Both the position numbers and the translations under genes were made by a program. Positions 1 to 64,000 of a stretch of 64,000 nucleotides of DNA are shown here, piece after piece. Below the pieces are notes generated by a model. That model was given only the letters and a program-made list of their open reading frames with translations, was not told the DNA's origin and ran no database searches. How positions within the stretch are numbered: the stretch's first letter is position 1; each line of letters starts with the position of its first letter. The stretch comes from Mollicutes bacterium (GTDB lineage: Bacteria > Bacillota_I > Bacilli_A > RF39 > UBA660), in assembly GCA_012837765.1 (NCBI GenBank), contig DUQO01000018.1, forward strand, positions 16,014 to 80,013, in the 5' to 3' direction.

Positions 1-1095
1 CATTGCTATTGTTCTATTAACTAAATTACCAAGTGAATTAGCTAAATCAGCGTTTATCTTATCAACAATTAGATTATCTGTAATAATTCCATCGTTTGCA
101 TATGGCATTTCGCTTAACAAATAATACCTCACACCATCTACACCATATTTTGACACTAAATCATCGGCATATAGCAAACTTCCCTTTGATTTACTCATTT
201 TACCATCATCCATCAAAAACCATGAATGAGCATATATTTTTTTAGGTAATTGTTCTCCCAAAGCCATTAACATAATAGGCCAATAAATCATATGAAAACG
301 TAAAATGTCTTTTCCTATAATTTGTAAATCAGCAGGCCATAAATTATTGTATAAATCTTCGTGATTTCCATTTACATCATAACCTAAAAAGGTAATATAG
401 TTACTTAAAGCATCTATCCAAACATATATAACATGTTTTTCATCAAAAGAAACAGGTATTCCCCATTTTATTGATGCTCTTGAAACACATAGATCTTGTA
501 ACCCTGGTTTTATAAAATTATTGATTATCTCGTTTTTTCGAGTTGCTGGTTCAATAAAACCTGGATTTTCTTCTATATGCTTTGATAATTGATCAACGTA
601 TTTGCTTAATCTAAAAAAGTACGCTTCTTCACTTGTTCTAATTACTTCTCTTTCACAATCAGGACATTTTTTATCTGTTAATTGTGTTTCAGTAAAAAAC
701 GATTCACAAGGCTTGCAGTACCATCCCTCATATTTACCTAAATATATATCTCCTTGTTTATATAACCTATTAAATATTTCTGATACTTTTTCTTTGTGAA
801 TAGGATCGGTTGTTCTTACAAATTTATCATATGTAGTATTCATCAAATCCCATATTCTAGTTATTTCTTCTACTACCTCATCTACATATTCAATTGGTTT
901 TTTTCCTACCTCAAGAGCCTTATGTTCAATTTTCATACCATGTTCATCTGTACCAGTTTGTAAATAAACATTATAACCTTGCAAGCGTTTATATCTTGCA
1001 ATTGCATCTGCTAATACAATTTCATATGTGTTTCCTATATGCGGTTTTCCTGATGCATAAGCAATGGCTGTTGTTATATAATACTTTTTTCCCAT
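1..1095 (-). CDS. metG: Methionyl-tRNA synthetase, N-terminal part (gene continues past window edge)
   Basis: My translation from the ATG at 1095 on the minus strand gives MGKKYYITTAIAYASGKPHIGNTYEIVLADAIARYKRLQGYNV..., a class I aaRS HIGH-region typical of MetRS. RBS AAGGGAGTG lies 8 nt upstream. The gene is open-ended, so it is absent from the ORF track. Confidence 0.8.
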   Translation of the reverse strand, partial: MGKKYYITTAIAYASGKPHIGNTYEIVLADAIARYKRLQGYNVYLQTGTDEHGMKIEHKALEVGKKPIEYVDEVVEEITRIWDLMNTTYDKFVRTTDPIHKEKVSEIFNRLYKQGDIYLGKYEGWYCKPCESFFTETQLTDKKCPDCEREVIRTSEEAYFFRLSKYVDQLSKHIEENPGFIEPATRKNEIINNFIKPGLQDLCVSRASIKWGIPVSFDEKHVIYVWIDALSNYITFLGYDVNGNHEDLYNNLWPADLQIIGKDILRFHMIYWPIMLMALGEQLPKKIYAHSWFLMDDGKMSKSKGSLLYADDLVSKYGVDGVRYYLLSEMPYANDGIITDNLIVDKINADLANSLGNLVNRTIAM

Positions 1096-1112
1096 TTTTA
1101 AACACTCCCTTA

Positions 1113-1583
1113 TTAATAATCGCTTGTTCTTTCATTTGTAATTTTTGGTTCATCGTCACAAGTTAAAAATTTCACAAACACACCTTGTCCTATTTTGTCT
1201 CCTTTTGAAACTTCCCAGGTTGTTTTTCCTTCATTTTGTAAAACAATGTATAAATGTCCTTCATTGTCTTTGTTATTATAATAATCAGCATCGATTATGC
1301 CTACTTGATTGCATAGTCTTATATTATGCTTAATTCCCATACTGCTTCTAACAACAATCAGTAGTACTTCATCAGGTTCCATCATTACTTTTAACCCTGT
1401 TGGTATTTTTATTTTTTCACCACATTCTAATTTAAACGGAAAAAGCGAATGAAAATCATATCCTGCAGCTTGTTTTGTTCCTCTATTTGGTAATATTAAA
1501 TCGTCATACATTTCTTTAATATTATCATGACCTTTTAAATCCTTTACAAATTGTTCATAACTAATTTTTTCAAACTTTCTCAT
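1113..1583 (-). CDS. dut: dUTP diphosphatase (phage/YosS-like dUTPase fold)
   Basis: Motifs AGYDF, RSSMG, GIIDADY and KGDKIGQ resemble Bacillus YncF/YosS dUTPases. RBS AGAGGTGA present. No terminator before metG, 17 nt downstream. Confidence 0.75.
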   Translation of the reverse strand: MRKFEKISYEQFVKDLKGHDNIKEMYDDLILPNRGTKQAAGYDFHSLFPFKLECGEKIKIPTGLKVMMEPDEVLLIVVRSSMGIKHNIRLCNQVGIIDADYYNNKDNEGHLYIVLQNEGKTTWEVSKGDKIGQGVFVKFLTCDDEPKITNERTSDY

Positions 1584-1587
1584 TTAA

Positions 1588-1806
1588 TCACCTCTATAAA
1601 AAAATCCCTATATTGCAAAAACATAAGGACGAATGATCGCGGTACCACCTTAATTCATAGTAATTACTATGCACTCAAACTTTAACGCAGTAAACGGTCT
1701 TATGACAGCTAAAGGGCCATTTTCCGCAAGTTTTATACTCTTTTTCACCACCCAAGAGTTCTCTATGATAAACACTTGTTTCTCTTCCTTTTCAAAGCCT
1801 TTCAAT
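1588..1806 (-). ncRNA. T-box riboswitch leader upstream of dut-metG
   Basis: Minus strand carries AATTAAGGTGGTACCGCG (T-box consensus AAUUAGGGUGGUACCGCG, 1 mismatch) at 1639-1656. F-box-like CCGTTTAC at 1691-1698. AGAGA and GGUGA stem I elements present. Terminator hairpin TCCTTAT...ATAGGGA plus T7 at 1598-1629 sits immediately before the dut RBS. Confidence 0.7.
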
Positions 1807-1812
1807 GTTTGA

Positions 1813-1841
1813 ATTATATCATATGTTTTTAAAACATTCAA
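1813..1841 (-). promoter_or_regulatory. Sigma-A type promoter for the T-box leader (TTGAAT-17-TATAAT)
   Basis: Read on the minus strand: TTGAATgttttaaaaacatatgaTATAAT. Confidence 0.6.
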
Positions 1842-1891
1842 TAATTAATATCTTTTTATCTAAAACAAAAGTGATTAAATAATCACTTTAT

Positions 1892-2419
1892 TTACATTAT
1901 ATTGCGACTTAAAAATTTAGATACTATTTCTGCTATTTTTCCGTCTATCTCTTTTATTTTATTATCAAGACCTAAAACTAAAACAGATCCTACTACATCA
2001 CCATCTGCAATAATAGGATAGATAATATAAGATGTTTCCTCTTCATTTTCATTATCTATCTTTATTTTAGCTGGATTTTGCTCAGTAACAGTCTGTCGCT
2101 TTAGAATTAATTCACTATATTCAGTATTTAATTCTTGATTTTCATACTTTTTACGTAATGTGGAGGTTGCAGCTACTACTTTATCCCTATCTGTAATTAT
2201 AAGGTTTATTTCCATGGAATCATTTAGAGAATCAACAATTAGTTGAGCAACATCTCCAATCCCTTTTATAGTTGAATGTTTGGATAAAATTATAGAATCA
2301 TCATTAACCATAATTTCCATCAATTCACCATTTCTAATTTTCAAGTTTTTTCTAATTTCTTTTGGAATTACAATACGACCTAAATCATCAATTCGCCTTG
2401 ATACTCCTGTTGATTTCAA
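1892..2419 (-). CDS. spoVT: Stage V sporulation protein T (AbrB-type N-terminus plus GAF-like C-terminus)
   Basis: MKSTGVSRRIDDLGRIVIPKEIRKNL closely matches B. subtilis SpoVT MKATGIVRRIDDLGRVVIPKEIRR. Length is 175 aa. The B. subtilis order pth-mfd-spoVT is conserved. Confidence 0.85.
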   Translation of the reverse strand: MKSTGVSRRIDDLGRIVIPKEIRKNLKIRNGELMEIMVNDDSIILSKHSTIKGIGDVAQLIVDSLNDSMEINLIITDRDKVVAATSTLRKKYENQELNTEYSELILKRQTVTEQNPAKIKIDNENEEETSYIIYPIIADGDVVGSVLVLGLDNKIKEIDGKIAEIVSKFLSRNIM

Positions 2420-2484
2420 ATTATTACCTCTCTTTCCTTATGTCTTTTTTAGTATGTGAAGGTAATAACCATTTATACTTTTAT

Positions 2485-5400
2485 TTAAATAATAGTTAAC
2501 AACTCAATAATATAAAATAACCAGTGTTTATCTAGTTTATTTATATTTAAAATTATTCTTAAGCGATTGCTTTTATATGTAACACTAAAGGCATTAGATA
2601 TGTCGCATGCTTTCATATATAAATCATTTACTTTCATATTTTTAGATGCTTCTTTAGAAAATATTAATTCAACATTTACTTTGGTTTGATTTACCTTTTC
2701 AATTCCCTTTTCTTTCGCTGCCTTTTCAAACCATTCTTCATACATATATATTTCCATTGATTCAGATACTTTTCCAAAACGATCCTCTAATTCACTCTTT
2801 ACTTTTAATAAACTCTCATAACTATCTATTTGATTTATTTTTTGATGAATTTCAATTTTTAAATCATCTTCTTTTACATAATTATCTGTAATATGAGTTT
2901 CTACATCTATTAAAGGTTTCTCTTCAAGTTCCTCATTTTTATCTGACAACTTAGTATTTCCCTTGATTCTATCTATTTCTTCTGCCAGCATCTTTAAATA
3001 TAACTCTATTCCAACACTATCGATAAAGCCGGCTTGTTCTCTACCTAATATATCTCCAGCTCCTCTTATTGATAAATCCCTGAGTGCTATAGAAAATCCA
3101 CTACCTAAAGCCGTAAATTCCTTAATTACGTTTAACCTCTTTTGTGCTGTTTCATTTAATATCTTGTTTTTGCTATACATTAAATATGCATAAGCTATTT
3201 TATTACTTCTTCCTACTCGTCCTCTAATTTGATATAACTGACTCAAGCCAAAATGATCTGCATCCATAATAATTAAAGTATTTACATTTGGAATATCAAT
3301 TCCTGTTTCTATTATTGTAGTGCATAGTAAAACATCATACTCGCCAGCAATAAATTTAATCATCGTATCTTCTATTTTTTGTTTTGGCATTTGCCCATGT
3401 GCAAATGTTACACGTGCATCAGGTACTAATTTTTTTATTTCAACTGCTCTATATTCAATATCAGCAACTTTATTATGCAATAAATATACTTGACCACCTC
3501 TTGATAATTCTTTATAAATAGCATCTTTAATTATGTAATCATTATATTCTAAAACATAAGTTTGAACTGGAAAACGGTTCATTGGTGGTGTTTCAATCAA
3601 AGACAAGTTTTTTATACCAAGCATTGATATTTGTAATGTCCTTGGAATAGGTGTTGCAGATAAGGTTAATACATCTATACTACTTTTGTACTCTTTAATT
3701 TTTTCTTTGTGAGTTACACCAAATCTTTGTTCCTCATCTATTACAAGCAATCCTAAATTATTAAATTTGACGTCTTTGCTGAGTAAGCGATGCGTCCCAA
3801 TTACAAAATCAATAGTTCCTTTGACAAGACCTTTTGTTATTTCTTTTACCTCTTTAGAAGTTGTAAATCTATTTAAAAGAGCTATGTTAACAGCATGATT
3901 TTTAAATCTTTCTATAGCATTTTCATAATGTTGATTAGATAGAATTGTTGTAGGACAAAGGAAAGCAACCTGCTTATTATCTTGTATTGCTTTAAAAATT
4001 GCCCTAAAAGCAACTTCTGTTTTTCCATAACCAACATCTCCACATAATAATCGGTCCATTGGAGAATCTTTTTCCATATCTTCTTTTATTTGAGTTACAG
4101 CTCTAAGTTGATCTCTTGTAGGTTCATATAAAAAGTCCTGTTCAAATTCTAATTGCTCCTTATTATCAGGTGAAAAAGCAAATCCTTTTTTAGCTTCTCT
4201 TTCAGCTGCTGTTTTAAGCAATTTACCAGCAATATCTTGAAGCTTGTTCTTGATGCGTACTTTTGTTTTTTGCCACTCTGTTCCACCTAATTTGTGTAAT
4301 GTTGGCGTTATTCCTTCATTTGATGAGTACTTCCAAATTAAATCAATTTTTTCAACCGGAATATATAATTTGTCATCATCTTTATATTTTATCTGTAAAT
4401 AGTCTTTCTTGACACCTTTTTTTACAAGAGTCTCTATACCACAGTATTTTCCTATTCCATGAATCTGATGAACAACATAGTCTCCTATATTAAGTTTGCT
4501 TAAATCTTTTATTTTTGTGCCATACTTGAATTGACTTTTATAAACTCCTTTAGACTTAATTTTCTTAAATAAGTCACATTCACCAATAACTACAATATCT
4601 TCAATAATAAAACCAGACGCTATTTCTTTTTTTATAACATTAATTTTATTATGCATAATATTATTTTTATCAGTTATGACACAATGTTGTTCTATAAAAA
4701 ATACAAAACTATCTATTTGATTTTTATTTTTTAAACATACAATGACTGTCATACCCAAAGATATATAGCTATTTAAATCATTATTTAGTCGTTCAACATC
4801 ACTTTCATATTTACGAATGGTTTTAATATTATACTTATCTATATATGCAAGTTTTACATCAGGTAAAATGTCATCTATATTCATCACATATAACTCATCT
4901 TCATAATTTATATCTTCAAAACGATTCATATATGATGTGTCTATATTATTTCCGTGCTCCTGATGATAATTAAAGATTTCCTCTTGAAGGTTTAAATAGG
5001 AATTTTTAAGTTGGTTATAATCTATATATACAATAATAGGATTATTGAGATAATCACTAATTTTACTTACATCACCATAAAGCGGCAAATACTTTTGGGC
5101 CTTTTTATCACTATCTACTTCATCTGCAATAAACTCATCAAAGGGATGAATGGTTATCTCATCAATCTTTGAAATTGATAATTGTGTATCTAAATCAAAA
5201 TAACGAATAGATTCAATTTCATCACCCCATAATTCTATTCTAATAGGATTTGATTCACTTATTGGAAAAACATCTACTATATAACCACGTGTACCCATTT
5301 CACCTGTTTTAGTAACTATCGTTTCGTTAGTATATCCTATTTTATATAAATCACTTATGAGCTTTTCCTTACCTATTGTCATACCAGATGACAATTTGAT

Positions 5401-5778
5401 AATACTGTTAATCCATTTTTCTTTCAAAGGAAGAAACCTTAAATATCCCATGAGATGTGTTACAACAAAATGTTTATTATCTGAAGAAATAATTGATTTT
5501 ATTGTTTCTAGACGTGTTACTTTTAGATCTGGGCTAATAGCTAAGGCTTCACTAGTAAGAAAATCATCCATTGGAAAAAGCAATGTATTATTTTCCTCTT
5601 TTTGTAACAATTGTTGTATTTTATTAGCTTCATATAATGAATTAGTTAAAACTATAATATTACGGTTCTGCTCCTTAAATATTTTTTTCAAATAAAGCAC
5701 TAAAAGGTCATCAGTAAAACCTGATAACCCTATTTTTCCACCTTTATAACTTTTAAACAGTTTATCAACGATTTGCAT
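2485..5778 (-). CDS. mfd: Transcription-repair coupling factor
   Basis: 1097 aa with DEAD/helicase motifs GYGKTEVA, DEEQRFGV, SATPIPRT and the QLYQIRGRVGR motif. Confidence 0.9.
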   Translation of the reverse strand: MQIVDKLFKSYKGGKIGLSGFTDDLLVLYLKKIFKEQNRNIIVLTNSLYEANKIQQLLQKEENNTLLFPMDDFLTSEALAISPDLKVTRLETIKSIISSDNKHFVVTHLMGYLRFLPLKEKWINSIIKLSSGMTIGKEKLISDLYKIGYTNETIVTKTGEMGTRGYIVDVFPISESNPIRIELWGDEIESIRYFDLDTQLSISKIDEITIHPFDEFIADEVDSDKKAQKYLPLYGDVSKISDYLNNPIIVYIDYNQLKNSYLNLQEEIFNYHQEHGNNIDTSYMNRFEDINYEDELYVMNIDDILPDVKLAYIDKYNIKTIRKYESDVERLNNDLNSYISLGMTVIVCLKNKNQIDSFVFFIEQHCVITDKNNIMHNKINVIKKEIASGFIIEDIVVIGECDLFKKIKSKGVYKSQFKYGTKIKDLSKLNIGDYVVHQIHGIGKYCGIETLVKKGVKKDYLQIKYKDDDKLYIPVEKIDLIWKYSSNEGITPTLHKLGGTEWQKTKVRIKNKLQDIAGKLLKTAAEREAKKGFAFSPDNKEQLEFEQDFLYEPTRDQLRAVTQIKEDMEKDSPMDRLLCGDVGYGKTEVAFRAIFKAIQDNKQVAFLCPTTILSNQHYENAIERFKNHAVNIALLNRFTTSKEVKEITKGLVKGTIDFVIGTHRLLSKDVKFNNLGLLVIDEEQRFGVTHKEKIKEYKSSIDVLTLSATPIPRTLQISMLGIKNLSLIETPPMNRFPVQTYVLEYNDYIIKDAIYKELSRGGQVYLLHNKVADIEYRAVEIKKLVPDARVTFAHGQMPKQKIEDTMIKFIAGEYDVLLCTTIIETGIDIPNVNTLIIMDADHFGLSQLYQIRGRVGRSNKIAYAYLMYSKNKILNETAQKRLNVIKEFTALGSGFSIALRDLSIRGAGDILGREQAGFIDSVGIELYLKMLAEEIDRIKGNTKLSDKNEELEEKPLIDVETHITDNYVKEDDLKIEIHQKINQIDSYESLLKVKSELEDRFGKVSESMEIYMYEEWFEKAAKEKGIEKVNQTKVNVELIFSKEASKNMKVNDLYMKACDISNAFSVTYKSNRLRIILNINKLDKHWLFYIIELLTII

Positions 5779-5790
5779 TTAAGCACATCC

Positions 5791-6354
5791 TCATCTGCGT
5801 CCATTGTATTTGTTCATGAGATTGATAAAATCCATTTTTATAAAATCTATTAAAATGTCTTTGGTTTCTTCTAAAATTTCTTCTAGTATTTCTTTTTCCC
5901 CTTTTGAAAAATGCCCTAACACATAATCTCTTGCATCAATATCCTTATTATTTGAAATTCCAATTTTTAATCTTTTATATTCTTGAGTAGATAAATGTTG
6001 TTCTATATTTTTCAAACCATTATGTCCTGCTGAACCACCTTGCATTTTTAATTTATAAGTTCCTAATTTTAAATCTAAGTCATCATTAACAACTAAAATA
6101 TCATTAACATCAATTTTAAAGTATCGCATGAAATCTGCTATTACTTGGCCTGATAAATTAATATAATGTTGAGGTTTTAATAATATTACTTTTTCGCCAT
6201 CAATATTAACTTCAGTATATAAAGACCCTTTAAATTTTTTGTTAATTACTACCCCTAATGATGAAGCTAAAAAATCAATAACCATAAAACCTACGTTATG
6301 TCTAGTATTCTGATACTCTTTCCCTGGATTTCCTAAACCAACGATCAATTTCAT
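5791..6354 (-). CDS. pth: Peptidyl-tRNA hydrolase
   Basis: MKLIVGLGNPGKEYQNTRHNVGF. Start placed at the internal Met to avoid overlapping the upstream gene. Confidence 0.85.
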   Translation of the reverse strand: MKLIVGLGNPGKEYQNTRHNVGFMVIDFLASSLGVVINKKFKGSLYTEVNIDGEKVILLKPQHYINLSGQVIADFMRYFKIDVNDILVVNDDLDLKLGTYKLKMQGGSAGHNGLKNIEQHLSTQEYKRLKIGISNNKDIDARDYVLGHFSKGEKEILEEILEETKDILIDFIKMDFINLMNKYNGRR

Positions 6355-6358
6355 ACAA

Positions 6359-7081
6359 TCACTCTCCAAACATCTTTCTAACTTCCCTAGTGTAGTTTCC
6401 TTTCCTGTCATGTACAAAAAGAGGCGATTCTATTTTTATACCTTCTTTTCCATTTTTAATTCCTTCAATCAAAATAATGTTACAAGTTTCATCTTTATTA
6501 GGATAAATAAAGCGAATACGCTTCGGTTCAATATTATACTCTTTCATTTTATTCAATATTTCAATCATTCTATCAGGACGATGAACTATTCCAAAATAGC
6601 CTTGGTTTTTCAACAATTTTTTTGATACTTTTAAAATGTCATCAATATTTAACATTACTTCATGCCTTGCGACGGTCTTACAATAATTATTATTAACAAG
6701 ACTATCTTTATTATATTTAAAATATGGTGGATTTGATAACACTATATCAAAAGAGTCAGAATCAAAATGTTTATCTATTGTCCTTACATCTTCATTTAAT
6801 ATTTTGATTTGGTTTTTTAAGTTGTTAATTTCTACAGATTTGATAGCAAGTTGATATATAGGCTCTTGTATTTCTACACCTATAATATTAGCATTGGTTC
6901 TCGTTGATAACAGTAAAGGAATAGGTGCATTACCTGTTCCTAAATCAATGATGTTTTTAACTTTAGATCGAATAGTAATGAAGTTAGCAAGTAAAACAGA
7001 ATCAAGTGAAAAATTAAAATACTCTGTATTTTGCACTATCTTCATTCCTTCATATCCTACTAAATAATTAATTACTTCCAT
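6359..7081 (-). CDS. SAM-dependent N6-adenine methyltransferase, YabB/TrmN6-like (tRNA m6A37)
   Basis: GTGNAPIPLL SAM motif and NPPYF catalytic motif. Position after ricT matches B. subtilis yabB. Confidence 0.6.
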   Translation of the reverse strand: MEVINYLVGYEGMKIVQNTEYFNFSLDSVLLANFITIRSKVKNIIDLGTGNAPIPLLLSTRTNANIIGVEIQEPIYQLAIKSVEINNLKNQIKILNEDVRTIDKHFDSDSFDIVLSNPPYFKYNKDSLVNNNYCKTVARHEVMLNIDDILKVSKKLLKNQGYFGIVHRPDRMIEILNKMKEYNIEPKRIRFIYPNKDETCNIILIEGIKNGKEGIKIESPLFVHDRKGNYTREVRKMFGE

Positions 7082-7862
7082 TTTCGGCCTTTATAGTAAA
7101 AATTCCGTTATTTGGTACATCAACTTGATATGTTTGAGATAAGGCATCAATTGATATAACCCGTCCATAACCCTCTTTTGTTTCAACAAGTTGTCCAACT
7201 TCAGGTAATGTTTTTTTAGCTTCAGTATAAGTATCGTTTTCGTATGTTAAACAACATAGAAGACGACCACACGAACCATTTATCTTACTTGGATTTAAAG
7301 CTATATTTTGATTTTTAGCCATATTTATAGAAACACTATCAAAATCATATAAAAAATTAGTACAACATAAAACTCTTCCACATGGACCAACACCGCCAAC
7401 AGCCCTAGCTTTATCTCTTATTCCGATTTGTCTAAGCTCTATACGAGTACGATAAATAGAGGCTAGATCTTTTGCTAGTTCCCTAAAATCTATTCGAGAA
7501 TCTGCAGTAAAATGAAAGAGTAATTGTTTACGATCTAATGTAAAACTAGCATCTATTAAATTCATATTAAGTTTATGTTTCTCAATTAGTTTTTTACTTT
7601 CTTTAAAAGCATTTTCACTATCAATTAAATTTCTTTTATGATTTGCTATATCTTCTTTCGTGGCAATTCTAATTACATTTTTAAGTGGTAAATTGATATT
7701 TTCCTTTTTAACTTTAGTTTTTTCAATTATAACTCTTCCAAGTTGTATTCCTCTTTCTGTTTCAACAACTACATCCATATCCTTACTTAAGTTGTGTCCA
7801 GCGGGAGAAAAATAATATGTACGTCCCTTTTCTTCAAATGTAATTCCAACTACATCTATCAT
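7068..7862 (-). CDS. ricT: PSP1 C-terminal domain protein RicT/YaaT
   Basis: N-terminus and Cys cluster GGVGPCGRVLCC as in YaaT. Located downstream of holB as in B. subtilis. Confidence 0.7.
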   Translation of the reverse strand: MIDVVGITFEEKGRTYYFSPAGHNLSKDMDVVVETERGIQLGRVIIEKTKVKKENINLPLKNVIRIATKEDIANHKRNLIDSENAFKESKKLIEKHKLNMNLIDASFTLDRKQLLFHFTADSRIDFRELAKDLASIYRTRIELRQIGIRDKARAVGGVGPCGRVLCCTNFLYDFDSVSINMAKNQNIALNPSKINGSCGRLLCCLTYENDTYTEAKKTLPEVGQLVETKEGYGRVISIDALSQTYQVDVPNNGIFTIKAENGSN

Positions 7863-8872
7863 ATAAGTTCACCACTTTCCATCTCATATACTAACTTGTC
7901 CATCAGTAAATTAACATTTATATTATACTTTATTTTTTCTTTTGCCAACAATATTTTTTTTAATTTAAACATAATAACATCAATATCTTCTTTTGAAGCT
8001 AGATCCTTAATATCTTCAATATAATCATCAAAAATTTCTAATTTCCTGTTTAATTTATTATTTAATATATCCTTATAAAAAAGAATCATTATATCGAACG
8101 CCCATATTAAGCTGTTTTTATCATAAAATAAATCTATCCATGCTTTTTTTAATTCTGTAATAAAATCCATCTTCAGGGTTTCATATTTTTTAATGAACGA
8201 AATAATTGATTCTATTTTTTGAAAATTAGATTCATTAGATATAAATTCATTTAATTCGTTTGGGTTATTATAATATAACTTTCCAATCTTTATAAATGTT
8301 TTTCTATCTTCATTGTCTATAACGATATCTTCTATATCATTATTTTCTTCTTTTCTCAAATGAATAACTTGACACCTTGACGTTATAGTATTTAAAACGG
8401 AATGAATATCATCCGTTGTAAGTATCGCAATAATATTAGGAGCTGGTTCCTCTAAAAATTTTAATATACTATTTGCTGCCTGTATATTTAACTTATCAGC
8501 TCCCTGGATAATATATACTTTTTTAGTTCCTTCAAGTGGTTTCATTTTAAATTCTTCTTGTAGTTCTTTTAACTGGTCCTTTTTTATCCATAAACCATCT
8601 GGTTCTATGATTTTTAATTCGGTAAAGTTTTTATTGTCAATACGACGACAAATTGTACAATTACCACAAGTCTTATTATCTAAATAATTATTAGGACATA
8701 AAAGTGTTTTTGCGAATGAAAAAGCGAAAGATGATGCGCTTCTAATATTATCAGAGTGAAATAGGTATGCATGGGCAAGTTTATTGTTTTTTATTTCATT
8801 CTTTATAATATTATAAGCAATAGGTTGTCCATCTTTATGATCACCTAACATATAACACCTCCTAATATACAA
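7859..8872 (-). CDS. holB: DNA polymerase III delta-prime subunit
   Basis: AHAYLFHS..., zinc module CGNCTICRRI, AAA+ clamp-loader-like. Confidence 0.8.
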   Translation of the reverse strand: MYIRRCYMLGDHKDGQPIAYNIIKNEIKNNKLAHAYLFHSDNIRSASSFAFSFAKTLLCPNNYLDNKTCGNCTICRRIDNKNFTELKIIEPDGLWIKKDQLKELQEEFKMKPLEGTKKVYIIQGADKLNIQAANSILKFLEEPAPNIIAILTTDDIHSVLNTITSRCQVIHLRKEENNDIEDIVIDNEDRKTFIKIGKLYYNNPNELNEFISNESNFQKIESIISFIKKYETLKMDFITELKKAWIDLFYDKNSLIWAFDIMILFYKDILNNKLNRKLEIFDDYIEDIKDLASKEDIDVIMFKLKKILLAKEKIKYNINVNLLMDKLVYEMESGELI

Positions 8873-9059
8873 TAATAAGAATCATAGCTAAAAAAGGAAT
8901 AGCTGATATTCCAAAAATACTAATTAAACCTAATGTAAATATGTTTATTGGAATAAGCAAATTGAGTGGTGCAGCCATTAAATTATAAGCGTATAAAATA
9001 AAACCACCAAGAACTAATCTTTTAATAATTGAAAAAATTTTCTTTAGCATCTTGTTCAC
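8862..9059 (-). CDS. Small membrane protein, BofA-like pro-sigma-K processing inhibitor (putative)
   Basis: LLIPINIFTLGLISIFGISAIPFLAMIL aligns with B. subtilis BofA IHVPINLVTTAISGILGIPGIAALVVI. Sits directly after recR, as bofA does in B. subtilis. Confidence 0.45.
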   Translation of the reverse strand: MNKMLKKIFSIIKRLVLGGFILYAYNLMAAPLNLLIPINIFTLGLISIFGISAIPFLAMILIIVY

Positions 9060-9089
9060 CTCATTTAATTATATGAGGTTTATTTTTGC

Positions 9090-9689
9090 TTATGAAATTT
9101 TTTTGCGTTCAGATAAAGCTGTTTTTAATGTAAAGGTATCGATATATTCCATATCAGCCCCCATAGGAATCCCATGAGCAAGCTTTGATACTGCAATATC
9201 CTTGTTTTCAAGTTTTTTTGATATATACAACGCTGTAGCTTCTCCCTCAAGCGAAGGTTTAACAGCAATAATTATCTCTTTTATATTTTCATTATCTACT
9301 CTGTTAATAAGTTTATCTATATCAATATCATCTGGATCAATTCCGTTTGATGGAGAAATCAATCCTTTTAAAATATGATATTTACCATTAAAAAGATCGT
9401 TTTTTTCGAATAATATTAAACTTTTTACATCATCGACAACACAAAGAACATTATTATTTCTGTTCTTATCTTTACAAATATCACATTTTTCATCCTCTGA
9501 TAAGTTATTACATATTGAACAACGTTTTATTTTATCTTTTACATCTGTTATAGATTTAGCAAAAGAAGTTAAAACATCCTTATCAAAATCTAACATTGTA
9601 AGAGCCATTCTTTCAGCTGTTTTGTCACCAACGCCAGGTAAGTTTTTAAAATTTTCTATTAAGTTATTTAAACTTCTTGGGTATCCCAT
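9090..9689 (-). CDS. recR: Recombination protein RecR
   Basis: C4 zinc finger CSICNNLSEDEKCDIC, Toprim region, 199 aa. Confidence 0.9.
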   Translation of the reverse strand: MGYPRSLNNLIENFKNLPGVGDKTAERMALTMLDFDKDVLTSFAKSITDVKDKIKRCSICNNLSEDEKCDICKDKNRNNNVLCVVDDVKSLILFEKNDLFNGKYHILKGLISPSNGIDPDDIDIDKLINRVDNENIKEIIIAVKPSLEGEATALYISKKLENKDIAVSKLAHGIPMGADMEYIDTFTLKTALSERKKIS

Positions 9690-9690
9690 A

Positions 9691-9999
9691 TTACATCAAT
9701 CCTGACAACCCAGAGCCATATTTTCCTAATTTTTCTTCAATCTCAGCATCAACTTTTTTCAAAGCATCATTAACAGCAATAACAATAATATCTTGAAGCA
9801 TCTCAATATCGGTATCGTCAAATTTAAAATCCTTATCAAATGTTATTTTTAACACTTCTTTTTTCCCATTTACACTAACTTCTACAAAAGAATATTTCCC
9901 GGGAAATATTTTTGCATCAATTTCCTCCTTGGTTTTTAACATTTCTTGTTGTAATTTTTGTGCTTGTTTCATCATTGCTTGAATATTCACTTTTATCAT
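9691..9999 (-). CDS. ybaB: Nucleoid-associated protein YbaB/EbfC
   Basis: 102 aa between dnaX and recR, with the characteristic family pattern. Confidence 0.85.
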   Translation of the reverse strand: MIKVNIQAMMKQAQKLQQEMLKTKEEIDAKIFPGKYSFVEVSVNGKKEVLKITFDKDFKFDDTDIEMLQDIIVIAVNDALKKVDAEIEEKLGKYGSGLSGLM

Positions 10000-10003
10000 C
10001 CTT

Positions 10004-11728
10004 TCATTTTATTTCTATTAAATCTTCACCAAAAACATTTATAGCCTCTTCAATCTCTTTACTTCTTTTTTTAGGCTTTGGTGGTTTCTTTATTTCTTCC
10101 TCACTAATTTCTGGCAAAATATCAATTTTTTTCTTTTCTTTCATTATCTTTATGTAATGAGGTCTTATCTTTTGCCAATCTTCTTCCACTATATTTATTA
10201 TTTTATATTTTTCACTAAACATATTATCAATTAGCAACTCAATTTCACTTCTTAAATTATCTGCTCTCTCTACAATAGCATCATATTGATATGACCATAT
10301 AATACATTCATCAGAAGCGCCAACAATTTTACCATCTAATAATATTGTTGCTGCTTGTTTAAAATCCTTATTAATCAAAAACGTTGATAATTGACTACAT
10401 TTAGTTTTTAGATCATTAAGAAGTTTTTTCTTAGCTTTAGCTAAAGTATTATTGATTAGAATTTTTTTATACTTTGGAATATTTACAAAAGGAAGAAAAT
10501 CATCCTCTGTTGTTGTTTCTTTTAAGATTTCTTTTTTTACCCTCGTTTCCTCTTTGTAAACTTCTTCCTTCTTTGTAGGTTCCTTAATTTTTATTACTTC
10601 TGTTTCTACTTCTTTCTCTTCTTCAGAACTTACAGTTTCTTTTTTTGTATTTACATCGAGCAGTTTCAACAATATTATTTCGAAAATAGTTTTTGGATGT
10701 GTAGACACTTTTAAATCTTGTATCGACCTATTAAATTCACTTATATACAAGTATGTTTTTTCTTCACTTATTTTATTTATAAGATCTTGATGTTTTTCCA
10801 TATTATATGAATAATTCTCTTTAAAAAATTTCTTAGCTTTCTTATACAATAAAATGTCCTTCAAAAAAACAACAATATCTTCTGCAATTTTAATAAAGTC
10901 TTTACCTTCCTGATAAAAAATATCAACTTCTTTAAATACATCATTTAAATTACCGTCAACAATATTTTGGATTGTTTTTGCTATATCATCTTTTGAAACA
11001 GACGAACTTAAAAGTTCAACATCTTTTATATCAATATTATTATCTGTATAAGAATATAACTGCTCAAGTAACCCTATCGCATCTCTCATACCACCATCTG
11101 AAATTCTTGCTATCTCATAAAGTGCAGTATTTGTAATTTTAATTTGTTCTTCTTTCACAATATAATCTAATCTTATTTTCATTTGATCTTCAGTAATCTT
11201 TTTAAAATTATAATTTTGACATCTTGAAATAATAGTAAGAGGTAACTTATGCATTTCTGTTGTTGCTAATATAAAAACAACATGACGAGGTGGCTCTTCT
11301 AATGTTTTTAATAAAGCATTGAATGCACCTATTGATAACATATGCACTTCATCTATAATGTAAACCTTATACTTACATATACTAGGCGATAAATTGATTT
11401 TACTTTTTAAATCTCTAATCTCATCAACACCATTATTTGAAGCGGCATCTATTTCAACAACATCATTTGTTTGTTCAGCATCTATCAATTTACATATCTC
11501 ACACTCATCACATGGGACACCATCAATAGGATTCATACAGTTAATGGTCTTAGCAAATATTTTTGCAACACTTGTTTTTCCTGTTCCACGAGGACCACTA
11601 AAAAGATAAGCGTGACTAACTTTTTCTTCTTTCACTGCGTTTTTAAGAGTTTTAACAATCATATCTTGACCTACAACTCCATCATAATTGTTAGGTCTAT
11701 ATTTTCTATATAAAGCTCTATAAGTCAT
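10004..11728 (-). CDS. dnaX: DNA polymerase III subunits gamma/tau
   Basis: Walker A GPRGTGKTS, zinc module CDECEIC, DEVHML. Confidence 0.9.
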   Translation of the reverse strand: MTYRALYRKYRPNNYDGVVGQDMIVKTLKNAVKEEKVSHAYLFSGPRGTGKTSVAKIFAKTINCMNPIDGVPCDECEICKLIDAEQTNDVVEIDAASNNGVDEIRDLKSKINLSPSICKYKVYIIDEVHMLSIGAFNALLKTLEEPPRHVVFILATTEMHKLPLTIISRCQNYNFKKITEDQMKIRLDYIVKEEQIKITNTALYEIARISDGGMRDAIGLLEQLYSYTDNNIDIKDVELLSSSVSKDDIAKTIQNIVDGNLNDVFKEVDIFYQEGKDFIKIAEDIVVFLKDILLYKKAKKFFKENYSYNMEKHQDLINKISEEKTYLYISEFNRSIQDLKVSTHPKTIFEIILLKLLDVNTKKETVSSEEEKEVETEVIKIKEPTKKEEVYKEETRVKKEILKETTTEDDFLPFVNIPKYKKILINNTLAKAKKKLLNDLKTKCSQLSTFLINKDFKQAATILLDGKIVGASDECIIWSYQYDAIVERADNLRSEIELLIDNMFSEKYKIINIVEEDWQKIRPHYIKIMKEKKKIDILPEISEEEIKKPPKPKKRSKEIEEAINVFGEDLIEIK

Positions 11729-11793
11729 TTAATCACCTTCTTTAATCCTAAATTAATTATAACACTTTCACTATCAATATTGAATAACAAACA

Positions 11794-12201
11794 CTAGTTT
11801 CTCATTTTTTTAAAAAACAACTTTAATAATCTTGAACACTCCTTTTCTTGTACATCACTATTTGTAATAACAAGTGGCAAATCAACTTCTTTTGTATTTT
11901 TGGTACCATATACAACCTTATCCATACGTGCTTGTTTAATAGCACCCATACACATAGGACAAGGCTCTAAAGTAACATAGATTGTACAACCATTAAGACG
12001 CCAATCTTTTATTTTTTTACAAGCCTTTTTAATAGCTAGAATTTCTGCATGGCACGTTGTATCTTTTTTTGTTTCTCTTTTGTTATGTGCTCTTGCTATA
12101 ATTTTTGAATCTTTTACAATTACAGCTCCAACAGGAACTTCTCCCTTGCGAAGAGCCTTCTTTGCTTGCTCAATTGCTTCACTCATATATATTTCTTCCA
12201 T
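11794..12201 (-). CDS. tadA: tRNA-specific adenosine deaminase
   Basis: HAE and PCPMC zinc motifs. Start set at MEEIYMSEA, which has RBS AAAGGTGA; the ORF-track start at 12231 is GTG-initiated. Confidence 0.85.
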   Translation of the reverse strand: MEEIYMSEAIEQAKKALRKGEVPVGAVIVKDSKIIARAHNKRETKKDTTCHAEILAIKKACKKIKDWRLNGCTIYVTLEPCPMCMGAIKQARMDKVVYGTKNTKEVDLPLVITNSDVQEKECSRLLKLFFKKMRN

Positions 12202-12220
12202 ATTTTCACCTTTTAAAAAA

Positions 12221-12296
12221 AAGACGCACACAAAAAGGGATTGTTAAGGCTGCTTTCTTCCGAATCTGACCTGATTCCAATATTTTTGTTGCGCCA
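12221..12296 (-). ncRNA. ffs: Small (4.5S-type) SRP RNA
   Basis: Minus strand AGGUCAGAUUCGGAAGAAAGCAGCC matches the SRP domain IV consensus AGGUCAGGUCCGGAAGGAAGCAGCC, with a compensatory closing pair around the GGAA tetraloop. 5' GGCGCAACAAAAA pairs with 3' UUUUUGUGUGCGUC, followed by a U-run. Confidence 0.6.
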
Positions 12297-12301
12297 TATA
12301 T

Positions 12302-12330
12302 AATATACATTATTTTGCCTAAAAATACAA
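12302..12330 (-). promoter_or_regulatory. Promoter for the SRP RNA (TTGTAT-17-tgTATATT, extended -10)
   Basis: Read on the minus strand: TTGTATttttaggcaaaataatgTATATT, 7 nt upstream of the GGCGC RNA 5' end. Confidence 0.5.
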
Positions 12331-12358
12331 CCAAAAAAGGTTTTTATTATTCAAAAAT

Positions 12359-12480
12359 ATTTCCCGGGAAATATTTCCTACACCTTTGTTAACAAATGGT
12401 AACCAGGTTGTTATTTTTACAATGTTTCACGTGAAACATTGTAGTAGTTTTTTGATTATATGTTTCACGTGAAACATATA
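12359..12480. promoter_or_regulatory. Cluster of perfect palindromes: AAATATTTCCCGGGAAATATTT, TTGTTAACAA, CAATGTTTCACGTGAAACATTG, ATATGTTTCACGTGAAACATAT
   Basis: Read directly from the sequence. Two copies of a 16-bp TGTTTCACGTGAAACA core lie 45 bp apart (centre to centre). Candidate operator sites. Confidence 0.5.
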
Positions 12481-12626
12481 ACATCTTCTATTGTTAAAAT
12501 ACAAAATCTTTATAATTGCAAGATTCTATATGGCAACTTTATTTGAAACAATTTGTAAAGATGTGAAGCAATTGTTTTTTTTGCTGATATGCGATACTTT
12601 ATTAGCTTCTCATTTTAAAGATAATA

Positions 12627-12664
12627 AAAGCACTGACTTTATTGCATCAGTGCTTTCTTTTTTA
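12627..12664. terminator. Bidirectional rho-independent terminator after gyrA
   Basis: AAAGCACTGA / TCAGTGCTTT stem with T-runs on both strands. Confidence 0.7.
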
Positions 12665-15121
12665 TTCGTTGGTTTCCTCTTCTGTTTTTATTTCACCCTC
12701 TTCTTCAGTTTCTTCTTTTTCAACGTTAAAGCTTGTCGTTACTTTTTGTTCATCTTTTAAAGTAATCAATCTCACTCCTTGTGTTACTCTACTCATAATT
12801 GAAATTTGATCAATTGGTATTCTAATTACCATTCCACTATCTGTAATTATAATTAGATCTTGAGTTTCATCTACTACCTTAAAGGAAACTATTCCTCCAT
12901 TTTTATCTGTGCTATTTATTGTTTTAACTCCTTTGCTTCCTCTATGAGTTAAACGATATTCGCTAACTTTAGTTCTTTTACCATAACCGTTTTCTGTAAC
13001 AACTAACACTTCTTTTTCATCTTCTGCTATTTCGATTCCAACGCATTTTGAATCTCCTAAATTAATTCCTTTTACTCCAGAAGCAGTTCTTCCCATTATA
13101 CGAACTTCATCCTCATCGAATCGAACCATTCTTCCAGCTGAAGAGGCTAATAAAATTTGATCATTACCATTAGTTTTTCTTACCCCTATCAATTCATCTC
13201 CATCTTTAAGAGTGATAGCTATTTTTCCGCTAGAACGGATGTTTTCAAACTCTTTCATCTCTACTCGTTTGACTTGTCCGTTTCTTGTAGCAAAAATCAA
13301 ATTATAATCGTGTTCTTCTGCATGAACAGGGAGAACTGAGTTTACGTACTCATCAGATTCTATCGGTAAAATGTTTACTATTGGCAAACCTTTTGCTTGT
13401 CTACTGTACTCTGGTATTTCATATCCTTTTACTCGGTAAACTTTACCCTTATTAGTAAAGAATAAGAGATATTCATGAGTTGTCATTGTTACCAAATCTT
13501 GTACGAAATCTTCTTCATTAGTCGTCATTCCTTTAACACCAACACCACCTTTGTTTTGTAATTTATATGTGTCTGTTGGAATTCTTTTGATATATCCTTT
13601 ATTAGTAAGAGTAATTATTATATCTTCCACTGGAATAAGTGACTCATCTTCGATATATTCAATAGTCTCATTATCAATATAGGTTCTTCTCTCATCTCCA
13701 TATTTTTGTTTTATCTCAAGTAATTCGTTTTTCACAATTTCTAGAACCTTTTCTTCACTCGCTAATATTGATTTTAATTCGCTTATAAGTATTAATAAGT
13801 TTTTTAATTCCTCATCTATTTTTTCCCTTTCAAGGCCTGTCAATCTTCTCAATTTCATTTCTAGGATTGCTTCAGATTGAACATCAGTTAAACCAAATTT
13901 CTCCATCAAAGATTTTTTAGCAATAGCATCATCATTAGATGATTTTAATATTTTTATTATTTCGTCAATATGATCTAGTGCAATTTTCAATCCCTCTAAT
14001 ATATGAGCACGTTTTTCTGCCTTATCTAAATCAAATTGCGTTCTTCTATAAATAACTGTTCGTTGGAAATCAATATATTTTTCTATAATTTCTTTTAACC
14101 CAAACGTTCTTGGTTGTCCATCATGTAACATCAATAGATTTATACCATAACTAGTTTGTAATGGTGTATGTTTATATAGATTATTTAATATAACATTAGC
14201 TTTTGCGTCTCTTTTTAATTCTATTATTATCTTAACGCCATTTTTTACAGAAGATTCATCATATAAGTCAGATATTCCATCGATGACCTTATCTCTTACC
14301 AATTCTGCTATCTTTTTCTTTAAAGTTGTTTTATTTACTTTATATGGAATTTCTGTAATGACAATTTCTGATTTATTATTTTTTTCTACAATTTCAGCTT
14401 TCCCTCTGATTGTAATGGAACCCTTACCGGTTTCATAAGCTTTTTTGATACCACTATTACCTAAAATAATACCACCAGTTGGAAAATCTGGTCCTTTAAT
14501 ATGTTTCATCAATTCAAGAACATCTATATCGTGATTATCTATATAAGCCACGCATCCATCTATTACTTCAGATAAATTATGCGGTGGAATATTAGTTGCC
14601 ATTCCTACAGCAATTCCCATTGTCCCATTAACTAAAATGTTAGGAAATCTACTAGGTAATACCACTGGCTCCTTTTTCGTAGCATCAAAGTTATCTGTAA
14701 AATCAACAGTATTTTTATTAATATCTCTTAATAATTCAGTTGCTATTTTAGCTATACGAGCTTCGGTGTAACGATAAGCAGCTGCGCCATATCCGTCTAT
14801 TGAACCAAAGTTTCCGTGTCCATCAATCAATGGATATCTATAACTAAAATCTTGCGCCATTATTACAAGAGAATCATATGCTGCGGTGTCACCATGTGGG
14901 TGATAATTACCTATTACATTACCAACTGTTTTAGCGCTCTTCTGATATGGTTTTTCTGGTGTATAACCAGACTCATACATTGTATATAAAATTCTTCTGT
15001 GTACTGGTTTTAATCCATCTCTTAAATCGGGTAAAGCTCTAGATACAATAACGCTCATTGAATAATCCAAAAAGCTTTTTTCCATTTCTTTCGCTATGTT
15101 TACTTCGTATATTTTATCCAT
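12662..15121 (-). CDS. gyrA: DNA gyrase subunit A
   Basis: 819 aa with the active-site region AAMRYTEARIAKIA (Tyr) and an acidic C-terminal tail. Confidence 0.95.
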   Translation of the reverse strand: MDKIYEVNIAKEMEKSFLDYSMSVIVSRALPDLRDGLKPVHRRILYTMYESGYTPEKPYQKSAKTVGNVIGNYHPHGDTAAYDSLVIMAQDFSYRYPLIDGHGNFGSIDGYGAAAYRYTEARIAKIATELLRDINKNTVDFTDNFDATKKEPVVLPSRFPNILVNGTMGIAVGMATNIPPHNLSEVIDGCVAYIDNHDIDVLELMKHIKGPDFPTGGIILGNSGIKKAYETGKGSITIRGKAEIVEKNNKSEIVITEIPYKVNKTTLKKKIAELVRDKVIDGISDLYDESSVKNGVKIIIELKRDAKANVILNNLYKHTPLQTSYGINLLMLHDGQPRTFGLKEIIEKYIDFQRTVIYRRTQFDLDKAEKRAHILEGLKIALDHIDEIIKILKSSNDDAIAKKSLMEKFGLTDVQSEAILEMKLRRLTGLEREKIDEELKNLLILISELKSILASEEKVLEIVKNELLEIKQKYGDERRTYIDNETIEYIEDESLIPVEDIIITLTNKGYIKRIPTDTYKLQNKGGVGVKGMTTNEEDFVQDLVTMTTHEYLLFFTNKGKVYRVKGYEIPEYSRQAKGLPIVNILPIESDEYVNSVLPVHAEEHDYNLIFATRNGQVKRVEMKEFENIRSSGKIAITLKDGDELIGVRKTNGNDQILLASSAGRMVRFDEDEVRIMGRTASGVKGINLGDSKCVGIEIAEDEKEVLVVTENGYGKRTKVSEYRLTHRGSKGVKTINSTDKNGGIVSFKVVDETQDLIIITDSGMVIRIPIDQISIMSRVTQGVRLITLKDEQKVTTSFNVEKEETEEEGEIKTEEETNE

Positions 15122-15132
15122 GACATTACCTC

Positions 15133-18188
<3,056 letters not shown>

Positions 18189-18303
18189 ACACTATTTTTT
18201 TAACGCTCATTCAATCACCTTACACACCGTAACAATGTCATTATTTACATATTGATTATATCATAAAACACATGATAAAACCATCTTTTTCCCTTTAAAA
18301 ACA

Positions 18304-18330
18304 AGAAAAAAAAGCCTTTTCGGCTTTCTT
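18304..18330 (-). terminator. Rho-independent terminator after mnmE
   Basis: AAAGCC-TTTTC-GGCTTT hairpin followed by a T8 run on the minus strand. Confidence 0.65.
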
Positions 18331-18341
18331 TTAAATTGATA

Positions 18342-19697
18342 CTATTTCCCAAGACAAAATTGCTTGAATAATTCATCAATTAACTCTTCGCTATAGTTTT
18401 CTCCAACTATATTACCCAGCAATTCAAATATCCTTTTTAAGTCAATAGCTAACATATCAATAGGTAAATTGTCGTTTAAAGCAGTTTCTACATCTTTAAT
18501 AACTTTCATAACTTCATTTAGAAGGCCTATTTGTCTTGCATTTGATAAATATGTTAAATCAGCATGTTCTATTTTATCTATGCTAAACAATTCTTTTATC
18601 CTGTTTTTTAAGTTTTCTAAACCGTTTTCAGACATTGTATTTCCATAAATAACGTTTTCACCTTCTAATTTTGATTCATCAAGCTTTGATGGTAAATCAT
18701 CCTTGTTTATAAATATTATTCTCTTCGTTTGTTTTGTTTTCTCTAACAAGTCTAAATCATCTTCTGTAATACCTTCATTATTATTTAATATCAAAATAAC
18801 AAGATCAGTCTCATTTATTAGTTTCATACTTTTAGAAACACCTATTTGCTCAATTTTGTCATCTGTTTGTCTGATTCCTGCAGTATCGATAACATTTAAT
18901 ATTATTCCATCTATATTTACGTCACCTTCTACAATATCTCTTGTAGTTCCAGGTGTATCGGTAACAATGGCCTTTTCTTCATCAATCAATTTATTTAGAA
19001 GACTGCTTTTTCCAACATTTGGTCTCCCAATAATTATTGTTTTAATACCTTCTTTTATTACTCTACTATTTTCGGATTCTTTTAATATTCGTTCTGCTTC
19101 TTCTTTTATACTTTTAATACTTTCCTTTATCATCTCATTGGTAACAACTAAAATGTCCTCATATTCGGGATAATCAATATTTACATCTATATTTATCAAA
19201 ATGTCTCTAACTTTATTTCGTAACGATTTTATTAATTTAGATACTCTTCCTTCAACTTGATTTATTGCTAATTTGCGCATTTTTTCACTTTTAGCATTGA
19301 TCAGATCCATTACACCCTCTGCTTCTAATAAATCAATTCTTCCATTTAAGAAAGCTCTTTTAGTAAACTCTCCTGGTTCTGCTAATCTAACTCCCTTAGA
19401 TAGTATTAAAGAAAAAACCTTATTAGTTGTATTTATTCCACCATGACAATTAACCTCAACAACATCTTCTCTTGTATAAGTCCTCGGTGCCAACATGATT
19501 GACACTAAAACTTCATCAATTATTTCATCTCCATCTACAATATGACCATAATGAATAGTATGAGTCTCTTGTTTTGTTAAATCAGTACCTTTAAAAATCT
19601 TGTTAACAACGTCGATAGCATCGCTTCCACTTAGTCTTATGATAGAAACAGCTCCAACACCAAGTGCTGTTGATATTGCTGCAATTGTATCATTCAT
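18342..19697 (-). CDS. mnmE: tRNA modification GTPase MnmE
   Basis: G1 GRPNVGKSSLLN, C-terminal CLGK. Start set at MNDTIAAIST. Confidence 0.9.
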   Translation of the reverse strand: MNDTIAAISTALGVGAVSIIRLSGSDAIDVVNKIFKGTDLTKQETHTIHYGHIVDGDEIIDEVLVSIMLAPRTYTREDVVEVNCHGGINTTNKVFSLILSKGVRLAEPGEFTKRAFLNGRIDLLEAEGVMDLINAKSEKMRKLAINQVEGRVSKLIKSLRNKVRDILINIDVNIDYPEYEDILVVTNEMIKESIKSIKEEAERILKESENSRVIKEGIKTIIIGRPNVGKSSLLNKLIDEEKAIVTDTPGTTRDIVEGDVNIDGIILNVIDTAGIRQTDDKIEQIGVSKSMKLINETDLVILILNNNEGITEDDLDLLEKTKQTKRIIFINKDDLPSKLDESKLEGENVIYGNTMSENGLENLKNRIKELFSIDKIEHADLTYLSNARQIGLLNEVMKVIKDVETALNDNLPIDMLAIDLKRIFELLGNIVGENYSEELIDELFKQFCLGK

Positions 19698-19771
19698 GTT
19701 TACACCTCCTTTAAACAAAAAAACTTACTCTTTAAATTTATTTTTTTTGTGAAAAAAACGAATAACAGTAA

Positions 19772-19966
19772 TTATTCGTTAAGACCATATTTTTTGTTAA
19801 ATTTTTCAACACGTCCAGCTTTTGAAGTTCTTGTTTGTGTTCCAGTATAAAATGGATGACACTCTGAACATACTTCGACATGAATATCGTCAGTTGACAT
19901 TGTCTTAAAAGTAGCTCCACAACTACATGTAGCTGTAACTTCTTTATAAATCTTATTTTTCTTCAT
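19772..19966 (-). CDS. rpmE: 50S ribosomal protein L31
   Basis: [10 protein letters not shown]...[12 protein letters not shown] matches L31. A terminator hairpin AACGAATAAT...ATTATTCGTT overlaps the stop codon. Confidence 0.85.
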
Positions 19967-20056
19967 ATTAATGCTCCTCTCATAACGATGATAACCTCAA
20001 CAATTTGTAAATCTACTATATTATATCAACTTGATTAGAATTTGACAAGCAAAATT

Positions 20057-20806
20057 TTAATTTAATACTTTTTTATTTATAATCTCAATTATTTTCTTAG
20101 AAATTGCATCATATCCCTTGGCTGATGGGTGAATATCTAGTGGATTTGGTAAAAATTCTAGTTTTTTTTCAAATTGTTTGTGAATATCAACAAAATACAA
20201 ATCATATTTCTTACTTATATCTTTTAATTTATTATTAGCATATAAAAACACATAATCCAATTCTTTTGCTAAATTTTCTTTCATGTGCCATAAAGGATTA
20301 TAATATCCAACTAAAATGATATCTTCTTTACAATATTCTCTAATTAATATAATCAATTTTTCAATATCTAATATAACTTCATCAACATATTTTTTAAAAT
20401 CAACATCATTATAAAAAATTATATCTATGTTACTTACACCAAGTTTATAAAACAAGTCGTTTGCACCTATAGATAAAGTTATTACATCTGCCTTTGTAAG
20501 AGCATGTTTAATAGTAAGTTTCTTTCCTTCAACATTAACACTTCTATTATCCTTAATGTCATTTATTAGATCTGTTGTTCGATAACCACTTTTAGCGAAA
20601 GCCTTTGTATAAAATGTAAGTTTTTTTGATGATTGTAGATAATTTGCTACATAATCTGCATAACCATAAGATATTTTACCATATGGATTTTGACCTTCGG
20701 CAAGCGAATCACCTAAAGCTACATAATAAACACCATTATCAACTGTCATAAGGTATATCATGATGGGTAAACCAATAAATAATATTAAAATAAATATTTT
20801 TTTCAA
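20057..20806 (-). CDS. SGNH/GDSL-family hydrolase with N-terminal membrane anchor
   Basis: GDSL block ALGDSLAEG and SIGANDL motif. N-terminal hydrophobic segment. Confidence 0.6.
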   Translation of the reverse strand: MKKIFILILFIGLPIMIYLMTVDNGVYYVALGDSLAEGQNPYGKISYGYADYVANYLQSSKKLTFYTKAFAKSGYRTTDLINDIKDNRSVNVEGKKLTIKHALTKADVITLSIGANDLFYKLGVSNIDIIFYNDVDFKKYVDEVILDIEKLIILIREYCKEDIILVGYYNPLWHMKENLAKELDYVFLYANNKLKDISKKYDLYFVDIHKQFEKKLEFLPNPLDIHPSAKGYDAISKKIIEIINKKVLN

Positions 20807-20855
20807 TGAATATGACCTCCTAAAAAAAATAGAGCATTACCTCTATTTAATTATA

Positions 20856-22115
20856 TTAGACAATCTTTATTTTAGCACCTAAATTGCTAAGTTTATCTAC
20901 AAGGCCTTCGTAGCCGCGTAAAATATGTTCTATATTATATATACTAGTGGTCCCTTCAGCAACTAATGCTGCTAACACAAGGCAAGCGCCAGCTCTTAAG
21001 TCTGTCGCAACTACTTCACACCCTTTTAATTTAGTAGGTCCATATACCTTTGCTTCCTTACCATTTACTTTTATATTCGCACCCATTTTATTTAAATAAT
21101 CAACATTTTGAAATCTATTTTCAAATATTGTTTCTTCCACCAGAGAAACACCTTCACATTGACATAATAACGCTGTAATTGGTTGTTGCAAATCAGTTGG
21201 AAAACCAGGATAGGTAAAAGTTCTAATATTGACACCTTGCATATTATCAGACTTGCTGATCACAAAGTAATCATCTCCAATATCCACTTTTGTTCCAATC
21301 TCTTTTAATTTCGACGAAAGAGCTTCTAAATGTTCTGGAATTACATTTGCTATTTTTACATCTTTTCCAATCATTGCTGCTGCAATCATATACGTCCCTG
21401 CTTCAATACGATCAGGTATAACTTCATGGTAGCAACCATTTAATTTATCAACACCAATGATCATTATTTTGCTCGTTCCTGCACCAATTATTCTAGCACC
21501 CATATTATTTAGAAATATTGCAACATTAACAACCTCTGGTTCCTTTGCTGCATTTTCTATAATCGTTGTACCCTTAGCTTTAACAGCAGCAAGCATTATA
21601 TTGATAGTTGCTCCTACACTAGCAATATCTAAATAAATATTATTACCTATCAATTCATCAGCTTCAATTATATATTGATTACCTTTTTCTGTTATATTAG
21701 CACCTAAAGCTTCAAATCCCTTTAAATGTAAATTTATAGGTCGTACTCCTATTTTACAACCACCAGGAAAATACATTTTTACTTTTTTGTATTTTCCTAA
21801 TAATGCACCCATAAAATAATATGAGGCTCTTAATTTTTTTGAAATGGATTCAGGTATTTCTTTATTTTCTATATTGGTTGAATCAATAATCATCGTTTCA
21901 TTATCTATTTTCACGTTTGCACCTAAATATGTTAATATCTCATTTAATGCATCTCTATCTGTTATATTAGGAACATTAGATATTGTAACTACATCATCAC
22001 TTAATATTGATGCAGGGATTAGGGCAACCGCGCTATTTTTAGCACCGCTTATTTTTACGGTCCCATTTAATATATGATTCCCCTCTATTTCTAGCTTTTG
22101 CATATTTACCTCCAA
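20856..22115 (-). CDS. murA: UDP-N-acetylglucosamine 1-carboxyvinyltransferase
   Basis: KISGAKNSAVALIPASIL and active-site Cys region; about 419 aa. Confidence 0.9.
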   Translation of the reverse strand: MEVNMQKLEIEGNHILNGTVKISGAKNSAVALIPASILSDDVVTISNVPNITDRDALNEILTYLGANVKIDNETMIIDSTNIENKEIPESISKKLRASYYFMGALLGKYKKVKMYFPGGCKIGVRPINLHLKGFEALGANITEKGNQYIIEADELIGNNIYLDIASVGATINIMLAAVKAKGTTIIENAAKEPEVVNVAIFLNNMGARIIGAGTSKIMIIGVDKLNGCYHEVIPDRIEAGTYMIAAAMIGKDVKIANVIPEHLEALSSKLKEIGTKVDIGDDYFVISKSDNMQGVNIRTFTYPGFPTDLQQPITALLCQCEGVSLVEETIFENRFQNVDYLNKMGANIKVNGKEAKVYGPTKLKGCEVVATDLRAGACLVLAALVAEGTTSIYNIEHILRGYEGLVDKLSNLGAKIKIV

Positions 22116-22160
22116 ACATTTACATAATATCTTATTACTTTGTAGAATAAAGGTGACTCA

Positions 22161-23012
22161 TCACGCTTTGTTATTACTTCTAAAAAGATTTGTTTTCGTT
22201 ATTACTGTTTCTTTTATAGCATCTTTGCCTGAATTGATAATTTTTCGCGGATCATAAACATCAGAATTATCTTTAAGAAACCTTCTAACATTATTTGCCC
22301 ATGCTACTTGTAATTCAGTATTTATATTTATTTTACATATTCCAGAATCTATTGAATTGATTATAATTTCATCATTTATACCGGTTCCACCATGTAATAC
22401 TAGCGGTATTCCTAAAGCTTCTTTTATTTCTTTCATTCTCTTTATATCTATCTTAGGTTCCCCTTTATACAGTCCGTGAACACTTCCAAGGGCTGGAGCC
22501 AGAAAATCAACTCCTGTTTCATTCACTAATTTAATACAATCTTCTTTATTTGCATAAGCAATATCAGATGTTATTTCATCTTCTGTCCCGCCTATATGAC
22601 CAACTTCTGCTTCCACTGTAACATTCCTATGATGTGCATATGTTACAACGTCTTTTGTAATTTCAATATTTTTATCTAATGAATACGAAGAAGCATCTAT
22701 CATTACTGAAGTAAAACCATTATCAATTGCTTTTTTACAACTTTCTATACTTTGGCCATGATCTAAATGAAGAGCAACAGGGATTGTTATATTTAAATCA
22801 CTTATCAACCCCATAACCATGTTATATACTGTTTTATAACCGCCCATATACTTAGCTGCACCTTCACTTACGCCTAAAATAACGGGACTCTTTTGTTCAT
22901 TACAAGCCTCTAATATATTTTTTGCCCATTCTAAATTGTTTATATTAAATTGTGGAATGGCATAATTATTTTCTAAAGCTAGATTTAACATTTCTTTAGC
23001 ATTAACCAACAT
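22161..23012 (-). CDS. fba: Class II fructose-bisphosphate aldolase
   Basis: ALHLDHG, GGTGINDE, 283 aa. fba-murA adjacency as in B. subtilis. Confidence 0.85.
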   Translation of the reverse strand: MLVNAKEMLNLALENNYAIPQFNINNLEWAKNILEACNEQKSPVILGVSEGAAKYMGGYKTVYNMVMGLISDLNITIPVALHLDHGQSIESCKKAIDNGFTSVMIDASSYSLDKNIEITKDVVTYAHHRNVTVEAEVGHIGGTEDEITSDIAYANKEDCIKLVNETGVDFLAPALGSVHGLYKGEPKIDIKRMKEIKEALGIPLVLHGGTGINDEIIINSIDSGICKININTELQVAWANNVRRFLKDNSDVYDPRKIINSGKDAIKETVITKTNLFRSNNKA

Positions 23013-23091
23013 CTTATCACCTACTTATATAGTATTATGTTTTTGGTTACTAGTCAATTTATGCCATTCAAATTAACGTTATTTTACATTA

Positions 23092-23622
23092 TTAAAACAA
23101 ATACATTAGTGAAAATAATATTAAAATAATACCACCTATAAACTTTGATGGTTCACTAAATCTTGAACCTATAACACGACCTACTATTAAACCCATATAT
23201 GTAAAACAAAAGCTAGTAATAGAAAATATTAGACTGCATTGTAAAAAATTGTTACTTATAAACTTTATGCCAATTCCTGCAGAGAAACTATCTATACTTA
23301 CGACAAAAGCAAAAAGAATAGTTCCTATAAAATTGGTTAGATAAACATTGGTTTCTTTTTTCATGGCATCAAAAAGCATTTCTAAACCAATTAACATAAA
23401 TATTATATATACAATTATCTTTATATCAATAATTATGTATTTTTCTAATATATTACCTAAAGTCATTCCAAATAAAGGCATAACAAAGTGAAAAACACCT
23501 ACCGTAGAAGAAAGAATAATTCTTTTTCTTTTACTAAGTTCTAATACACCATAACATAAAGACAACGATAATGCATCCATACTTAATCCAATACCTATAA
23601 AAAAAATAGATAAAATCTCCAT
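23092..23622 (-). CDS. DUF204-family membrane protein (MntP/YwlD-like putative Mn efflux, or YtaF-like)
   Basis: GLSMDALSLS motif and multiple TM segments. Lies beside spoIIR as ywlD does in B. subtilis. Confidence 0.5.
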   Translation of the reverse strand: MEILSIFFIGIGLSMDALSLSLCYGVLELSKRKRIILSSTVGVFHFVMPLFGMTLGNILEKYIIIDIKIIVYIIFMLIGLEMLFDAMKKETNVYLTNFIGTILFAFVVSIDSFSAGIGIKFISNNFLQCSLIFSITSFCFTYMGLIVGRVIGSRFSEPSKFIGGIILILFSLMYLF

Positions 23623-23667
23623 ACTTGCCCTCCTTCTTAATTTTATTGAGAAACAAGCTATTTATGA

Positions 23668-24192
23668 TTAATTGAGAAATTTATCTATTATTTCTTGAAC
23701 AAAAAACTTATATTCAACTTCTGTTGATTCTTCAGCTTCTAACAAACATAATGGTGGAAATAATACACACCACCAATTACTTCCTTTACCCTCTCCAAGT
23801 TTTACCAATATAGATTCATAATATCCTTCATCATATTCAATACCTTTATATACCTTTTTAGGAAAATAATGAGATCCAAAATTAATATTATAACCAAGAT
23901 TGTAATTTTCTTTTTTAAGAACATCATTTATCTTTTTATCAAAATTATTAAGATTGGTTTTTATAATATTTCTTGCTTCAACAATGTTGTTAGCATCTTT
24001 TAAATAAGCATATACATCGCTTTGTAGTTCTGTTTTAACCTTTTCTTTAATACTTTGATCATAATTAGAATCACTATTAGCAAGAACTCTAAGTCTAATA
24101 GCATCATCAGGAATTATTTTCTTATTTGACGAAACCTCATAAAAAACAGTAAATAATAATGTTAAAATAATACCGCCAATTATTTTTTTCAT
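23668..24192 (-). CDS. spoIIR: Stage II sporulation protein R
   Basis: AIRLRVLANSDS and NWWCVLFPPLC match B. subtilis SpoIIR. Start set at the MKKIIGG signal peptide. Confidence 0.8.
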   Translation of the reverse strand: MKKIIGGIILTLLFTVFYEVSSNKKIIPDDAIRLRVLANSDSNYDQSIKEKVKTELQSDVYAYLKDANNIVEARNIIKTNLNNFDKKINDVLKKENYNLGYNINFGSHYFPKKVYKGIEYDEGYYESILVKLGEGKGSNWWCVLFPPLCLLEAEESTEVEYKFFVQEIIDKFLN

Positions 24193-24238
24193 ATAAAAAT
24201 CCGTCCTCCTATTACATATTGGACAGATTTGCAATTAT

Positions 24239-25075
24239 TTAATCAAAAATATTATAAAAAATGAAAAACATTCGATCTCTACCTTGTAAATCCTTTTTCA
24301 CTTCATATTTAGTTCCTTTAAAATACTTTTGAGAAAGTGCAATAAGATCTTCTTTTTGATCGGCTCCAATTTCAAAAGCAATTAAGGCTTTATCATTTAG
24401 TATTTTCTTAGCATCTTTTAAAATCAAATCATAATATTTTAACCCATCAGGTCCACCATATAAAGCTGTTTCTGGTTCATATTTTTTAACTATATCCATA
24501 ATTTCTTCATCTTCTTTTAAATAAGGTGGATTACTTATTAAAACATCATATTTTTTGTTTTTTTTAATAACTTCTTTTAACATATCAGATTTATATATAT
24601 CAACTTCTACACCTAATTTTTTGGCATTTTGTTTTGATAGTTCTATAGCATCAAAAGAAATATCAATTAATGTTGCCTTCAAGTTTGGAATTTCCTTTTT
24701 TAAAGATAAACCTATTACTCCTGAACCAGTTCCAACATCTATCAAAGATATATTATCATTAAAATAGTTTAAAATATATTGTTTCGTATAAAAAATGAGC
24801 TCTTCGGTTTCAAAGCGAGGTATTAATACACCCTCTTTTATATTAAACTCATAACCATAAAAATCAACATTACCTATAACATATTGAATAGGTATTCCTT
24901 TTTTTATCAATTCAGCTTTATCTTTAAAGTCTTTTACTTTCTCTTTATCTATTTTACTATTATTGCTTTTATCGATTTCTTGGAGTTTAAAATAATGTTT
25001 GATTAAATAATCAATAGTTTTATCATCTATTTTATATTTTTCTTTACTTATTTTTATTAATTCTTGATATGTCAT
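24239..25075 (-). CDS. prmC: Release factor glutamine methyltransferase
   Basis: GTGSGVIGL and NPPY motifs. 1-nt overlap with prfA. Confidence 0.85.
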   Translation of the reverse strand: MTYQELIKISKEKYKIDDKTIDYLIKHYFKLQEIDKSNNSKIDKEKVKDFKDKAELIKKGIPIQYVIGNVDFYGYEFNIKEGVLIPRFETEELIFYTKQYILNYFNDNISLIDVGTGSGVIGLSLKKEIPNLKATLIDISFDAIELSKQNAKKLGVEVDIYKSDMLKEVIKKNKKYDVLISNPPYLKEDEEIMDIVKKYEPETALYGGPDGLKYYDLILKDAKKILNDKALIAFEIGADQKEDLIALSQKYFKGTKYEVKKDLQGRDRMFFIFYNIFD

Positions 25076-26145
25076 TACTCGCCAGCTAGCTTTCTTTTTA
25101 AATCCTCTGTAATAAGTGGCTCTATTATTTCATCTAATTTACCTTCCATAATGCGATCTAATTGCATTACAGTAAGATTTATACGATGATCAGTAACTCT
25201 ATTTTGAGGATAATTATAAGTTCTAATTTTTTCAGAACGATCCCCTGTACCTATCTTTGAACGACGAATTGCACCTTCTTCTGCCTCTTTTTTTCTTTGT
25301 GCTTCTTCATAAATTTTATTTTTTAATATTTTAAGAGCTTTTTCCTTGTTTTTTATCTGACTACGTTCATTTTGACAAGTAACTACTAATCCTGTTGGAA
25401 TATGTGTTATACGAATTGCACTGTCTGTAGTATTTACTGATTGTCCACCAGCACCACTACTACGATATACATCTATCTTTAAATCACTATCTTTTATTTC
25501 TACATCTAATTCTTCTTGTTCTGGTGTAACAACGACAGTTGCAGTTGATGTATGAACACGACCTTGTGTTTCTGTTGCTGGAACCCGTTGAACCCTGTGA
25601 GCTCCACTTTCATATTTTAATTTTGAATAAACATTATCGCCTTTTATCATAAATTCTATTTGACTAAAGCCACCGGCTTCACTTGGCATACTATATATCA
25701 ATTCAGTCTTAAACCCCATATTAGCAGCATATCTAGTATACATATCATATAAATCACCTGCAAAAATATTTGCTTCAGCTCCTCCAGCTGCTCCTCTTAT
25801 TTCAACAATAACATTTTTATTATCGTTTTCATCCTTAGGTACTAAAAGAATCTCTATCTCTTCTTCTAGTTGTTCTTTTTGTTCTTCCAAACTATTCAAT
25901 TCTTCCTTTGCCATAGGACCTAATTCGCTATCATGAATAAGATTTTTTACATCATCAATTTGTTTTAATATGTTTTTATATTTTTCATATGCTGTAACAA
26001 TATCTTCTAAAGCAACTTTCTCTTTTGATATTTTTGTTGCTTTTTTAATATCATTTATTACTTCTGTAGTCATCAAAAGATTATTTAATTCGTCATATTT
26101 TGCTTTGATGTTCTCAAGTCTTTCTATCATCTTATCACCTTCCAC
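25075..26145 (-). CDS. prfA: Peptide chain release factor 1
   Basis: PATE tripeptide (RF1-type PxT) and the GGQ motif. Confidence 0.9.
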   Translation of the reverse strand: MEGDKMIERLENIKAKYDELNNLLMTTEVINDIKKATKISKEKVALEDIVTAYEKYKNILKQIDDVKNLIHDSELGPMAKEELNSLEEQKEQLEEEIEILLVPKDENDNKNVIVEIRGAAGGAEANIFAGDLYDMYTRYAANMGFKTELIYSMPSEAGGFSQIEFMIKGDNVYSKLKYESGAHRVQRVPATETQGRVHTSTATVVVTPEQEELDVEIKDSDLKIDVYRSSGAGGQSVNTTDSAIRITHIPTGLVVTCQNERSQIKNKEKALKILKNKIYEEAQRKKEAEEGAIRRSKIGTGDRSEKIRTYNYPQNRVTDHRINLTVMQLDRIMEGKLDEIIEPLITEDLKRKLAGE

Positions 26146-26151
26146 AAAGAA

Positions 26152-26610
26152 TTATTCTTCTAGTTCATCTTCCTCGCTAATAATTCTTAAATCACTCATA
26201 TCATCTGTATCATCGTTAAGAATGTCGTCTGCATCTTCATCAAGAATATCATCTTCATCTAAATCAAAATCTTCTTCAATTTCTTTTGCCTCTTCTGCAT
26301 CTTCTAATTCTTCTGGTATTTCATCGTATTCTTCTTCACTTTCATCAACAACGATATTTACAACATGATTTTCTCTTAAATCCCAATTAGTACTATTTAA
26401 TAGTATAAATCTTTTATCAGTAGTAAGTGAAGTGAAAAAATCAGCTATTAAACTTTCATATTCACTATCGCTCATTTCTAGCAAATTACAAATTTCTTTA
26501 AATAAAACAACTGTTGTTTTTGGTTCTTTTCCTTGTTTTATAATGTGATATGCAATATCTGTATACGACAATAATTCTAATTCATTTTTATCCATTTTAT
26601 AAATGTCCAT
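26152..26610 (-). CDS. rpoE: RNA polymerase delta subunit
   Basis: FFTSLTTDKRFILLNSTNWDLR matches B. subtilis RpoE [22 protein letters not shown]. Long Asp/Glu-rich C-terminal tail. Confidence 0.85.
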   Translation of the reverse strand: MDIYKMDKNELELLSYTDIAYHIIKQGKEPKTTVVLFKEICNLLEMSDSEYESLIADFFTSLTTDKRFILLNSTNWDLRENHVVNIVVDESEEEYDEIPEELEDAEEAKEIEEDFDLDEDDILDEDADDILNDDTDDMSDLRIISEEDELEE

Positions 26611-26619
26611 GATTTCCTC

Positions 26620-28233
26620 CTACATTTCTTCTGGTGCTTTTACACCAATTAAATTAAGTGCATTATTTATCACAATTTTAACCGCTTTAACAAGTAATAA
26701 TCTTTCATTTGTATATTCATCATCATCGGTTAAAATTTGCTCATTATTATAGTATATATGTAGTGCATTAGCAAGATCGTAAACATAATTAGTAATCAAA
26801 TGTGGTAATCTTTTTAAAGCACTTGCTTCAACAACATTTTTAAACTCACTAATTTTTGACAAAATATCATATGCGTATTCACTGTCAATTGTTCTAAATT
26901 GATCAACTTTTTTTAATTCTTTATTTTTTAACAAAGAACATATTCTAGCATGTGCATATGAAACATAATACACTGGATTATCTTGAGCCTTTTTAATAGC
27001 TAGTTCTATATCAAAATCCATTTGGGAATCTATATTTCTCATTGCAAAGAAGTAACGAGCAGCATCTATTCCAACTTCTTCGACAAGATCATTAACAGAA
27101 ACAACATTTCCTGTTCTTTTGCTCATCTTTACTTCTTCTCCACCCCTTAAAAGTCTAACCATTTGAATGATTTTTACTTCAAGTTTTTCCTTTTCATATC
27201 CTAAAGCTTCAATTGCTGCCTTTAATCTAGGAACATATCCATGATGATCAGCTCCAAAAACATCAATTAACATATCATATCCACGATCAAACTTGTCTAA
27301 GTGGTAGGCTATATCTGGTGTAATGTATGCATATTCATTATCACTTTTTACTAAAACTCTATCTTTTTCATCTCCATAGTCGCTTGATTTAAGCCATATA
27401 GCATTTTCTTTTGTATATGTCTTACCAAGAGAAGTTAATATTTCTAATGCTTCTTCTATTCTTCCTGCTTCTCTTATTTTTTTCTCACTTGTCCAAACGT
27501 CAAAACGAACTCTAAAATTTAACAAATCTTCTTTTATTTGATTTAACATCACATTCAAACCTATATCTTTAAAATAAGAAGTTGGCTTATCTAAACAAGC
27601 TCCTTTTTCTTTTTCATATATATTTTTAGCTATCTCTACAATCTCTTTTCCATAATATCCATCTTCCGGCATATTTTCTTCAAGACCACATAGTCCAAAA
27701 TATCTTTCTTGAATAGACTTACCTAAATTATCAATTTGGTTTCCACCATCGTTAATGTAATATTCTCTTGTAACATCATATCCTGCAAAAGATAATATTC
27801 TACATATATTGTCACCATATGCACTTCCTCTTGCATGTCCTAGATGAATTACACCTGTTGGATTTACACTTGCAAATTCAACATTAATTTTTTGACCATT
27901 ACCTATTTTACTTCTACCATAATCTTCTTTTTGCTCAAGAACTTCCGGAATTAAATTTAATAGTATTTTTTTGTTAATATAAAAATTCAAAAATCCAGGT
28001 CCTGCTATTTCAATCTTATCTATATATTCACTTGTTTCTATTAAATCTTTTATTTCATTTGCAATAGCAATTGAATTTTTTTTCATTAACGAAGAAAGTT
28101 GCATTGCAACGCTAGTAGCATAGTCACCATTTTTTTTATCATTTGGAATTTCCAATACTACATCTATATTAGTTATTTCCATTTTTTCTAATGCTTTTAA
28201 TATTATCTTTTTTATTTCTTCTTTGATATTCAT
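26620..28233 (-). CDS. argS: Arginyl-tRNA synthetase
   Basis: HLGHARG (HIGH) and KMSKR motifs. Start set at MNIKEE. Confidence 0.9.
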   Translation of the reverse strand: MNIKEEIKKIILKALEKMEITNIDVVLEIPNDKKNGDYATSVAMQLSSLMKKNSIAIANEIKDLIETSEYIDKIEIAGPGFLNFYINKKILLNLIPEVLEQKEDYGRSKIGNGQKINVEFASVNPTGVIHLGHARGSAYGDNICRILSFAGYDVTREYYINDGGNQIDNLGKSIQERYFGLCGLEENMPEDGYYGKEIVEIAKNIYEKEKGACLDKPTSYFKDIGLNVMLNQIKEDLLNFRVRFDVWTSEKKIREAGRIEEALEILTSLGKTYTKENAIWLKSSDYGDEKDRVLVKSDNEYAYITPDIAYHLDKFDRGYDMLIDVFGADHHGYVPRLKAAIEALGYEKEKLEVKIIQMVRLLRGGEEVKMSKRTGNVVSVNDLVEEVGIDAARYFFAMRNIDSQMDFDIELAIKKAQDNPVYYVSYAHARICSLLKNKELKKVDQFRTIDSEYAYDILSKISEFKNVVEASALKRLPHLITNYVYDLANALHIYYNNEQILTDDDEYTNERLLLVKAVKIVINNALNLIGVKAPEEM

Positions 28234-28610
28234 TATTGTACCTCCCACTTAAAATCAACTGTAAAAATTCCCATATCCTCATTATTGATTACTAATTTAT
28301 ATTTTATATAAAATGAATTAACATTTCTTTTTAAAATCAAAGTATTAACACTTAAATCTAATACCATTTTAGGTTTATATATATTATAAGAAGAATTATG
28401 CACTTTTTGTTCTTCAAAAATAAGTTTCATTGAATAGTCTTGATTCTCACGCTCAATAATTATTTTATCTTCCATAATAATTTTTACTGATACATTTTCT
28501 TCTTTATATATTATGGTTTTTTCTTTTTCATTATAAGTTCCAACTTCGTTAATAAAACATTCTTCCCCTAAACCATCAATTATACTCATTTTGATTTTAA
28601 CTTTTTTCAT
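28233..28610 (-). CDS. DUF1934 (YwiB-like) beta-barrel protein
   Basis: 125 aa immediately upstream of argS, as ywiB-argS in B. subtilis. Confidence 0.55.
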   Translation of the reverse strand: MKKVKIKMSIIDGLGEECFINEVGTYNEKEKTIIYKEENVSVKIIMEDKIIIERENQDYSMKLIFEEQKVHNSSYNIYKPKMVLDLSVNTLILKRNVNSFYIKYKLVINNEDMGIFTVDFKWEVQ

Positions 28611-28776
28611 TTTCTCACCTATAAATTATTCGTTGCAATTATAACATAACTATATAAAAAAATAAACAACAAAAGATACACTTTATTTTTTAAACTATAT
28701 TTAGGTTATGAATATTACGATAATGTTATATTCTTTTATTTTATTAACATACTAAATATAGAATTTGGGTGATTAA

Positions 28777-30699
28777 GTGAAAAAAATAAAATGGTTTCTC
28801 TTTTTTGTTTGTTTTTGTATATATTCTTTCTTTTTTATTCATTATGGTTTTTATTTAGTTGCTAAGTTTACATCTAAAATAGATATTAGAAATGCTAATA
28901 GTGTTTTTTTGTATGATAACAACGAAAACTTGTTTTTTCAAGGTAATGGAAAAAAAGAGTGGATTTCTCTTAACAAGATGTCTAAACATATTATTAATGC
29001 AACTATTTCGATTGAAGATAAAAACTTCTATCACCATGTTGGGTTTGATTATTTAAGAATAATTAAATCCTTATATGAAAACGCAAAATCTAGAAAATAT
29101 GTACAAGGTGCTTCTACTATAACACAGCAATATGTTAAAAACTTATACCTTGACTTTGATAAAAGATGGGATAGAAAGATCGAAGAAGCTTGGCTTACTA
29201 TTAAAATGGAAGTTAAATATTCAAAAGATGAAATTCTAGAAGGCTATTTAAATACTATAAATTATGGTAATGGTGTATTTGGAATAGAAAATGCTGCAAG
29301 ATATTATTTTGATAAGAGTGCTGCAGATTTAACACTTGCAGAAGCATCAATGTTAGCGGGAATTCCTAACTCCCCTAATAACTATTCGCCTTTAAATGAT
29401 GAATTAGAAGCTAAAAAAAGGCAACATGTAATTTTAACAAGCATGGTTAATAATAACTACATAACCGAAGAAGAAAAAAAAGAAGCGTTTGATACAAAAC
29501 TTACATATATAGGCAAAAAAGAAAAATATAATTTATCAACATTAATGTATTATCAAGATGCCGTTATGAAGGAATTATACAATATAAAATATATTCCTTC
29601 TTCATTAATTGAAACTGGAGGTTTAAAAATATACACAAATCTTAATATAGAAGCACAAACTATTTTAGAAAATGCAATTAATAATAATTTAAAAGAAAAT
29701 CAAGACATGCAAATAGCATCAGTTGTTGTAGAACCTAAAACAGGTAAAATAATTGCATTAACAGGTGGACGTGATTACCAAAAATCACAATTTAATAGGG
29801 CTACTCAGTCAAAACGACAAGTTGGATCAACAATAAAACCTTTCCTTTATTATGCAGCTTTGGAAAACGGTTTTACTTCTTCTACAACTTTTTTAAGTGA
29901 ACCTACTGTTTTTACATTTGGTGAAAATGATTCTTATGCACCTAATAATTATGGACAATTATATCCTAATAAGCCTATCTCAATGGCTGCAGCTATAGCT
30001 TTTTCAGATAATATATATGCTGTTAAGACTCATTTGTTTATTGGTGAAGATGTTCTTGTTAAAACGATGAAAAGAGTTGGGGTTAAAGAAAAATTAAATC
30101 CTAATGCCTCTTTACCTCTTGGAACAGGAGAGTTAAATATTATTGATTTTTTAACTGGTTATAATACTATTGCTAATGAGGGCGTTAAAGTTGATCTTCA
30201 TTTAATAAATAAAATTACTGATGCAAATGATAATGTTATATATGAACATAAAAATAATGAAGAAGCTGTACTAGATAAAAATATAACATATATATTAAAT
30301 GATTTACTTACAACAACATATGACTACAATATGCTTGATTATAGTACCCCTACATGTTTAAATATTTCAGCCAAAATATCAAATAAATGGGCTTTAAAAA
30401 CTGGTACAACCGATTTTGATGCTTGGACTGTTGGTTATAATAAAGATTTATTAGTTGGTGTTTGGACAGGATATGATGATAATAAACTTTTAGCGTCAGG
30501 AGAATCAAAATATTCAAAAAATATATGGGTAGATACTGCTGAAGGATATTTGAAAAATAAAGAAGTTAATTGGTATGAAATGCCGGAAAATGTTGTTGGA
30601 ACATTAGTAAATCCGATAAACGGTAATATTAATGACAAAACAAGCAATAAAAAAAGAATTTTATATTATCTAAGAGGTAGTGAACCACAGATAAGATAA
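28777..30699 (+). CDS. Class A penicillin-binding protein (transglycosylase plus transpeptidase)
   Basis: GT51 motifs GASTITQQYVKN and RKIEEAWL. Transpeptidase motifs STIKP (SxxK), SDN and KTGTT. N-terminal TM anchor. Confidence 0.85.
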   Translation: MKKIKWFLFFVCFCIYSFFFIHYGFYLVAKFTSKIDIRNANSVFLYDNNENLFFQGNGKKEWISLNKMSKHIINATISIEDKNFYHHVGFDYLRIIKSLYENAKSRKYVQGASTITQQYVKNLYLDFDKRWDRKIEEAWLTIKMEVKYSKDEILEGYLNTINYGNGVFGIENAARYYFDKSAADLTLAEASMLAGIPNSPNNYSPLNDELEAKKRQHVILTSMVNNNYITEEEKKEAFDTKLTYIGKKEKYNLSTLMYYQDAVMKELYNIKYIPSSLIETGGLKIYTNLNIEAQTILENAINNNLKENQDMQIASVVVEPKTGKIIALTGGRDYQKSQFNRATQSKRQVGSTIKPFLYYAALENGFTSSTTFLSEPTVFTFGENDSYAPNNYGQLYPNKPISMAAAIAFSDNIYAVKTHLFIGEDVLVKTMKRVGVKEKLNPNASLPLGTGELNIIDFLTGYNTIANEGVKVDLHLINKITDANDNVIYEHKNNEEAVLDKNITYILNDLLTTTYDYNMLDYSTPTCLNISAKISNKWALKTGTTDFDAWTVGYNKDLLVGVWTGYDDNKLLASGESKYSKNIWVDTAEGYLKNKEVNWYEMPENVVGTLVNPINGNINDKTSNKKRILYYLRGSEPQIR

Positions 30700-30704
30700 A
30701 TTCT

Positions 30705-32009
30705 TTAATTTTTGTTTATTTTAATTATTACTTGAAAAATATTTTCAAAATCTAATTCTTCTATATTTACTTTAAAATCTGCCTTTTCTAATTTAGTTAC
30801 AACATCCCTTATTGCTGATATAGCACTATTAAAATCTCCCGATACAGGTTCATTTCTGTCAGCACTTAACCCGTTTGTTTGACGATATTCTGCTACTAAA
30901 CTATCAGTAAAAGTTTTAGCTTCCATAGGTTTTGGTTGTTCTTGATTATTATTTTTCAAAAATGGAAAAGAATTAGTTTCTTCATTTTCTTCATCATCAG
31001 GAAAAGTAATAAAACGAGGCTTAGGTTCTGCTGTTTCTTCCACATTAGTAGTGGTAGTACTTTCTTCATTTTTAGGAACTATACCTAATAATTTATTAAC
31101 ATCTGCTTTTTCTGGTTCAGGGTTAATATCTTTTGCTTCTTCTTTTATAAGATTGATGTCAATTTTTTGTATTCCTTCGTTAGGAATGCTTATTGGTGGA
31201 GGAGTTGAGACATTAACGTCTTTCTCTTCTTCTTTAGCTTTTGGTATTTCTATATATGGAATAGGTGCTGATAAACGAGAAGAAATATCATTAAAATCTA
31301 ATGTTTCTACTGGATTATTAATGTTTGGTATATTTTCCTTTGCAATCAAGTTTTGTTTTTGTACTTCCATTCTATTACTTTCATTTTGATTATTATTTGG
31401 ATTATTTATTGATTTTATCATTTCGTCTGTTTGTTTAACAGTTAATCTATTAGTCAAAATTTTATTTAATATTGCTTTTTGATCTTCTTCATTTTTTAAA
31501 TTTAATAAGCTTCTAGCATGGCGTTCTGATATTCTACCATTTAATAAAGCTTCCTTTACTTCACTTGAAAGTCCAAGTAATCTTAGTTTATTAGAAATAG
31601 TTGATTGATTTTTTCCCATTCTAGCAGCTAGTTGTTCTTGTGTTAAATATCCTCTATCTAACAGTTTTTTATATGACTCAGCTTCTTCAAGAGCAGACAA
31701 ATCTTTTCTTTGAATATTTTCTACAATTGCAACTTCAGCACTTGCGTTATCATCTAAATTCATTACAATTGCAGGTACTTTTTGAAGTCCAGCCATTTGG
31801 GCAGCTTTATAACGACGCTCTCCAGCAATAATTTCATATTTATCATTTATTTTTCTAACCACCAAAGGTTGAATTATTCCGTGTTGTTTTATAGAATCAG
31901 CGAGTTCATTTAATGCTTTTTCGTCAAAAGTTAGACGCGGTTGAAAACGATTAGGAATTATATCATCTATAAATAAAGATACTACTTCCTTTTCATATTT
32001 ATCATTCAT
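30705..32009 (-). CDS. ParB/Spo0J/Noc-family protein with long C-terminal extension (434 aa)
   Basis: N-terminal ParB box GERRYKAA with an HTH, followed by an N/Q-rich low-complexity extension. No parA/soj in the window. Confidence 0.7.
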   Translation of the reverse strand: MNDKYEKEVVSLFIDDIIPNRFQPRLTFDEKALNELADSIKQHGIIQPLVVRKINDKYEIIAGERRYKAAQMAGLQKVPAIVMNLDDNASAEVAIVENIQRKDLSALEEAESYKKLLDRGYLTQEQLAARMGKNQSTISNKLRLLGLSSEVKEALLNGRISERHARSLLNLKNEEDQKAILNKILTNRLTVKQTDEMIKSINNPNNNQNESNRMEVQKQNLIAKENIPNINNPVETLDFNDISSRLSAPIPYIEIPKAKEEEKDVNVSTPPPISIPNEGIQKIDINLIKEEAKDINPEPEKADVNKLLGIVPKNEESTTTTNVEETAEPKPRFITFPDDEENEETNSFPFLKNNNQEQPKPMEAKTFTDSLVAEYRQTNGLSADRNEPVSGDFNSAISAIRDVVTKLEKADFKVNIEELDFENIFQVIIKINKN

Positions 32010-32062
32010 GTGGACCCCTCCATATTCTACACTAATTATATAATACTATTAAAAAACCACTT

Positions 32063-32767
32063 TTACAATGGTTTTTTAATAATTTCTTTAAAATGACGAG
32101 GATATTTCTTGTTTATATAATCAATTTTCCTTATTTTTATAAGGGTTCTTTTACTTTTTTCTATTGGAAGGAAAAATGTTGTAATTTGTTCTATTTTGCT
32201 ATTTAATAAATTTAAATTGTTTTCTATTCCTTGAAGTTCTTCTTCAACATTAGATTTCATACTTATAAAATATTTATCAATTTTAACTAAAGGTAAGCAT
32301 AATTCGGTTAATATAGAAAGCTTTGCTACAGCTCGCGAGGTCACAATATCAAATTTATTACGGTTTGTTTTAGCATATTCTTCTGTTCTTATATGTATTG
32401 CTTCAACATCTTTTAATTCTAATTCAGCAATTACTTCATTTAAAAAATTTATTCTTTTCTTTAAACTATCTATCAATACAACTTTTATGTGTGGAAACAT
32501 TATTTTTATTACAAGCCCTGGAAATCCAGCTCCCGTTCCAATATCACATAAATTTTCTACTTCATTAAAATCACATGCTTTAACTAAAGTGAGGCTATCA
32601 TAGAAATGTTTTAAATAAACACTTTCCTTTTCAGTAATATTAGTTAAATTCATTACTTTATTTTTTTCTACTAATAATTCATAATATTTGTTCAGTTGAC
32701 TTTTTTGATTATCATCTATATTTATACCTAATTTAATTATATAATCTATAAATTCATTTTCACACAT
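32063..32767 (-). CDS. rsmG: 16S rRNA m7G527 methyltransferase
   Basis: DIGTGAGFPG SAM motif. 8-nt overlap with mnmG. Confidence 0.85.
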   Translation of the reverse strand: MCENEFIDYIIKLGINIDDNQKSQLNKYYELLVEKNKVMNLTNITEKESVYLKHFYDSLTLVKACDFNEVENLCDIGTGAGFPGLVIKIMFPHIKVVLIDSLKKRINFLNEVIAELELKDVEAIHIRTEEYAKTNRNKFDIVTSRAVAKLSILTELCLPLVKIDKYFISMKSNVEEELQGIENNLNLLNSKIEQITTFFLPIEKSKRTLIKIRKIDYINKKYPRHFKEIIKKPL

Positions 32768-34574
32768 TTGGATAATACTTCCTTAAATAAACAGTTAAAA
32801 TTGATATATCAGATGGATTTACTCCACTAATTCTCATTGCTTGACCAATAGATAAAGGTTTAACTTCTTTTAGTTTTTGCTTCGCTTCACTAGCTAAATT
32901 AGGTATTTTATCATAATCAATATCAATAGGAATTATTTTTGATTCATTCTTCAACATTTTTTGAGCCTCTTTTATTGTTTTTTGAATATATCCTTCATAC
33001 TTTACATTTATTTCTACTTGTTCTAATATTTTTTTGTCACTTTCACTTATATATTCTTTTAGATCTTCTATTTTTATTTCTGGTCTTTTTAATAAAATAT
33101 AAGCATTACATTTATATTCTTTTATATAAAGCTTTTTTAATTCTTCTATTGTATCTTTTAGTTTTTGCTTTTTTACTAATAATTTTGAATATTTTTCTTC
33201 ATCTATTAAACCAACTTGATATCCATATTCCCTTAATCTTAAATCTGCATTATCATCCCTTAGTAACAAACGATATTCTGCTCTTGATGTTAAAAGACGA
33301 TACGGTTCTTTTGTTCCTTTTGTTACTAAATCATCTATTAAAACTCCAATATATGATTCATTTCTCTTTAAAATCAATGGATCTTTTCCTTCTAATTTTA
33401 AAGAAGCATTTATTCCTGCTATCAATCCTTGACCCGCTGCTTCTTCATAACCACTTGTCCCATTAATTTGTCCTGCTGTAAATAAATTTTTAATAAGTTT
33501 TGTTTCTAAACTAGGTTTAACTTGAGTTGGTGATATAGCATCATATTCTATTGCATATGCATATTTTAAAATTACAGCATTTTCAAGACCTGGCAAACTA
33601 TGAACCATTAGATCTTGAATCTCTTTTGGCATACTTGTTGAAAAACCTTGTAGATATATATCATTATAGTGTTTACTTTCTGGTTCTAAAAACAATTGAT
33701 GCTTTTCTTTATCTGCAAAACGAACTATTTTATCTTCAATTGAAGGACAATATCTAGGTCCAATTCCAGTAATATCATCTAAACCGCCATACATACTTGC
33801 CTTATGAAGGTTTTCTCTAATAATTTGATGTGTAAGAGGTGTTGTATAAATTAGATGACATGGTTCTTGGTCTTCAATTTTATAATTTGGTTCATCATCA
33901 AAACTAAAAGCTAATAATTCATTGTCCCCTTTTTCAATTTTAGTTTTACTAAAATCTATAGAATCTTTTTTTATTCTTTGTGGAGTTCCGGTTTTTAATC
34001 TCAATATTTCAAAACCGTATTTTTTTAGATTTTCACTTAAATGAAGTGATGTTTTTTCTCCATCTGGTCCGCTACTTGTTCTCTTACTTCCTACTAAAAT
34101 ATCACTTTTTAAATATGTTCCAGTTGTTAAAATAACTATTTGACTATTTATTTTTGTACCATCATTTAAAATTATACCATATACTTTTTTGTCTTCAACG
34201 ATTAAGTCTTCAACCATTGCTTCTTTTATTTCAAGGTTTTCTTGACTCTTTAAAGTTTTTAACATTTCTTTAGGATACATTACTTTATCAACTTGAGATC
34301 TTAATGATCTTACGGCTGGTCCTTTAGCACGATTTAACAATTTCATTTGAATTTGTGTTTTATCTGCAATTTTCCCCATTACTCCACCTAAAGCATCGAT
34401 TTCACGAACAACAATTCCTTTAGCACTTCCTCCAATAGATGGATTACAAGGAAGAGTTGCTATATTATTTATATTTCCTGTTACTAATAGTGTTTTATGG
34501 TTCTTTTTAGCGCAAGCAAGTGCAGCTTCACATCCTGCATGTCCTCCGCCAACAACAATAACATCATAATTCAT
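32760..34574 (-). CDS. mnmG: tRNA uridine 5-carboxymethylaminomethyl modification enzyme MnmG
   Basis: FAD motif VIVVGGGHAGCEAA, 604 aa. Confidence 0.95.
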   Translation of the reverse strand: MNYDVIVVGGGHAGCEAALACAKKNHKTLLVTGNINNIATLPCNPSIGGSAKGIVVREIDALGGVMGKIADKTQIQMKLLNRAKGPAVRSLRSQVDKVMYPKEMLKTLKSQENLEIKEAMVEDLIVEDKKVYGIILNDGTKINSQIVILTTGTYLKSDILVGSKRTSSGPDGEKTSLHLSENLKKYGFEILRLKTGTPQRIKKDSIDFSKTKIEKGDNELLAFSFDDEPNYKIEDQEPCHLIYTTPLTHQIIRENLHKASMYGGLDDITGIGPRYCPSIEDKIVRFADKEKHQLFLEPESKHYNDIYLQGFSTSMPKEIQDLMVHSLPGLENAVILKYAYAIEYDAISPTQVKPSLETKLIKNLFTAGQINGTSGYEEAAGQGLIAGINASLKLEGKDPLILKRNESYIGVLIDDLVTKGTKEPYRLLTSRAEYRLLLRDDNADLRLREYGYQVGLIDEEKYSKLLVKKQKLKDTIEELKKLYIKEYKCNAYILLKRPEIKIEDLKEYISESDKKILEQVEINVKYEGYIQKTIKEAQKMLKNESKIIPIDIDYDKIPNLASEAKQKLKEVKPLSIGQAMRISGVNPSDISILTVYLRKYYPNV

Positions 34575-34895
34575 AATTTCACCTCCCTTTTTGTCTCACA
34601 TATTATATATGATTTTTTAAAATTTTACTAGTTAAAAATTATTGATTATAATTATAAAAAATAGTACCACATTTTTTGTGATACTATTTTATGTTTAATT
34701 CGTTATATCTAACAATTTAAAAAGTTATCTTACAATTTTTTAAATTCAAGTCCTTTTAACACTACTTTAAAATGAACTTTTTTTTGAATTATCTATCATA
34801 ATTGATATACCTGGTACTGCTATTGCGAGTATTACAGCTAAAAGTTATACCAAGGTAAACTTTTTTTAAACTTATCACTCTATTATAATTATAAT

Positions 34896-37436
34896 TTAAA
34901 GTCCTTCTCCAACAGATAAGACAGCACGAAAGCCATAACCACCACCAAACTCAGCACCCATAAAATATTCAAAATTGAAAGGACCCGCAGAGGCACCACT
35001 ACCATAATAACCACCGCGAATAAACCAAGGATTACTGTTATTTGCCATATAAGAATAGTCTCCATACCATGATGTTGAGCCTGTTCCCACATTACTTGTC
35101 TCATAAAGTGCATCGCCTTTAGACGATATAGTTAATTTATAATTTTCTGTTTGATTATCCGTTTCAGCTACTTCATATACATCTTTATATTTAGAGTGTG
35201 ATATGTAAGCACTTTCACCATATACTGTTAAATATACGTGTGAATTATCTACATAGGCGGATAAATATTCCCAGGCTCCTCCTGACATATCATATATACC
35301 TGTTATATTTCCTGTTGTACTTGCCTTTACTCCATCAGTTGTATGGTACTCATTACAGATACTTTCATTTGTTGCATTTACTCCACTACCTGCACATCCT
35401 GTTTTATTTGAAGTGTTTGAATTATTCCATATTTCATTTGGATTACCATACTGTGATTTAGATAGATATGCTACTGCGCCCCATTCGGTATTCTTCATCA
35501 TATGGGTATCTATTCCATTACCACTGGTTCCCCAGCCATAGATTGAATTAGTTTCCATACTCCTTACTTTGTTAAATATATTATTTACTGATATGTATCT
35601 CCATGAAATTACTCCTGGTACTATTTTAACATTGTTACTTCCGTCATTGCTTGACTCAAATTTTCCTACCCAAATTCCTGTAAGTTCAACACCACCAAAG
35701 GTGAAAGCTGGATGACTTGTCCATGTTCCATTAGAGTCTGTTGCACGCCCTGTATTTACTAATGTTACTGTGCCTCCTAATGTATCATCTATACCTTTAC
35801 TAAATTGAACCTCGATTGTTCCTGTACTAGATGAATGCCATCCTGATGTAATCCTATATATATATCTTGGGATCCAGACCCACATTGAACCATCAGCTGT
35901 TTTAGCATTAGCCCACATCATTTCATCATAATTATACCATTCAGAATCTGACAAACTTGTATTAACCCAGGTTGTTCCATTCCATTTAATTGGGATCATT
36001 CCTTCTGCTAAAATAGGAGCGTTTGCTATACTTTTTTCACGAACATCTATTATTCTTTTAATACTCGTCTTATTTCCACTAAAATCACTAACTACATATT
36101 CAATTTTGTATGTTCCAGGTTTATTTATATTTAAATTACTAATTTTAATTATTTTGTCTGTTATATCCCCATCTACATTATCAATTGCTGTAGCTCCTGC
36201 ATCTACATACTCTTCACCAACATATAGATTTATTAAATTATCACCTAACAATGTGATTACAGGTTTTTCTCTATCAACACTAACAATGTCTTTTATCACA
36301 TATGGATTATCAAATTCACCTGTTCCTCTATCAATATATATATTTCCTTTTAAATTAATAACAGGTCTTGTGTGAATTGTAGTGTTGGCATCAACAGGAG
36401 CACCTAATGAACCAACAGAATTAACAGTCCATACTTTGGTGGAATTATTATCAGGTGTAAGAGTCCAATAATTATAAAAGTTTTTATATAAATAATTATC
36501 ATTTTTACAACTGATTCCATTATCACCTGATGTTTTATATGCTGTCAAACAATTATTATCTAGACTAGCGTATAAATAATCACTTCCATTTAATAATCCT
36601 ATTGATAAATTTGTTGTTTGTGTTACACATTCATTATTTAAAAATGTTGATTTTGTAACTCCACTAGTGCTATAACCTATTTTTCCAACACACCATTTGT
36701 TCGTTTGTACTTTTGCTTTGTTATTTTCACTTATGTTTGAATTGTACCAATTTTGCAATCTTGTCGCTATAGAAACAGAACTTTTATATTCATTTGTGTT
36801 TGAATTATCAAATGTTCCATTTCCTATATTTCCATTTTGTTCTGTTCCTTCTCCTTTTCGTTTTCCTTCATATATTATTTTTATAGAATCATCATTATTT
36901 ATTTTGACAATGCGCCATAAAGAATCATTAAATTCAATCCAATTTTTAGGATTTAATCCTCTATAATAATAAGTATTATTTGAATAATTAAAATGCAAAC
37001 CTGGAGTAGTTCCTGAAACTACATTAGTTGATTCAGTTAATTTATCAACTAAGAAAATTGGTGCATAACAACCTCTATCTTCATAACAAATAGATAATGT
37101 TTTTTTTGTTTCACGAACAACAAAAATCTTTTTAGTTAAATCAATTTCTTCGTCACTTCTAGGATCTTTAACAGGCAATTTTAATAAATTATCTTCTTTT
37201 AAATCATTTAATGACAAACTATAATAATTATAAGTATCAAGATGTTTTTCTATTTCATCACGGTGTCTTGAAACATATAATCTAGCATTATTTTCAAAAC
37301 TATCTATTAAAATATTATATGAATTTTCCTTAGCATTTCTTATCATTTTAAAAACGCTAGGTATAACAAGAGATGATAATATTACAAGTATAACTATTAC
37401 TGCTAATAATTCAACTAATGTAAATCCCTTTTTCAT
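34896..37436 (-). CDS. Large prepilin-type N-terminal domain protein with DUF5011 Ig-like domain and FGE-sulfatase-like C-terminal domain
   Basis: Class III signal MKKGFTLVELLAVIVIL (G|FTLVE). DUF5011 block PVITLLGDN...GATAIDNVDGDIT...PGTY...VSDFSGN. C-terminal motifs NTEWGAVAY, GIYDMSGGAWEY, PWFIRGGYY and GGGYGFRAV parallel the FGE/SUMF1 blocks. Own promoter and RBS AGGTGA. The ORF-track start is a TTG; the ATG is at 37436. Confidence 0.6.
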   Translation of the reverse strand: MKKGFTLVELLAVIVILVILSSLVIPSVFKMIRNAKENSYNILIDSFENNARLYVSRHRDEIEKHLDTYNYYSLSLNDLKEDNLLKLPVKDPRSDEEIDLTKKIFVVRETKKTLSICYEDRGCYAPIFLVDKLTESTNVVSGTTPGLHFNYSNNTYYYRGLNPKNWIEFNDSLWRIVKINNDDSIKIIYEGKRKGEGTEQNGNIGNGTFDNSNTNEYKSSVSIATRLQNWYNSNISENNKAKVQTNKWCVGKIGYSTSGVTKSTFLNNECVTQTTNLSIGLLNGSDYLYASLDNNCLTAYKTSGDNGISCKNDNYLYKNFYNYWTLTPDNNSTKVWTVNSVGSLGAPVDANTTIHTRPVINLKGNIYIDRGTGEFDNPYVIKDIVSVDREKPVITLLGDNLINLYVGEEYVDAGATAIDNVDGDITDKIIKISNLNINKPGTYKIEYVVSDFSGNKTSIKRIIDVREKSIANAPILAEGMIPIKWNGTTWVNTSLSDSEWYNYDEMMWANAKTADGSMWVWIPRYIYRITSGWHSSSTGTIEVQFSKGIDDTLGGTVTLVNTGRATDSNGTWTSHPAFTFGGVELTGIWVGKFESSNDGSNNVKIVPGVISWRYISVNNIFNKVRSMETNSIYGWGTSGNGIDTHMMKNTEWGAVAYLSKSQYGNPNEIWNNSNTSNKTGCAGSGVNATNESICNEYHTTDGVKASTTGNITGIYDMSGGAWEYLSAYVDNSHVYLTVYGESAYISHSKYKDVYEVAETDNQTENYKLTISSKGDALYETSNVGTGSTSWYGDYSYMANNSNPWFIRGGYYGSGASAGPFNFEYFMGAEFGGGYGFRAVLSVGEGL

Positions 37437-37464
37437 CAATTAAATCACCTATTTTCCTGAATTA

Positions 37465-37493
37465 ATGATACCTTTAAAGTTTCTTTAAGTCAA
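37465..37493 (-). promoter_or_regulatory. Promoter of the prepilin-like gene (TTGACT-17-TATCAT)
   Basis: Lies just downstream of the dnaN terminator on the minus strand. Confidence 0.5.
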
Positions 37494-37518
37494 GAAAAAG
37501 AACTTATTAATAAGTTCT
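37490..37518 (-). terminator. Terminator overlapping the dnaN stop codon
   Basis: Perfect 20-bp palindrome AGAACTTATTAATAAGTTCT followed by a T5 run on the minus strand. Confidence 0.6.
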
Positions 37519-38631
37519 AACAGGTACTATTAATTGAATTAAACTTTCATCATTTAAAGCTTTAATTATAAATTGTTTAGTTTCATTTATTAATAACATT
37601 TTTATTTTTTCACTTTGGAAACTTTTTAAAGCTTCCATCATAAACCTTGCATTAAAAGAAATTTTTAAATTATTATTATTATTTTTTTCAACAATTATTC
37701 GTTCTTCTACTTTTCCAACTTGAAGTGTATCACATGAAGTAATCAATTCGTTGTTTGTAATTTTCATTTGAATTATATTTTTATCTGTATCACTTAATAA
37801 AGATGTTCTATCTATTATATTATATAACTCATCTAAATTAACTATTACTTCTATATTGTGTTCGGTTGGAATTAAAGTACTAATATTTGGAAAAGTACCA
37901 TTTAATAATCTAGATTGAAATAATAAATTATCAAATTTAAATATTATTTTATTATTAAAAATATGTAATTCAATCTTTTCATCTTCATTTAATAACTTAG
38001 ATAATTCAATTAAACTACTTTTTGGAATAACTATGTCTATATTATCATTAATGGAATTATCTAAGTTTATTTTTTTAACTGCTAATCTATAAGAATCAGT
38101 TGCTACAGCTTCTAAGATATCACCATCTATTTTTATATTTATACCAGTTAAAATTGGTCTGGATTCTTGCATTGAAGCTGCAAAAGATGTTTGATTAATA
38201 ATGTTAAGTAAATGTTTTTGCTCAAGAATAATTGGAGTTTTAATAAGATCAAGGTTATAATCTGGAAATTCAGTTGCATCTATTCCATTTAAGTTATATT
38301 CTGATGATGGAGTGGTAATTAAAATTTTTAAACCATCTGTTTCTAAATTAATTATTTCGTGAGGAATTTTTCTTGTTATATCAAGTATATATCTTCCTGG
38401 TATAACTATACTTCCAGTTTCATTTATCTCTTGGATATTACTTTTATCTATAAAAGTTTTAATAACAATACTTTCATCACTAGCTTCTAAATATAAACCA
38501 TTTTCATTTAGTGTAAATTTAATACCTGCTAAAACAGGAATAACATTTTTAGTTGATACAGCTCTTGCTACATAATTTAAATTACTTAACAAAATATCCT
38601 TTTTAATTTTTAATTTCATTTTTTCCTCCAT
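37507..38631 (-). CDS. dnaN: DNA polymerase III beta sliding clamp
   Basis: 374 aa immediately downstream of dnaA, beta-clamp three-domain length. Confidence 0.9.
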   Translation of the reverse strand: MEEKMKLKIKKDILLSNLNYVARAVSTKNVIPVLAGIKFTLNENGLYLEASDESIVIKTFIDKSNIQEINETGSIVIPGRYILDITRKIPHEIINLETDGLKILITTPSSEYNLNGIDATEFPDYNLDLIKTPIILEQKHLLNIINQTSFAASMQESRPILTGINIKIDGDILEAVATDSYRLAVKKINLDNSINDNIDIVIPKSSLIELSKLLNEDEKIELHIFNNKIIFKFDNLLFQSRLLNGTFPNISTLIPTEHNIEVIVNLDELYNIIDRTSLLSDTDKNIIQMKITNNELITSCDTLQVGKVEERIIVEKNNNNNLKISFNARFMMEALKSFQSEKIKMLLINETKQFIIKALNDESLIQLIVPVRTY

Positions 38632-38743
38632 TTTTATTATTATTTAAATAATATTATTATTATTATTGTTGTTGATAATGTTGATAAGATGTTTAAAGCT
38701 TTAAATTAAAGACTTTTAGAAATATAAAACTGTTTATAATTTG
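38632..38743. promoter_or_regulatory. oriC part between dnaA and dnaN: two abutting DnaA boxes plus an AT-rich unwinding region
   Basis: TGTTGATAA at 38670-38678 and again at 38679-38687 (TTATCAACA on the minus strand), flanked by (ATT)n runs. Confidence 0.7.
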
Positions 38744-40135
38744 TTATTTCAATTGTTGAATTAAATTGTCAATCATATTTTTTATTTCTTTATTACATTT
38801 TATATCACGTTCTATTTTATCGCAAGCATGAATTACAGTTGAATGATTTTTTCCACCAAACTCCATTCCTATTTTAATGAAAGATTCATCTGTTAATTTC
38901 CTTGATAAATACATAGCAACTTGTCTTGGATAAGAAATTTCATAAGTTCTTCGGTTTGATTTTAAATCATCAACCCTAACCTTATAAAATTCAGCTACGG
39001 TTTTTTGAATTCGATGAATATCATTTTTTAATGATAATGATTTGTTTAAATAATCTTTTAAAGCTTCAATTGCAACATCTAAATTGATTTTTGGAACATT
39101 AAACATAGTTGCATAAGCATATATTCTTGTTAAAGCTCCTTCTAATTGCCTAACATCAGCTTGAAAGTTATTAGCTACATATTCTAAAACGTCGTTTGTA
39201 ATTGTTTTACTTAAATCCCTGTTGATCATTTTCTTTTTCAAAATATTAATTCTAAGTTCATAATCAGGAGGGTAAATATTAACTTTAAGCCCCCAATTAA
39301 ATCTCGTTACAAGTCTTTCTTCCAATAGTTTTAAATCATCTGGTGAACGATCTGATGAAATAATAATTTGTTTATTATCATCATATAAATCATTAAATGT
39401 ATGGAAAAATTCTTGTTGTGATGCAGGAGCACCACTAAGCATTTGAATATCATCAATAATAAGAACATCAATATTTCTATATTTATCTTTAAAATACTCT
39501 ATATAATCATAATTAGTACCATTACTATCTCTTTTTGTTAAGTTAAGAAAATCAGATACAAATTTTTCGCTTGTTACATATAAAACCTTTTTATTTGTAT
39601 TTTTTACTATATAATTTCCAATAGCATGCATTAGATGTGTTTTACCAAGTCCACTATTTCCATATATAAATAAAGGATTATATGCTTTACCAGGGTTTTC
39701 TGCAACAGAAACCGCAGCAGCATGTGCAAAAAAGTTGCTTTCTCCTACAATAAAATTATCAAATATATATTTTGTATTTAAATTAGCTTGAATAGGATCA
39801 TTATATGGAACACCAATATTATCATTATTTGAAATTTGTTTCTTTTTAACATTTATTTCTTCTTCTAAAATAAATTGAAATTCAAAATTAGTTCCTGTTA
39901 CTTCATTAAATGTTTCGACTATTAAATCAATATAATTGTCATTCAAGTGTTTTTTATGAACATGCATAGGAACAATAACTTTTGCAATTCCATTATCCAA
40001 TTCATATAATTTAGTACCTTTAAACCAAGTATCAAAAGGAAGGGAAGTAAGCTTAGAACGAATAATGTTTAAAAAGTTTTGCCATATAGTATCTTTATCC
40101 ATTTTTATCACATCCTTGTTTACATCTAATATCAT
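38744..40135 (-). CDS. dnaA: Chromosomal replication initiator DnaA
   Basis: AAA+ motifs GNSGLGKTHL and box VII, C-terminal DNA-binding domain, 463 aa. Confidence 0.95.
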   Translation of the reverse strand: MILDVNKDVIKMDKDTIWQNFLNIIRSKLTSLPFDTWFKGTKLYELDNGIAKVIVPMHVHKKHLNDNYIDLIVETFNEVTGTNFEFQFILEEEINVKKKQISNNDNIGVPYNDPIQANLNTKYIFDNFIVGESNFFAHAAAVSVAENPGKAYNPLFIYGNSGLGKTHLMHAIGNYIVKNTNKKVLYVTSEKFVSDFLNLTKRDSNGTNYDYIEYFKDKYRNIDVLIIDDIQMLSGAPASQQEFFHTFNDLYDDNKQIIISSDRSPDDLKLLEERLVTRFNWGLKVNIYPPDYELRINILKKKMINRDLSKTITNDVLEYVANNFQADVRQLEGALTRIYAYATMFNVPKINLDVAIEALKDYLNKSLSLKNDIHRIQKTVAEFYKVRVDDLKSNRRTYEISYPRQVAMYLSRKLTDESFIKIGMEFGGKNHSTVIHACDKIERDIKCNKEIKNMIDNLIQQLK

Positions 40136-40507
40136 TTTACCTTATTTTATAACGTTTTGAACAAAAAAAGTGAAAAAACCTACAAAAAAAGAGTTGTTAA
40201 CATACTTATCAACACCAAAAACCTTATATTTGTAATAAAAAGAAGAGTTATCAACAAAATGTTGTTGATAATAACTTTTTTTATAATAAATTTGATTGTT
40301 GATATTGTTAATAACTCATCAAAACTTATAATAAAAGAAAAAAATTAAAAAAATATCAACAAAAAACCTAATTTATTTTGTCAATAATAAATATTTATCA
40401 ACAAGGAAAATTTTTTTTTAAAAAGAAATAATAAAATAAACCAATATCTTTTATTGACAATGAAGATGTGTTTAATTATAATGTTAATGAATGTGGAGGT
40501 GTATTAA
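40136..40507. promoter_or_regulatory. oriC part upstream of dnaA: cluster of DnaA boxes, plus the divergent dnaA and rpmH promoters
   Basis: TTATCAACA at 40206, 40248 and 40395. TGTTGATAA at 40263. One-mismatch boxes at 40297 and 40353. rpmH promoter TTGACA-17-TATAAT at 40455-40483. Confidence 0.8.
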
Positions 40508-40636
40508 ATGAAAAGACCTTTTCAACCAAATAAAAGAAAAGCTAAAAAGAAACATGGTTTTTTTGCTAGAAAAGAAGGAAAAGGAAAAATTCTAAAAAGA
40601 AGAAGAGTAAAAGGACGTAAAAGACTTTCTAAATAA
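40508..40636 (+). CDS. rpmH: 50S ribosomal protein L34
   Basis: My translation MKRPFQPNKRKAKKKHGFFARKEGKGKILKRRRVKGRKRLSK; RBS GGAGGTG. Below the ORF-track size cutoff. Confidence 0.85.
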   Translation: MKRPFQPNKRKAKKKHGFFARKEGKGKILKRRRVKGRKRLSK

Positions 40637-40674
40637 ATCCACAAGATGTGGCTTTTTTAGTATGAGGTGATGAA

Positions 40675-41013
40675 ATGAAAAAAATAAATATCATCCGCAA
40701 ATCAAAAGAGTTTGCAAAAATGATTAAAAATCGTCATTATTATAGTAATCGTTTTTTTATTATATATATAATGAAAAAGAGTGAAAAATATTTTCGTTTC
40801 GGCATCTCTATACCAAAAAAAGTAGGAAAAAGTGTAATTCGAAACAAAATTAAAAGACAAATAAAAAGCATTATCGATAATAATAAAAAATTTAATAGGG
40901 ATTTAGACTATGTTATAATAGTAAGGAAAGAAATATTAAATTTAAAATACAAGGAAATGGCTGAAAGTCTTAATTTGTTATTATCAAAAATTGATGGAGA
41001 GTGTAAAAAATGA
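40675..41013 (+). CDS. rnpA: RNase P protein component
   Basis: 112 aa basic protein after rpmH; pattern ...IRKSKEF... Confidence 0.85.
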   Translation: MKKINIIRKSKEFAKMIKNRHYYSNRFFIIYIMKKSEKYFRFGISIPKKVGKSVIRNKIKRQIKSIIDNNKKFNRDLDYVIIVRKEILNLKYKEMAESLNLLLSKIDGECKK

Positions 41014-41930
41014 GAAGAAACAAAATAATATTATTGATTTTAGTTTTATTTACTATAACAGGATGTACAACATATATAAAAGATGAAAACAACAAAGGAG
41101 TAAAATATGAATTAACAGGACAAAACTTACCATCAAATATTTTATGTAAACCAACTGATAAAGATGTAATTGAAATATATGAAAAGTATGAAATCGATAT
41201 TAAATCTCTACCAGAATGTAATGAATTTAAAATAAGTGATGGTGGATATGAAGGTTTATGGAATAGTGTTTTTGTAAAACCATTAGCTTGGTCAATATTA
41301 AAACTTGGATCTTTAATTAAAAATTATGGTTTATCTTTAATGATTATAGGATTTTTAATAAGATTAGCAATGTATCCTGTAACAAAAGGAACAGCTATGC
41401 AATCAGAAAAATTAGCGAAAGCTAAACCAGAGATGGAACAAATTGAAAAAAAATATAAAGATAAAACAAGTCAAGAAGATATGATGAAAAAAAGTCAAGA
41501 AATGATGGTTGTTTATCAAAAATATAAGATTAATCCATTATCAAGTTGTTTATTTGCTCTTCTACAATTACCATTATTCTTTGCTTTTTTAGAAGCTGTA
41601 AATAGAGTTCCAGCTATATTTGAAGGTAACCTTTTATTCTTTCAACTAGGAACAACTCCTTTAACTGCAATAATAAACAAAGGACAATTTCAATATTTAA
41701 TAATTGTTGCTTTACTTGCAATCGTAACAAAATATTCATTTAAATTAAATAAAACAGCAACAATTGATGCTGAAGCCAATAGACAAATGGATTTTATGAA
41801 CAAATTTTTAATGTTCTTTATTCCATCAGCATCGATGACTATGTCGACAGCTATTTCATTATATTGGATTACATCAAGTACTTTCACGATATTGCAAAAC
41901 ATTATTGTTAAAAGGAGAGAAGTAAAATGA
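41010..41930 (+). CDS. yidC: Membrane protein insertase YidC/SpoIIIJ (lipoprotein)
   Basis: Lipobox FTITGC, 5 TM core, rpmH-rnpA-yidC-jag synteny. Confidence 0.85.
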   Translation: MRRNKIILLILVLFTITGCTTYIKDENNKGVKYELTGQNLPSNILCKPTDKDVIEIYEKYEIDIKSLPECNEFKISDGGYEGLWNSVFVKPLAWSILKLGSLIKNYGLSLMIIGFLIRLAMYPVTKGTAMQSEKLAKAKPEMEQIEKKYKDKTSQEDMMKKSQEMMVVYQKYKINPLSSCLFALLQLPLFFAFLEAVNRVPAIFEGNLLFFQLGTTPLTAIINKGQFQYLIIVALLAIVTKYSFKLNKTATIDAEANRQMDFMNKFLMFFIPSASMTMSTAISLYWITSSTFTILQNIIVKRREVK

Positions 41931-42532
41931 ATATATACTCATATGAAGGAAGGAATATAGATGATGTAAAAGAAAAGGCATTATCAGAATTAGGAAAAAA
42001 TGAGGAAGATCTTTTTATTAATGTTATAGAAGATGAAGCTGGACTATTTAAAACAAAAAGAGTTAGATTAGAAATAATATCTAAAGAAGAATTGTTAGAA
42101 TATTTAAAAGGTACTTTAATTGATATAGTAAACAAAATGGGGATAGAGGCAAGAGTTGAGGCAAAAAAAAGAAAAGATAATTTTAAATTTACTCTTTTTT
42201 CAAATAATAATTCAATTCTTATTGGTAAGGGTGGCCGAACAATAGAAAGTTTACAAATAATTATAAGACATATTGTATCAAATAAAATCAAACTTCCTAT
42301 TAACATTACATTAGATGTTGAAGATTATAGGGAAAAGCAAATAAAAAAATTAGAATTTTTAGCTAGAAAAACAGCTAAAGAAGTATTAGCAACAGGAATA
42401 GATGTAAAATTAGATTCTATGAATTCATATGAAAGAAGAATAGTACATGAAGAGGTTGCCAAAATAGAAGGTGTTCATACAATTAGTGAAGGTGAAGAGC
42501 CAAATCGTTATGTAGTAATAAAAGTAAATTAA
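41927..42532 (+). CDS. khpB: Jag/KhpB RNA-binding protein (KH plus R3H)
   Basis: KH-like GKGGRTIESLQ and R3H YERRIVHEEV. Confidence 0.8.
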   Translation: MNIYSYEGRNIDDVKEKALSELGKNEEDLFINVIEDEAGLFKTKRVRLEIISKEELLEYLKGTLIDIVNKMGIEARVEAKKRKDNFKFTLFSNNNSILIGKGGRTIESLQIIIRHIVSNKIKLPINITLDVEDYREKQIKKLEFLARKTAKEVLATGIDVKLDSMNSYERRIVHEEVAKIEGVHTISEGEEPNRYVVIKVN

Positions 42533-42562
42533 AAAAGACGAATTTTTTTCGTCTTTTCTTTA
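42533..42562 (+). terminator. Terminator after jag
   Basis: AAAAAGACGAA-ttttttt-CGTCTTTT. Confidence 0.6.
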
Positions 42563-42606
42563 TATTTATATGTCTTTATGTTAAAATAAAAATAGTAGGT
42601 GATAAA

Positions 42607-43050
42607 ATGAAAATAGGTATAGCATCTGATCATAGAGGATATAATTTAAAAGCAAAACTAATAAAATATTTATCCAAAAAAGGATATGAAGCAATTGATT
42701 ATGGAACAGATTCAAGTGAATCAGTTGATTATCCTGATTTTGCTTTTAAGTTAGGTGAAGAATACAATAAAGAATCATTTGATTATGGTATTGCTATTTG
42801 TGGTAATGGAATAGGAATATCAATAGCATGTAATAAAGTAAAAGGTGTAAGATGTGCTAAAGTTGATAGCAAAAAAGAAGCAATTTATGCAAGAAAACAT
42901 AATGATGCAAATATAATATCAATAGGAACAGATAAGTTTTTTTTCGAAATAAAAGATATAGTTGATGCTTTCTTAGATTCTAATTTTACAAATGAAGAAA
43001 GACATGTTAGACGTATTAATAAAATAAAGGATTATGAAAACAAAAAATGA
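42607..43050 (+). CDS. rpiB: Ribose-5-phosphate isomerase B
   Basis: MKIGIASDHRGY... and ICGNGIGISIA (RpiB/LacAB family). Confidence 0.85.
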   Translation: MKIGIASDHRGYNLKAKLIKYLSKKGYEAIDYGTDSSESVDYPDFAFKLGEEYNKESFDYGIAICGNGIGISIACNKVKGVRCAKVDSKKEAIYARKHNDANIISIGTDKFFFEIKDIVDAFLDSNFTNEERHVRRINKIKDYENKK

Positions 43051-43247
43051 ATGTAAAGACTCTTTTATATATTGTTATTGTTCCAATATCAATATGGTTA
43101 GTTTCTTCAATGAAATTAGAAAATTTATTTAAAAAAAAGCGAACATATCAAATTGCAACATTCTATTTATTTTTAGCGTTAGGAATATCTTATTTAGTAG
43201 TGAATTTTATATATGATTTTTATGAAGTATCAAGAATAATACAATAA
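43047..43247 (+). CDS. Small two-TM membrane protein (DUF1146-like)
   Basis: 66 aa, two hydrophobic helices; start overlaps the rpiB stop. Confidence 0.3.
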   Translation: MNVKTLLYIVIVPISIWLVSSMKLENLFKKKRTYQIATFYLFLALGISYLVVNFIYDFYEVSRIIQ

Positions 43248-43248
43248 G

Positions 43249-44199
43249 GTGATGCTTATGAAACAAATAATTTATATTTCACTGCTTCTTATAGCTATTC
43301 CTTTTTTTATTGTCATAATATCATCTTTTGAGGGAGAAATACCAAAAGATGAACAAAAGGAACTAGAAGTTGAAGAAAAAGTATATGTTAGATTAAAAAG
43401 AGAAAAAACAGGAAATATAGAAAAAATAGAATTAGAAGAATATGTGTTGGGAGTATTAGCTGGAGAAATGCCAGTATCTTTTCATATTGAAGCTTTAAAA
43501 GCACAAGCTGTAGCATCACGAAGTTATGTTTTGAAAAGATTAAAATACAACAAAGAAAATGATTATGATGTAGTTGATAGTGTAACAAATCAAGTATATT
43601 TAGATAATTCATATTTAGAAGAAAAATGGTTAGATAAATATAATGAAAATATTGCAAAATTAAAAAAAGCAGTGACTGAAACAAAATTAGAATGTATTTT
43701 TTATGAAGGAGAAATAGCAGATGCTCTTTTTTTCTCTACTAGTAATGGTTTTACAGAAAATAGTGAAGAGATATTTAATAATACTGTTCCATATTTAAGA
43801 AGTGTTGAATCAGTATGGGATGAAAAAACATCTCCTGTTTTTAATGATCAAAAGACATATAACAAAAATGATTTTTATAATATGTTAGGAATAAAAAAGA
43901 GTAAAAAATTAGAAACTAGAATAACTGAGTATTCTGATTCCGGCCGTATAGTAAAAATAAAAATAAATGGTATTGAAATGAAAGGTTCAGATGTAAGAAC
44001 TAAATTAGGTTTAAGATCAACAGATTTTCAAATACAAGAAGAAGGTGAAAAAATAATTATAAAAACTAGCGGATTTGGTCATGGAGTTGGTATGAGTCAA
44101 TATGGAGCTTTAGGAATGGCTAATGAAGGATATAAATATGATGAAATATTAAAATATTATTATCAAGGAATAAGCATTAATAAATATAAAAATAAATAA
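43249..44199 (+). CDS. spoIID: Stage II sporulation protein D (SpoIID/LytB amidase enhancer)
   Basis: YVLGVLAGEMPVSFHIEALKAQAVASRSY matches the SpoIID signature. Confidence 0.85.
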   Translation: MMLMKQIIYISLLLIAIPFFIVIISSFEGEIPKDEQKELEVEEKVYVRLKREKTGNIEKIELEEYVLGVLAGEMPVSFHIEALKAQAVASRSYVLKRLKYNKENDYDVVDSVTNQVYLDNSYLEEKWLDKYNENIAKLKKAVTETKLECIFYEGEIADALFFSTSNGFTENSEEIFNNTVPYLRSVESVWDEKTSPVFNDQKTYNKNDFYNMLGIKKSKKLETRITEYSDSGRIVKIKINGIEMKGSDVRTKLGLRSTDFQIQEEGEKIIIKTSGFGHGVGMSQYGALGMANEGYKYDEILKYYYQGISINKYKNK

Positions 44200-44258
44200 C
44201 TTAATTTTTTTTGTATATTATTCTCATTATTGTTAAAACTCTTAATGAGGTGATATAT

Positions 44259-44894
44259 ATGACACATAAAAGGAAGTTAAAACCCTTTGTAATTCCTATG
44301 CTTTATAGTATTGCTTTTTTAGCTTTTGTAATAAGTTTGTTTTTCTTACGTGAAGCCTTAAACATGCCTGTTTTTGATGAAGATGATGATTATACTTATG
44401 TAAGTAAAACAATTTTTGATGATGATGTTCCTGTTGTTGGTAATACAAAAAGTATTATAAGACCATACAAAGATAGTGAAATAAAAATATTAAAGTATTT
44501 TTATGATAAAGATGCCGAAGTAGATAAACAAAAAGAATCAATTATTTTTTATGAAAACATCTATATGCCTAATTCTGGTGTTGATTATGGGGGAAAAGAA
44601 AATTTTGAAGTTGTTTCCATATTGGATGGAACTGTAATAGATGTAAAAGAAGATGATTTGTTAGGAAAGATAGTAGAAATTAGACATAGTAATGAAATGA
44701 TAAGCGTTTATCAAAGTTTATCTGAGGTTACGGTTAAAAAACAGGATACTGTTTCACAAGGTCAGATAATTGGAAAAAGTGGAACTTGTAATATTTTACC
44801 AGACTTAAAAGATCATCTTCATTTAGAAATAATTTTTAACGGTAAAGTAATTGATCCAGAAAAAGCATTTGATAAAACTATAAAAGATTTATAA
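44259..44894 (+). CDS. spoIIQ: Stage II sporulation protein Q-like M23/LytM-domain membrane protein
   Basis: IVEIRHSNEMISVYQSLSEVTVKKQDTVSQGQIIGKSG matches B. subtilis SpoIIQ VVEVEHADGLSTVYQSLSEVSVEQGDKVKQNQVIGKSG. Retains HLHLEI. N-terminal TM. Start at MTHKRK with RBS GAGGTGA. Confidence 0.75.
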   Translation: MTHKRKLKPFVIPMLYSIAFLAFVISLFFLREALNMPVFDEDDDYTYVSKTIFDDDVPVVGNTKSIIRPYKDSEIKILKYFYDKDAEVDKQKESIIFYENIYMPNSGVDYGGKENFEVVSILDGTVIDVKEDDLLGKIVEIRHSNEMISVYQSLSEVTVKKQDTVSQGQIIGKSGTCNILPDLKDHLHLEIIFNGKVIDPEKAFDKTIKDL

Positions 44895-44963
44895 GGCAGG
44901 AATGCCTTTTTTTATGAATAAAAAGGTTTAAAATTTATATACTTTAACAAGAGAGGTGAGGCA

Positions 44964-45221
44964 GTGAAGAGTGACATTTTAAAAAGGGTTTTAGATGAGG
45001 CTTTTCATATTATTAATACAGAAGACACTATTAGAAATATAGCTAAAGTATTTAATGTAAGTAAAAGTACGGTGCATAAGGATTTGAATGAAAGATTATA
45101 TCAAATTGATGTTAAATTACATGAGAAAGTATCAGAAATTTTAAAGCATCATATAGAAGTTAGACATTTAAGAGGTGGGGAATCTACAAGACAAAAATAT
45201 TTAAAAATAAACAACTCCTAA
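44964..45221 (+). CDS. spoIIID: Stage III sporulation protein D
   Basis: VSKSTVHKDLNERL and VRHLRGGEST match SpoIIID GVSKSTVHKDLTERL and IRHLRGGEAT. Confidence 0.85.
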   Translation: MKSDILKRVLDEAFHIINTEDTIRNIAKVFNVSKSTVHKDLNERLYQIDVKLHEKVSEILKHHIEVRHLRGGESTRQKYLKINNS

Positions 45222-45294
45222 TAATAATTGCAAAAAATATGATAGAATATATATATAGATAATACACAGTTACATTTATAGAAGGGATGGTAGT

Positions 45295-46290
45295 ATGTTT
45301 AATAAGGATATAGGTATTGATTTAGGAACAGCAAATGTGTTGGTTTATGTAAAAGGACAAGGTATCGTTTTAAACGAACCTAGTGTTGTTGCAATTGATT
45401 CAGAAACAAAAAAACCTCTTACTGTAGGTACAGAAGCTCATGAAATGTTAGGAAGAACTCCAGGTAAAGTAAAAGCAATTAAACCGATGAAAGAAGGAGT
45501 TATTGCTGATTTTGAAATAACAGAAATAATGTTAAATTACTTTATAAAAAAAATAAAAGGTAAAAATATTTTTTCTCGTCCACGTATTCTTATTTGTTGT
45601 CCAGCTAATATAACGCAAGTTGAAAAAAATGCTATTAAAGAAGCAGCAGAAAGAACAGGAGCAAGAAGAGTATATCTTGAAGAAGAACCAAAAGTAGCGG
45701 CTGTAGGAGCAGGACTTGATATTGCCAAACCAAGCGGAAATATGGTTATTGATATAGGTGGTGGAACAACAGATATAGCAGTATTATCATTAGGAGGTAT
45801 TGTAAATAGTGCATCGATAAGGATAGCAGGAAATACTTTTGATAACGATATTGCAAAATATATAAAAGACAAATATAAATTATTGATTGGTGAAAGAACA
45901 GCTGAAGAAATAAAAATTAGAATAGGAACGGTTGCAAAAGGAAGTAAAAAAGAAAAAATGGATGTCCGTGGAAGGGATTTGGTAACTGGACTTCCACATA
46001 GTGTAACAATAACATCAGAAGAAATGGAAGAAACTTTAAGAAAAAGTGTCTATGAAATAATAAAGGTAACAAAAACAGTATTAGAGCAAACACCACCAGA
46101 ATTATCGGCAGATATAATCGATAAAGGAATTGTTATAACTGGTGGAGGTGCATTGATTGATGGATTTGATACATTATTAGCACAAGAATTAAAAGTACCA
46201 GTTTTTATAGCTGAAAGTCCTTTAACATGTGTAGTAGAAGGAACAGGAATTATGTTAGATAATTTACATCTTCTCGATAATTATTTATAA
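45295..46290 (+). CDS. mbl: Actin-like rod-shape protein Mbl/MreB
   Basis: DLGTANVLVYVKGQGIVLNEPSVVA; position after spoIIID. Confidence 0.85.
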   Translation: MFNKDIGIDLGTANVLVYVKGQGIVLNEPSVVAIDSETKKPLTVGTEAHEMLGRTPGKVKAIKPMKEGVIADFEITEIMLNYFIKKIKGKNIFSRPRILICCPANITQVEKNAIKEAAERTGARRVYLEEEPKVAAVGAGLDIAKPSGNMVIDIGGGTTDIAVLSLGGIVNSASIRIAGNTFDNDIAKYIKDKYKLLIGERTAEEIKIRIGTVAKGSKKEKMDVRGRDLVTGLPHSVTITSEEMEETLRKSVYEIIKVTKTVLEQTPPELSADIIDKGIVITGGGALIDGFDTLLAQELKVPVFIAESPLTCVVEGTGIMLDNLHLLDNYL

Positions 46291-46297
46291 TTAGACA

Positions 46298-46326
46298 AAG
46301 AGGTCGTTTTTCCTCTTTTTTTTGAT
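46298..46326 (+). terminator. Terminator after mbl
   Basis: AAAGAGG-tcgttttt-CCTCTTT followed by a T-run. Confidence 0.6.
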
Positions 46327-46374
46327 GCAAAAAAAAAGACGTATGATATAATTGTTTTGGAAGGTGGATAAGAA

Positions 46375-47427
46375 ATGAAGTATGATTTAAAACAGGTTTT
46401 AATTATTTTGACCGTAACTTTTACTTTTACTATGTTAATAGTACCAATAATTAAAAAAATCTCATTACATATTGGTGCAGTAGATAGGCCTAATGAAAGA
46501 AGAATAAATAAAAAAGATATGCCAAATCTTGGAGGATTAGCCATTTTTGCTGGTTTTTTACTAGGTTATATTTTATTTTGTGAACAAACAGTTATTATGA
46601 ATTCTGTTTTAGTTGGAGGTTTTATTCTAATTATTACAGGAATGATTGATAGTATTAATTCTCTTAAAGCAAGATATCAATTTTTTGCTCATTTACTATC
46701 GGCTTTCATTGTTGTTTTTTATGGGGGATTGTCACTTAATGTAATAGATGCCTTTGGATATACTATTAATTTTGGGATTTTTTCATATCCAATAACTATA
46801 TTTTTTATAGTAGGTATGATAAATGTCATCAATCTTATAGATGGGCTTGATGGCTTAGCTTCAGGTATATCTTCCATTTTCTTTTTAACGATTGGAATCA
46901 TAGCATTTATTATGAATAAAATAGGAGGCCTTGATATAGCTCTTTCATTTGTTATGTTAGGTTCAACACTAGGTTTTCTAGTTCATAATTTTTATCCTGC
47001 TAAAATATATATGGGTCAATCAGGATCTATGTTTTTAGGATATATTATAGCAGTAATAGCTTTATTAGGTTTTAAAAATGTTACATTAACTTCTTTTCTT
47101 GTTCCTATATTAATAATGGCAATACCAATAATAGACACTTTTTTTGCTATTTTAAGAAGAATAATAAATAAGCAGTCTATAGCTTCTGCTGACAAACAAC
47201 ATTTACATCATCAATTGTTAAAAATGAACTTTTCTCATAGAACAACAGTACTTATAATCTATTATATAGATGCCTTATTTGCTTTTGCATCTATTGTATA
47301 TGTTTTAAAAGATGCAAAATTAGGAATCTTTCTTTATGTAATACTTCTCATAATAGTAATATGGTTTGTTGTAACAACTAACATCATTATAAATAGGGAA
47401 AAACCTAAAAAAAATGCGCGTAAGTAA
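46375..47427 (+). CDS. tagO: UDP-GlcNAc:undecaprenyl-phosphate GlcNAc-1-phosphate transferase (WecA/TagO, GT4 MraY-like)
   Basis: NVINLIDGLDGLASG motif, about 10 TM. Confidence 0.8.
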   Translation: MKYDLKQVLIILTVTFTFTMLIVPIIKKISLHIGAVDRPNERRINKKDMPNLGGLAIFAGFLLGYILFCEQTVIMNSVLVGGFILIITGMIDSINSLKARYQFFAHLLSAFIVVFYGGLSLNVIDAFGYTINFGIFSYPITIFFIVGMINVINLIDGLDGLASGISSIFFLTIGIIAFIMNKIGGLDIALSFVMLGSTLGFLVHNFYPAKIYMGQSGSMFLGYIIAVIALLGFKNVTLTSFLVPILIMAIPIIDTFFAILRRIINKQSIASADKQHLHHQLLKMNFSHRTTVLIIYYIDALFAFASIVYVLKDAKLGIFLYVILLIIVIWFVVTTNIIINREKPKKNARK

Positions 47428-47578
47428 AATAAAAATAAGGTGTTTTATGTCTAATTATTATTATTAACAATTATCAAAAAATAAGATTACTAAATAAGAT
47501 TGTTATCTTTCATACTATGAAAAAATCAAATAAAATGTTATAATGTAAACGAATAGTTAATAGTAAAGGAGTATACTT

Positions 47579-48295
47579 ATGCTTCATTTTGTAATCTTTG
47601 ATGACAATGAGTTGATAAGAGAAAAAGTAAACAAAGTAATAACTAAATTAATGTTACCGACGGATATAGAATATAAAACGTTGGAATTTTCCAAATACAA
47701 TAAAAGTTTTGCTCAATTGATAGAAAGAAGAGGAGAAAAGAAAATATATATATTAGATATAGAAGTAGATTCTTACTCTGGTTTGGATGTTGCAAGAAAA
47801 ATAAGAGAGAGAGATTGGGAAAGCATTATAATAGTTTTAACAGCACATTATGAACTTGCATATGATGCCTTTAAAAATAGACTAATGTTGTTAGATTTTA
47901 TTTCAAAATTTGATAATTATGAACAAAATTTATATGATGTTTTAAAATTAGCATTAAAAGCATCACATGTTAAAAAACAATTTTCTTTTACTTCCAATAG
48001 AATGGCATATAGGGTTGATTACGATGATATTTTATATATTATCAAGGATACAGCAAAAAGAAATACAATTGTTAAAACTTTTTCTAAAGAATACCCTGTA
48101 TCACTTAACTTAAATGAAATAATGGCAATGTTGCCAGATAATTTTATTCAAACACATAGAGCATGTACAATTAATAGGGATAATGTAAAAACAATTGATT
48201 TTAAAGAAAACATTATAACATTTATTAATAATGAAAAAATATCAATGTTATCAAAAACATATAAGAAAGAAGTGAAAGAACATGTCTTTAGTTGA
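47579..48295 (+). CDS. LytTR-family response regulator (AgrA-like)
   Basis: Receiver with phospho-acceptor Asp in YILDIEVDS. C-terminal LytTR module ...ILYIIKDTAKRNTIV...QTHRACTIN. Confidence 0.8.
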   Translation: MLHFVIFDDNELIREKVNKVITKLMLPTDIEYKTLEFSKYNKSFAQLIERRGEKKIYILDIEVDSYSGLDVARKIRERDWESIIIVLTAHYELAYDAFKNRLMLLDFISKFDNYEQNLYDVLKLALKASHVKKQFSFTSNRMAYRVDYDDILYIIKDTAKRNTIVKTFSKEYPVSLNLNEIMAMLPDNFIQTHRACTINRDNVKTIDFKENIITFINNEKISMLSKTYKKEVKEHVFS

Positions 48296-49595
48296 TTTGA
48301 TTGGCCCCTCTTTTATCTTCAACATATTTCAACTAAAACTATCATCTGTAATAATAAAAGAAAAAATAGACTTTAAAAACGGAAAAAACATATTTTTATT
48401 TATACTTTTAATAGTAATGCTTTCCTTTTCAACTTTAGTTTTTAATAATTTTTTACGAGTGGTATTCAATTTCTTATGTTTGCTCTTTTTCTATTATTTT
48501 ATTCATAACAAAGGAATAAATGTAGCATTTATCGTTTCGTTTATTGCCTTCTTTTTATTTTTTATGTCAGAAATAATATTTTCTTCAATGTTATACTTTG
48601 TTAGTCAAATATGGGATATATCTATTGATATTGAAAAAAATACATTGCTATATTTAATATCAAATATATCAATTGGTTTTATGGCTATTATAATATATCG
48701 AATAAAAAAAATAAAACAAATTATTTTTACTTTGATTAAAAATTATGAAAAAACCAAATTTACTAAAACCATGTTGATAATACTAATGTTAATTTTTGTA
48801 TTAGTAAATAAAAATTTTTTATTGTTTGATTTTTATTTTGATTATCTTTTGAATCTATTTATTGTAGCGTTATTTTGCTTAATAGCTTATTTATTATTAA
48901 AGGAAAAAAATGCAAATGTGTCATTATCTAAAAAATATGATCAACTGTTTAGTTATTTAGAAAATTATGAAAAAGAACTTAATAAAAAAAGTATAATAAT
49001 TCATGAATTTAATAATCAACTAATTGCTATAAAAGGATTCAATGATAAGAAAAATAAGCATTTAGAACAATACCTAAATTCTATAATTAAAGATAATCAA
49101 AAGGGTGGAGAAAAGTTTCTTGATGATATGGAAAACCTTCCAAAGGGAGGATTAAAAGGATTAATTTATTATAAATTAGGATATCTGAAAGATGAAGGAA
49201 TTAATGTTGTAACTGATATTAGTTCAACTGTTAGAAAAAATGCCTTCGCTAAATTTGATCCTTCTTTATATAGAGATATTTTAAAAATAGTAGGTGTGTT
49301 GTTAGATAATGCTGTAGAGGCTGCAAAAGAATCAAAAGAAAAGCAAATATCATTAGAAATCTTTTGTACTAAAAATGATTTTAATATTGTATTATCTAAT
49401 ACCTTTTGTAATAATATTGATCTTGAAAAAATAGATGAATCAAAATATTCGACAAAAGGTAAGGATAGGGGATATGGACTTGCATTAGTAAAGCAAATAG
49501 TTAAAGATAATCCTAAATTGCAAGTTAAAAAAGAAATAATTAATAATTTCTTTGTTTCGACATTAACAATTGAACTAAAAAACACTTCTAATTAG
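48282..49595 (+). CDS. AgrC-like (HPK10) membrane sensor histidine kinase
   Basis: Six N-terminal TM helices, H-box IIIHEFNNQLIAIKG, GHKL motifs LLDNAVEA and GYGLALV. Confidence 0.7.
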   Translation: MSLVDLIGPSFIFNIFQLKLSSVIIKEKIDFKNGKNIFLFILLIVMLSFSTLVFNNFLRVVFNFLCLLFFYYFIHNKGINVAFIVSFIAFFLFFMSEIIFSSMLYFVSQIWDISIDIEKNTLLYLISNISIGFMAIIIYRIKKIKQIIFTLIKNYEKTKFTKTMLIILMLIFVLVNKNFLLFDFYFDYLLNLFIVALFCLIAYLLLKEKNANVSLSKKYDQLFSYLENYEKELNKKSIIIHEFNNQLIAIKGFNDKKNKHLEQYLNSIIKDNQKGGEKFLDDMENLPKGGLKGLIYYKLGYLKDEGINVVTDISSTVRKNAFAKFDPSLYRDILKIVGVLLDNAVEAAKESKEKQISLEIFCTKNDFNIVLSNTFCNNIDLEKIDESKYSTKGKDRGYGLALVKQIVKDNPKLQVKKEIINNFFVSTLTIELKNTSN

Positions 49596-49611
49596 ATAGA
49601 AGTGTTTTTTA
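49578..49611. terminator. Bidirectional terminator between the convergent kinase and agrD
   Basis: Perfect 13-bp inverted repeat AAAAACACTTCTA / TAGAAGTGTTTTT. Confidence 0.65.
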
Positions 49612-49616
49612 GATTA

Positions 49617-49751
49617 TTATTCTATTATTGATTTTGGTGCTTCTGGTTCATCAAACCAAAAAAGAATGCATCCAACATGAGCAGCATTAGAAGCAAGTAA
49701 GCCAACTACTGCTGCAAAGCGTCCTATAATCTTTAGTGTCCTCTTTTTCAT
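49617..49751 (-). CDS. agrD: AgrD-like autoinducing peptide precursor (44 aa)
   Basis: My translation MKKRTLKIIGRFAAVVGLLASNAAHVGCILFWFDEPEAPKSIIE: amphipathic leader, conserved Cys, C-terminal DEPEAPK tail (compare S. aureus ...CDFIMDEVEVPKEL). RBS GGGAGGAATATT. Below the ORF-track cutoff. Confidence 0.7.
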   Translation of the reverse strand: MKKRTLKIIGRFAAVVGLLASNAAHVGCILFWFDEPEAPKSIIE

Positions 49752-49784
49752 AATATTCCTCCCTTCTCATTCTTTATCAAATCA

Positions 49785-50390
49785 TCATTTTTTTTGATGA
49801 TATGATTTGTAGTTGTTATATGGTAAATTTAGTAATCTATATGAAATGGGTATTATTAGTAAAGATTCAATTACTAATGAAAATATAAGGCAATTTGATA
49901 CTAAGTTATTGCTTATAAAAAATGACAACAAACCATAAAAAATAGCTGTCAAAGAAGAAAGTAATTTATATTTTTTTCTTCTTTTTTTATTTATTAGTGG
50001 TCGTTTATGAGTGTCTGCAGGAGCATATAAAATAATAATAATAAAGCAAATAATAAAAATTAATATTTTTATAAATAAATTTATTACTAATACTGAGGCT
50101 AAATAAGATGTAAAAATAAAAACACTACCAGATAAAAACAAACAAATTCTGCTATTAGGAGCATGCAATCCAAAAGCATATAATCTAATACCACTAAATA
50201 TAATTGTTAATAACAAAAATTCTTTTAAAAGATTTAGAAAAAAACTGACTGTAACAAAAAGTATTGTTTTTCCAAGTAACAAGTATATTGCTTCTAAACC
50301 ATAACTAATTTTTTCGATATGTATATTGTTGTATGAGTTGTCATTTTTTTCTATCACCATAAGTAACTTATTTATAACTGCATTTTTCAT
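49785..50390 (-). CDS. agrB: AgrB-like membrane peptidase/cyclase
   Basis: Catalytic region FGLHAPNSRICLF (His/Cys) and YAPADTHKRP, 201 aa polytopic membrane protein. Confidence 0.8.
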   Translation of the reverse strand: MKNAVINKLLMVIEKNDNSYNNIHIEKISYGLEAIYLLLGKTILFVTVSFFLNLLKEFLLLTIIFSGIRLYAFGLHAPNSRICLFLSGSVFIFTSYLASVLVINLFIKILIFIICFIIIILYAPADTHKRPLINKKRRKKYKLLSSLTAIFYGLLSFFISNNLVSNCLIFSLVIESLLIIPISYRLLNLPYNNYKSYHQKK

Positions 50391-50404
50391 TAACTTCGCT
50401 CCCT

Positions 50405-50481
50405 ATTATAATAATTTTATCTTTTTTTCAAACATAATTTTTTTCAAGCGCTTGAAAAGTGTTAGTAAATGTTTGAAATGA
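50405..50481 (-). promoter_or_regulatory. agrB promoter with LytTR-type direct repeats
   Basis: 9-bp repeats TTGAAAAGT (50452-60) and TTGAAATGA (50473-81) separated by exactly 12 bp, upstream of a TTGAAA..TATAAT promoter with 15-16 bp spacing. Confidence 0.55.
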
Positions 50482-50695
50482 AGAAAAAGGGCCAATCAAA
50501 TATGTCGAAAGTCATTTTATGTCAAAAAAAAGGCGTTTTGTGTTTTGTTTAGTTTTTAAAAGTCTTAATTTATTAGAATATAATAGTAAATTAGTTATTA
50601 TGCGCAATAAATGTCACAATTTGTATTACTGCTTTTGTTGAAAAGCATAATTGTGTGAGTTATAGTGGTATTGTAAGGTTTTACTAGAAGGTGAG

Positions 50696-50920
50696 GTGCA
50701 AGAGGTGGTCGGAAAAGTAAAATGGTTTAATAATGAAAAGGGATATGGATTTATTGACTACTTAGAAGGTGAAGATATCTTTGTTCATTACAGCAACATT
50801 AAGCAAGAAGGCTTTAAAACTCTTTGTGAAGGACAAATGGTTAAATTTGATTTAATTCACACGGAAAAAGGACTACAAGCGATAAATGTTGAAAACGTTA
50901 ATGTAGCTACCGTTGTATAG
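50696..50920 (+). CDS. Cold-shock protein (CspA family)
   Basis: [18 protein letters not shown] motifs. GTG start after AGGTGAGGTG. Confidence 0.85.
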
Positions 50921-50997
50921 GTAGTTTTTTTTTAGATTTAATATTTGTAATTAATGTATTAAATGTTATAATTAATTTATAGAATGGAGGTATATAT

Positions 50998-51528
50998 ATG
51001 AAAATAGAAATTCGTGGCGACAAACTTTTAATCACAAAAGCAATTAAAAATTACATTGAAGAAAAGTTGAGTAAGCTAGACAAATATTTTAAAAAACCGG
51101 AAAATATTACCGCTAAAATAACACTTAAAGTAAGAGGGAGAAGCAAAATTATAGAGGTAACTATACCACTAAATTCTTTTATATTACGTAATGAAGAAGA
51201 ACATGGCGATTTATATGCCGCTATTGATCTTGTAGTTGATAAATTAGAAAGGCAAGTTGTAAAAAATAAAACTAAAATTAAAAGTAAACCATTAAAGTCA
51301 AAGAACATTGAAATCATCTTTGAGGATGAAGAAGAGGTTTTAGAAAAACCAGAAGTAATAGTAAAAAGGAAAAAATTAGAAATGAAACCAATGAGTGAAG
51401 AAGAAGCAATTTTGCAAATGAATTTATTGAATCATGATTTCTTTATTTTCAAAGATGCTGAAACAAATCACATTCATGTTTTGTATAAAAGAAAAGATGG
51501 AAATTATGGAATAATAGAAACAAAATAG
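50998..51528 (+). CDS. hpf: Ribosome hibernation promoting factor, long form
   Basis: MKIEIRGDKLLITKAIKNYIEEKL... with C-terminal dimerisation domain. hpf-secA-prfB synteny as B. subtilis yvyD-secA-prfB. Confidence 0.85.
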   Translation: MKIEIRGDKLLITKAIKNYIEEKLSKLDKYFKKPENITAKITLKVRGRSKIIEVTIPLNSFILRNEEEHGDLYAAIDLVVDKLERQVVKNKTKIKSKPLKSKNIEIIFEDEEEVLEKPEVIVKRKKLEMKPMSEEEAILQMNLLNHDFFIFKDAETNHIHVLYKRKDGNYGIIETK

Positions 51529-51548
51529 AATAAGATTATTATAATTAA

Positions 51549-51575
51549 AATCACACAAATCGTGTGATTTTTCTC
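51549..51575 (+). terminator. Terminator after hpf
   Basis: AATCACAC-aaatc-GTGTGATT followed by a T5 run. Confidence 0.6.
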
Positions 51576-51609
51576 TTAGATATGATACAATATTATATGA
51601 CTTGAGAGG

Positions 51610-54114
51610 ATGATGAAAATGGGTTTTCTTAAAAGTGTTTTTAATCATGAATACAGGGAACTAAAAAAATTTAATGCTATTGCTACTAAAGTAGATGAGT
51701 TAGATAGTGTTATGCAGAAACTATCTGATTATGAATTAAAGGCTAAAACAAATGAATTTAAAGAGAGATTGGCAAATGGTGAAACACTAGATGATTTATT
51801 AGTTGAAGCTTTTGCGGTAGTAAGAGAAGCGGCGTTTCGTACTATAAAAGAAAAACCATATTTTGTACAAATTTTAGGTGGTATTACAATTCACTATGGT
51901 AATATTGCTGAAATGAAAACAGGTGAAGGAAAAACCTTATCTTTAACAATGCCTGCTTATTTAAATGCATTAACAGGTGAGGGTGTACATGTTATTACAG
52001 TAAACGAATATCTAGCTAGTTTTCATGCTGGATGGATGGGACAAATATTTGAATTTCTTGGTTTAACTGTAGGTGTTAATTTACGAGAATTAGACTTTGA
52101 AGAAAAGAAAAATGTATACAATTGCGATATCATGTATACAACAAATAGTGAGTTAGGTTTTGACTATTTAAGAGATAACATGGTAGTAAATAAAGAAAGA
52201 AGAGTTCAAAGAGGACTCAATTTTGCAATCGTTGACGAGGTTGACTCAATTTTAATAGATGAAGCACGTACTCCACTAATAATTTCTGGTGGCTACATGA
52301 AATCTTTAAATTTATACAAAGATGCTGATATGTTTGCAAAAACATTGCGTGAAAATGAAGGTTATATAAAAGATGAAAAAACCAATGCTATTAGTTTAAC
52401 AGAAGAAGGTTCAATCAAAGCTGAAAATTATTTTAAAATTGAAAACTTATATGATATTAAACATTCAGCTCTAGTTCATCATATAAACCAAGCTATTAAA
52501 GCTAATTTTGGTATGAAAAAAGATGTGGATTATGTTGTACAAGATGACGAAGTGGTAATAGTAGATCAATTTACCGGACGTCTAATGAAAGGACGAGCTT
52601 TTAGTGAGGGATTACATCAAGCTATAGAAGCAAAAGAAGGAGTAACAATAAAAGAAGAAACTCGTACTTTAGCAACAATTACTTTTCAGAATTTATTTAG
52701 AATGTATAAAAAGTTATCAGGTATGACTGGTACTGCAAAAACAGAAGAAGAGGAATTTAGAAACATATATAACATGTATGTTATTCAAATACCTACAAAT
52801 AGACCAGTTATAAGAAAAGACTTGCCAGATTTAATATATACAAACAAAGAAGGAAAATACAATGCAATTATTCGTGTTATACAAGAATGTTATAAAAATG
52901 GTCAACCAGTTTTAGTAGGAACTATTGCTATTGAAACAAGTGAACTTATTAGCAATACGTTACGAAAAAAGAAAATACCACATGAAGTATTAAATGCTAA
53001 AAACCACGCGAGAGAAGCTGAAATTATAGCTAAAGCAGGAGAAAAAGGTGCAGTTACTATTGCAACTAACATGGCTGGTCGTGGAACGGATATCAAATTA
53101 GGAGAAGGAGTTAAGGAACTAGGTGGTTTATTTGTTATAGGTACTGAACGTCATGAATCAAGACGTATTGATAACCAATTAAGAGGTCGTGCAGGACGTC
53201 AAGGAGACCCTGGCGTTTCCCAATTCTTTGTCTCGTTAGAAGATGATATCATGGTTCGTTTTGGTTCTGATAGAATTAAAGGAATGATGCAGTCTTTAGG
53301 TTTTGGTGGGGATCAAGCAATTCGTAGTAAGATGTTTACAAATGCTATGGAAACAGCCCAAAAGAGAGTAGAAGGATATAACTTTGATATTAGAAAACAA
53401 TTACTTCAATATGATGATGTCATGAACAGACAAAGAGAAATAATATATGAAAAAAGAAATAGTATTTTAGATGAAGATTCAATTCATGACTATATATTGA
53501 AAAGTATAATGGATTATATAGAAAGATTAGTATTTAGTCATTTAATAGAAGAAAAAGTATTAACATTAAACGATAAATCAGAGATTATTGAAGCTGTAAA
53601 TGAAAATTTATTAAAGAACGACAGAATGTCAGTTGATGATATAAAAGAAGATGATGAAAATACAATAGTAAGAAAAATATATGAAAAAGTAATACATGAT
53701 TATGAGCAAAAAATAAAAGATCTGCCAAATGATATAATCAACGATTTTGAAAAAGCAATTCATTTAAATGTTATCGATAGACATTGGATGGAACATATTA
53801 ATACAATGGAACATTTAAGAGAAGGAATAGGTTTAAGGGGTTACGCTCAAGAAAACCCTCTTCAAGCTTATGTTTCAGAAGGATTTGCTCTATTTGAAGA
53901 AATGTTAGCTAGAATTGATGAACAAACAACAATATATATATTGAAGGCAGAAATAAAACAAAATTTAGAGACTAAAGAAGTTGCAAATATAGCTACTAAT
54001 GAAGATAAGAGTAAAACAATAAAGAGACAACCAAAAAAAGTAAATAAGATAGGAAGAAATGAGCCTTGCCCATGTGGCAGTGGCAAGAAGTATAAACAAT
54101 GTTGTGGTAAATAA
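51610..54114 (+). CDS. secA: Preprotein translocase ATPase SecA
   Basis: 834 aa with DEAD-motor motifs and the C-terminal zinc motif CPCGSGKKYKQCCGK. Confidence 0.95.
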   Translation: MMKMGFLKSVFNHEYRELKKFNAIATKVDELDSVMQKLSDYELKAKTNEFKERLANGETLDDLLVEAFAVVREAAFRTIKEKPYFVQILGGITIHYGNIAEMKTGEGKTLSLTMPAYLNALTGEGVHVITVNEYLASFHAGWMGQIFEFLGLTVGVNLRELDFEEKKNVYNCDIMYTTNSELGFDYLRDNMVVNKERRVQRGLNFAIVDEVDSILIDEARTPLIISGGYMKSLNLYKDADMFAKTLRENEGYIKDEKTNAISLTEEGSIKAENYFKIENLYDIKHSALVHHINQAIKANFGMKKDVDYVVQDDEVVIVDQFTGRLMKGRAFSEGLHQAIEAKEGVTIKEETRTLATITFQNLFRMYKKLSGMTGTAKTEEEEFRNIYNMYVIQIPTNRPVIRKDLPDLIYTNKEGKYNAIIRVIQECYKNGQPVLVGTIAIETSELISNTLRKKKIPHEVLNAKNHAREAEIIAKAGEKGAVTIATNMAGRGTDIKLGEGVKELGGLFVIGTERHESRRIDNQLRGRAGRQGDPGVSQFFVSLEDDIMVRFGSDRIKGMMQSLGFGGDQAIRSKMFTNAMETAQKRVEGYNFDIRKQLLQYDDVMNRQREIIYEKRNSILDEDSIHDYILKSIMDYIERLVFSHLIEEKVLTLNDKSEIIEAVNENLLKNDRMSVDDIKEDDENTIVRKIYEKVIHDYEQKIKDLPNDIINDFEKAIHLNVIDRHWMEHINTMEHLREGIGLRGYAQENPLQAYVSEGFALFEEMLARIDEQTTIYILKAEIKQNLETKEVANIATNEDKSKTIKRQPKKVNKIGRNEPCPCGSGKKYKQCCGK

Positions 54115-54160
54115 CCTCGCAAAGCCCCATAAAATAAGGGCTCGTGAGGTTTTTTCTTTT
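54113..54160 (+). terminator. Terminator after secA
   Basis: ACCUCGCAAAGCCCC...AAGGGCUCGUGAGGU followed by a U6 run. Confidence 0.65.
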
Positions 54161-54318
54161 TTCAAAAAGTTGTACTTTTTACTCAAAAGGTGCTTCTACA
54201 TACGTTTTACATACGAATTTTTCGGTGATTTTGAGCATAATCCTGACAAATTAATTGTAAAAAATATGATATAATTAAATAGACAAATAGTAATTTGTAA
54301 AACGATCGGAAGTGAATC

Positions 54319-55032
54319 ATGAATCAAGAAAAGTTTGGTAAATTTATAAAAGAAATAAGAAAGAAAAATAATTTAACACAAAAACAATTAGCAGATAAAT
54401 ATAATGTTACTTATCAAGCAGTTAGTAAATGGGAAAACGGAAGAAATATGCCTGATACTACACTGATAAAACAAATGAGCAATGATTTTGATATTAGTTT
54501 AGAAGAAATGTTTGAGGGAGAGTTAAAAGAAAACAAAAATAGTAAACAAAACAAGAAAAATATAATTCTTATATCTCTACTAATAATATGTTTAATAGTT
54601 ATATTTATTTTATCAATAAATTTTCAAAATAATAATGGTAATTTTAATTTTAAAACTTTATCTAGTAATTGTGATAATTTCAATATTTCAGGAAACATTG
54701 CATACAATGATAAAAAAACTTCTATTTATATTTCTAATATAAAGTATTGTGGAGGTAACGATACTACTGAATATAAAGAAATTGAATGTGTATTATATGA
54801 ATCAAATAATGACATTGAGAAAAAAATAAGTTCTTGTAATTATAAGGAAGAAAAAAATATTACATTAGAAAATTTTTTACAAACTGTTACCTTAACTGTT
54901 GATAATTATAAAAAAATTTGTAAGGAATATTCTGAAAATAGTTTATTTTTATCAATTAATGCAACAGATAATAACGGAAAGATTACTACTTACAAAATTC
55001 CATTGACATTAGAACAAAGCTGCTCTAATTAA
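54319..55032 (+). CDS. XRE-family HTH regulator with single TM and Cys-containing extracytoplasmic domain
   Basis: N-terminal HTH KNNLTQKQLADKYNVTYQAVSKWENG, TM segment IILISLLIICLIVIFILSI, C-terminal domain with 6 Cys. Confidence 0.6.
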   Translation: MNQEKFGKFIKEIRKKNNLTQKQLADKYNVTYQAVSKWENGRNMPDTTLIKQMSNDFDISLEEMFEGELKENKNSKQNKKNIILISLLIICLIVIFILSINFQNNNGNFNFKTLSSNCDNFNISGNIAYNDKKTSIYISNIKYCGGNDTTEYKEIECVLYESNNDIEKKISSCNYKEEKNITLENFLQTVTLTVDNYKKICKEYSENSLFLSINATDNNGKITTYKIPLTLEQSCSN

Positions 55033-55102
55033 ACTCAACTGAATGTTGAGTTTTTTCAACTCTTTCGTTATAGAAAATTTAATTAAATAATTTTATAATG
55101 AA

Positions 55103-55801
55103 ATGGAAAGGAGCAAAATTTTTATGAAAAAAATATTTTTTACAATTACAATGGCATGTATATTGTGTCTAGGTGTGTGTGCTTGTACAGCTAATACCGA
55201 ATTAAAGAAATTGCCAAATCCAGAAATAACGGAAGGAATACGAGGAGAACAATTTGGTATAGATAAGAACATTAATGAGGAAACAATTGATGAATATCTT
55301 AATAGACCCGATAGTGTGTATCGTGATATGAGAATGCTTAAAGATCCAGGTAATTATGAAGCGATTGGAGGAGATTCTTATCTTTCTGGTTTTGTAAAAG
55401 GATTTGAAGTAGTGCCATATCCATTATTAGTAAATGTTATAGGATTACCAGAAGAAGTTGGTGATACCTATACAGGAAAAACATTATATACATTAAACGA
55501 TAATGGGAAATACATTGCAAATTATGAAGAATCACTTGAAATCTTAGAATATTATTTTCCTAAAGATAAAAATATATTTTTAATGTGCGGTGGTGGAGGT
55601 TATGCTGGAATGACTAAAACTATGTTAGTATCACTTGGATGGGACGAAAATAAAATTTATAATGTTGGTGGATATTGGTATTATGAAGGAACTAATAATG
55701 TAGAAGTGAAAAAAACAAACTCTGATAACTCAATATCATATGATTTTTGGAAAGTAGTTTATCATGATATTGATTTTGATAATTTACATGAGGTAAAATA
55801 A
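55103..55801 (+). CDS. Lipoprotein, possibly rhodanese-like fold
   Basis: Signal/lipobox MACILCLGVCAC. IFLMCGGGGYAG...KIYNVGG resembles the rhodanese CxxGxR...VYNLxGG blocks, but the Arg is replaced. Confidence 0.4.
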   Translation: MERSKIFMKKIFFTITMACILCLGVCACTANTELKKLPNPEITEGIRGEQFGIDKNINEETIDEYLNRPDSVYRDMRMLKDPGNYEAIGGDSYLSGFVKGFEVVPYPLLVNVIGLPEEVGDTYTGKTLYTLNDNGKYIANYEESLEILEYYFPKDKNIFLMCGGGGYAGMTKTMLVSLGWDENKIYNVGGYWYYEGTNNVEVKKTNSDNSISYDFWKVVYHDIDFDNLHEVK

Positions 55802-56664
55802 TGAAAAAATTAATATTTTTTTCACTTACTATGATTTTTTGTTTGTTATTAGTTGGATGTAATAATAAACAAGATACATTTTCTTTAGATAAAGAATATT
55901 ATCAAAATAATTCGTTTAATGAATTAGATAAAAATACATTTGATGATTTAATTAACAATAAAAAATCTTTTGCTATATTTATATATCAACCGTTATGTAC
56001 AACTTCTTATGAATTTAATAAAATTTTAACTGAGTTCGCTAATCAATATCAAATAAGTTTTTACAAGATGTCATTTTCTGATATGAAGGAAACTGAGTTA
56101 AAGGAATATATTAAATATTATCCATCTTTAGTAATTTATCATGAAGGAGAAATAGTAGATTATTTAGATGCCAATAGAGATTCAGATAGTGAATATTATA
56201 AAAGTGTTGATGGATTTAAAAAGTGGTTTTCTAATTATGTGTCAATTCAAAAAAAGAATGATAATGATAATTTGATTTTAGAGGAAGAAACTAATAATGA
56301 TACAAAAATTGATGCAAAGTTAGAAGATATTGTATATGATGAAAATAAAGTAAATATTTATTTCTTTTGGGGTAATGGATGCCCTCATTGTGAAGAAGAA
56401 TTCAAATTTTTGAAAAGTATTGAAACTGAATATGGAAATTATTTTACATTGAATACATTTGAAGTCTGGTATAGTAAAGATAATGCGGAAATATTAGAGC
56501 AATTTGCTAATGCTATGGGAGATGAAGTAAAAGGTGTTCCATATACCATTATTGGGAATAAAACATTTTCAGGATTTAGTAAAAATTATGAAGAACAATT
56601 TTTAAATGCTATAAAAGAGCAATATCATAATAGTTATGATGTTTATTTTGATAAAACACAATGA
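55801..56664 (+). CDS. Lipoprotein with thioredoxin/DsbA-like CPHC motif
   Basis: Lipobox LLLVGC. WGNGCPHCEEEF is a CxxC redox motif (CPHC as in DsbA). TAATG overlap with the upstream gene. Confidence 0.55.
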   Translation: MKKLIFFSLTMIFCLLLVGCNNKQDTFSLDKEYYQNNSFNELDKNTFDDLINNKKSFAIFIYQPLCTTSYEFNKILTEFANQYQISFYKMSFSDMKETELKEYIKYYPSLVIYHEGEIVDYLDANRDSDSEYYKSVDGFKKWFSNYVSIQKKNDNDNLILEEETNNDTKIDAKLEDIVYDENKVNIYFFWGNGCPHCEEEFKFLKSIETEYGNYFTLNTFEVWYSKDNAEILEQFANAMGDEVKGVPYTIIGNKTFSGFSKNYEEQFLNAIKEQYHNSYDVYFDKTQ

Positions 56665-57048
56665 CAAATTACAATTTATCTAACTATAAACAGTTGAAAT
56701 TAGTGTTTTTTACATACATTTTTACATACGTTCTGTAGAGTTTGGTGTTCAAATTTTAGTTGTAGAAAATACAAATTCTTTGTAATTTCAACAAGAAATT
56801 TGTAAAAATTGCAGAAAAATTGCAGATTCTACACCATGTGGCTCAGGTAAAAAATATAAACAATGTTGTGGAAAATAACTTGCAAACCCACATAAAATAA
56901 TAAAAATATCGATTAGACTCATTTTATATTTGATGTTGTGGTTTTAGTTTTTAATTTTAAAAGGTGATCATAAAATATATAATGAATTTATGATATAATT
57001 GTAAGTATGAGAAAATGACAAATAATAATTTGAAAGGGAGTTGATTTT

Positions 57049-57204
57049 ATGAAAAAGAAAAAATTATTATATGCAATTACTTGTGCTTTAGGAAGTGGAA
57101 TGATAGGATTTTTTGCAGCAGATTTAAATGAGGTATATAGAATAGCATTATTTACTATTGGAGTTGTTTTAATGGTAAGTTCAATTATAAAATTAAGTAA
57201 ATAA
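57049..57204 (+). CDS. Small membrane peptide (51 aa)
   Basis: My translation MKKKKLLYAITCALGSGMIGFFAADLNEVYRIALFTIGVVLMVSSIIKLSK. RBS AAAGGGAG, upstream TGATATAAT. Confidence 0.3.
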   Translation: MKKKKLLYAITCALGSGMIGFFAADLNEVYRIALFTIGVVLMVSSIIKLSK

Positions 57205-57449
57205 ATAGTAATTTGAAAGTGAGATAATAGACGGAAGATAAGCAAATATTGCTTGATAATATAAATAAAGTACATACTAAATAATAAATTACAATTTATC
57301 AATTAGATTATCAATAAATTTTGATAGTCTTTTTTTTGTTCAACTTCAGATTGGTTGTGGTAGAAAGGTTAAACATTGTTTATTTAAAATTCCAAATTTA
57401 AAGGATTTTAAAAAATATGATATAATTTTAAATAGAGGAGACTTTAATT

Positions 57450-57554
57450 ATGAAAATTATTACGAAAGAAAAAGCTTATGTTCAATTAAAAGACATTGTG
57501 GAGTTGTTGAATCTTCTTTCAGGACTCCCTGGTTATGGCCTTATTCAGTTATAA
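57450..57554 (+). CDS. Small peptide (35 aa) with strong promoter and RBS
   Basis: My translation MKIITKEKAYVQLKDIVELLNLLSGLPGYGLIQL. RBS AGAGGAGA, extended -10 TGATATAAT at 57416-57428. Confidence 0.25.
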   Translation: MKIITKEKAYVQLKDIVELLNLLSGLPGYGLIQL

Positions 57555-58072
57555 AAAAGTGTTATGGAGAAGTATTAATTTGTACAAAAAATAATATGTA
57601 TGAATTTATAGAGTTTACAGATAAAGACACGATTAACTTTTTTAATAACCTTGATCATATTGCTGACTATTATCAGTTAAAGGATTTAAATGAAGAAGAA
57701 CTAATTAATTATGCTCAATCAATTGTTGAAGAAACCAAAAAATTAATAAAAAAATATAATTTTATGTCTAACAAAGAAAAATCGAAAAAATATTGCCGTA
57801 TAAAAAAACAGTGTGACAAAATGATTATAAAATTAATTCTATTAGAGATGTTTTATGGTTTAAACAAGGGTATCTAGATTTTGAATTACCAGTGGAAGCA
57901 GAGTATCCAATAGATTATGATATGAATAAGATTGAGAAATCAAAGAGTATAAAAAAATTAGCAAAATCACTATTTAACAAAAACAAACATAGATAAAGGT
58001 ATAAAAAGACAAGTGGTTAACAATTAAAAACTTTTTGTATTGTACAAAAGGTTTTTCTTTGTATACTATATG

Positions 58073-58100
58073 TTGAAAAAGGGATTATCCATGGTATAAT
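58073..58100 (+). promoter_or_regulatory. prfB promoter (TTGAAA-16-tgGTATAAT)
   Basis: Read directly from the sequence. Confidence 0.5.
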
Positions 58101-58115
58101 TATATTGGTGATAAT

Positions 58116-59229
58116 ATGGAAATGAAACAAATAAAACAAGAGTTTGAAACATATAAAAATGAAATTGAAGAAATATGGAGGCTTCTTTGACTTAACAGAA
58201 AAGGAAGAAAAAATTAAAGAATTAACTATTCAAATGAACAATCCAGACTTTTGGAATGATAAAGAAAAAGCAGAGAAAATAATCGAAGAATGTAATAATC
58301 TTAAAACAATTGTTGGGAATGTATCGACATTAAAAAAGACTATAAACGACAATATAGAAATGATAGAAATGTTGGATGAAGAACCAAATGATGAAATAGT
58401 TAGTATAATTGAGGCAGAAATGCCAGGTATAGAAAAGAAACTTGATGATCTTAGGCTAGAAGTAATATTGAATGAACCATATGATAAGAATAATGCTTTA
58501 CTAGAAATTCATGCAGGGGCAGGTGGAACAGAGTCTTGTGATTGGGCTAGTATGCTTATGCGTATGTATTTAAGATGGTGTGATGTAAAATCTTATAAAT
58601 ACGAGATACTAGATGTACAAAACGGAGATGAAGCTGGAATAAAAAGAGCTAATATCTTAATAAAAGGGTTTAATGCATATGGATATTTAAAAGGGGAAAA
58701 AGGAGTTCATCGATTAGTTCGTATCTCACCTTTTGATGCTAATAAAAGACGTCATACATCTTTTGCAGCAATTGAAGTTATACCACAAATAGATGATAGT
58801 ATTGAAGTTGAACTAAAGGATTCAGAACTAAAGATAGACGTATATCGTAGCAGTGGTGCTGGTGGACAATCAGTAAATACAACAGACAGTGCGGTAAGAA
58901 TCACGCATCTACCTACTGGAGTTGTTGTAACATGTCAAAACGAACGTAGTCAGATTAAAAATAAGGAAAAAGCTCTTCAAGTATTAAAAAGTAAATTATA
59001 TCAATTGGAATTAGAAAAAAGAGATAAATCCTTATCAGTAATGAAAGGAAATCTTTCCGAAATTAATTTTGGATCGCAAATAAGATCCTATGTTATGCAT
59101 CCTTATATGATGGTTAAAGATCATCGCACGGAAGAAGAAACAAGTAATGTTTTGAAAGTATTAGATGGGGATATAGATATGTTTATAGAAAAGTATTTGA
59201 AGGGGCGAATTAGTAATGAAAAAAAATAA
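58116..59229 (+). CDS. prfB: Peptide chain release factor 2, with programmed +1 frameshift at CTT TGA C (58185-58191)
   Basis: Frame 0 reads MEMKQIKQEFETYKNEIEEIWRLL then TGA. SD-like GGAGG sits 3 nt upstream of CTT TGA C. The +1 frame continues DLTEKEEKIKEL...SPF...GGQ through 59229. Parallels B. subtilis ...DFRGSL*DLESKE... Confidence 0.85.
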
Positions 59230-60085
59230 TGAATTAAAAAATATAAATAAATTGATAGAAAAAAGACATATCTTTAAGAGATATATCCTTTCTATAATAG
59301 CTATTTTTGTTTTAGCAGCGACATATAATTTATTTATATTGCCAAATAATTTAGTTTATGGTGGTGTTAGTGGTATAGCTGTTATAACAAAAAAAATAAT
59401 AGACCCTTCAGTTCTTATTTTTATTGTTAATGCCATTCTTCTAATTTTTAGTTTTATAATATTAGGAAAAGAAAAAACAAAAGGTTCAATATTGGGAATA
59501 ATGTTATATCCTATATTTATTGAATTAACTAAAGATATAGGAACTATTTTTGTTTTAGAAAACAAAGATATTTTACTAAATGTTCTTTTTGCAGGTTTTT
59601 TATCTGGTGTAGCAGCTGGAACTATTTTAAAAAATGGATTTAGTACAGGTGGGACTGATATAGCAGCTCAAATAGTATCAAAAGTATTTAAAATATCAGT
59701 TGGAAAATCATTACTAATAATTGATAGTATCATTATAATTTGTGGTGGAATTTATTTAGGAATTATAAATGTAATGTATGCTATTGTTTTATTATATATT
59801 TATAGTTTAATGACAGATAAAATAATACTAGGAATATCAGATAATAAAGCTTTTTATATAATTACTAAGAACGAAGATGAAGTGAAAGATTTCATCTTAA
59901 ACAACCTTAATCATGGCGTAACAATTTTAAAAGCTAAAGGAGGATATGAAGGTCGAAAAGAAAATGTATTATTATGCGTTGTACCTGCAAGGCATTATTT
60001 CAAACTCAAAGAAGGAATAGCTTTAATTGATGAAGAAGCATTCTTTGTAGTAACTGATGCCTATGAGGTTAGAGGAGGCGCATAA
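59216..60085 (+). CDS. YitT-family membrane protein (DUF161 plus DUF2179)
   Basis: GGVSGIAVITKK..., C-terminal DUF2179-like domain. The B. subtilis prfB neighbour yvjA belongs to this family. Confidence 0.7.
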   Translation: MKKNNELKNINKLIEKRHIFKRYILSIIAIFVLAATYNLFILPNNLVYGGVSGIAVITKKIIDPSVLIFIVNAILLIFSFIILGKEKTKGSILGIMLYPIFIELTKDIGTIFVLENKDILLNVLFAGFLSGVAAGTILKNGFSTGGTDIAAQIVSKVFKISVGKSLLIIDSIIIICGGIYLGIINVMYAIVLLYIYSLMTDKIILGISDNKAFYIITKNEDEVKDFILNNLNHGVTILKAKGGYEGRKENVLLCVVPARHYFKLKEGIALIDEEAFFVVTDAYEVRGGA

Positions 60086-60089
60086 TATT

Positions 60090-60929
60090 ATGAGAAAAAG
60101 AGTAAAAGGAATAGTTACAGTTATTTTTGCTTGTTTCTTTTTAGCTTTATCATTTAACATAACAGTGTTACCTCTTGAAATAGTAATAGGCGGAAGTAGT
60201 GGACTTTCTATTATTGCTAACCATTTTTTTGGAATTGCTCCTGCAATTGTTGTTTTTATTTGTTATTTATTTGCTATTATTTTTGGTTTACTATTCTTAG
60301 GCAAAGATAAAATTAAAAAATCAATAGTAGGAAGTTTTATATATCCGTTTTTTGTATATGTTACATCACCACTTAGTTTATATATTAAAAACCTTTCTTT
60401 AAATACAAGTGAGTACCTTGTTATTCTAATTATTGGAGCTGTTGTAGCTGGTGCAGCACATGGTATGATATACAAGGTAGGTTATACGGCAGGTGGGAGT
60501 GACATAGCATCACAAATAATAAATAAGTATTTTGGAATTACTGTAGGAACAGCCAATATCTTTATCAATGCAATTATAGTAATATCAGGCGGTGTTATTT
60601 TTGGTTGGGATAAAGTACTTTATGCAATCTTGATTCTTTATATTATAGGTGCAGTAACAGATAAAGTATTGCTTGGAATTTCGTATAGTAAGAAATTTTA
60701 TATAATTACAAATAAAGATGAAGAAATAAAGGAATATATATTTAACGAATTTAACACAACGGTAACCGAATTAGAATCTATTGGTGGATATACTAATAAA
60801 GCAGATCAAGTAATAATGTGTGTTGTACCAACAAGAGAATACTTCAAATTAAAAGAAGGTATAGAAATAATAGATAAAGATGCTTTCTTTATTATTACAG
60901 ATGCATATGAGTTAAAAAATAAAGCGTAA
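60090..60929 (+). CDS. YitT-family membrane protein (tandem paralogue)
   Basis: Collinear with the preceding gene (GGSSGLSIIANHF..., ...FFIITDAYELKN). Start set at MRKRVKG. Confidence 0.7.
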   Translation: MRKRVKGIVTVIFACFFLALSFNITVLPLEIVIGGSSGLSIIANHFFGIAPAIVVFICYLFAIIFGLLFLGKDKIKKSIVGSFIYPFFVYVTSPLSLYIKNLSLNTSEYLVILIIGAVVAGAAHGMIYKVGYTAGGSDIASQIINKYFGITVGTANIFINAIIVISGGVIFGWDKVLYAILILYIIGAVTDKVLLGISYSKKFYIITNKDEEIKEYIFNEFNTTVTELESIGGYTNKADQVIMCVVPTREYFKLKEGIEIIDKDAFFIITDAYELKNKA

Positions 60930-60987
60930 ATACATATTTTTTCATATTTTTATGTTATACTTATAAAAGTAGTAATGAGGTGAACAA

Positions 60988-61683
60988 ATGGAACTTATTA
61001 GAATTAGAGGAGTAGAAAAACAGTACAAAAATGGTGTAACTGCTTTATGCAATCTTAATTTGAGTATAAAAAAGGGAGACTTTGTTTTTGTAATAGGGGC
61101 ATCAGGTTCCGGAAAATCAACATTAATAAAATTGTTACACCGTGAAGAAAGACCAAATAAGGGACAAATAATCATAGGTGGAATAGATGTTGCTAAACTC
61201 AAAAATGGAAAGGTATATAAATTAAGACGTAAGCTTGGTGTAGTGTTTCAAGATTTTAAACTCTTACCCCGCTTAACTGTTTTTGAAAATGTTGCTTTTG
61301 CTCTTGAAATCTTTGGTTTACCAAAAGATGAGATTAGAGATAAAACAATAAAAGCTTTAGAATTAGTAGGCTTGAAAAACAAGGCAAAACAATTTCCAAA
61401 TCAATTATCTGGCGGTGAACAGCAAAGAGTTGCAATTGCAAGAGCAATTGTTAACGGACCAAAATTGTTATTATGTGATGAACCGACAGGTAATCTAGAT
61501 CCTGATACAAGCTTCGGCATAATGAAAGTCTTAGAGGTAATAAATAATATGGGGACAACAGTAGTTATGGCCACACATGATAAAGAAATTGTTGATAGAA
61601 TGAAAAAAAGAGTAATTCTTCTAGATGAAGGAAAATTAATAAAAGATTATGCGAAAGGAACTTACAGTAATGAGGTTGCTTAG
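60988..61683 (+). CDS. ftsE: Cell division ATP-binding protein FtsE
   Basis: Walker A GASGSGKST, LSGGEQQR signature, 231 aa. Confidence 0.9.
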   Translation: MELIRIRGVEKQYKNGVTALCNLNLSIKKGDFVFVIGASGSGKSTLIKLLHREERPNKGQIIIGGIDVAKLKNGKVYKLRRKLGVVFQDFKLLPRLTVFENVAFALEIFGLPKDEIRDKTIKALELVGLKNKAKQFPNQLSGGEQQRVAIARAIVNGPKLLLCDEPTGNLDPDTSFGIMKVLEVINNMGTTVVMATHDKEIVDRMKKRVILLDEGKLIKDYAKGTYSNEVA

Positions 61684-62569
61684 AATGATAGGAAGAGACA
61701 TCAGAGATGCCATAAAGAGTGTCTTCCGTAATTTCAGTTTAAGTATGGCATCAATTTCTTGTATATCTATTACATTAATCTTAGTAGGTTTAGCAATTTT
61801 ATCTTCGTATAATGTAGATCATTTTACAAAATTAATAGAACAAGATTTTTCAGTGTTCGTATATCTTGATAAAGATATCACAGATGAAGAAATAGCAATA
61901 GTGGAAGAAGAACTTAAGAAAAACAACAATATTGTACAATATGATTTTGACAGTAAAGAAGAAATAGCACAATCTATGATGGAAACATCAGATGTTCTTA
62001 GGAACATAATGGAAAAGTGGGAAGAAGATGAAAATCCGCTTAATGATGTTTTTAGATTAAAATTAAAAGATATAAGGGAAGTAAAAACAACAGCCCAAAA
62101 ACTTGAAAAAATGGATAATGTTTCATTAGTTGATTATGGTGAAAAAATTGTTAATAATTTTATAATTGCTTTTGATGTAATTGAAAAAATACTAATAATA
62201 GTTGTCTTATTATTTATTGTGGTTACAGCATTTTTAATAGCAAATACGATAAAACTAGCTATTTTCTCAAGAAGAAGGGAAATAGAAATAATGAGATTAG
62301 TTGGAGCATCAAATTTTAATATTGAGCTACCATTTATAGTTGAAGGTTTAATTCTTGGCATATTTGGGTCAATAATACCAATAATAATTGTGATATATGG
62401 TTATTTTTCATTTTATATAAAATATGATGGACAATTTTTCTCGCCATTTATGAGATTAGTTGTACCAGAGCCATTTGTTTATATTGTATCTCTTATCCTT
62501 GTATCAATAGGTATCATTGTTGGTATGATGGGAAGTTTAAGAGCTGTTCGTAAGTATTTAAAAATATAG
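61649..62569 (+). CDS. ftsX: Cell division permease FtsX
   Basis: 4-TM FtsX topology with a large first extracytoplasmic loop; follows ftsE. Confidence 0.8.
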   Translation: MRKELTVMRLLRMIGRDIRDAIKSVFRNFSLSMASISCISITLILVGLAILSSYNVDHFTKLIEQDFSVFVYLDKDITDEEIAIVEEELKKNNNIVQYDFDSKEEIAQSMMETSDVLRNIMEKWEEDENPLNDVFRLKLKDIREVKTTAQKLEKMDNVSLVDYGEKIVNNFIIAFDVIEKILIIVVLLFIVVTAFLIANTIKLAIFSRRREIEIMRLVGASNFNIELPFIVEGLILGIFGSIIPIIIVIYGYFSFYIKYDGQFFSPFMRLVVPEPFVYIVSLILVSIGIIVGMMGSLRAVRKYLKI

Positions 62570-62575
62570 AAAGGG

Positions 62576-63274
62576 TTGGATAATATGAATCAAGGCAATA
62601 ACTTTAATTTTGGAATTGGTGAAAGTGGAAATGACGCAAGTACATATCAAAGTTATTATAGACATCAACCAAATAAAAGTAATCCACTTTTAATAATTAT
62701 AGTAATTTTAATAATTCTAATAATTCTTGGCATGCTTTGGTTCTCTGGTTTTTTCACACCTCTAGATAGGCAAGCAGAATACAAAAAACTATATAATAGA
62801 GTTTGTTCTGCTTCAATTACTTATGCCGAAGATCATAATAAAAAAGATAAAAATAATCCTGGAAAAATAATATATCTTACAGTAGGACAGTTAGCATCTG
62901 CCAATTTAGTAGAAGCAAATTTAGTGAATTATCTTAATAATGAGCCAATTCCTTTAAGTACTTATATAAGATTAGAAGTTTTACCTAGTGGTACTTTCAA
63001 ATGCTATGGGTTTGTTGATAAAAGTGAAGATAAAGAAAGACCTGTTATTACACTATTGGGAGAATCAACAATACATAGTAAAGTTGGAGAAACGGTTACA
63101 GATCCAGGTGCAACAGCTCTAGATAATAAGGATGGCGATATAACAGAAAAAATTAAAAGAAGTGGGAATGTTAATATAAACATCCCAGGAACATATAGGG
63201 TTTATTATACTGTAAGTGATATATCTGGTAATATTTCAAAAACCGTTGTAAGAACATACATTATTGGATATTAG
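62576..63274 (+). CDS. Type II membrane protein with C-terminal DUF5011 Ig-like domain
   Basis: TM segment LLIIIVILIILIILGMLWFSGFF. RPVITLLGEST...GATALDNKDGDIT...PGTYRVYYTVSDISGN parallels the domain in the 34896-37436 protein. Confidence 0.5.
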   Translation: MDNMNQGNNFNFGIGESGNDASTYQSYYRHQPNKSNPLLIIIVILIILIILGMLWFSGFFTPLDRQAEYKKLYNRVCSASITYAEDHNKKDKNNPGKIIYLTVGQLASANLVEANLVNYLNNEPIPLSTYIRLEVLPSGTFKCYGFVDKSEDKERPVITLLGESTIHSKVGETVTDPGATALDNKDGDITEKIKRSGNVNINIPGTYRVYYTVSDISGNISKTVVRTYIIGY

Positions 63275-63282
63275 AAATAAAA

Positions 63283-63312
63283 ATAAGAAACATAGCATTT
63301 CTTATTTTTTTA
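63283..63312 (+). terminator. Terminator after the DUF5011 gene
   Basis: ATAAGAAA-catagca-TTTCTTAT followed by a T-run. Confidence 0.55.
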
Positions 63313-63448
63313 TCATTTTTTGATGAAATGTAGTATGAATTAGATTGCTCATGTAAAAAACATGTTATTAGTGTATAATAATAACGTGCATTATCAGTTG
63401 ACACGAACTTTTGTTTGATATATAATTAAAATACTTTGGGGTGATGAA

Positions 63449-64000
63449 ATGTCATTTAAACTTGTTTCTAAATATAAACCAAGTGGAGATCAACCTAATG
63501 CTATTAAAGAATTGGTTAAAGGCATTAAGGAAGGTAAAAAACATCAGGTTTTGTTAGGAGCTACTGGTACAGGAAAAACATTTACAATTTCAAATGTAAT
63601 AGCAGCTGTTAACAAACCTGTTTTAGTGCTTGCTCATAACAAAACACTAGCAGGGCAATTATATAGTGAATTTAAAGAACTATTTCCGAATAATAGGGTT
63701 GAATATTTTGTCTCATATTATGATTATTATCAACCAGAAGCTTATGTTCCTTCAACTGATACTTATATTGAAAAAGACGCTTCCATAAATGATGAAATAG
63801 ACGAATTACGACATTCTGCCACTTCAGCTTTACTTAGTCGAAAAGATGTGATTGTTGTCGCTTCTGTTTCATGTATTTATGGTATTGGAGAAGTCGAAGA
63901 TTACAAAAATAAAATGTTAATATTAAGTATTGGAGATAAAGTAGAAAGAAATGCTGTACTGAAAAAACTAGTCGAAATGTTGTATGAAAGAAATAATTTT
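63449..64000 (+). CDS. uvrB: Excinuclease ABC subunit B, N-terminal part (continues past window)
   Basis: My translation [26 protein letters not shown]...[10 protein letters not shown]...[14 protein letters not shown]. Open-ended, so absent from the ORF track. Confidence 0.9.

Follow-up and report, generated by a model that had tools for sequence, protein, structure and literature searches.

A predicted agrD gene and its agr-type quorum-sensing neighbourhood in an uncultured bacterium labelled Mollicutes

We find that the 44 codons at 49617-49751 of the window (the whole stretch of 64,000 nucleotides analysed here) are, judging from their sequence, a real agrD gene that encodes an AgrD-type precursor. 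The best overall explanation of the locus is that this gene very probably sits within a complete agr-type quorum-sensing module. A preliminary description had placed a 44-aa AgrD open reading frame at this position. The frame was borne out and belongs to the minus strand, and its identity as AgrD was upheld by the TIGR04223 family model, by an HMM built from relatives only, by gene context and by about 75 orthologous loci. Taken singly, the peptide adds little. It is an ordinary AgrD of a well-known family, uncharacterised and already labelled in GenBank, and thereby one more predicted autoinducing peptide (AIP) in a very large known family. What we consider mildly interesting is the lineage-wide picture, namely shared synteny and rings of 6-7 residues, all 76 of which have distinct sequences.

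The agrD gene and its family

The gene, its Shine-Dalgarno sequence and the predicted parts of its product are the following.

49617-49751, minus strand: agrD, encoding a 44-aa precursor of a cyclic autoinducing peptide; stop codon at 49617-49619
49758-49765, minus strand: Shine-Dalgarno sequence of agrD, AAGGGAGG, read from the sequence
49671-49751, minus strand: leader with possible exocyclic residues, aa 1-27, MKKRTLKIIGRFAAVVGLLASNAAHVG
49653-49670, minus strand: predicted thiolactone macrocycle C28-I-L-F-W-F33, Cys28 thiol to Phe33 carboxyl, delimited by the ruler rule described below
49620-49652, minus strand: C-terminal follower or recognition tail DEPEAPKSIIE, aa 34-44, predicted to be removed by AgrB

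Translation of the minus strand yields exactly MKKRTLKIIGRFAAVVGLLASNAAHVGCILFWFDEPEAPKSIIE, 44 codons from ATG to TAA, and the plus strand of the same interval, on translation, has many stops. The ribosome-binding site had been described as good, and indeed a GGAGG core (49758-49762, within AAGGGAGG) precedes the ATG with a spacer of 6 nt; the Shine-Dalgarno sequence is unchanged in three other assemblies of the same species (L001, L003 and L004). The window has about 27% G+C and contains 580 ORFs of at least 20 aa. An HMM made from 70 agrB-adjacent AgrD-like peptides of other genomes, with the window and its nearest relative left out, matched agrD alone among these 580 ORFs (43.2 bits, E=9.8e-13), the next best ORF having E=2.5. 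Between agrD and its orthologue at locus L005, amino-acid identity is 68% and the nucleotide differences are distributed as 8/5/20 over codon positions 1/2/3. The same ORF has been predicted by gene callers on four other contigs.

Family models place the peptide among AgrD proteins in a specific sense. With the NCBIfam model TIGR04223 (AgrD family cyclic lactone autoinducer peptide) the score is 25.6 bits (cutoff 19, E=1e-5), and the match spans residues 3-42 of AgrD and positions 1-36 of the 38 in the model. PF05931 (Pfam 'Staphylococcal AgrD protein'), which the preliminary description had proposed as a check, was run and stayed below threshold (12.8 bits versus a gathering threshold of 22.7, E=0.12), with an alignment limited to residues 23-41. 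This is because the model is staphylococcal, and we do not take it as a refutation since both TIGR04223 and the relatives-only HMM pass. The peptide is best filed under the AgrD family in the sense of TIGR04223 and not of PF05931.

Position and layout point the same way. An AgrD is expected to be an ORF of roughly 40-55 aa beside agrB and co-oriented with it, and the ORF found here has 44 aa, lies on the same strand as agrB and directly adjoins it. An AgrD is also expected to have a central Cys or Ser followed by 4-5 mostly hydrophobic residues and an acidic tail with a conserved Pro at position 6; here these parts are Cys28, ILFWF and DEPEAP, in which Pro39 is tail residue 6.

The gene had been thought to be unannotated, which is wrong for the public record. 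An exact-sequence look-up leads to GenBank entry HHT38000.1, titled 'MAG TPA: cyclic lactone autoinducer peptide [Mollicutes bacterium]', which has this very peptide on a contig of 91,404 bp; the name was given by PGAP. A word-indexed protein search with the 44-aa query recovered its own cluster alone, in keeping with the sensitivity limit of such searches for short queries. An exhaustive phmmer search over 1.8 billion representatives returned four genuine short relatives (P0130 and P0135-P0137), none of them from Clostridium. The long matches P0132-P0134 in that search were rejected as spurious, being repetitive proteins built from units like CISAWAEEP or WWFTSPHAP, and P0129 and P0131 were judged spurious from their many-stretch pattern alone.

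Parts of the peptide and the size of the ring

Of the three-part architecture proposed earlier (amphipathic leader, Cys-containing core and acidic DEPEAPK tail), the core and the tail stand, and the tail has the DEPxxP pattern seen in S. aureus AgrD-II and S. epidermidis AgrD. The amphipathicity of the leader is modest (muH 0.50, a value matched by 6% of shuffles). The leader has a net charge of +5 in its first 12 residues and then a 10-residue uncharged stretch, FAAVVGLLAS, features that bring it nearer to the leaders of C. perfringens and C. difficile than to staphylococcal ones. In other words, it looks as much like a signal peptide as like an amphipathic leader.

The ring had been given as C-I-L-F-W(-F), with its size left undecided between five and six residues. 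To delimit it we used a ruler rule drawn from ten AgrD precursors. For each of them a database entry with identical sequence and the expected name was found, and they were paired with the published macrocycles of Table 1 in PMC12312760. In all ten characterised AgrDs, whether the ring has 5 or 6 residues, the conserved Pro is residue 6 of the tail. Applied here, the rule therefore gives the ring C28-I-L-F-W-F33 and the tail DEPEAPKSIIE, so that the longer of the two proposed rings, CILFWF, is favoured and the five-residue CILFW is not. One of the ten references has a six-residue ring, C. acetobutylicum (CVLVTL, then YEPKMP), and the Cys-to-Pro distance of the AgrD studied here equals that of the C. 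acetobutylicum AgrD. We infer that a six-residue ring, with cleavage between Phe33 and Asp34, is probable, bearing in mind that the ruler set has a single six-ring reference. Rings of this size are already known for AIPs in clostridia (PMC8251862; PMC12312760).

The main competitor is an AgrD with the classical five-residue ring C-I-L-F-W, in which Phe33 would open a 12-residue tail, FDEPEAPKSIIE. Five residues is the ring size of most characterised AIPs, including nine of our ten references and nearly all entries of PMC12312760 Table 1, and an aromatic residue can open the tail, as F does in L. plantarum and Y in L. monocytogenes and C. acetobutylicum. However, the conserved Pro would then fall at tail position 7, as it does in none of the ten references, and for C. 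acetobutylicum, the sole reference with an equal Cys-to-Pro distance, a 6-ring was detected by MS. The relatives argue against the shorter ring as well: the residue preceding D varies as much as the rest of the ring (H=2.77 bits), in contrast to the invariant D and E, and four relatives have one further residue in the variable block. We regard the five-residue ring as unlikely.

How the predicted six-residue thiolactone is released from its leader bears on the final product. In clostridia, tail-less thiolactone AIPs undergo an S-to-N acyl shift that turns them into homodetic cyclopeptides (PMC8251862). Among the 76 family peptides, the residue directly before Cys is A or G in 73 and residue -3 is S or T in 66, and such a small-x-small motif is compatible with a cut that would leave a free N-terminal Cys. 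The AgrD of the window, with His at -3, is an exception to the family S/T (L005 has Tyr), and because of this His a tail-less product is less certain here than in the relatives. Alternatively, cleavage might occur at another small-x-small site, S-N-A before A, which would leave AHVG as an exocyclic tail.

Neighbouring genes, a candidate operator and the proposed mechanism

The elements around agrD on which the module reading draws are listed here.

49785-50390, minus strand: agrB, encoding a membrane cysteine endopeptidase/cyclase (PF04647), 201 aa in this assembly
49788-49795, minus strand: A8 homopolymer at the 3' end of agrB, from alignment with L001, L003 and L004
49575-49612, no strand: hairpin of 16 bp with a 6-nt loop and with A and T runs on its flanks, from a terminator scan
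48282-49595, plus strand: gene of an AgrC-like sensor histidine kinase, 437 aa; PF14501 HATPase_c_5 (GHKL), E=1.5e-12
47579-48295, plus strand: gene of an AgrA-like response regulator with receiver and LytTR domains; PF04397, E=5.7e-17, and PF00072, E=8e-8
50450-50478, minus strand: candidate LytTR-type operator, the direct repeat TTTCAAAC-N13-TTTCAAGC

The AgrB product scores 111.9 bits with PF04647 (cutoff 23, E=3.1e-32), and its GenBank entry is HHT38001.1, 'accessory regulator AgrB'. A search of the PDB with this protein found no solved homologue. His76 and Cys83, 7 residues apart, are invariant in 24 homologues; we take them to be the counterparts of the catalytic His77/Cys84 of S. aureus AgrB.

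The end of agrB lies 33 nt before the agrD ATG. The preliminary description was correct on this point for the present sequence, yet the gap is specific to this assembly, as it results from the A8 run. In L001, L003 and L004, three independent assemblies of this species, the run is A7, and there AgrB has 212 aa (versus 201) and the agrB TAA overlaps the agrD ATG by 1 nt. With two longer tails excepted, AgrB homologues stop 3-6 residues past a conserved NNYKxY, which makes the 201-aa form typical of the family; since the tail beyond this motif is not conserved, either length is plausible. The agrD gene is unaffected by the A8/A7 difference, and the conservative V16I is the sole change of AgrD in the sister assemblies.

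The kinase and regulator genes are convergent with agrBD. According to hydropathy, residues 36-206 of the kinase contain about six membrane segments, like those of a polytopic AgrC sensor. It matches the NCBIfam model NF046015 (AgrC) over its full length (E=3.9e-15), at 56 bits versus an equivalog cutoff of 500, and is recorded in GenBank as HHT37999.1, 'GHKL domain-containing protein'. The best NCBIfam match of the regulator is NF046049 (AgrA; E=2.9e-15), at 56.5 bits versus an equivalog cutoff of 400. Both proteins are far under these cutoffs, and we therefore call them AgrCA-like and not orthologues.

The hairpin covers the 21-nt gap between the convergent stop codons together with the end of the kinase gene, and it is unchanged in L001, L003 and L004. 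The scan that detected it found 3 terminators where 0.4 were expected. It is probably a bidirectional terminator that serves both the kinase gene and agrD. Near the agr locus, Rfam revealed no RNAIII-like or other regulatory RNA. Elsewhere in the window Rfam places a T-box leader (1622-1804, minus strand, 107.9 bits) and a small SRP RNA (12208-12305, minus strand, 61.5 bits); a search of the 64 kb for tRNA genes found none.

In operators bound by LytTR regulators such as AgrA and those of the ComE type, the repeats are characteristically spaced by 21-22 bp. As a criterion we used a pair of direct repeats of about 9 bp, separated by 12-13 bp and lying upstream of the agrBD promoter. The halves of the candidate operator (50478-50471 and 50457-50450) begin 21 bp apart, at -88 and -67 relative to the ATG of agrB. 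At the aligned position L005 has TTTTAAGC-N13-TTTTAAAC, with the same C-to-T change in both copies. We then considered the relatives with a motif-free scan for 9-mer direct repeats at spacings of 12 to 30, for which 77-78 upstream regions were long enough. Repeats matching in at least 8/9 positions at exactly 21 bp occur in 30-31 regions, compared to 7-15 at each other spacing. Within -100 to -78, at least 7/9 positions match at 21 bp in 26 regions, compared to 4-11 at other spacings. The enrichment for the specific operator motif is modest. An autoinduction loop acting through this candidate operator seems likely.

Several further features of the same upstream region are worth recording. The candidate operator falls within a nested inverted repeat (50416-50488) with arms at 50416-50435 and 50469-50488 and with a perfect 9+9 palindrome at 50441-50458; the promoter-proximal half is not kept in L005. 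The pair TTT(T/C)GACATA at 50501-50527 was rejected as an operator: L005 keeps one copy alone, and the 17-bp spacing is atypical. A sigma-70 promoter scan gave 34 sites versus 31.4 in shuffled sequence, none placed convincingly, and we claim no promoter because such sites are no commoner than in shuffles. In many of the loci L006-L084 there is a second cluster of direct repeats spaced by 21 bp, about -160 to -136 from agrB, for example AATGTCTGA-N12-AATGTCCGA in L060 and TGCACTAAA-N12-TGCACCAAA in L029. This cluster, of which no clear counterpart was seen in the window, is possibly another LytTR site or an operator of the divergent csp promoter.

Taking the complete agr-type module as the preferred explanation, we propose the following course of events. 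The agrB and agrD genes would be cotranscribed from the minus strand, the transcript ending at the hairpin common to the convergent kinase gene. The leader would bring AgrD to the membrane, where AgrB, by means of His76/Cys83, would cleave between Phe33 and Asp34, so that DEPEAPKSIIE is freed and Phe33 is kept as an acyl-enzyme thioester. Attack of the Cys28 thiol on this thioester would produce the six-residue thiolactone C-I-L-F-W-F. Some peptidase would then remove the leader. If it cuts directly before Cys28, an S-to-N shift powered by the free amine would lead to a homodetic cyclohexapeptide, as in clostridia; if it cuts after SNA, the product would be AHVG-[CILFWF]. The adjacent polytopic AgrC-like kinase would sense the peptide, a presumed receptor pairing, and would phosphorylate the LytTR regulator. 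The latter would probably bind the 21-bp-spaced repeat upstream of agrB, closing the autoinduction loop.

It could be argued that the module is inactive or decaying, with slippage at homopolymers of agrB and of the kinase gene generating agr-defective variants and with a peptide that is not a signal. The A8/A7 difference at the 3' end of agrB would fit such a history, and so would L001, where a 2-nt deletion in an A run (window 48698-48705) splits the kinase gene (6157-7468 of L001) into ORFs of 269 aa and 151 aa. Against it, all four ORFs are intact in the window, and L002 and three further members of the cluster have the full 437-aa kinase. The coverage of L001 is only 3.65x, so that its indel could be an error of assembly rather than a natural variant defective in agr. 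Nor do the other differences between assemblies speak for decay: the C-terminal tail of AgrB past NNYKxY is not conserved, both lengths being plausible, and AgrD varies by one conservative residue, V16I. Decay of the module thus appears improbable.

The locus in related genomes and among known systems

The window includes the chromosomal replication origin, as both the sign of the GC skew and gene orientation switch at about 40-41 kb. The features of this region are as follows.

37507-42532: origin region, from GC skew and gene orientation; intergenic part 40136-41009
37507-38631, minus strand: DnaN
38744-40135, minus strand: DnaA
41010-41930, plus strand: YidC
41927-42532, plus strand: Jag/KhpB

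To the right of the origin, agrB is the sole minus-strand ORF of at least 150 aa, and agrBD is therefore transcribed against replication. The segment 43249-47427 encodes SpoIID, an M23 peptidase, SpoIIID, MreB/Mbl and a family-4 glycosyltransferase. This gene content identifies the host as one of the walled low-G+C Bacilli, and the label 'Mollicutes' is misleading. The lineage is probably spore-forming. A connection between agr and sporulation would be no more than an analogy with clostridia (PMC8251862), joined to the location of spoIID, spoIIID and the M23 gene a few kb away.

A scan with an AgrB alignment, taking one genome per species, produced 80 loci (L005-L084; agrB at about position 4001 in most). 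Nearly all come from MAGs of uncultured organisms that carry the labels Bacilli, Tenericutes, Mollicutes or Firmicutes; the labels of a handful are clearly discordant (Muribaculaceae, Ignavibacteriales). The closest is from a 'Mollicutes bacterium' with 62% AgrB identity, and the nearest named relative comes from an isolate labelled AS08sgBPME. In 75 of the 80 loci, agrB is followed by an agrD-like short ORF. Although agrD has just 44 codons in an AT-rich window full of spurious ORFs and is sub-threshold for PF05931, the notion that it is a chance open frame and not a gene is effectively refuted by these orthologous ORFs, the relatives-only HMM (E=9.8e-13 versus 2.5 for the next best), the TIGR04223 score above cutoff, the strong and correctly spaced Shine-Dalgarno sequence and the bias of substitutions to third codon positions.

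The surroundings are shared too. As in the window, agrB is divergent from csp-hpf-secA in 65 of the 80 loci, and convergent kinase and regulator genes are found in essentially every related locus with enough flank. Because of this shared synteny, we consider the agr module a vertically inherited fixture of the lineage and not a mobile island.

The peptides of the 75 loci have a common layout, leader - G(S/T)x(A/G) - C - x5 - DE(P/E)x(C/M)PKS(L/M)I(K/ER). Together with that of the window there are 76 predicted rings, all of them different. The five positions that follow Cys have column entropies of 2.6-3.1 bits, compared to 0 for C, D, E and the second P, the last three being the same in all 71 aligned members. 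The block of variable residues is exactly five long, bounded by the invariant Cys on one side and the invariant D-E on the other. A hypervariable, presumed signal flanked by conserved, presumed processing elements is the classical AgrD pattern. By the ruler rule, the ring would have six residues in 72 of the 76 peptides and seven in 4. One more residue in the variable block before DEP is present in L043, L057, L061 and L080, and in L067 Ser replaces Cys.

Based on these observations, a broader reading might be entertained, which we put forward tentatively, as a possibility. According to it, the peptide would be one pherotype of a vertically inherited agr regulon at a fixed site, with six- (occasionally seven-) residue macrocycles in place of the classical five throughout the clade and a private ring in each species. 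In this regulon, agrCA-like genes would be convergent with agrBD, which would be divergent from csp-hpf-secA and, here, a few kb from oriC. Its bearers would be a deep, uncultured lineage of low-G+C Bacilli, labelled in GenBank as Mollicutes, Tenericutes or Bacilli, and the macrocycles may be homodetic cyclohexapeptides after an S-to-N shift. In the literature we found no description of such an agr regulon in this lineage, and a phylogenomics paper on uncultured Tenericutes does not mention agr, quorum sensing or sporulation.

The significance of the locus lies at this level. Some 75 orthologous loci and the window show that a whole uncultured gut/digester lineage of Bacilli keeps agr at one and the same place in the chromosome, the C-x5-DEP layout being invariant and the ring differing from species to species. 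The approximately 76 predicted hexapeptide signals could form a panel for synthesis and for work on signal specificity and cross-inhibition among organisms not yet cultivable. They also lend sequence-level support to the rule that AgrB cuts six residues before the conserved Pro, which might aid the prediction of AIP structures.

Among characterised systems, that of C. acetobutylicum (AIP [CVLVTL]) offers the closest parallel for the predicted ring. Its AgrD, like the one studied here, has Pro at +8 and +11 from Cys, implying a six-residue ring; in both cases agrBD and agrCA are separate transcription units in place of a single agrBDCA, and the host has sporulation genes. However, its tail starts with YEP and has 16 aa, compared to DEP and 11 aa here, and its leader is long (32 aa), hydrophilic and amphipathic, whereas here it is short and signal-peptide-like. 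Outside the motif, phmmer detects no similarity between the two AgrD sequences.

The staphylococcal systems share a different set of features with the locus. AgrD of S. aureus and S. epidermidis (AIP-II, GVNA[CSSLF]) is likewise a three-part precursor with Cys at residue 28 and a tail D-E-P-x-x-P, and it is accompanied by an AgrB with a His/Cys pair 7 residues apart and by a pair of the AgrC/AgrA type. On the other hand, the staphylococcal ring has five residues and here six are predicted, and the PF05931 threshold is not reached here. In staphylococci the genes form an agrBDCA operon, from which RNAIII diverges; here agrBD and the kinase and regulator genes converge, and Rfam gave no RNAIII-like family.

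Rc-AIP1 of Ruminiclostridium cellulolyticum and other clostridial cAIPs (PMC8251862) have a six-residue, aromatic-rich core (C+WFWSY), as predicted here. The small-x-small motif before Cys in most of the relatives is compatible with a tail-less, rearranging thiolactone of the same kind. The clostridial products were demonstrated by MS and synthesis (Molloy et al. 2021, PMC8251862), whereas the product proposed here is deduced from sequence. For the AgrD of the window, with His at -3, a four-residue exocyclic tail, AHVG, is an alternative.

Large-scale mining of gut metagenomes for AIP precursors has been carried out before (Nat Commun 2025, PMC11953309). The families reported there resemble the present one in being short AgrB-associated precursors from uncultured Firmicutes and in resting on bioinformatic prediction; theirs are human-associated.

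A last observation concerns the recognition tail. At its position 5, before the invariant Pro, C is found in 33 and M in 30 of the 71 aligned peptides, and the window has Ala. About half of the family tails therefore carry a second Cys, for instance those of L006-L011 (DEPECPKSLIK).

Follow-up and report, generated by a model that had tools for sequence, protein, structure and literature searches.

The 305-bp gap between the divergent genes agrB and csp in the DNA analysed here is very probably a bidirectional, regulator-dependent control region: read from its sequence, it would place agrBD under positive feedback and provide csp as an output, with the regulator-kinase operon outside the loop. 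The gap lies in a 64-kb window (the whole stretch of DNA that was analysed) from an uncultured 'Mollicutes bacterium' MAG. A preliminary description had proposed autoinduction from a repeat upstream of agrB, and positive feedback on agrBD is still the best reading of that repeat, as many related agr loci share the site with its sequence, spacing, strand and position, and a LytTR regulator and a GHKL kinase are encoded next to it.

Profile matches give a complete agr module in the window, comprising AgrB, AgrD, a GHKL kinase and a LytTR regulator (Table 1). The agrBD genes on the minus strand and the regulator-kinase genes on the plus strand form convergent units separated by a bidirectional terminator at 49575-49612, a hairpin with a 16-bp stem and A-/T-run flanks that separates the stop codons of the kinase gene and agrD and looks like a single terminator for both operons. 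Because the two units converge on this terminator, the agrB promoter has to lie on the minus strand at coordinates above 50390, within the gap to csp. Among solved structures, those closest to the window regulator are ComE (4cbv, 1.5e-9) and the LytTR domain of AgrA (3e-8). The AgrB of the window is 100% identical to the AgrB of an NCBI 'Mollicutes bacterium' MAG, and homologues with 50-62% AgrB identity share the gene order csp, agrB, agrD, kinase, regulator, glycosyltransferase, mreB. The C-terminus of AgrD, ...AAHVGCILFWFDEPEAPKSIIE, holds C-I-L-F-W followed by the usual acidic/proline processing motif, which suggests that the mature peptide may carry a thiolactone ring formed from these five residues; AgrD is highly variable in sequence, with relatives 26-72% identical to the AgrD of the window.

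Table 1. Genes and predicted regulatory elements at the csp-agrB region of the uncultured 'Mollicutes bacterium' MAG (positions in the 64-kb window)
Feature	Position	Strand	Basis or remark
Family-4 glycosyltransferase	46375-47427	+	
LytTR response regulator (presumed binder)	47579-48295	+	PF04397 E=5.7e-17, PF00072 receiver domain
AgrC-like GHKL histidine kinase	48282-49595	+	PF14501 E=1.5e-12; AgrC model weak match E=3.9e-15
agrD, 44 aa, ...HVGCILFWFDEPEAPKSIIE	49617-49751	-	TIGR04223 25.6 bits, cut-off 19
agrB, 201 aa, ATG at 50390	49785-50390	-	PF04647 E=3.1e-32
agrB Shine-Dalgarno GGGAG	50399-50403	-	read from sequence; AGGG/GGAG block kept in relatives
Predicted -10 of agrBD promoter, TAAAAT	50414-50419	-	29 nt past proximal half-site; conserved in spacer alignment
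agrB operator, promoter-proximal half-site CTTTTCAAGCG (includes TTGAAAAGT)	50449-50459	-	10.8 bits; 21 bp from distal half-site
agrB operator, promoter-distal half-site CATTTCAAACA (includes TTGAAATGA)	50470-50480	-	12.8 bits alone; kept in L001, L003, L004, L005
csp-directed promoter-distal half-site CATTTTATGTC	50513-50523	+	6.6 bits; clade-wide conserved position
csp-directed promoter-proximal half-site CGTTTTGTGTT	50534-50544	+	5.3 bits; pair 12.8 bits
Predicted -10 TAGAAT, regulator-dependent csp promoter	50574-50579	+	29 nt past half-site; inside conserved TTATTAGAATA block
Second csp promoter, sigma-A-type TTGAAA-17-TATAGT	50638-50666	+	promoter scan; position conserved in relatives
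csp, cold-shock domain protein	50696-50920	+	PF00313 E=1.5e-25
csp terminator	50905-50926	+	
hpf	50998-51528	+	
secA	51610-54114	+	

The 9-bp direct repeats with a 12-bp spacer that had been described at agrB are there exactly as claimed: on the plus strand, TTGAAAAGT at 50452-50460 and TTGAAATGA at 50473-50481 flank the 12-nt spacer GTTAGTAAATGT (50461-72, +), and the pair lies 62-91 nt upstream of the agrB ATG. In agrB sense, on the minus strand, the 9-mers read TCATTTCAA-N12-ACTTTTCAA. Comparison with relatives places the conservation on 11-mers, offset by 1-3 nt from the 9-mers and still with a period of 21 bp; in agrB sense they are CATTTCAAACA-N10-CTTTTCAAGCG (50480-50449, -). The likeness in geometry to the operators of AgrA, ComE and PlnC was borne out as well, with two imperfect direct repeats of 21-bp period just 5' of the agrB promoter. 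Other hallmarks of a LytTR operator occur alongside: the imperfect repeats of ~9 bp are spaced within 11-13 bp, the gene for a LytTR response regulator (PF04397 plus a receiver domain) belongs to the same locus, and the repeats stand in a fixed orientation directly 5' of the -35 position, counted from the predicted starts.

In DNA of 25% GC, two TTGAAA-containing 9-mers could come to lie 21 bp apart by accident and be functionless. Exact TTGAAA-N15-TTGAAA occurs twice in the window where 0.26 are expected, which is weak for a post-hoc pattern, and with 2 mismatches allowed the count is 2 against 1.7 expected, no rarer than chance; the simple pattern is surprising only weakly, and the question is therefore settled by comparison with other genomes. 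A/T-tract phasing also yields self-similarity, at offset 10, and a naive best-9-mer scan of the proximal regions (offsets 10-40, -140..-30 of 76 promoters) gave no clear peak but a marginal one at 21, and was discarded as too noisy in AT-rich DNA. We trained a weight matrix for pairs on csp-directed pairs from other genomes, not on agrB pairs (44 training sites, the window's own csp-directed pair among them). On this scale the agrB pair scores 23.8 bits, the best of ~128,000 window positions (the next has 14.0) and the top agrB-proximal pair among all loci, and exceeds the maximum of 20.5 bits over 100 Markov-simulated windows, of which 0/100 reach it. With a matrix retrained after the window and the relatives nearest to it had been removed, the pair scores 24.2 bits, a value that 0/5000 simulated intergenic regions reach. 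Equal frequency at random, the outcome by which the preliminary description would have been refuted, is not what the matrix score, above all simulations, indicates. The most informative matrix positions are rare C residues rather than A/T tracts, and dozens of other species have kept the spacing, the strand, the position and the distance to the -10; a chance origin, to which we give next to no credence, is effectively already refuted by the simulations and by this conservation.

The comparison drew on 160 further agrB loci from genome and metagenome collections; upstream regions could be used for 153 loci, and 76 remained once redundancy was removed. The relatives are uncultured 'Mollicutes/Bacilli' MAGs. 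The sequence elements, their significance and the conservation of their spacing, strand and position across relatives are direct observations. When 73 other non-redundant loci were searched in agrB sense, pairs of at least 10 bits were found in 19 at a spacing of 21 and in 0-6 at any other spacing from 14 to 29, while the opposite strand at agrB gave such a pair in 1/73 loci only. Pairs of at least 7 bits begin -82 to -97 from the agrB ATG in 22/28 loci (binomial P=1.6e-12). A self-similarity scan (11-mer windows, 300 nt) found at least 9/11 matches at offset 21 in 30/76 loci vs ~12 elsewhere, and these self-similar pairs cluster -142 to -163 from the agrB ATG. In the aligned csp-agrB spacers, the conserved islands are the two half-sites, the TAAAAT 29 nt on, the RBS region, an upstream pair of 21-bp period and the TTATTAGAATA block; there are no gaps between islands in 4/5 aligned sequences, and the sequence between them has diverged. 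In syntenic relatives (50-62% AgrB identity) both pairs and both -10s are retained, and their spacing shows no gaps. With the csp-trained matrix, the agrB-directed pair is above threshold in just ~1/4 to 1/3 of relatives. In one food-metagenome contig (L004, 853-891), the AgrB homologue aligns from residue 1 without an ATG, GTG or TTG start (the codon is ATC or ATA) and the database gene call begins 13 codons later, so that the gene has a non-canonical start or the contig contains a sequencing error.

As for the agrB promoter itself, the earlier claim of a promoter with sub-optimal -35/-10 spacing stands in part: a predicted promoter lies 3' of the repeats, but the spacing is not supported as described, given that no -35 is conserved and that the clade-wide -10 is TAAAAT at 50419-14. 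The phrase 'sub-optimal spacing as at P2/P3' would at best be replaced by 'no usable -35'. In relatives, a TAnnnT hexamer stands 29-30 nt past the second half-site in 18/23 agrB-directed and 29/36 csp-directed promoters, and hardly any occur at neighbouring gaps; TGnTAAAAT is present in many relatives. The distance from operator to -10 is 29 nt for the 11-mer and 32 nt for the 9-mer, whose register ends 9 nt before a virtual -35, and with the -10 at -12..-7 the half-sites fall at ~-73..-63 and ~-52..-42. The agrBD transcript is predicted to start near 50407, which would give a 17-nt leader with GGGAG. TTGAAA hexamers resembling a -35 are not conserved in relatives; the one nearer to the repeats, at 50447-42, is not supported as a functional -35, being 22 nt from the -10 and missing in relatives. 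As to an over-long -35/-10 spacer, this TTGAAA at 22 nt and an AAAAAT at 17 nt from TAAAAT are what the window holds. The hexamer TATAAT at 50410-05 (15 nt from TTGAAA 50431-26), which the span of 50405-50481 in the preliminary description implies, was rejected as the -10; it abuts the RBS, and the clade-conserved -10 lies 29-30 nt from the operator instead.

A second pair, absent from the preliminary description, forms a mirror image of the first: it lies at 50513-50544 (+), 32 nt further upstream of the agrB pair, and is oriented at csp. In the window this pair is weak, with 12.8 bits and 4.8 such matches expected per simulated window, and it was part of the training set; the case for it rests mainly on position and conservation. 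Six window positions reach 12.8 bits, and only the agrB and csp pairs have a -10 at 29-30 nt. The half-site consensus of the csp-directed pairs is ~C-A/C-T-T-T-C/T-A-G/A-A/G-C-A (for example CATTTCAGACA-N10-TATTTCAGACA in L098 and CATTTCAGACA-N10-CCTTTCACACG in L151), and its C residues and T-T-T core are the most informative, so that A/T-tract phasing does not account for it. The csp gene is the divergent neighbour of agrB in 53/75 non-redundant loci, and a csp-directed pair of at least 10 bits is found in 34 of these 53. In the loci without csp, which probably represent a different specificity group, neither pair is seen (csp-directed pair of at least 10 bits in 1/18). Across the clade, the csp-side pair is better conserved than the agrB pair.

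From the csp-directed pair, a transcript is predicted to start near 50586 with a leader of ~110 nt, and hpf probably lies outside it. The sigma-A-type promoter closer to csp is presumably independent of the regulator; since csp has this conserved promoter and a terminator of its own, the regulator-dependent promoter would add to a basal one. When 49400-51100 was compared with Rfam in search of a small RNA encoded between the promoters, only sub-threshold noise came back, and a 40-aa ORF at 50519-50641 was dismissed as an hld-like peptide because it begins upstream of the predicted transcript start. The predicted long leader also contains TGTC(A/G)(C/A)AATTTG at 50607-50620, just 5' of the csp sigma-A promoter; the motif recurs in the csp leaders of L020, L074 and L075, is doubled at an 11-12-nt period in some relatives, does not have LytTR geometry, and may be bound by another factor or act as an RNA element within the csp leader. 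A small hairpin, GCTTTTGTTGAAAAGC (50623-50641), overlaps the -35 of the sigma-A promoter, with the surrounding sequence kept in relatives; in a csp transcript from the upstream promoter it would be part of the long leader.

Between the agrB operator and its -10, the window holds two extra inverted half-site-like 11-mers, TTTTTCAAACA at 50424-34 and TTTTTCAAGCG at 50440-50 (+), with a 16-bp period and scores of 9.5 and 8.6 bits. Together with the proximal half-site they make up a perfect 18-bp palindrome, TTTTCAAGCGCTTGAAAA (50443-50460). Half-sites of at least 8 bits number 4 in the whole 305-bp gap vs 0.42 expected. The extra 11-mers and the palindrome are not conserved in relatives and occur only in this genome.

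The perfect palindrome and the inverted arrangement among the four half-site-like 11-mers would suit the operator of a different protein, either a dimeric helix-turn-helix repressor on TTTTCAAGCGCTTGAAAA or a LytTR regulator encoded elsewhere, and the binder is one that we infer, from a genome inspected over 64 kb. We nevertheless consider a different protein unlikely: the closest relatives lack the palindrome and the inverted half-sites and keep the direct repeats, a direct-repeat geometry of 21 bp belongs to LytTR proteins and not to palindrome binders (PMC4005675, PMC6193735), and synteny of agrBD with the genes for the LytTR regulator and the kinase holds in 49-60 of 75 loci (the LytTR regulator in 49/75). 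The same inverted half-sites overlap the spacer of TTGAAA(50431-26)-15-TATAAT(50410-05), which might be the main, constitutive promoter of agrBD, with the regulator repressing or modulating at the agrB pair and the csp-side pair acting as a bidirectional autoinduction input. This arrangement would sit well with the better conservation of the csp-side pair across the clade and with a TATAAT that is also kept in the five closest loci, but it is quite improbable in our view, as transcripts initiated from TATAAT would begin at the Shine-Dalgarno or beyond it and the sole fixed-distance -10 in distant relatives lies 29-30 nt from the agrB-sense pair. The two pairs, moreover, agree in orientation and in distance to their respective -10s, as would be expected of two equivalent promoters that both depend on an activator.

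Activation of agrBD and csp by the window regulator can be laid out as a sequence of steps, in which the binding protein, the direction of its effect and the transcript starts are all presumed. AgrB would process AgrD into an autoinducing peptide, which the kinase would sense, and the kinase would phosphorylate the LytTR regulator (47579-48295), whose predicted acceptor is Asp60. Two molecules of the phosphorylated regulator would then occupy the imperfect direct repeats as a tandem dimer, on an operator with a half-site of ~C-A/C-T-T-T-C/T-A-A/G-A/G-C-A, a 21-bp period and a pair centre ~58 nt before the transcript start. Once bound, the dimer may recruit RNA polymerase, or re-align it, where the promoter offers a -10 and no usable -35. 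At the agrB pair (50480-50449, -), this would drive agrBD from TAAAAT 50419-14 and feed back positively on peptide production; at the weaker mirror pair (50513-50544, +), it would drive a long-leader csp transcript from TAGAAT 50574-79, on top of the csp sigma-A promoter. The regulator-kinase operon would stay outside the loop.

The repeat was also to be sought at other promoters, and at that of the regulator-kinase operon it is missing: the best match there has 1.1 bits in the window, and none of the 49 regulator upstream regions scanned (the window and 48 relatives) has a pair of at least 10 bits at spacing 21. That promoter has an extended -10, TGTTATAAT, at 47536-44. Elsewhere in the 64-kb window, apart from agrB and csp, no pair exceeds 14 bits and none has a -10 at the right distance. 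The locus is not a single autoinduced agrBDCA operon but consists of agrBD and regulator-kinase as separate units, and since the regulator-kinase promoter carries no operator pair, autoinduction as read from the sequence would cover the signal-production half of the circuit only.

Comparison with known LytTR systems brings out what the locus shares with each of them and where it departs from them:

(i) In S. aureus, the AgrA sites at P2/P3 are direct repeats of the same geometry at promoters without an optimally placed -35, and AgrA-activated promoters have a -35 and a -10 with an over-long 18-20-nt spacer (PMC4227749). The locus here is likewise a LytTR agr module with two repeat pairs in one intergenic region, each just 5' of a predicted divergent promoter, one for agrB-agrD (positive feedback) and the other for an output transcript; the predicted starts here are ~180 bp apart. 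The divergent output, however, would be csp with its own promoter rather than RNAIII, the regulator and kinase genes (in this order) form a separate convergent operon without an operator rather than part of agrBDCA, and the -35-like hexamer, at 22 nt from the -10, lacks conservation. The half-site, C(A/C)TTT(C/T)A(A/G)(A/G)CA, also departs from the AgrA box, whose consensus is (T/A)(A/C)(C/A)GTTN(A/G)(T/G) with a GTT core; TCATTTCAA and ACTTTTCAA have TTT in place of GTT. The residues of the window regulator aligned with H169 and N201, the base-contact positions of AgrA, are both Arg. With a half-site off the AgrA box and Arg at both aligned positions, the specificity of AgrA is not transferable to this regulator.

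(ii) The ComE operator of S. pneumoniae consists of 9-bp repeats, DR1 and DR2, with a 12-mer linker, bound by a tandem LytTR dimer (PMC4005675). The ComE boxes (comCDE/comAB/comX) are two imperfect 9-bp direct repeats 12 bp apart, as in the window, and ComE is the closest solved homologue of the window regulator. The ComE-box consensus is aCAnTTcaG, and the window half-site, CA-TT-CA(G), resembles this pattern more nearly than it does the AgrA consensus. In contrast to ComC and ComAB, the signal here would be an AgrD thiolactone-type peptide made with AgrB; in S. pneumoniae the regulator and kinase genes belong to the autoinduced operon, whereas here they lie outside it.

(iii) LytTR regulatory systems (HdrRM/BrsRM) and class II bacteriocin regulators (PlnC/PlnD) use repeats 12 bp apart, 4-11 bp (typically 10) 5' of the -35, with an extended -10 and autoactivation (PMC6193735). 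The 9 nt between the 9-mer register and the virtual -35 agree with this placement, and the TGnTAAAAT of many relatives is the counterpart of the extended -10. These systems rely on a membrane inhibitor or a bacteriocin-type pheromone where the present locus has AgrBD, and their targets are bacteriocin and competence genes, unlike here.

Positive feedback by a LytTR dimer that occupies direct repeats is textbook knowledge; the lineage is uncultured and unstudied. A literature search for agr in RF39/Tenericutes, or for a link between agr and a csp promoter, found nothing relevant. We lean slightly towards the view that agr in this clade, made up of uncultured 'Mollicutes/Bacilli' with small genomes from gut and digester, has a hard-wired, direct csp output at the position held by RNAIII, with a long-leader promoter that carries the best-conserved LytTR operator of the locus. 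If this holds, cell-density signalling would directly tune an RNA chaperone, with the receptor genes outside the feedback loop, and the csp promoter under the regulator, whose association with agrBD is conserved, would be an unexpected direct output of peptide signalling; this wiring might be part of what interests specialists. The analysis also offers a concrete operator and promoter architecture (half-site consensus, 21-bp period and 29-30 nt to the -10) for agr-type quorum sensing in a lineage without a cultured model, and a weight matrix that can be used for regulon prediction in complete genomes of the clade.

Further features of the window include the oriC region at 37507-41930, with oriC ~10 kb from the agr locus; the region comprises dnaN and dnaA (-) followed by rpmH, rnpA and yidC (+). 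The dnaA-rpmH gap (40136-40508) is AT-rich and holds several DnaA boxes of the TTATCAACA type, and the GC skew switches sign at ~38-40 kb. Beside dnaN, at 34896-37439, an 847-aa protein combines an N-terminal prepilin-type methylation motif with DUF6273 and a bacterial surface Ig-like domain; such a pseudopilin-like surface protein is unusual for a 'Mollicutes' MAG.

Follow-up and report, generated by a model that had tools for sequence, protein, structure and literature searches.

In the 64,000-nt stretch of DNA analyzed here (the window), the housekeeping genes secA, ending at 54114, and prfB, starting at 58117, are separated by 4002 bp that include three genes encoding a membrane regulator and two lipoproteins; unless a strand is given, all features described lie on the forward strand. 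A promoter-like site (TTGAAA-16-TATAAT) and the part of prfB read in the first frame, before the programmed frameshift, make up the segment 58073–58191; the canonical +1 site CTT TGA C is found at 58186–58192. In relatives with the same gene order, whose SecA is 81–85% identical, the gap spans only 349–650 bp. Two of them, L179 (SecA 81%) and L181 (85%), keep the order hpf-secA-prfB-yitT-yitT-ftsE-ftsX, L179 also keeping agrB and CSD upstream, and in phytoplasma genomes secA adjoins prfB. A sister species (L180, SecA 89%) carries other cargo 3′ of secA. Comparison by blastn with relatives delimited the window-specific DNA to 54161–58089, homology resuming at 58090. About 3.9 kb of DNA was inserted between secA and prfB, as an earlier, sequence-only reading of the window had proposed in describing a 4-kb, acquired or recombinationally assembled cassette; that reading would have taken an interval conserved in all relatives as a sign of ancestry, and what was found instead was near-adjacency in L179 and L181 and different cargo in L180.

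The first gene (54319–55032) encodes a transmembrane XRE regulator, as evidenced by Pfam, alignment and AF2 modelling. Its N-terminal helix-turn-helix matched HTH_3 (E 1.8e-16), and the model (pLDDT 85.5) showed a helix at residues 73–103, consistent with a single TM helix, followed by a beta-rich ectodomain in which five cysteines (C118, C144, C157, C201 and C235) are conserved and which has no assigned fold. The product of the second gene (55124–55801) is a lipoprotein with a single invariant cysteine, Cys155, in the loop LMCGGGGYAG. It gave no direct Pfam match and a poor model (pLDDT 60), and transitive homology identified it as a divergent single-cysteine rhodanese. The third gene (55801–56664) overlaps the second by 1 nt (TAATG), indicative of translational coupling, and encodes a lipoprotein with two thioredoxin-fold domains recognized by Pfam and NCBIfam, domain 1 carrying the motif CTTS and domain 2 CPHC. 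Domain 1 matched PF00085 (E 2.4e-10), and its first cysteine is conserved in all aligned thioredoxin-fold partners. The sequence-only names of these products, an XRE sensor-like membrane protein and a rhodanese-like lipoprotein coupled to a DsbA-like one, were borne out with one exception: the CPHC motif of the last was confirmed, but no match to the DSBA Pfam family was obtained.

The three genes form a 2.4-kb cassette with well-defined ends. A copy with 93.8% nucleotide identity was found in L174 between unrelated flanks, homology beginning at 54263 and stopping at 56679. At the left end (54243–54298), a promoter-like site (-35 CTGACA, extended -10 TATGATATAAT) is combined with the palindrome ACAAATAGTAATTTGT, and at the right end (56664–56680) lies the near-palindrome ACAAATTACAATTTAT(C), which forms a 19-nt imperfect inverted repeat with 54280–54298. 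The operator-like palindrome is conserved in close relatives only. Homologues numbered 5487, and the context of the cassette differed in every relative examined. The rhodanese and thioredoxin genes were adjacent in 60 of 67 loci, with the XRE gene upstream in 22 of 65, and were fused in P0241; other rhodanese members are fused to SLH, Big_2, PAP2 or FMN_bind domains, all of them extracytoplasmic contexts. Judged by these homologues, the trio is a very widespread, unusually conserved module occupying a different place in each genome, not a rare accessory, and it is as yet unstudied. Partial linkage of the pair to the same neighbours was observed in two distant relatives, about 1.9 kb downstream of secA in L126 and about 1.8 kb upstream of prfB in L149. 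No att-like flanks and no recombinase accompanied the trio in the other genomes examined.

A decayed duplicate of the secA 3′ end, noticed in the sequence-only reading, proved to be real and persisted under alignment: 54070–54137 (copy A) and 56834–56900 (copy B) are 83.8% identical over 68 nt (E 8.9e-15 within the window). Both copies start at the octamer CCATGTGG, which in secA (54070–54077) lies in codons of the SEC-C zinc finger (P-C-G) and is a putative core or crossover site. The same octamer marks a breakpoint in the sister species, two strains of which (L178 and L180) match at 99–100% identity as far as CCATGTGG and part immediately beyond it. Copy A has features that are foreign: it contains GGTAAATAACCTCGCAAA, common to L126 and absent from the closest relatives. 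The segment 54078–54160 would be a replacement secA tail, the island-borne half of an attL, with the last 12 codons, the stop at 54112–54114 and an intrinsic terminator (arms 54115–54127 and 54138–54149, then a T-run) that is intact and folds at -18.7 kcal/mol (z -4.6). Copy B and its flank resemble the tail and flank of the closest relative, L178. The attR-like relic to which it would belong (56834–56935) comprises the core CCATGTGG, a displaced older secA tail (ending in TPCGSGKKYKQCCGK and a stop), the old terminator reduced to its left half and an older, decayed arm repeat, TAGACTCATTT, but no start codon and no hairpin. A tandem 11-mer, AAAAATTGCAG x2, is located 7 nt left of this second core copy, at 56804–56826. 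The two tails behave as attL and attR around CCATGTGG and are most likely nested relics of a decayed, integrase-less integrative island.

Other short repeats reported from the sequence alone were also recovered. The direct repeat TACATAC-N-TACATAC at 54197–54214 and 56711–56729 has its only two good copies in 64 kb at these places; as a fixed-spacing pattern it was matched exactly only by the copy at 56711, with 0.1 matches expected by chance. The left copy is a tandem 11-bp repeat (TACATACGTTT/TACATACGAAT, 54197–54216) and occupies the same place after the terminator as TAGATACCTTT x2, which in the two prophage flanks inspected (L191 and L197) lies between the secA tail and the abutting integrase gene. 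Both TACATAC repeats would be arm-type sites, the left one (54197–54216) being read as lying on the P′ arm and the right one (56707–56729) on the P arm of the same element. A degenerate 11-bp repeat is still present after the terminator in the island-less relative L179, however, so that such a repeat could be a native flank and not an element arm. The 15-bp repeat AAATTACAATTTATC was found exactly at 56666 and 57286. The presumed promoter module TATGATATAATT does occur in three exact copies (54265, 56989 and 57416), but further copies at 1812(-) and 46342(+) lie outside the island and therefore point to an extended -10 consensus of the organism, not to an island-specific repeat.

In the 1.15 kb beyond the att relics, a collapsed copy of the cassette ends is found among small ORFs specific to the species, of which one is frameshifted. 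A promoter-like -10, the leader palindrome CAAATAATAATTTG, an RBS and a predicted 51-aa hydrophobic ORF (57049–57204), seen in the same species only, occupy 56989–57204. The collapsed copy, recognized by repeat analysis at 57169–57300, consists of the cassette leader (57169–57245) and tail (57280–57300) with no gene between them. It is followed at 57416–57554 by a promoter-like -10, an RBS and a predicted 34-aa ORF (57450–57554) without homologues outside the species, and at 57596–57996 by an ORF that a frameshift splits into 93 + 34 aa, whose intact counterpart in L082 has 133 aa and which could be assigned to no family. In L180 the leader motif is found ahead of an unrelated island gene as well.

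Three IMG/VR prophages (L191, L193 and L197) carry a PF00589 integrase directly after a secA tail, and downstream of secA in L126 there are arm-like repeats, an N-terminal integrase fragment and IS debris. On this comparative evidence the secA 3′ end is an integration hot spot where viruses integrate in related bacteria; the literature searched did not describe secA as an attachment site, which is no proof of absence. No integrase or transposase was detected in the window by Pfam, a tblastn search with a single query, the L191 integrase, was empty, and the ORFs of the interval itself matched neither class, in agreement with the sequence-only reading. Searches for an intact element with TACATAC arms found none. 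The insertion most likely arose by site-specific integration at the secA 3′ end, with later loss of the integrase. Tyrosine-integrase elements of the lineage would recombine at or next to CCATGTGG in the zinc-finger codons. Each such element would supply the last 12 codons of secA in its own version, together with a terminator and two 11-bp arm-type repeats, and would displace the earlier secA tail downstream. The attL relic would then extend from 54070 to ~54220 (new tail, terminator, TACATAC x2) and the attR-like relic over ~56700–56935 (TACATAC x2, core, old tail with half terminator), the 2.4-kb three-gene cassette alone forming the interior. Loss of the integrase would have left the structure fixed, or at most mobilisable in trans. 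As a whole, an integrase-less, att-flanked island with an extracytoplasmic thiol module as cargo is the best explanation, with a probability of about 0.68.

A different history, unlikely though deserving attention, would separate the att relics from the trio: a prophage or island was nearly deleted, and the trio later entered the scar or replaced the interior by a mechanism of its own, e.g. recombination at its palindromic ends. The absence of att flanks and recombinases around the trio elsewhere, at many different loci, means that it may have reached the att scar by such a route; the sharp ends common to L174, where att-like flanks are absent, the 19-nt inverted repeat bounding the cassette and the gene-less leader and tail copy at 57169–57300 point the same way. 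Against it, the space between the two arms is filled by precisely the cassette with nothing added, neither a transposase nor a target-site duplication was found, and the leader motif, since it precedes an unrelated gene in L180, may be of a generic kind rather than a site of recombination.

It is very improbable that the trio had its original place between secA and prfB, that relatives deleted or relocated it and that the secA-tail copy is a local duplication made without site-specific recombination. The pairs near secA in L126 and near prfB in L149 would fit it, but it is largely refuted by the short gaps in the closest syntenic relatives and the adjacency in phytoplasmas, by the common breakpoint, at which sister-species strains with other cargo begin to differ, by the integrase-bearing prophages at the same site and by the trio at 94% nucleotide identity elsewhere (L174). 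As the window belongs to a metagenome-assembled genome ('Mollicutes bacterium'), a chimeric contig or binning artefact might be suspected; the chance of this is negligible, since L081, L082 and the window, all three assembled independently in different projects, agree in the layout and its junctions at 99.4–100% identity, L082 covers hpf-secA through the island, and two Logan assemblies cover the trio.

Regarding function, the trio probably carries out thiol/sulfur chemistry on the cell surface, and the redox module guessed at in the sequence-only reading fits, at the domain level, the conserved thioredoxin-fold pairing and the fusions. We infer that it forms a thiol/persulfide relay outside the cytoplasm, governed by a membrane regulator that senses redox state. 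In this relay, Cys155 of the lipid-anchored rhodanese would take up sulfane sulfur or become oxidised, its state would be passed to, or resolved by, the nucleophilic cysteine of the partner's first thioredoxin-fold domain, and the CPHC domain would exchange disulfides with substrates. The XRE protein would read the outside redox state via its five ectodomain cysteines and control the operon from the membrane. Neither an electron or sulfur donor nor a CcdA/DsbD-like partner or a substrate was identified. We regard as improbable that the pair serves instead in maturation of, or immunity to, a secreted disulfide peptide (as a PedC/Bta-like bacteriocin helper) or in Etrx-like reductive repair. Weak PedC-like (PF20207) marks on thioredoxin domain 1 in several relatives, the small hydrophobic peptide ORFs and agr-type locus nearby, and the existence of surface thioredoxin lipoproteins that repair oxidised proteins (PMC3914529) speak for such a role, but conservation of the trio does not extend to the small ORFs, loci with Pfam-annotated neighbours showed no linked gene for a bacteriocin transporter, MsrAB or CcdA, and the invariant partner is a rhodanese, not a peptide gene.

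The structure resembles tyrosine-integrase prophages and islands that enter the 3′ end of a conserved gene and replace it with one of their own (lambda-type attP with arm-type sites), as well as the integrase-less derivatives of such elements. Common traits are the gene-tail direct repeats flanking the insert with frame and terminator restored, a breakpoint common to several independent insertions, tandem short repeats on both arms and relatives with an integrase at the same site. Unlike such elements, the island lacks an integrase and contains a single 2.4-kb operon, and its tail repeats are only 84% alike, which implies either an old event or heterologous tails. Derivatives that have lost the integrase but keep flanking att sites have been described for Streptococcus ICEs as CIMEs (cis-mobilisable elements).

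For the proposed relay, the closest cytoplasmic parallel is GlpE, a single-domain rhodanese whose persulfide is resolved by thioredoxin, as proposed here; here the reaction would take place outside the membrane, no basic residues are present in the active-site loop and the partner often has only one cysteine. In E. coli, the periplasmic single-cysteine rhodanese PspE can, in combination with DsbC, partly take over from DsbA/DsbB (PMC5403849), likewise a single-cysteine rhodanese working outside the cytoplasm with a thioredoxin-fold protein; the biochemistry of GlpE and PspE is covered in PMC2593051. Unlike PspE, the rhodanese described here is a lipoprotein with an Arg-less loop (CGGGGYA), its gene is in an operon and translationally coupled to that of its partner, to which it is fused in some species, the first domain of the partner is CxxS, CxxC or Cx5C, and the system is known from sequence. 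The Etrx proteins work with MsrAB2 and also with CcdA, whereas here a rhodanese is the conserved partner, with no linked gene for Msr or CcdA. Etrx1 and Etrx2 of Streptococcus pneumoniae are alike in being lipid-anchored thioredoxin-fold proteins acting outside the membrane (PMC3914529). Like ToxR, CadC, TcpP and similar proteins, the regulator has its DNA-binding domain in the cytoplasm, one TM helix and a sensor domain outside the membrane (PMC10269533). Periplasmic cysteines act as sensors in ToxR and CadC. Transmembrane regulators often have an associated exported partner protein (PMC10269533). The XRE protein differs from ToxR, CadC and TcpP in its ectodomain, without an assigned fold, and in its DNA-binding domain, which is of the XRE/Cro-C1 type and not of the winged-helix OmpR type.

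The gap between secA, which ends at 54114, and prfB, which starts at 58117, measures 4002 bp. It lies in a chromosome piece of an uncultured bacterium (a MAG labelled 'Mollicutes bacterium' by NCBI), where GC content in the window is 26–28%, and a composition check revealed no GC anomaly of the island. On the plus strand, the gap carries genes encoding an XRE-HTH protein of 237 aa (54319–55032), a predicted lipoprotein of 225 aa (55124–55801) and a predicted thioredoxin-fold lipoprotein of 287 aa (55801–56664), whose start overlaps the preceding stop (TAATG), followed by small ORFs, one encoding 51 aa, one encoding 34 aa and a 93+34-aa pair. In L082, an independent assembly with the same layout, a continuous 133-aa ORF takes the place of this pair, indicating that the copy in the window is frameshifted. 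NCBI proteins HHT38005–HHT38010 are annotated as 'hypothetical' throughout, the HTH regulator excepted, and no family could be assigned to the small ORFs or the 133-aa ORF in Pfam, NCBIfam or PHROGs. The layout was recovered in three independent assemblies with 99.4–100% identity, which excludes misassembly. An Rfam scan of the window gave no match inside the interval; the sole matches, both unrelated to the island, were a T-box leader (1622–1804, minus strand) and a small SRP RNA (12208–12305, minus strand). Directly upstream of CSD-hpf-secA an agr-type quorum-sensing locus was observed (47579–50390), comprising a LytTR response regulator (47579–48295), a histidine kinase (48282–49595) and AgrB (49785–50390, minus strand); it is conserved in the relatives L179 and L180, and a small AgrD-like ORF is called beside AgrB in L082.

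Useful relatives were found by a SecA protein search (89, 85 and 81% identity); a prfB-based genome scan yielded only distant ones, at 61% identity or less. The relatives with SecA at 81% (L179) and 85% (L181) share the order hpf-secA-prfB-yitT-yitT-ftsE-ftsX, L179 having in addition agrB and CSD upstream and uvrB-uvrA downstream. In both, secA and prfB are spaced by 349–650 bp with one small unrelated ORF, and in phytoplasma genomes the two genes are adjacent as well. By blastn, window segments 53800–54160 and 58090–58362 aligned to either side of the L179 gap, leaving 54161–58089 as window-specific. In L180, a strain of the sister species with SecA at 89%, other genes follow secA, encoding DUF3781, a GyrI-like protein, a glyoxalase and PadR. 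Thus, relatives do not all carry the interval, and the ~4-kb insertion between secA and prfB proposed in the sequence-only reading was confirmed: by sequence comparison, the interval is an insertion. At its right end, homology to relatives starts again at 58090, within a near-consensus prfB promoter (58073–58100), placing the end of the island immediately before the prfB −10; prfB keeps its programmed +1 frameshift site within 58117–58192 (AGG AGG-like GGAGG, then CTT TGA C). In the distant Bacilli MAGs L001, L003, L006 and L011, prfB-yitT-yitT-ftsE is kept with no secA within 3–10 kb upstream, indicating that the secA–prfB link has been repeatedly broken in the group.

The decayed duplicate of the secA 3' end described earlier proved real: the secA tail at 54070–54137 (copy A) recurs at 56834–56900 (copy B) with 83.8% identity over 68 nt (E 8.9e-15 within the window). 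The secA terminator folds at −18.7 kcal/mol (z −4.6); copy B, which reads ..TPCGSGKKYKQCCGK*, retains the left terminator arm alone and does not fold. As it has no start codon, copy B was ruled out as a small SEC-C peptide gene. Antisense ORFs of 44–84 aa overlap both secA-tail copies (56788–56922 and 53868–54186, minus strand), one of them called as a gene in the public annotation of L081, another assembly with this layout; they mirror the SEC-C codons and most likely are not genes. The other repeats of the same reading were also recovered. Tandem TACATAC repeats were found at 54197 and 56711, with no other good copy in 64 kb (as a fixed-spacing pattern, the exact match was the 56711 copy only, with 0.1 matches expected by chance), and the 15-mer AAATTACAATTTATC has perfect copies at 56666 and 57286. 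The promoter module TATGATATAATT does occur in three exact copies in the interval, but with two more elsewhere in the window it is not island-specific, and it simply is the extended −10 consensus of the organism.

Evidence on the origin of the tail duplication came from the relatives. L178 and L180, two strains of the sister species, share 99–100% identity across a 3.7-kb stretch reaching the octamer CCATGTGG, which corresponds to codons P-C-G of the SEC-C zinc finger; past it, identity falls to ~80% and then the sequences are unrelated. The repeat copies of the window begin exactly at this divergence point. From 12459, L178 shows a leader of T-box-type appearance (by eye) after secA, followed by a scaffold gap, and L180 the DUF3781/GyrI-like/glyoxalase/PadR island. 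A pattern search of IMG/VR for the SEC-C tail retrieved three prophage contigs (L191, L193 and L197) with a 376-aa tyrosine integrase (PF00589, E 1.3e-24) directly after the secA tail, followed in L191 by a CI-like repressor, SSB and other phage genes. Downstream of secA, the more distant relative L126 carries three TTGTCCAC repeats, then a 59-aa fragment weakly resembling an integrase arm-binding domain (PF14657, E 0.008; a functionally unassigned PHROG family, 2e-8) and transposase debris, before the rhodanese–thioredoxin pair known from the window. Most aligned secA flanks share an architecture consisting of stop codon, terminator, ~45 nt and two tandem 11-mers, these being TAGATACCTTT twice in L191 and L197, beside the integrase stop, TAGAACCATTT twice in L178, TAGATCCATTT/TAGATCCACTT in L180, TACATACGTTT/TACATACGAAT in the flank of copy A, and a decayed TAGACTCATTT in that of copy B. 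In L126 the three TTGTCCAC repeats stand in place of the two 11-mers; L181 has no tandem 11-mers and may be an unoccupied site, and a degenerate 11-mer repeat is present also in the island-free L179. Combined, the L178/L180 breakpoint, the prophage integrases, the L126 locus and the shared flank architecture point to the secA tail as an attachment site. The site is shared with integrase-bearing elements and its occupancy is polymorphic (L191, L193, L197 and L126; L178 versus L180; L179 and L181).

In the window, secA is intact and its terminator restored beside direct repeats, as in an attL/attR pair. Right of the core octamer, copy B and its flank resemble L178 (Ser codon TCA, AACT.GCAAACCCA, AAAATA.CGATTAGA..CATTTTA), and copy A carries GGTAAATAACCTCGCAAA, common to the distant L126. 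Left of the core, copy A runs into secA, and copy B is preceded by unrelated DNA with AAAAATTGCAG twice. The doubled TACATAC is found 127 bp to the right of core A and again 105 bp to the left of core B, with the 2.4-kb cassette of XRE regulator and lipoprotein pair as the only content between the two arms; in L191 and L197, a comparable repeat sits beside the integrase. An arm-type role of the TACATAC repeats is putative. In the scheme we propose, an element with an attP of ~280 bp and TACATAC arm sites on both arms would have recombined at CCATGTGG, supplying a new secA tail and terminator and displacing the earlier tail downstream; the displaced tail would probably be part of a more ancient L191-type relic.

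As had been stated from the sequence, the interval harbors no integrase or transposase: profile searches of the interval (Pfam, NCBIfam and PHROGs) and tblastn of the 64-kb window with the L191 integrase detected no integrase. A search of IMG/VR found no intact element with the P arm and core of the window or with TACATAC arms, its six TACATAC matches all being devoid of a detectable L191-type integrase or secA tail, and no paper describing integration at secA was found in a literature search. The best reading of the interval is that of a decayed integrative island which occupies a newly recognised attachment site, the secA tail, and its earlier description as an acquired or recombinationally assembled accessory cassette is supported by the short-gap relatives, the att-like repeats and the shared breakpoint. 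An attachment site with core CCATGTGG for prophages and islands in poorly known uncultured Bacilli helps to delimit mobile DNA in MAGs, and explains why the otherwise conserved secA–prfB pair is broken in this group.

The cassette itself also changes place. Window 54263–56679 is 93.8% identical at the nucleotide level to L174, where the cassette sits between trpF and a GTPase gene. On either side, the homology breaks off within a few bases of a landmark, the −10 at the left end and the near-palindrome ACAAATTACAATTTAT at the right end. Other relatives have the trio or the pair in still other contexts. Since housekeeping DNA of the nearest sister species is merely 79% identical to that of the window, these varied contexts indicate that the cassette moved within a genus or was exchanged. 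Its ends form a 19-nt imperfect inverted repeat, and its leader and tail recur, with no gene between them, at 57169–57300. It does not qualify as a transposon- or MITE-like unit, as the outer edges of the inverted repeat show no target-site duplication and no transposase is present. The rhodanese-like lipoprotein gave no matches in plasmids, phages or IMG/VR, indicating that it is not known phage or plasmid cargo. Regulatory readings of the repeats were considered as well. TACATAC is absent from every other trio locus, including L174, and was rejected as a conserved operator of the trio. The palindrome ACAAAT-N4-ATTTGT is present in exact form only twice in the window, each time after a −10; as an operator of the XRE protein it is only a lead, being conserved just in close relatives and preceding an unrelated gene in L180. 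The leader motif RAYAAATAGTAATTTG (palindromic CAAAT-N4-ATTTG) was observed at 54283–54298, 57018–57033 and 57203–57215 of the window and at 12669–12690 of L180; in front of both the XRE gene and the 51-aa ORF, it separates a −10 from the RBS. It is also found before the unrelated island gene DUF3781 in the sister species, and may serve as an operator or be a leader common to island genes.

The lipoprotein at 55124–55801 matched no sequence in Pfam, NCBIfam or PDB, and a PDB profile search found no rhodanese. PF00581 did not match the window protein directly even at E up to 10, and one of 39 close homologues reached E 0.15; structure prediction was of low confidence. The lipoprotein has 5487 homologues, the best 120 at 74–98% identity, the whole family forming 343 clusters at 50% identity. 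A family profile run against 1.8 billion proteins matched P0339, P0384 and P0388 at E 3e-22 to 5e-16, and on the same residues these proteins carry PF00581, two of them beyond the 22.2-bit threshold (54.7 and 27.2 bits) and one slightly short of it (21.1 bits). Cys155 is invariant, in the loop LMCGGGGYAG, which lines up (by eye, on the FLMC and KIYN(I/V)GG motifs) with the canonical loops CQSGGRI, CESGNKA and CAKGGRV and with CAGGTRA of the intermediates, Tyr replacing the usual Arg. As the profile reaches PF00581-bearing intermediates over the same residues, the protein was filed as a putative divergent rhodanese-like domain with the catalytic Cys kept and Tyr for Arg; the original label 'rhodanese-like' thus holds by way of intermediates and not by a direct Pfam match. 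Between the window and L126, SecA is 64% and the lipoprotein 79% identical; between the window and the distant relative L149, PrfB is 52% and the lipoprotein 67% identical. In these pairwise comparisons, conservation is higher for the lipoprotein than for housekeeping proteins encoded in the same genomes.

Both the rhodanese-like protein (..LGVCAC, Cys21 conserved in at least 90% of homologues) and its partner (..LLVGC) are predicted lipoproteins, having a signal peptide with lipobox L-x-[GA]-C, and two members of the rhodanese-like family match LPAM_1. Family members are fused to SLH, Big_2, PAP2 and FMN_bind domains, and P0241 to a thioredoxin domain, all of them extracytoplasmic contexts. 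Fusions to the PAP2 membrane phosphatase domain were observed in P0247 and P0252, and others to the SLH/Big_2 cell-surface domains. In the distant members P0301, P0309 and P0341, tandem rhodanese-like domains are fused to FMN_bind, the substrate domain of ApbE flavinylation; these fusions hint at electron transfer to rhodanese domains outside the cell, and a literature search found no paper linking rhodanese to flavinylated systems. The assignment of a lipid-anchored, single-cysteine rhodanese would be the first for a large family of 5487 homologues annotated as hypothetical and with no Pfam model.

Of the non-redundant loci that could be evaluated, 60 of 67 have the partner gene (55801–56664) directly downstream of the rhodanese gene. 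Domain 1 of the partner protein matched PF00085 (E 2.4e-10, 40.8 bits; cut-off 23.5) and carries the motif CTTS; domain 2 gave weak Thioredoxin_2/3 matches and carries CPHC, so a thioredoxin fold is predicted. The first active-site Cys of domain 1 is always kept (CxxS, CxxC or Cx5C), and domain 2 is optional among partners. The name 'DsbA-like' given to this CPHC lipoprotein stands as to the motif, but no DSBA profile match was obtained at E up to 0.1, the CPHC motif alone being shared with the DsbA family. In L149 (3398–4698), the two-domain gene is directly followed by a further copy of the second (CPxC) thioredoxin domain on its own, after which come an S-adenosylmethionine synthetase-like gene and then prfB.

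The XRE gene (54319–55032) lies upstream of the pair in 22 of 65 loci. Its product, of the XRE/Cro-C1 class with an HTH_3 domain, consists of an HTH (1–66), a helix (73–103) including a hydrophobic stretch (82–100), and a beta-rich domain (110–228) with five conserved cysteines, for which a search assigned no fold. The notion of a Cys-rich, sensor-like membrane protein agrees with the HTH_3 domain, the single TM helix and the five-Cys ectodomain, and the protein is a putative transmembrane transcription regulator, with a DNA-binding domain and an extracytoplasmic domain joined through a TM helix in a single chain.

The lipobox export signals, the domain identities, the invariant cysteines, the tight gene coupling and the fusion point to a thiol module, and the island is best read as carrying a widespread, strongly conserved, uncharacterised one at the envelope. 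Of the earlier suggestion of an extracytoplasmic thiol/sulfur redox or signalling module, the domains, cysteines and pairing stand, and the function itself we infer. In the proposed mechanism, Cys155 of the rhodanese would carry a persulfide or sulfenate, and the nucleophilic Cys of thioredoxin domain 1 would accept or resolve it; disulfide exchange with exported substrates would fall to the CPHC domain, and the XRE regulator would sense the outside redox state via its cysteines and regulate the operon. The chemistry may run as oxidative folding, sulfane-sulfur handling or reductive repair, all compatible with the sequence. Tentatively, at perhaps one chance in four, the pair would be a dedicated extracytoplasmic thiol-oxidation or persulfide relay working without quinone or DsbB in anaerobic low-GC gut and digester Bacilli, switched by a transmembrane XRE protein that senses redox through its own extracellular cysteines. 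For thiol chemistry outside the membrane in anaerobic Gram-positives without DsbB or quinones, a rhodanese–thioredoxin pair under a cysteine-bearing membrane regulator is a candidate, and, if the relay exists, a conservation above that of SecA between the same genomes would mark a core envelope function.

The island and the thiol module extend known categories and create none. Relatives in kind exist for the XRE protein among transmembrane transcription regulators (PMC10269533) and for the partner lipoprotein among surface thioredoxin lipoproteins (PMC3914529). The nearest precedent for the rhodanese–thioredoxin pair is PspE with DsbC of E. coli (PMC5403849), and the relay, if true, would be a natural, hard-wired counterpart of the PspE–DsbC bypass.

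Follow-up and report, generated by a model that had tools for sequence, protein, structure and literature searches.

The window, i.e. the whole 64-kb stretch of DNA that was analysed, carries secA at 51610-54114 on the plus strand (834 aa), assigned from the ORF list, its translation, and matches to Pfam SecA_DEAD, SecA_PP_bind, P-loop_SecA, SecA_SW, and SEC-C; public gene calls begin SecA 3 codons later. The SecA C-terminus reads ...EPCPCGSGKKYKQCCGK*, and its final 14 codons plus stop form the proximal copy of a putative attachment site. A second copy lies on the same strand, the two cores being 2764 nt apart, and an island of 2.8 kb with three co-directional genes separates these two secA-end copies. 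Further downstream, prfB (RF2; 58117-59229, plus strand; Pfam PCRF and RF-1) is the conserved neighbour that bounds the hotspot.

The prfB gene starts at ATG 58117 and contains the classic programmed +1 frameshift site GGAGG CTT CTT TGA C at 58178-58190 (CTT TGA C at 58184-58190), and the prfB ORF listed from TTG 58144 represents the second frame only. Another release-factor homologue at 25120-25839 (minus strand) is 44% identical to RF2 over aa 112-349 and is presumably prfA. Just 5′ of cspA-hpf-secA lies an agr-type quorum-sensing locus (48282-50390 in the window; 3964-6772 in locus L220), which comprises an AgrB-like gene (49785-50390, minus strand) and a HATPase_c_5 histidine kinase gene (48282-49595), with a LytTR response regulator known from the L220 gene calls.

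The secA end and its second copy

By self-BLAST of the window, 56834-56900 was aligned with 54070-54137 (83.8% over 68 nt, E 6.5e-15; next matches E > 0.2), and the same 54070/56834 pair was returned by a repeat search of the window. Within the repeat proper (56834-56878 versus 54070-54114), 38 of 45 nt are identical and all seven differences are synonymous, including a three-base switch of the Ser codon (AGT versus TCA); the likeness extends 22 nt beyond the stop, to 56900 and 54137. The proximal core (putative attL, 54070-54137, plus strand) accordingly consists of PCGSGKKYKQCCGK* and a common tail of 22 nt, and its assignment is based on the repeat pair and on the crossover between loci L211 and L161 described below. 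The distal core (56834-56900, plus strand) consists of the fragment together with the 5′ half and loop of an element-type hairpin.

The fragment frame, TPCGSGKKYKQCCGK*, occupies 56831-56878; the original prediction had correctly reported the feature and had placed it at 56826-56870, which is 5-8 nt too low. Its last 14 residues are those of SecA, so that the reported identity with the secA C-terminus and the synonymous nature of the nucleotide differences were both confirmed, and a T residue stands in place of the first zinc-ligand Cys of SecA (STPCG versus EPCPCG). The surrounding 30-codon open frame (56786-56878) has no ATG, GTG, or TTG start, yet its match to the Pfam SEC-C motif reaches 27.2 bits (cut-off 20.4). 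Translation into a small SEC-C peptide was considered and rejected, given the missing start codon and the stops upstream of equivalent copies elsewhere. In a tblastn search of the window with SecA, matches were confined to 51610-54114 and the 14-codon core, and no second set of SecA motor domains (DEAD, PPXD, scaffold/wing) was detected.

Folding revealed a strong hairpin (54113-54151, -18.4 kcal/mol) followed by a T run immediately 3′ of secA. This element-type intrinsic terminator (hairpin and T run, 54113-54157, plus strand) now ends secA and forms part of the P′ arm, and hairpins of the same type, whose two halves co-vary, are present in L001, L060, L034, L221, and L225; it was missed by a consensus terminator scan, since its loop is longer than the scan permits. 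On the 3′ side of the fragment, such a hairpin is reduced to its 5′ half and loop (CTTGCAAACCCACATAAAATAA, -2.2 kcal/mol). The description of this tail as a decayed terminator thus held with respect to its weaker fold, while its nature proved different: it is the truncated left part of the arm of an older cassette. The present secA end can be written as GGCAGTGGCAAGAAG... followed by the CCTCGCAAAGCCCC hairpin, and the fragment-type end as GGCTCAGGTAAAAAA...CTTGCAAACCC.

The same island with both cores was found in L220, an independent ENA assembly from another sample (SecA 99% identical; 99.4% over 4328 bp). The fragment is therefore not an assembly artefact, and its failure to reappear on resequencing, which had been named as what would refute the feature, is contradicted by this second assembly.

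The island and its right flank

The first cargo gene (54319-55032, plus strand) encodes an XRE-family helix-turn-helix protein of 237 aa with a transmembrane segment (Pfam HTH_3, 1.8e-16), and a similar XRE gene is the first after the P′ repeat in L001, L179, L186, L199, L200, L203, and L208. The second (55103-55801, plus strand) encodes a predicted lipoprotein of 232 aa with a signal/lipobox-like N terminus, for which no Pfam or NCBIfam match was obtained. The third (55801-56664, plus strand) encodes a lipoprotein of 287 aa with two thioredoxin-like regions (Pfam Thioredoxin, 2.4e-10; Thioredoxin_2 and Thioredoxin_3 of Pfam in the C-terminal half; NCBIfam matches weak). No recombinase and no match to either integrase family described below was detected in the island or in the whole 64-kb window, and the island retains the putative attL and attR together with this cargo of an XRE regulator, a lipoprotein, and a thioredoxin-like protein, without integration or transfer genes.

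Each end of the island bears a direct repeat of the same type. The P′ arm repeat TACATACgtttTACATAC (54197-54214, plus strand) has a 4-nt spacer and lies at +127 from the core start, and the P arm repeat TACATACattttTACATAC (56711-56729, plus strand) has a 5-nt spacer and lies at -123 from the core. The tandem TACATAC-N4/5-TACATAC occurs exactly twice in the window, compared with 0.01 occurrences expected by chance. From their geometry and their co-variation with the cassette (see below), the direct repeats TACATACGTTTTACATACG are candidate binding sites of an integrase arm domain. Interpretation of the TACATAC repeats as a WalR-like or other host regulator site was dropped, since empty sites have no such repeats and the type of repeat follows the cassette. 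Closer to the core, the P arm contains a tandem of two AAAAATTGCAG units (56804-56825, plus strand), which is kept in the same arm family elsewhere and is possibly an accessory-factor site. Read as a peptide, the P arm of the window gives CKNCRKIADST, a sequence also found in L178, L193, L199, L200, L201, and L212, and L060 has the same arm.

A motif, (GAT)AAATAGTAATTTG, was noticed at 54285-54297, 57020-57032, and 57203-57215 (plus strand), 20-30 nt 5′ of the first start codon in cassettes. In the window it precedes the XRE gene, a 51-aa ORF, and a DUF3781 relic, and it is also present in L001, L061, and L225. An inverted form, CAAATTACAATTT, follows the last gene of the island (56665-56677), and another inverted form lies at approximately 57285-57299; both forms together give 5 matches in the window versus 1.2 expected. 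The motif may be a common leader or operator of cassettes.

An older cassette has left a relic between the fragment and prfB (56901-57279, plus strand), which was recognised from a truncated P′ arm, a duplicated cassette 5′-UTR motif, the 51-aa ORF, and the DUF3781 remnant. In the relic P′ arm, the 3′ half of the hairpin is deleted and the repeat is decayed; 56901-56932 aligns with the arm-repeat region of L221 after a 37-nt gap, an alignment that is suggestive only. The segment 57201-57279 is 79.7% identical over 79 nt to the cassette leader and the start of the first cargo gene (DUF3781) of L225, and within it 57234-57278 corresponds to 15 codons of the DUF3781 protein followed by a stop, with the ATG changed to ACG and 73% identity to L225 over aa 2-16. 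Native chromosome was considered for the right flank of the fragment and rejected, as comparison with L221, L225, L226, and L227 showed a truncated element arm. Since the right flank consists of a decayed arm and a DUF3781 relic, the fragment marks a junction inside an array of two cassettes that has decayed, and at least one deletion appears to belong to the history of this flank.

Recurrence in related genomes and the point of strand exchange

A scan of species-representative genomes with SecA yielded 80 loci from uncultured Bacilli labelled Mollicutes or Tenericutes (closest, 89% identity), and a metagenome scan for exact matches to the arm repeat of the window yielded 55 contigs with arrays of up to five cores and cassettes of 0.7-3.5 kb. 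Many of the 80 loci have one to four extra same-strand CGSGKKYKQCCGK* copies downstream of secA. With a nucleotide profile applied to the 80 related genomes and 55 metagenome contigs, 93 secA ends and 102 extra same-strand fragments were collected; these form 76 cassettes with a median length of 1.86 kb, and arrays hold up to 5 copies. In approximately 100 fragments of other genomes, many of which have stop codons just upstream, the left boundary is at the identical nucleotide (CCATGTGG), and the sequence upstream of this boundary is not secA coding sequence but a conserved non-coding arm common to other mobile cassettes. Longer extra copies, which extend over roughly 58 residues at the SecA C-terminus (aa 243-300 of the C-terminal query), were observed in L008 (17272-17412), L013 (13049-13219), and L026 (14172-14342), where they lie in a 719-bp cassette common to these three loci; some elements may recombine further upstream in secA.

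Nearly every copy has a direct repeat approximately 125-160 nt to its left and, to its right, a hairpin followed by a direct repeat at approximately +95 to +140. The repeats of the window (+127/-123; 4-nt/5-nt spacers) fit this geometry, which is common to about 100 other copies in related uncultured Bacilli. The repeat type varies by cassette (ACATACG, AGATACG, AGATAAG, AGATCCG, TGTCCAC, TGTGTGC, TGTTTGC). Among cassettes with exact repeats at both ends, the type is equal at the two ends in 30 of 32, whereas types agree across the junction of neighbouring cassettes in only 3 of 14. Matched cassette ends and mismatched junctions indicate that the unit is the stretch between two cores, with a split attP.

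Unoccupied sites were found in L227 (SecA 85% identical), L226 (81%), L016, and L058, each of which has a single core, no arm repeats, and unrelated terminators, with prfB following secA after 150-650 nt (about 150 nt in L016 and L058). L227 and L226 are the closest relatives that keep secA-prfB synteny, and in both of them one core and simple terminators are followed by a pilin-like ORF and then prfB. This ORF has a prepilin-type N-terminus (MKNKGFPLIELLAVIVILGVIL...; 12581-12988 in L226 and 9618-9998 in L227) and is missing from the window. Strains of the same species yielded neither an empty site nor an excised circle, and the closest empty sites belong to relatives whose SecA is 81-85% identical. 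Among occupied relatives whose SecA is 89% identical to that of the window, L225 has DUF3781, GyrI-like, glyoxalase, and PadR genes with AGATCCA arms after secA (12698-15770), and L001 has an XRE membrane protein gene with ACATACG arms (12740-13282); this difference in cargo at equal SecA identity points to turnover of the hotspot at about the species level.

The position of strand exchange was deduced from two loci of the same species, L211 and L161 (secA 98.5% identical), which have a cassette, X, in common (99.2% identity). L161 has an extra cassette, Z, between secA and X, which is absent from L211. The junction of L211 equals the secA junction of L161 up to ...GATCCATGTCC and differs from it from core nucleotide 3 on; from CCTTGTGG on, through the hairpin and the P′ repeat, it equals the Z-X junction of L161. 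This comparison places the exchange at the 5′ boundary of the core, near the C-P-C Pro codon, so that an incoming element supplies a new 14-codon end and terminator and the old end moves distally. For the window, it follows by analogy that 54070-54151 probably came with the island and that 56834-56878 probably represents the previous secA end. Because the divergence between the two ends is synonymous only, they have separate evolutionary histories that were joined by recombination. The earlier suggestion of a recombination scar from a different lineage was sound to this extent, although the polarity that it implied is reversed by the crossover: the present end is the incoming one, and the fragment is the earlier.

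In other loci, the DNA between the copies encodes tyrosine recombinases (Arm-DNA-bind_4, SAM-like, and catalytic domains), which are of full length in L053, L055, and L072 and in many cases truncated. In L177 the order is that of a prophage (secA, core, ACATACG repeat, integrase, cI-like repressor, cro-like gene, phage genes), with the arm type of the window; its integrase (384 aa) is convergent, with its stop 9 nt away from the repeat. The L203 unit measures 10.5 kb and has matched TAGATCA arms and an integrase of the L177 family, whose members have Phage_integrase and Arm-DNA-bind_4 domains. Tandem arrays that include integrase-bearing units were found in L203, L165, and L011.

Phage contigs of IMG/VR encode integrases that are 45-50% identical to the other (non-L177) family, and a SecA-tail fragment lies 170-600 nt beyond the integrase gene. 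In these contigs, the P repeat, fragment, P′ repeat, and integrase are contiguous, and the repeats match in type and lie at approximately -158 and +94 to +116; this contiguous P-core-P′ arrangement has the structure of an attP, for related integrases rather than for the cassette of the window. A search of viral contigs for the exact TACATACG repeat gave 0 matches, and a search with the single L177 integrase sequence gave a marginal match only. With a three-sequence integrase alignment, 3 loci were obtained from viral contigs, of which 2 have a P′ arm but no SecA-like core in the contig. By tblastn, only generic integrases (approximately 34% identity) were found in cultured phages with an island integrase, and the 22-aa SecA tail retrieved from phage records mostly host secA in prophage or contaminated records.

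Of the 102 fragments, 73 keep the zinc-motif frame and 64 have the stop at the same codon. Their Ser codons are varied (AGT 57, TCA 20, TCG 9, AGC 8, TCT 7), and every Gly codon occurs. Such a pattern is in keeping with a role as the real SecA tail for as long as the element adjoins secA, and it accounts for the synonymous-only divergence of the two copies in the window. Cassettes also recur between species: an interior is 98-99% identical among L059, L065, and L071, where the secA 3′ regions are 73-77% identical, and the 719-bp cassette is 99-100% identical in L008, L013, and L026 (secA 83.5-95%), at different array positions. The 145 cassette ORFs include restriction-modification, Fic, GNAT, NERD, kinase, AbiEii, and XRE regulator genes, and integrases number only 9.

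Probable integration at the secA end, alternative explanations, and known systems

The fragment is very probably the distal attachment site (an attR-type junction) of an integrase-less 2.8-kb island that was site-specifically integrated in the 3′ end of secA. The attP would have consisted, in this order, of a P arm with a direct repeat, the point of crossover, 45 nt that duplicate the final 14 codons and stop of secA, the terminator hairpin, and a P′ arm in which the direct repeat recurs. Recombination between this attP and the end of chromosomal secA would be catalysed by an arm-binding tyrosine integrase, at the Pro codon within the zinc motif C-P-C. Once the element is in place, secA would read into the 14 codons and terminator of the element, by which the essential gene stays intact, and the former secA end would be left untranslated on the far side of the element. 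Repeated integrations would stack cassettes into arrays; the previous end in the window (56834-56878) would stem from an older cassette, whose decayed remains lie between the fragment and prfB. The empty site before the island would read secA ...GAGCCTTGC joined to CCATGTGGCTCAGGTAAAAAA...CTTGCAAACCC. The island probably entered with, or was moved by, an integrase that was supplied in trans or has since been lost.

A lost secA2 had been offered as another origin of the fragment, and more generally the fragment might be the remnant of a secA2 or other SEC-C-motif gene decayed to its last codons. The SEC-C score and the identity of the protein with the SecA end speak for this, but just the last 14 codons are present, the upstream frame has neither a start codon nor SecA similarity, and the left boundary at one nucleotide in about 100 fragments elsewhere, many with stops just upstream, adjoins a non-coding arm common to unrelated cassettes. 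Random decay of a paralogue would not repeatedly leave the exact same piece beside arm repeats, and this origin is considered extremely unlikely. Equally little credence is given to an assembly artefact or to a tandem duplication that copied the secA end region locally and then drifted. Two direct copies 2764 nt apart on one strand would be expected of a duplication, but the order of motifs (core, TACATAC repeat, genes, TACATAC repeat, core) is not that of a tandem duplication, the seven differences are all synonymous and include the three-base Ser switch, the interior has no nearby paralogue (nor are cassette interiors in relatives paralogous to adjacent DNA), and the same structure exists in the independent assembly; the original judgement that no recent local duplication had occurred was upheld by the motif order and the synonymous-only divergence.

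A somewhat better, though still small, chance is given to arrival of the cassette at the secA end by homologous recombination without an integrase, e.g. by transformation, with crossovers in secA and in the cores of 45-70 nt. The cores are 80-93% identical between genomes and could offer short homology, the window has no integrase, and near-identical cassettes occur where secA is only 73-84% identical, a distribution that any route of DNA uptake could produce. Against this, the crossover between L211 and L161 lies at the extreme 5′ edge of the homology and not inside it, and integrase-less cassettes keep exactly matched arm repeats, which suggests selection for a recombinase substrate. Moreover, 45 nt at approximately 85% identity is poor flanking homology for RecA-type exchange. 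Site-specific integration by an arm-binding integrase, as set out above, is the preferred reading.

Elements that integrate at the 3′ end of a gene and bring a replacement end with them are established, as are tandem accretion and cis-mobilizable elements (CIMEs), which are flanked by att sites and have lost their integrase (PMC5704250, PMC4701971). Prophages, ICEs, and IMEs are known in the 3′ ends of tRNA or protein-coding genes, e.g. streptococcal rpsI, rplL, guaA, fda, and tRNA-Lys (PMC4701971, PMC5704250). The locus resembles these cases in its flanking direct repeats, the completion of the target by the proximal copy, the empty sites in relatives, the arm-binding tyrosine integrases (here in relatives), and the arm-type repeats on both sides of the core. 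It differs from them in the target, which is the zinc-finger-coding end of secA, in the lack of an integrase in the element of the window, and in the hosts, which are uncultured Mollicutes-like Bacilli of digesters, rumen, and gut. In the literature searched, coverage of which is incomplete, no report of the secA end as attB or attachment site was found, and secA is absent from the ICE/IME surveys retrieved.

A CIME keeps attL and attR and lacks integration and transfer genes (PMC5704250); CIMEs and tandem accretion are credited to Pavlovic 2004 and Bellanger 2011 in the summary given in PMC5704250. The island of the window is alike in having attL and attR, no integration or transfer genes, and a tandem position at one att site. 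Unlike CIMEs, integrase-less cassettes are here the majority, with a median of 1.9 kb and each with its own matched type of arm repeat, several near-identical cassettes occur in species with divergent secA, and the integrase-bearing partners look prophage-like rather than conjugative. The feature of the window is thus of a known kind; it departs from the integrated elements only in having no integrase inside, which is exactly the definition of a CIME, and its mobilisation in cis is putative.

Similarity to integron arrays is seen in the short cargo units of 1-3 genes, the repeated recombination site between them, and the fixed chromosomal position. Unlike in integrons, there is no intI or attI beside the array, the head of which is secA; the sites are attP-like, approximately 290 nt long and with arm repeats, and not attC-type imperfect palindromes, and the recombinases are of the phage-integrase type with Arm-DNA-bind_4. 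SecA2 of Firmicutes and Actinobacteria is also a second secA-like sequence, but it is a full-length paralogue, whereas the present one has 14 codons and no start. The island is not an integron cassette, and the fragment is not a secA2 remnant. In tycheposon-type islands at tRNA genes of marine cyanobacteria, tyrosine recombinases integrate repeatedly, and partial target-gene copies are left between stacked cargo segments, some of them without a recombinase; in the present case, the target is a protein-coding end that must stay translatable, and the lineage is another one.

The mechanism is ordinary, and its context is moderately interesting. A 'pseudo-secA' fragment of this kind is a junction marker that delimits mobile cargo downstream of secA in many uncultured Bacilli of gut, rumen, and digester. 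Elements that target an essential gene must carry a working zinc-finger tail, and the attachment site is therefore under protein-level selection, which provides a simple sequence handle by which the elements can be found together with what they carry. Were the cassettes moved in trans, the arrays would amount to a gene-capture system. It is conceivable, though less likely than not, that the integrase-less cassettes of 1-3 kb are more than decayed prophages and make up a self-standing class of hitchhikers with a complete split attP, their own arm-repeat dialect, and a translatable mimic of the SecA tail, on which phage-type integrases act in trans with exchange across species, and that the secA-prfB gap serves uncultured Mollicutes-like Bacilli as an integron-like reservoir of genes for defence and the cell surface.

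Contigs were observed to end 20-900 nt after secA in L001, L002, L009, L017, L018, L027, L036, L049, and L051, and likewise in L052, L074, L076, L080, L223, and L224, and L221 has a scaffold gap. These ends are consistent with strain-variable or repeated cassette arrays that break short-read assemblies at the hotspot just after secA, and the cassette junctions are probably the reason why many contigs break there.

Follow-up and report, generated by a model that had tools for sequence, protein, structure and literature searches.

A probable autoregulatory +1 frameshift site in the release factor 2 gene (prfB) of a low-GC bacterium filed as "Mollicutes"

The plus-strand locus at 58116-59229 of the window (the whole 64-kb stretch of DNA analyzed, GC = 27.6%) harbors the gene of release factor 2 (RF2), prfB, distributed over two reading frames: a short ORF0 in frame 0 and a long ORF1 in the +1 frame. 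Neither single frame encodes the whole RF2, both ORF0 and ORF1 being needed, and the mechanical ORF list displays at this locus only a 24-aa ORF (58116..58190) and a +1 ORF starting with TTG (58144..59229, 361 aa). The features of the locus are as follows.

58026..58056, + strand: candidate intrinsic terminator at the end of the upstream unit, a hairpin with a 14-bp A/U-rich stem and a 3-nt loop (ViennaRNA)
58073..58100, + strand: predicted sigma-70-type promoter of prfB, TTGAAA, 16 nt, TGgTATAAT (extended -10; promoter scan)
58107..58112, + strand: Shine-Dalgarno (SD) sequence GGTGAT for the initiation of ORF0 (read from the sequence)
58116-58118, + strand: start codon ATG of ORF0 (read from the sequence)
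58116..58190, + strand: prfB ORF0, 24 sense codons (MEMKQIKQEFETYKNEIEEIWRLL) and the in-frame UGA, corresponding to RF2 residues 1-24
58177..58181, + strand: internal SD-like stimulator GGAGG (sequence and pattern search)
58182..58184, + strand: 3-nt spacer CTT (Leu), the E-site codon when the shift happens
58185..58191, + strand: shift site CTT TGA C, i.e., the P-site Leu codon, the RF2-specific stop and a weak-context 3' C
58185-58187, + strand: slippery CTT (the slippery run CTTT is 58185-58188)
58188-58190, + strand: frame-0 stop TGA, with the 3' C at 58191 (weak termination context UGA C)
58189..59229, + strand: prfB ORF1 in the +1 frame, from GAC (Asp25) to TAA, RF2 residues 25-370, PCRF and RF-1 domains
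58726-58734, + strand: SPF motif, RF2 residues 204-206
58861-58869, + strand: GGQ motif, RF2 residues 249-251
59227-59229, + strand: stop codon TAA of ORF1

The predicted promoter, showing 11 of 12 matches and a TG before the -10 box, was the top site in the interval 57600-59400. The succession of a TATAAT box, AGGTGAT and ATG is repeated upstream of ORF0 in three relatives (L083, L086 and L087), and (A)GGTGAT precedes not only the ORF0 ATG in these three loci but also many other genes of the window. More broadly, SDs of the GGAGG/AGGTGA type precede most gene starts in the window, SD-led initiation being the norm. The distance from GGTGAT to ATG 58116 is only 3 nt here vs 5 nt in the relatives, so that ATG 58122 might conceivably serve as an alternative start of ORF0; the frameshift would be unaffected either way. 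The alignment with the relatives (MDIKEL...) and B. subtilis (MELSEI...) favors ATG 58116. The A/U-rich hairpin just 5' of the promoter (58026-58056) probably terminates the upstream unit: in the ViennaRNA fold of 58019-58072 (-15.2 kcal/mol), its 3' arm and the following sequence are U-rich. This assignment is tentative, since a G+C-based terminator scan did not call the hairpin.

At the shift site itself, the layout suggested earlier from a first reading of the letters held up to the base. Frame 0 was said to end after 24 codons at CTT TGA C, and it does so at 58185-58191; the GGAGG placed 3 nt before CTT is found at 58177-58181 with the spacer at 58182-58184, hence exactly 3 nt from the slippery CTT and 6 nt from the stop. 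The +1 frame, claimed to enter the SPF/GGQ body of RF2, is open over 346 codons from GAC 58189 up to the TAA ending at 59229 and carries both motifs. It had also been remarked that the ORF track offers only a mis-started +1 ORF from 58144; this is the 361-aa ORF with the TTG start mentioned above, and the public annotation turned out to be mis-started too.

A search of both strands of the 64-kb window for the composite pattern GGAGGNNNCTTTGAC gave a single match even with 1 mismatch allowed, vs 0.06 matches expected from shuffles, and this match coincides exactly with the break in the RF2 reading frame. Taken by itself, GGAGG is common in the window (18 on the + strand and 25 on the - strand, 43 in total); hence, the significance of the site lies in the composite motif together with its position and conservation. 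The Rfam scan of 57500-59500 (E <= 10) returned only chance matches (eukaryotic snoRNAs, CrcZ) far under the gathering scores and, as expected for prfB, none of them overlapped the frameshift site. Likewise, the RNA fold of 58150-58270 (z = -0.78) gave no sign of an added stimulatory hairpin or pseudoknot, and none is expected for prfB.

The identity of the product was assessed on the fused protein, i.e., codons 1-24 of frame 0 joined to the +1 frame at Leu24-Asp25 (370 aa in total). It scored 522 bits with the NCBIfam model TIGR00020 (prfB; cut-off 370), whereas the RF1 models yielded 282-295 bits, under their cut-offs; a separate RF1 gene is present in the window at 25075-26145. The Pfam domains PF03462 (PCRF) and PF00472 (RF-1) were both recovered. 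The best RF2 match in the PDB was B. subtilis RF2 (9fy1 chain 8, E = 5e-131), aligned over residues 1-366 vs 1-366, with an identity of 53.7%; the identity to E. coli RF2 was 46.5% (over 340 residues). Importantly for the junction, residues 1-24 from ORF0 align without gaps to residues 1-24 of B. subtilis RF2, nor is there a gap at L24-D25 (...IWRLLDLTEKE... here, ...FRGSLDLESKE... in B. subtilis).

Collectively, these features indicate, with a probability of roughly 95%, that the locus is a prfB gene split over two frames by a canonical autoregulatory +1 programmed frameshift site. The claim of such a site made in the earlier note is thus supported, every feature that defines it at the sequence level being recognizable. 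The alignment with annotated prfB sites, proposed there as a check, revealed an architecture identical to that of E. coli K-12 prfB, which is annotated as a 2-piece CDS.

The conservation of the site was surveyed in 86 evaluable prfB loci comprising 79 of 80 GTDB species representatives, five metagenomic loci, E. coli and the window; the five metagenomic loci stand for four relatives, since L084 and L085 encode the same protein. A total of 54 loci were flagged for having CTT TGA at the aligned junction and the RF2 body in the +1 frame. In L063 the site so flagged is spurious, and the true one features only a weak SD (GAGACAG). The full motif [A/G]GG[A/G]GG-NNN-CTT-TGA-C was encountered at the aligned junction in about 52 of the 86 loci, E. 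coli K-12 included. Of the 53 true CTT-TGA sites, all but two (L020 with GGGAGC, and L063) are preceded by GGAGG or GGGGG at a distance of exactly 3 nt, and the stop is followed by C in 52. CTT stands directly 5' of the stop in all frameshift-type loci of the survey. In the other 32 loci, including three Phytoplasma and the Chryseobacterium group, the CTT-TGA site is missing and the body frame is open across the junction.

The motif is common to all eight closest relatives (57-76% protein identity), where it occupies the same aligned position, with A as the 3' base in L001. In these relatives ORF0 ends with W-R/G-L-L, and its last 24 codons align with ORF0 of the window; six loci have an ORF0 of 24 codons, and the other two one of 26 (L001) and 44 (L003) codons when counted from the first in-frame ATG. 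The picture agrees with a published survey of 12,753 RefSeq genomes, 64% of which carry the prfB frameshift motif (PMC12421855). According to this survey, the consensus site has an SD-like element 6 nt ahead of the stop codon (98.6% TGA, 1.4% TAA and 0% TAG), the run CTTT, and a C that is conserved 3' of the stop (PMC12421855); the site in the window matches this consensus. Two deviating sites were also observed in the course of the survey. One is the CTT TGA A of the Bacilli MAG L001 (~2825-2845), departing from the near-universal 3' C. The other, GGAGAC TAT CTT TAA C in the Candidatus Sumerlaeota MAG L017 (~3920-3945), has a frame-0 TAA exactly at the junction and could be a rare UAA-type prfB site, with the body frame being open upstream as well.

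The switch of the coding frame is also evident from the nine sequences of the clade. Upstream of the site, frame 0 is devoid of stops over the 24 codons and the +1 frame contains 2-4 stops in 9/9 sequences; downstream, in all nine again, the +1 frame is open and stops abound in frame 0. The spacer codon varies within the clade between CTT, TTG and TTA, which encode Leu throughout in frame 0 and Phe, Cys or Tyr in the +1 frame. The substitutions per codon position upstream of the site in the nine clade members (340/180/370) are similar for positions 1 and 3 and are not decisive, because the sequences are too strongly diverged; the informative tests are the pattern of open and closed frames and the synonymous changes in the spacer.

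Several explanations of the frame break other than programmed frameshifting need to be weighed. The window comes from a metagenome-assembled genome, and its A/T-rich sequence features homopolymer runs where indel errors tend to arise, so the break might reflect an assembly or sequencing indel, the functional gene being a single ORF, or else the gene might be a true pseudogene. An extra base fusing the frames, which the earlier note had named as the finding that would speak against the site, did not turn up in independent assemblies from separate samples, namely ERZ778607, a biogas-fermenter run in ERZ925066 and Logan ERR6175506 (cluster members P0121 and P0122 were used). In these three same-species assemblies, 200 of 201 aligned columns around the site match without any indel, and the site itself is base-for-base identical, which excludes an assembly indel. 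Moreover, the position of the break coincides exactly with CTT TGA C, preceded by the SD at 3 nt, an arrangement also seen in E. coli and about 50 further loci, and both halves of the gene are fully conserved and stop-free. Taken together, an artefact or a decayed gene is highly improbable.

It is somewhat less far-fetched, albeit still very unlikely, that no frameshift takes place at all and RF2 is initiated separately in the +1 frame, at ATG 58159 or TTG 58144, with ORF0 being an unrelated upstream ORF. This is the model that gene callers produce (e.g., the public 356-aa protein HHT38011.1), and the +1 frame is indeed open from 58144. However, no SD-like sequence precedes 58144 or 58159, whereas ORF0 is equipped with the predicted promoter and GGTGAT. 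Residue by residue, the ORF0 peptide shows homology to positions 1-24 of RF2 from B. subtilis and the relatives, but the N-terminus deduced from the +1 frame (MKLKKYGGFF) has no match in RF2. In the relatives, stops located 10-17 codons before the site block the +1 frame, in which the changes in the spacer are non-synonymous. In addition, the PGAP-annotated relatives P0082 and P0089 exhibit the frame-0 junctions NYWRLLDI and NLWRSLDI. Finally, the filing of the MAG under Mollicutes, many members of which decode UGA as Trp (PMC12421855), brings up the reading of the UGA as a sense codon (Mollicutes-type code 4) or its read-through in frame 0, again without a frameshift. Such decoding would meet a TAA after 8 more codons (LNRKGRKN*) and never reach the RF2 body; UGA is a genuine stop in this genome, as 13 of 57 long ORFs terminate in TGA, and the large conserved genes gyrB, secA and dnaA are intact under code 11. 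Besides, the intact RF2 with its SPF motif is itself a reader of UGA, and code-4 mollicutes lack prfB (PMC12421855). The chance that UGA is decoded as an amino acid here is accordingly vanishingly small.

The +1 frameshift in prfB is a textbook self-regulating recoding event in the gene of release factor 2. In the organism under study, translation would begin at ATG 58116, and 24 codons would be read in frame 0 until CUU (58185-58187), bound by the peptidyl-tRNA-Leu, occupies the P site of the ribosome and the RF2-specific stop UGA (58188-58190) its A site, UGA-C being a poor context for termination. An ample supply of RF2 would then lead to termination at the UGA and to the release of a peptide of 24 residues, whereas a shortage of RF2 would prolong the pause. 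During the pause, GGAGG, paired with the anti-SD of the 16S rRNA at the unusually short 3-nt spacing, would promote the slip of the tRNA-Leu from CUU to UUU, so that GAC (Asp) is read next and the 370-aa RF2 is finished in the +1 frame. Since RF2 would compete with the +1 slip, it would set the rate of its own synthesis. The slip, the role of the SD and the feedback by RF2 are presumed here by extension from experiments in E. coli and B. subtilis (summarized in PMC12421855). In the literature, the +1 frameshift and the fall of its efficiency with rising RF2 concentration have been demonstrated only for E. coli, B. subtilis and F. johnsoniae (PMC12421855, PMC10798248). Unregulated RF2, arising upon loss of the frameshift, is toxic in B. 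subtilis (PMC12421855). No tRNA genes were found in the 64-kb window; the 3' tail of the 16S rRNA and the tRNA-Leu genes lie outside it, so the pairing partners invoked in this scheme are presumed.

The mechanism is already known and represents ordinary biology, hence the practical value of the site lies in the correction of a mis-started public gene model. The public protein HHT38011.1 (P0001; 'MAG TPA: Mollicutes bacterium') comprises 356 aa and corresponds to window 58159-59229, being mis-started in the +1 frame at ATG 58159 (MKLKKYGGFFDLTEK...). The corrected gene model is join(58116..58187, 58189..59229), encoding 370 aa. Most metagenomic homologs and gene calls of the relatives are +1-frame mis-starts or truncations as well (326-359 aa). 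Models of the mis-started kind are devoid of the true first 24 residues and display a spurious N-terminus, e.g., MKLKKYGGFF. As the homologs are mis-started alike, the RF2 N-termini in these collections are systematically wrong. In one relative (L087 2001-3111; GCA_028692855.1, JAQUWK010000017.1), the frameshift is annotated with the join ~13 codons too early: the protein MDD3305160.1 (P0009) reads MDIKELKKTLD followed by YIKKRLKNYGGFFDV, which is +1-frame junk, and the DNA of L087 gives MDIKELKKTLDLYKKKIEELWRLL followed by DV at the canonical GGAGG CTT CTT TGA C.

As far as the genomic surroundings are concerned, the window seemingly spans the chromosomal replication origin (~38700-41000). 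The sign of the GC skew changes at ~40 kb (about -0.2 before, +0.25 after), between dnaA (38744-40135, - strand) and rnpA (40675-41013, + strand), which are separated by a gap of 540 bp (40136-40674); gene orientation switches there as well, with dnaN on the - strand and yidC-like and jag-like genes on the + strand. A side observation in this region is an 847-aa ORF adjoining dnaN (34896-37439, - strand), where a prepilin-type N-terminal cleavage/methylation signal (~25-60 residues) is the only recognizable element; the rest of it matched no NCBIfam model, and the ORF is unusually large for a pilin-like protein. The prfB gene is situated ~18 kb from the origin on the leading strand, in the order hpf, secA, ~3.4 kb of accessory genes, prfB, two yitT/DUF2179 paralogs, ftsE and ftsX; with its own predicted promoter, prfB stands at the head of the string that runs to ftsX.

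The gap between secA and prfB (54319-57877) accommodates an XRE/RstR-like HTH regulator, two putative lipoproteins and small ORFs. These accessory genes may represent a lineage-specific insertion, since no more than one or two short ORFs (135 aa, 44 aa) occupy the same gap in the close relatives L086 and L087. Downstream, the stop of prfB overlaps the ATG of the first YitT/DUF2179 membrane-protein gene by 14 nt (59216-59229), and the tandem YitT/DUF2179 paralogs overlap by 29 nt (60057-60085). The overlaps, along with the same string of genes in the relatives, suggest that prfB, yitT, yitT and ftsE form a translationally coupled operon.

The taxonomic label deserves a comment. NCBI lists the genome under 'Mollicutes bacterium', phylum Mycoplasmatota, yet MurA, MreB and SpoIID were recognized with scores exceeding the curated cut-offs, and SpoVT-like and SpoIIQ-like proteins with scores that fell short of theirs (window 1892-2419, 20856-22115, 43249-44894, 45295-46290). 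In view of this gene content, the organism looks like a walled low-GC Firmicute of a sporulation lineage, possibly sporulating, and not like a wall-less mollicute; the 'Mollicutes' label is probably a mere placeholder. The site confirms that a low-GC organism so labelled employs the standard genetic code and reads UGA as a stop. In the 2025 survey of RefSeq genomes cited above, 0 of 23 prfB-bearing Mycoplasmatota carried the frameshift motif, and its absence was inferred for the ancestor of the phylum (PMC12421855); the site described here contradicts that report only via the taxonomic label. Alternatively, the lineage and its sister MAGs might belong inside Mycoplasmatota or at its base, with the motif being lost later within the phylum, e.g., on the Acholeplasma/Phytoplasma branch. 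MAGs labelled Mycoplasma sp., Tenericutes or Mycoplasmatota (L003, P0082) carry the motif too, and it is absent in L007, L010 and L011 from the Acholeplasma/Phytoplasma branch. If this placement were true, the motif-bearing MAGs would mark the transition; the gene content, MurA, MreB and SpoIID among others, argues against it and makes it rather doubtful.

Among the systems available for comparison, E. coli K-12 prfB is the founding example of RF2 autoregulation. Its CDS (b2891) is annotated as a 2-piece join with AGGGGG TAT CTT TGA C after ORF0, and it shares with the gene described here the SD-like element, the 3-nt spacer, CTT TGA C, the Leu-Asp junction and the body in the +1 frame. The differences concern the length of ORF0 (25 codons in E. 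coli, 24 here), the SD-like sequence (AGGGGG vs GGAGG), the spacer or E-site codon (UAU, Tyr, vs CUU, Leu) and the neighborhood, which is prfB-lysS in E. coli and secA ... prfB, yitT, ftsEX here; furthermore, of the two, only E. coli has been seen to frameshift experimentally. The closest solved and experimentally studied relative is RF2 of B. subtilis (PDB 9fy1 chain 8, 6szs chain z), which resembles the fused protein at the junction (...RGSL-DL... vs ...WRLL-DL... here). The Firmicute-type synteny hpf, secA, prfB is common to both organisms, although ~3.4 kb of extra genes lies between secA and prfB in the window.

Further systems for comparison are the uncultured low-GC Bacilli/'Tenericutes' MAGs (e.g., MCI7702331.1 = P0082, P0089, L083-L087, L001-L003, L009). 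Their ORF0 ends with W-R-x-L (W-G-L-L in L083) and is 24 codons long in most loci, followed by the same arrangement of GGAGG or GGGGG, a Leu codon (Ser in P0089) and CTT TGA; the downstream string yitT, yitT, ftsE is shared as well. They differ in the protein sequence (57-76% identity) and, in L001, by CTT TGA A, and their prfB annotations vary from correct joins through one misplaced join to +1 mis-starts. The motif composed of the SD-like element and CTT TGA C is also shared by Flavobacterium johnsoniae prfB (PMC10798248). Ribosomes of Bacteroidia, however, sequester the anti-SD and rarely use SDs (PMC10798248). In contrast to this situation, the genome studied here uses SDs routinely; therefore, the classical SD-stimulated mechanism would be expected to operate at its prfB site.
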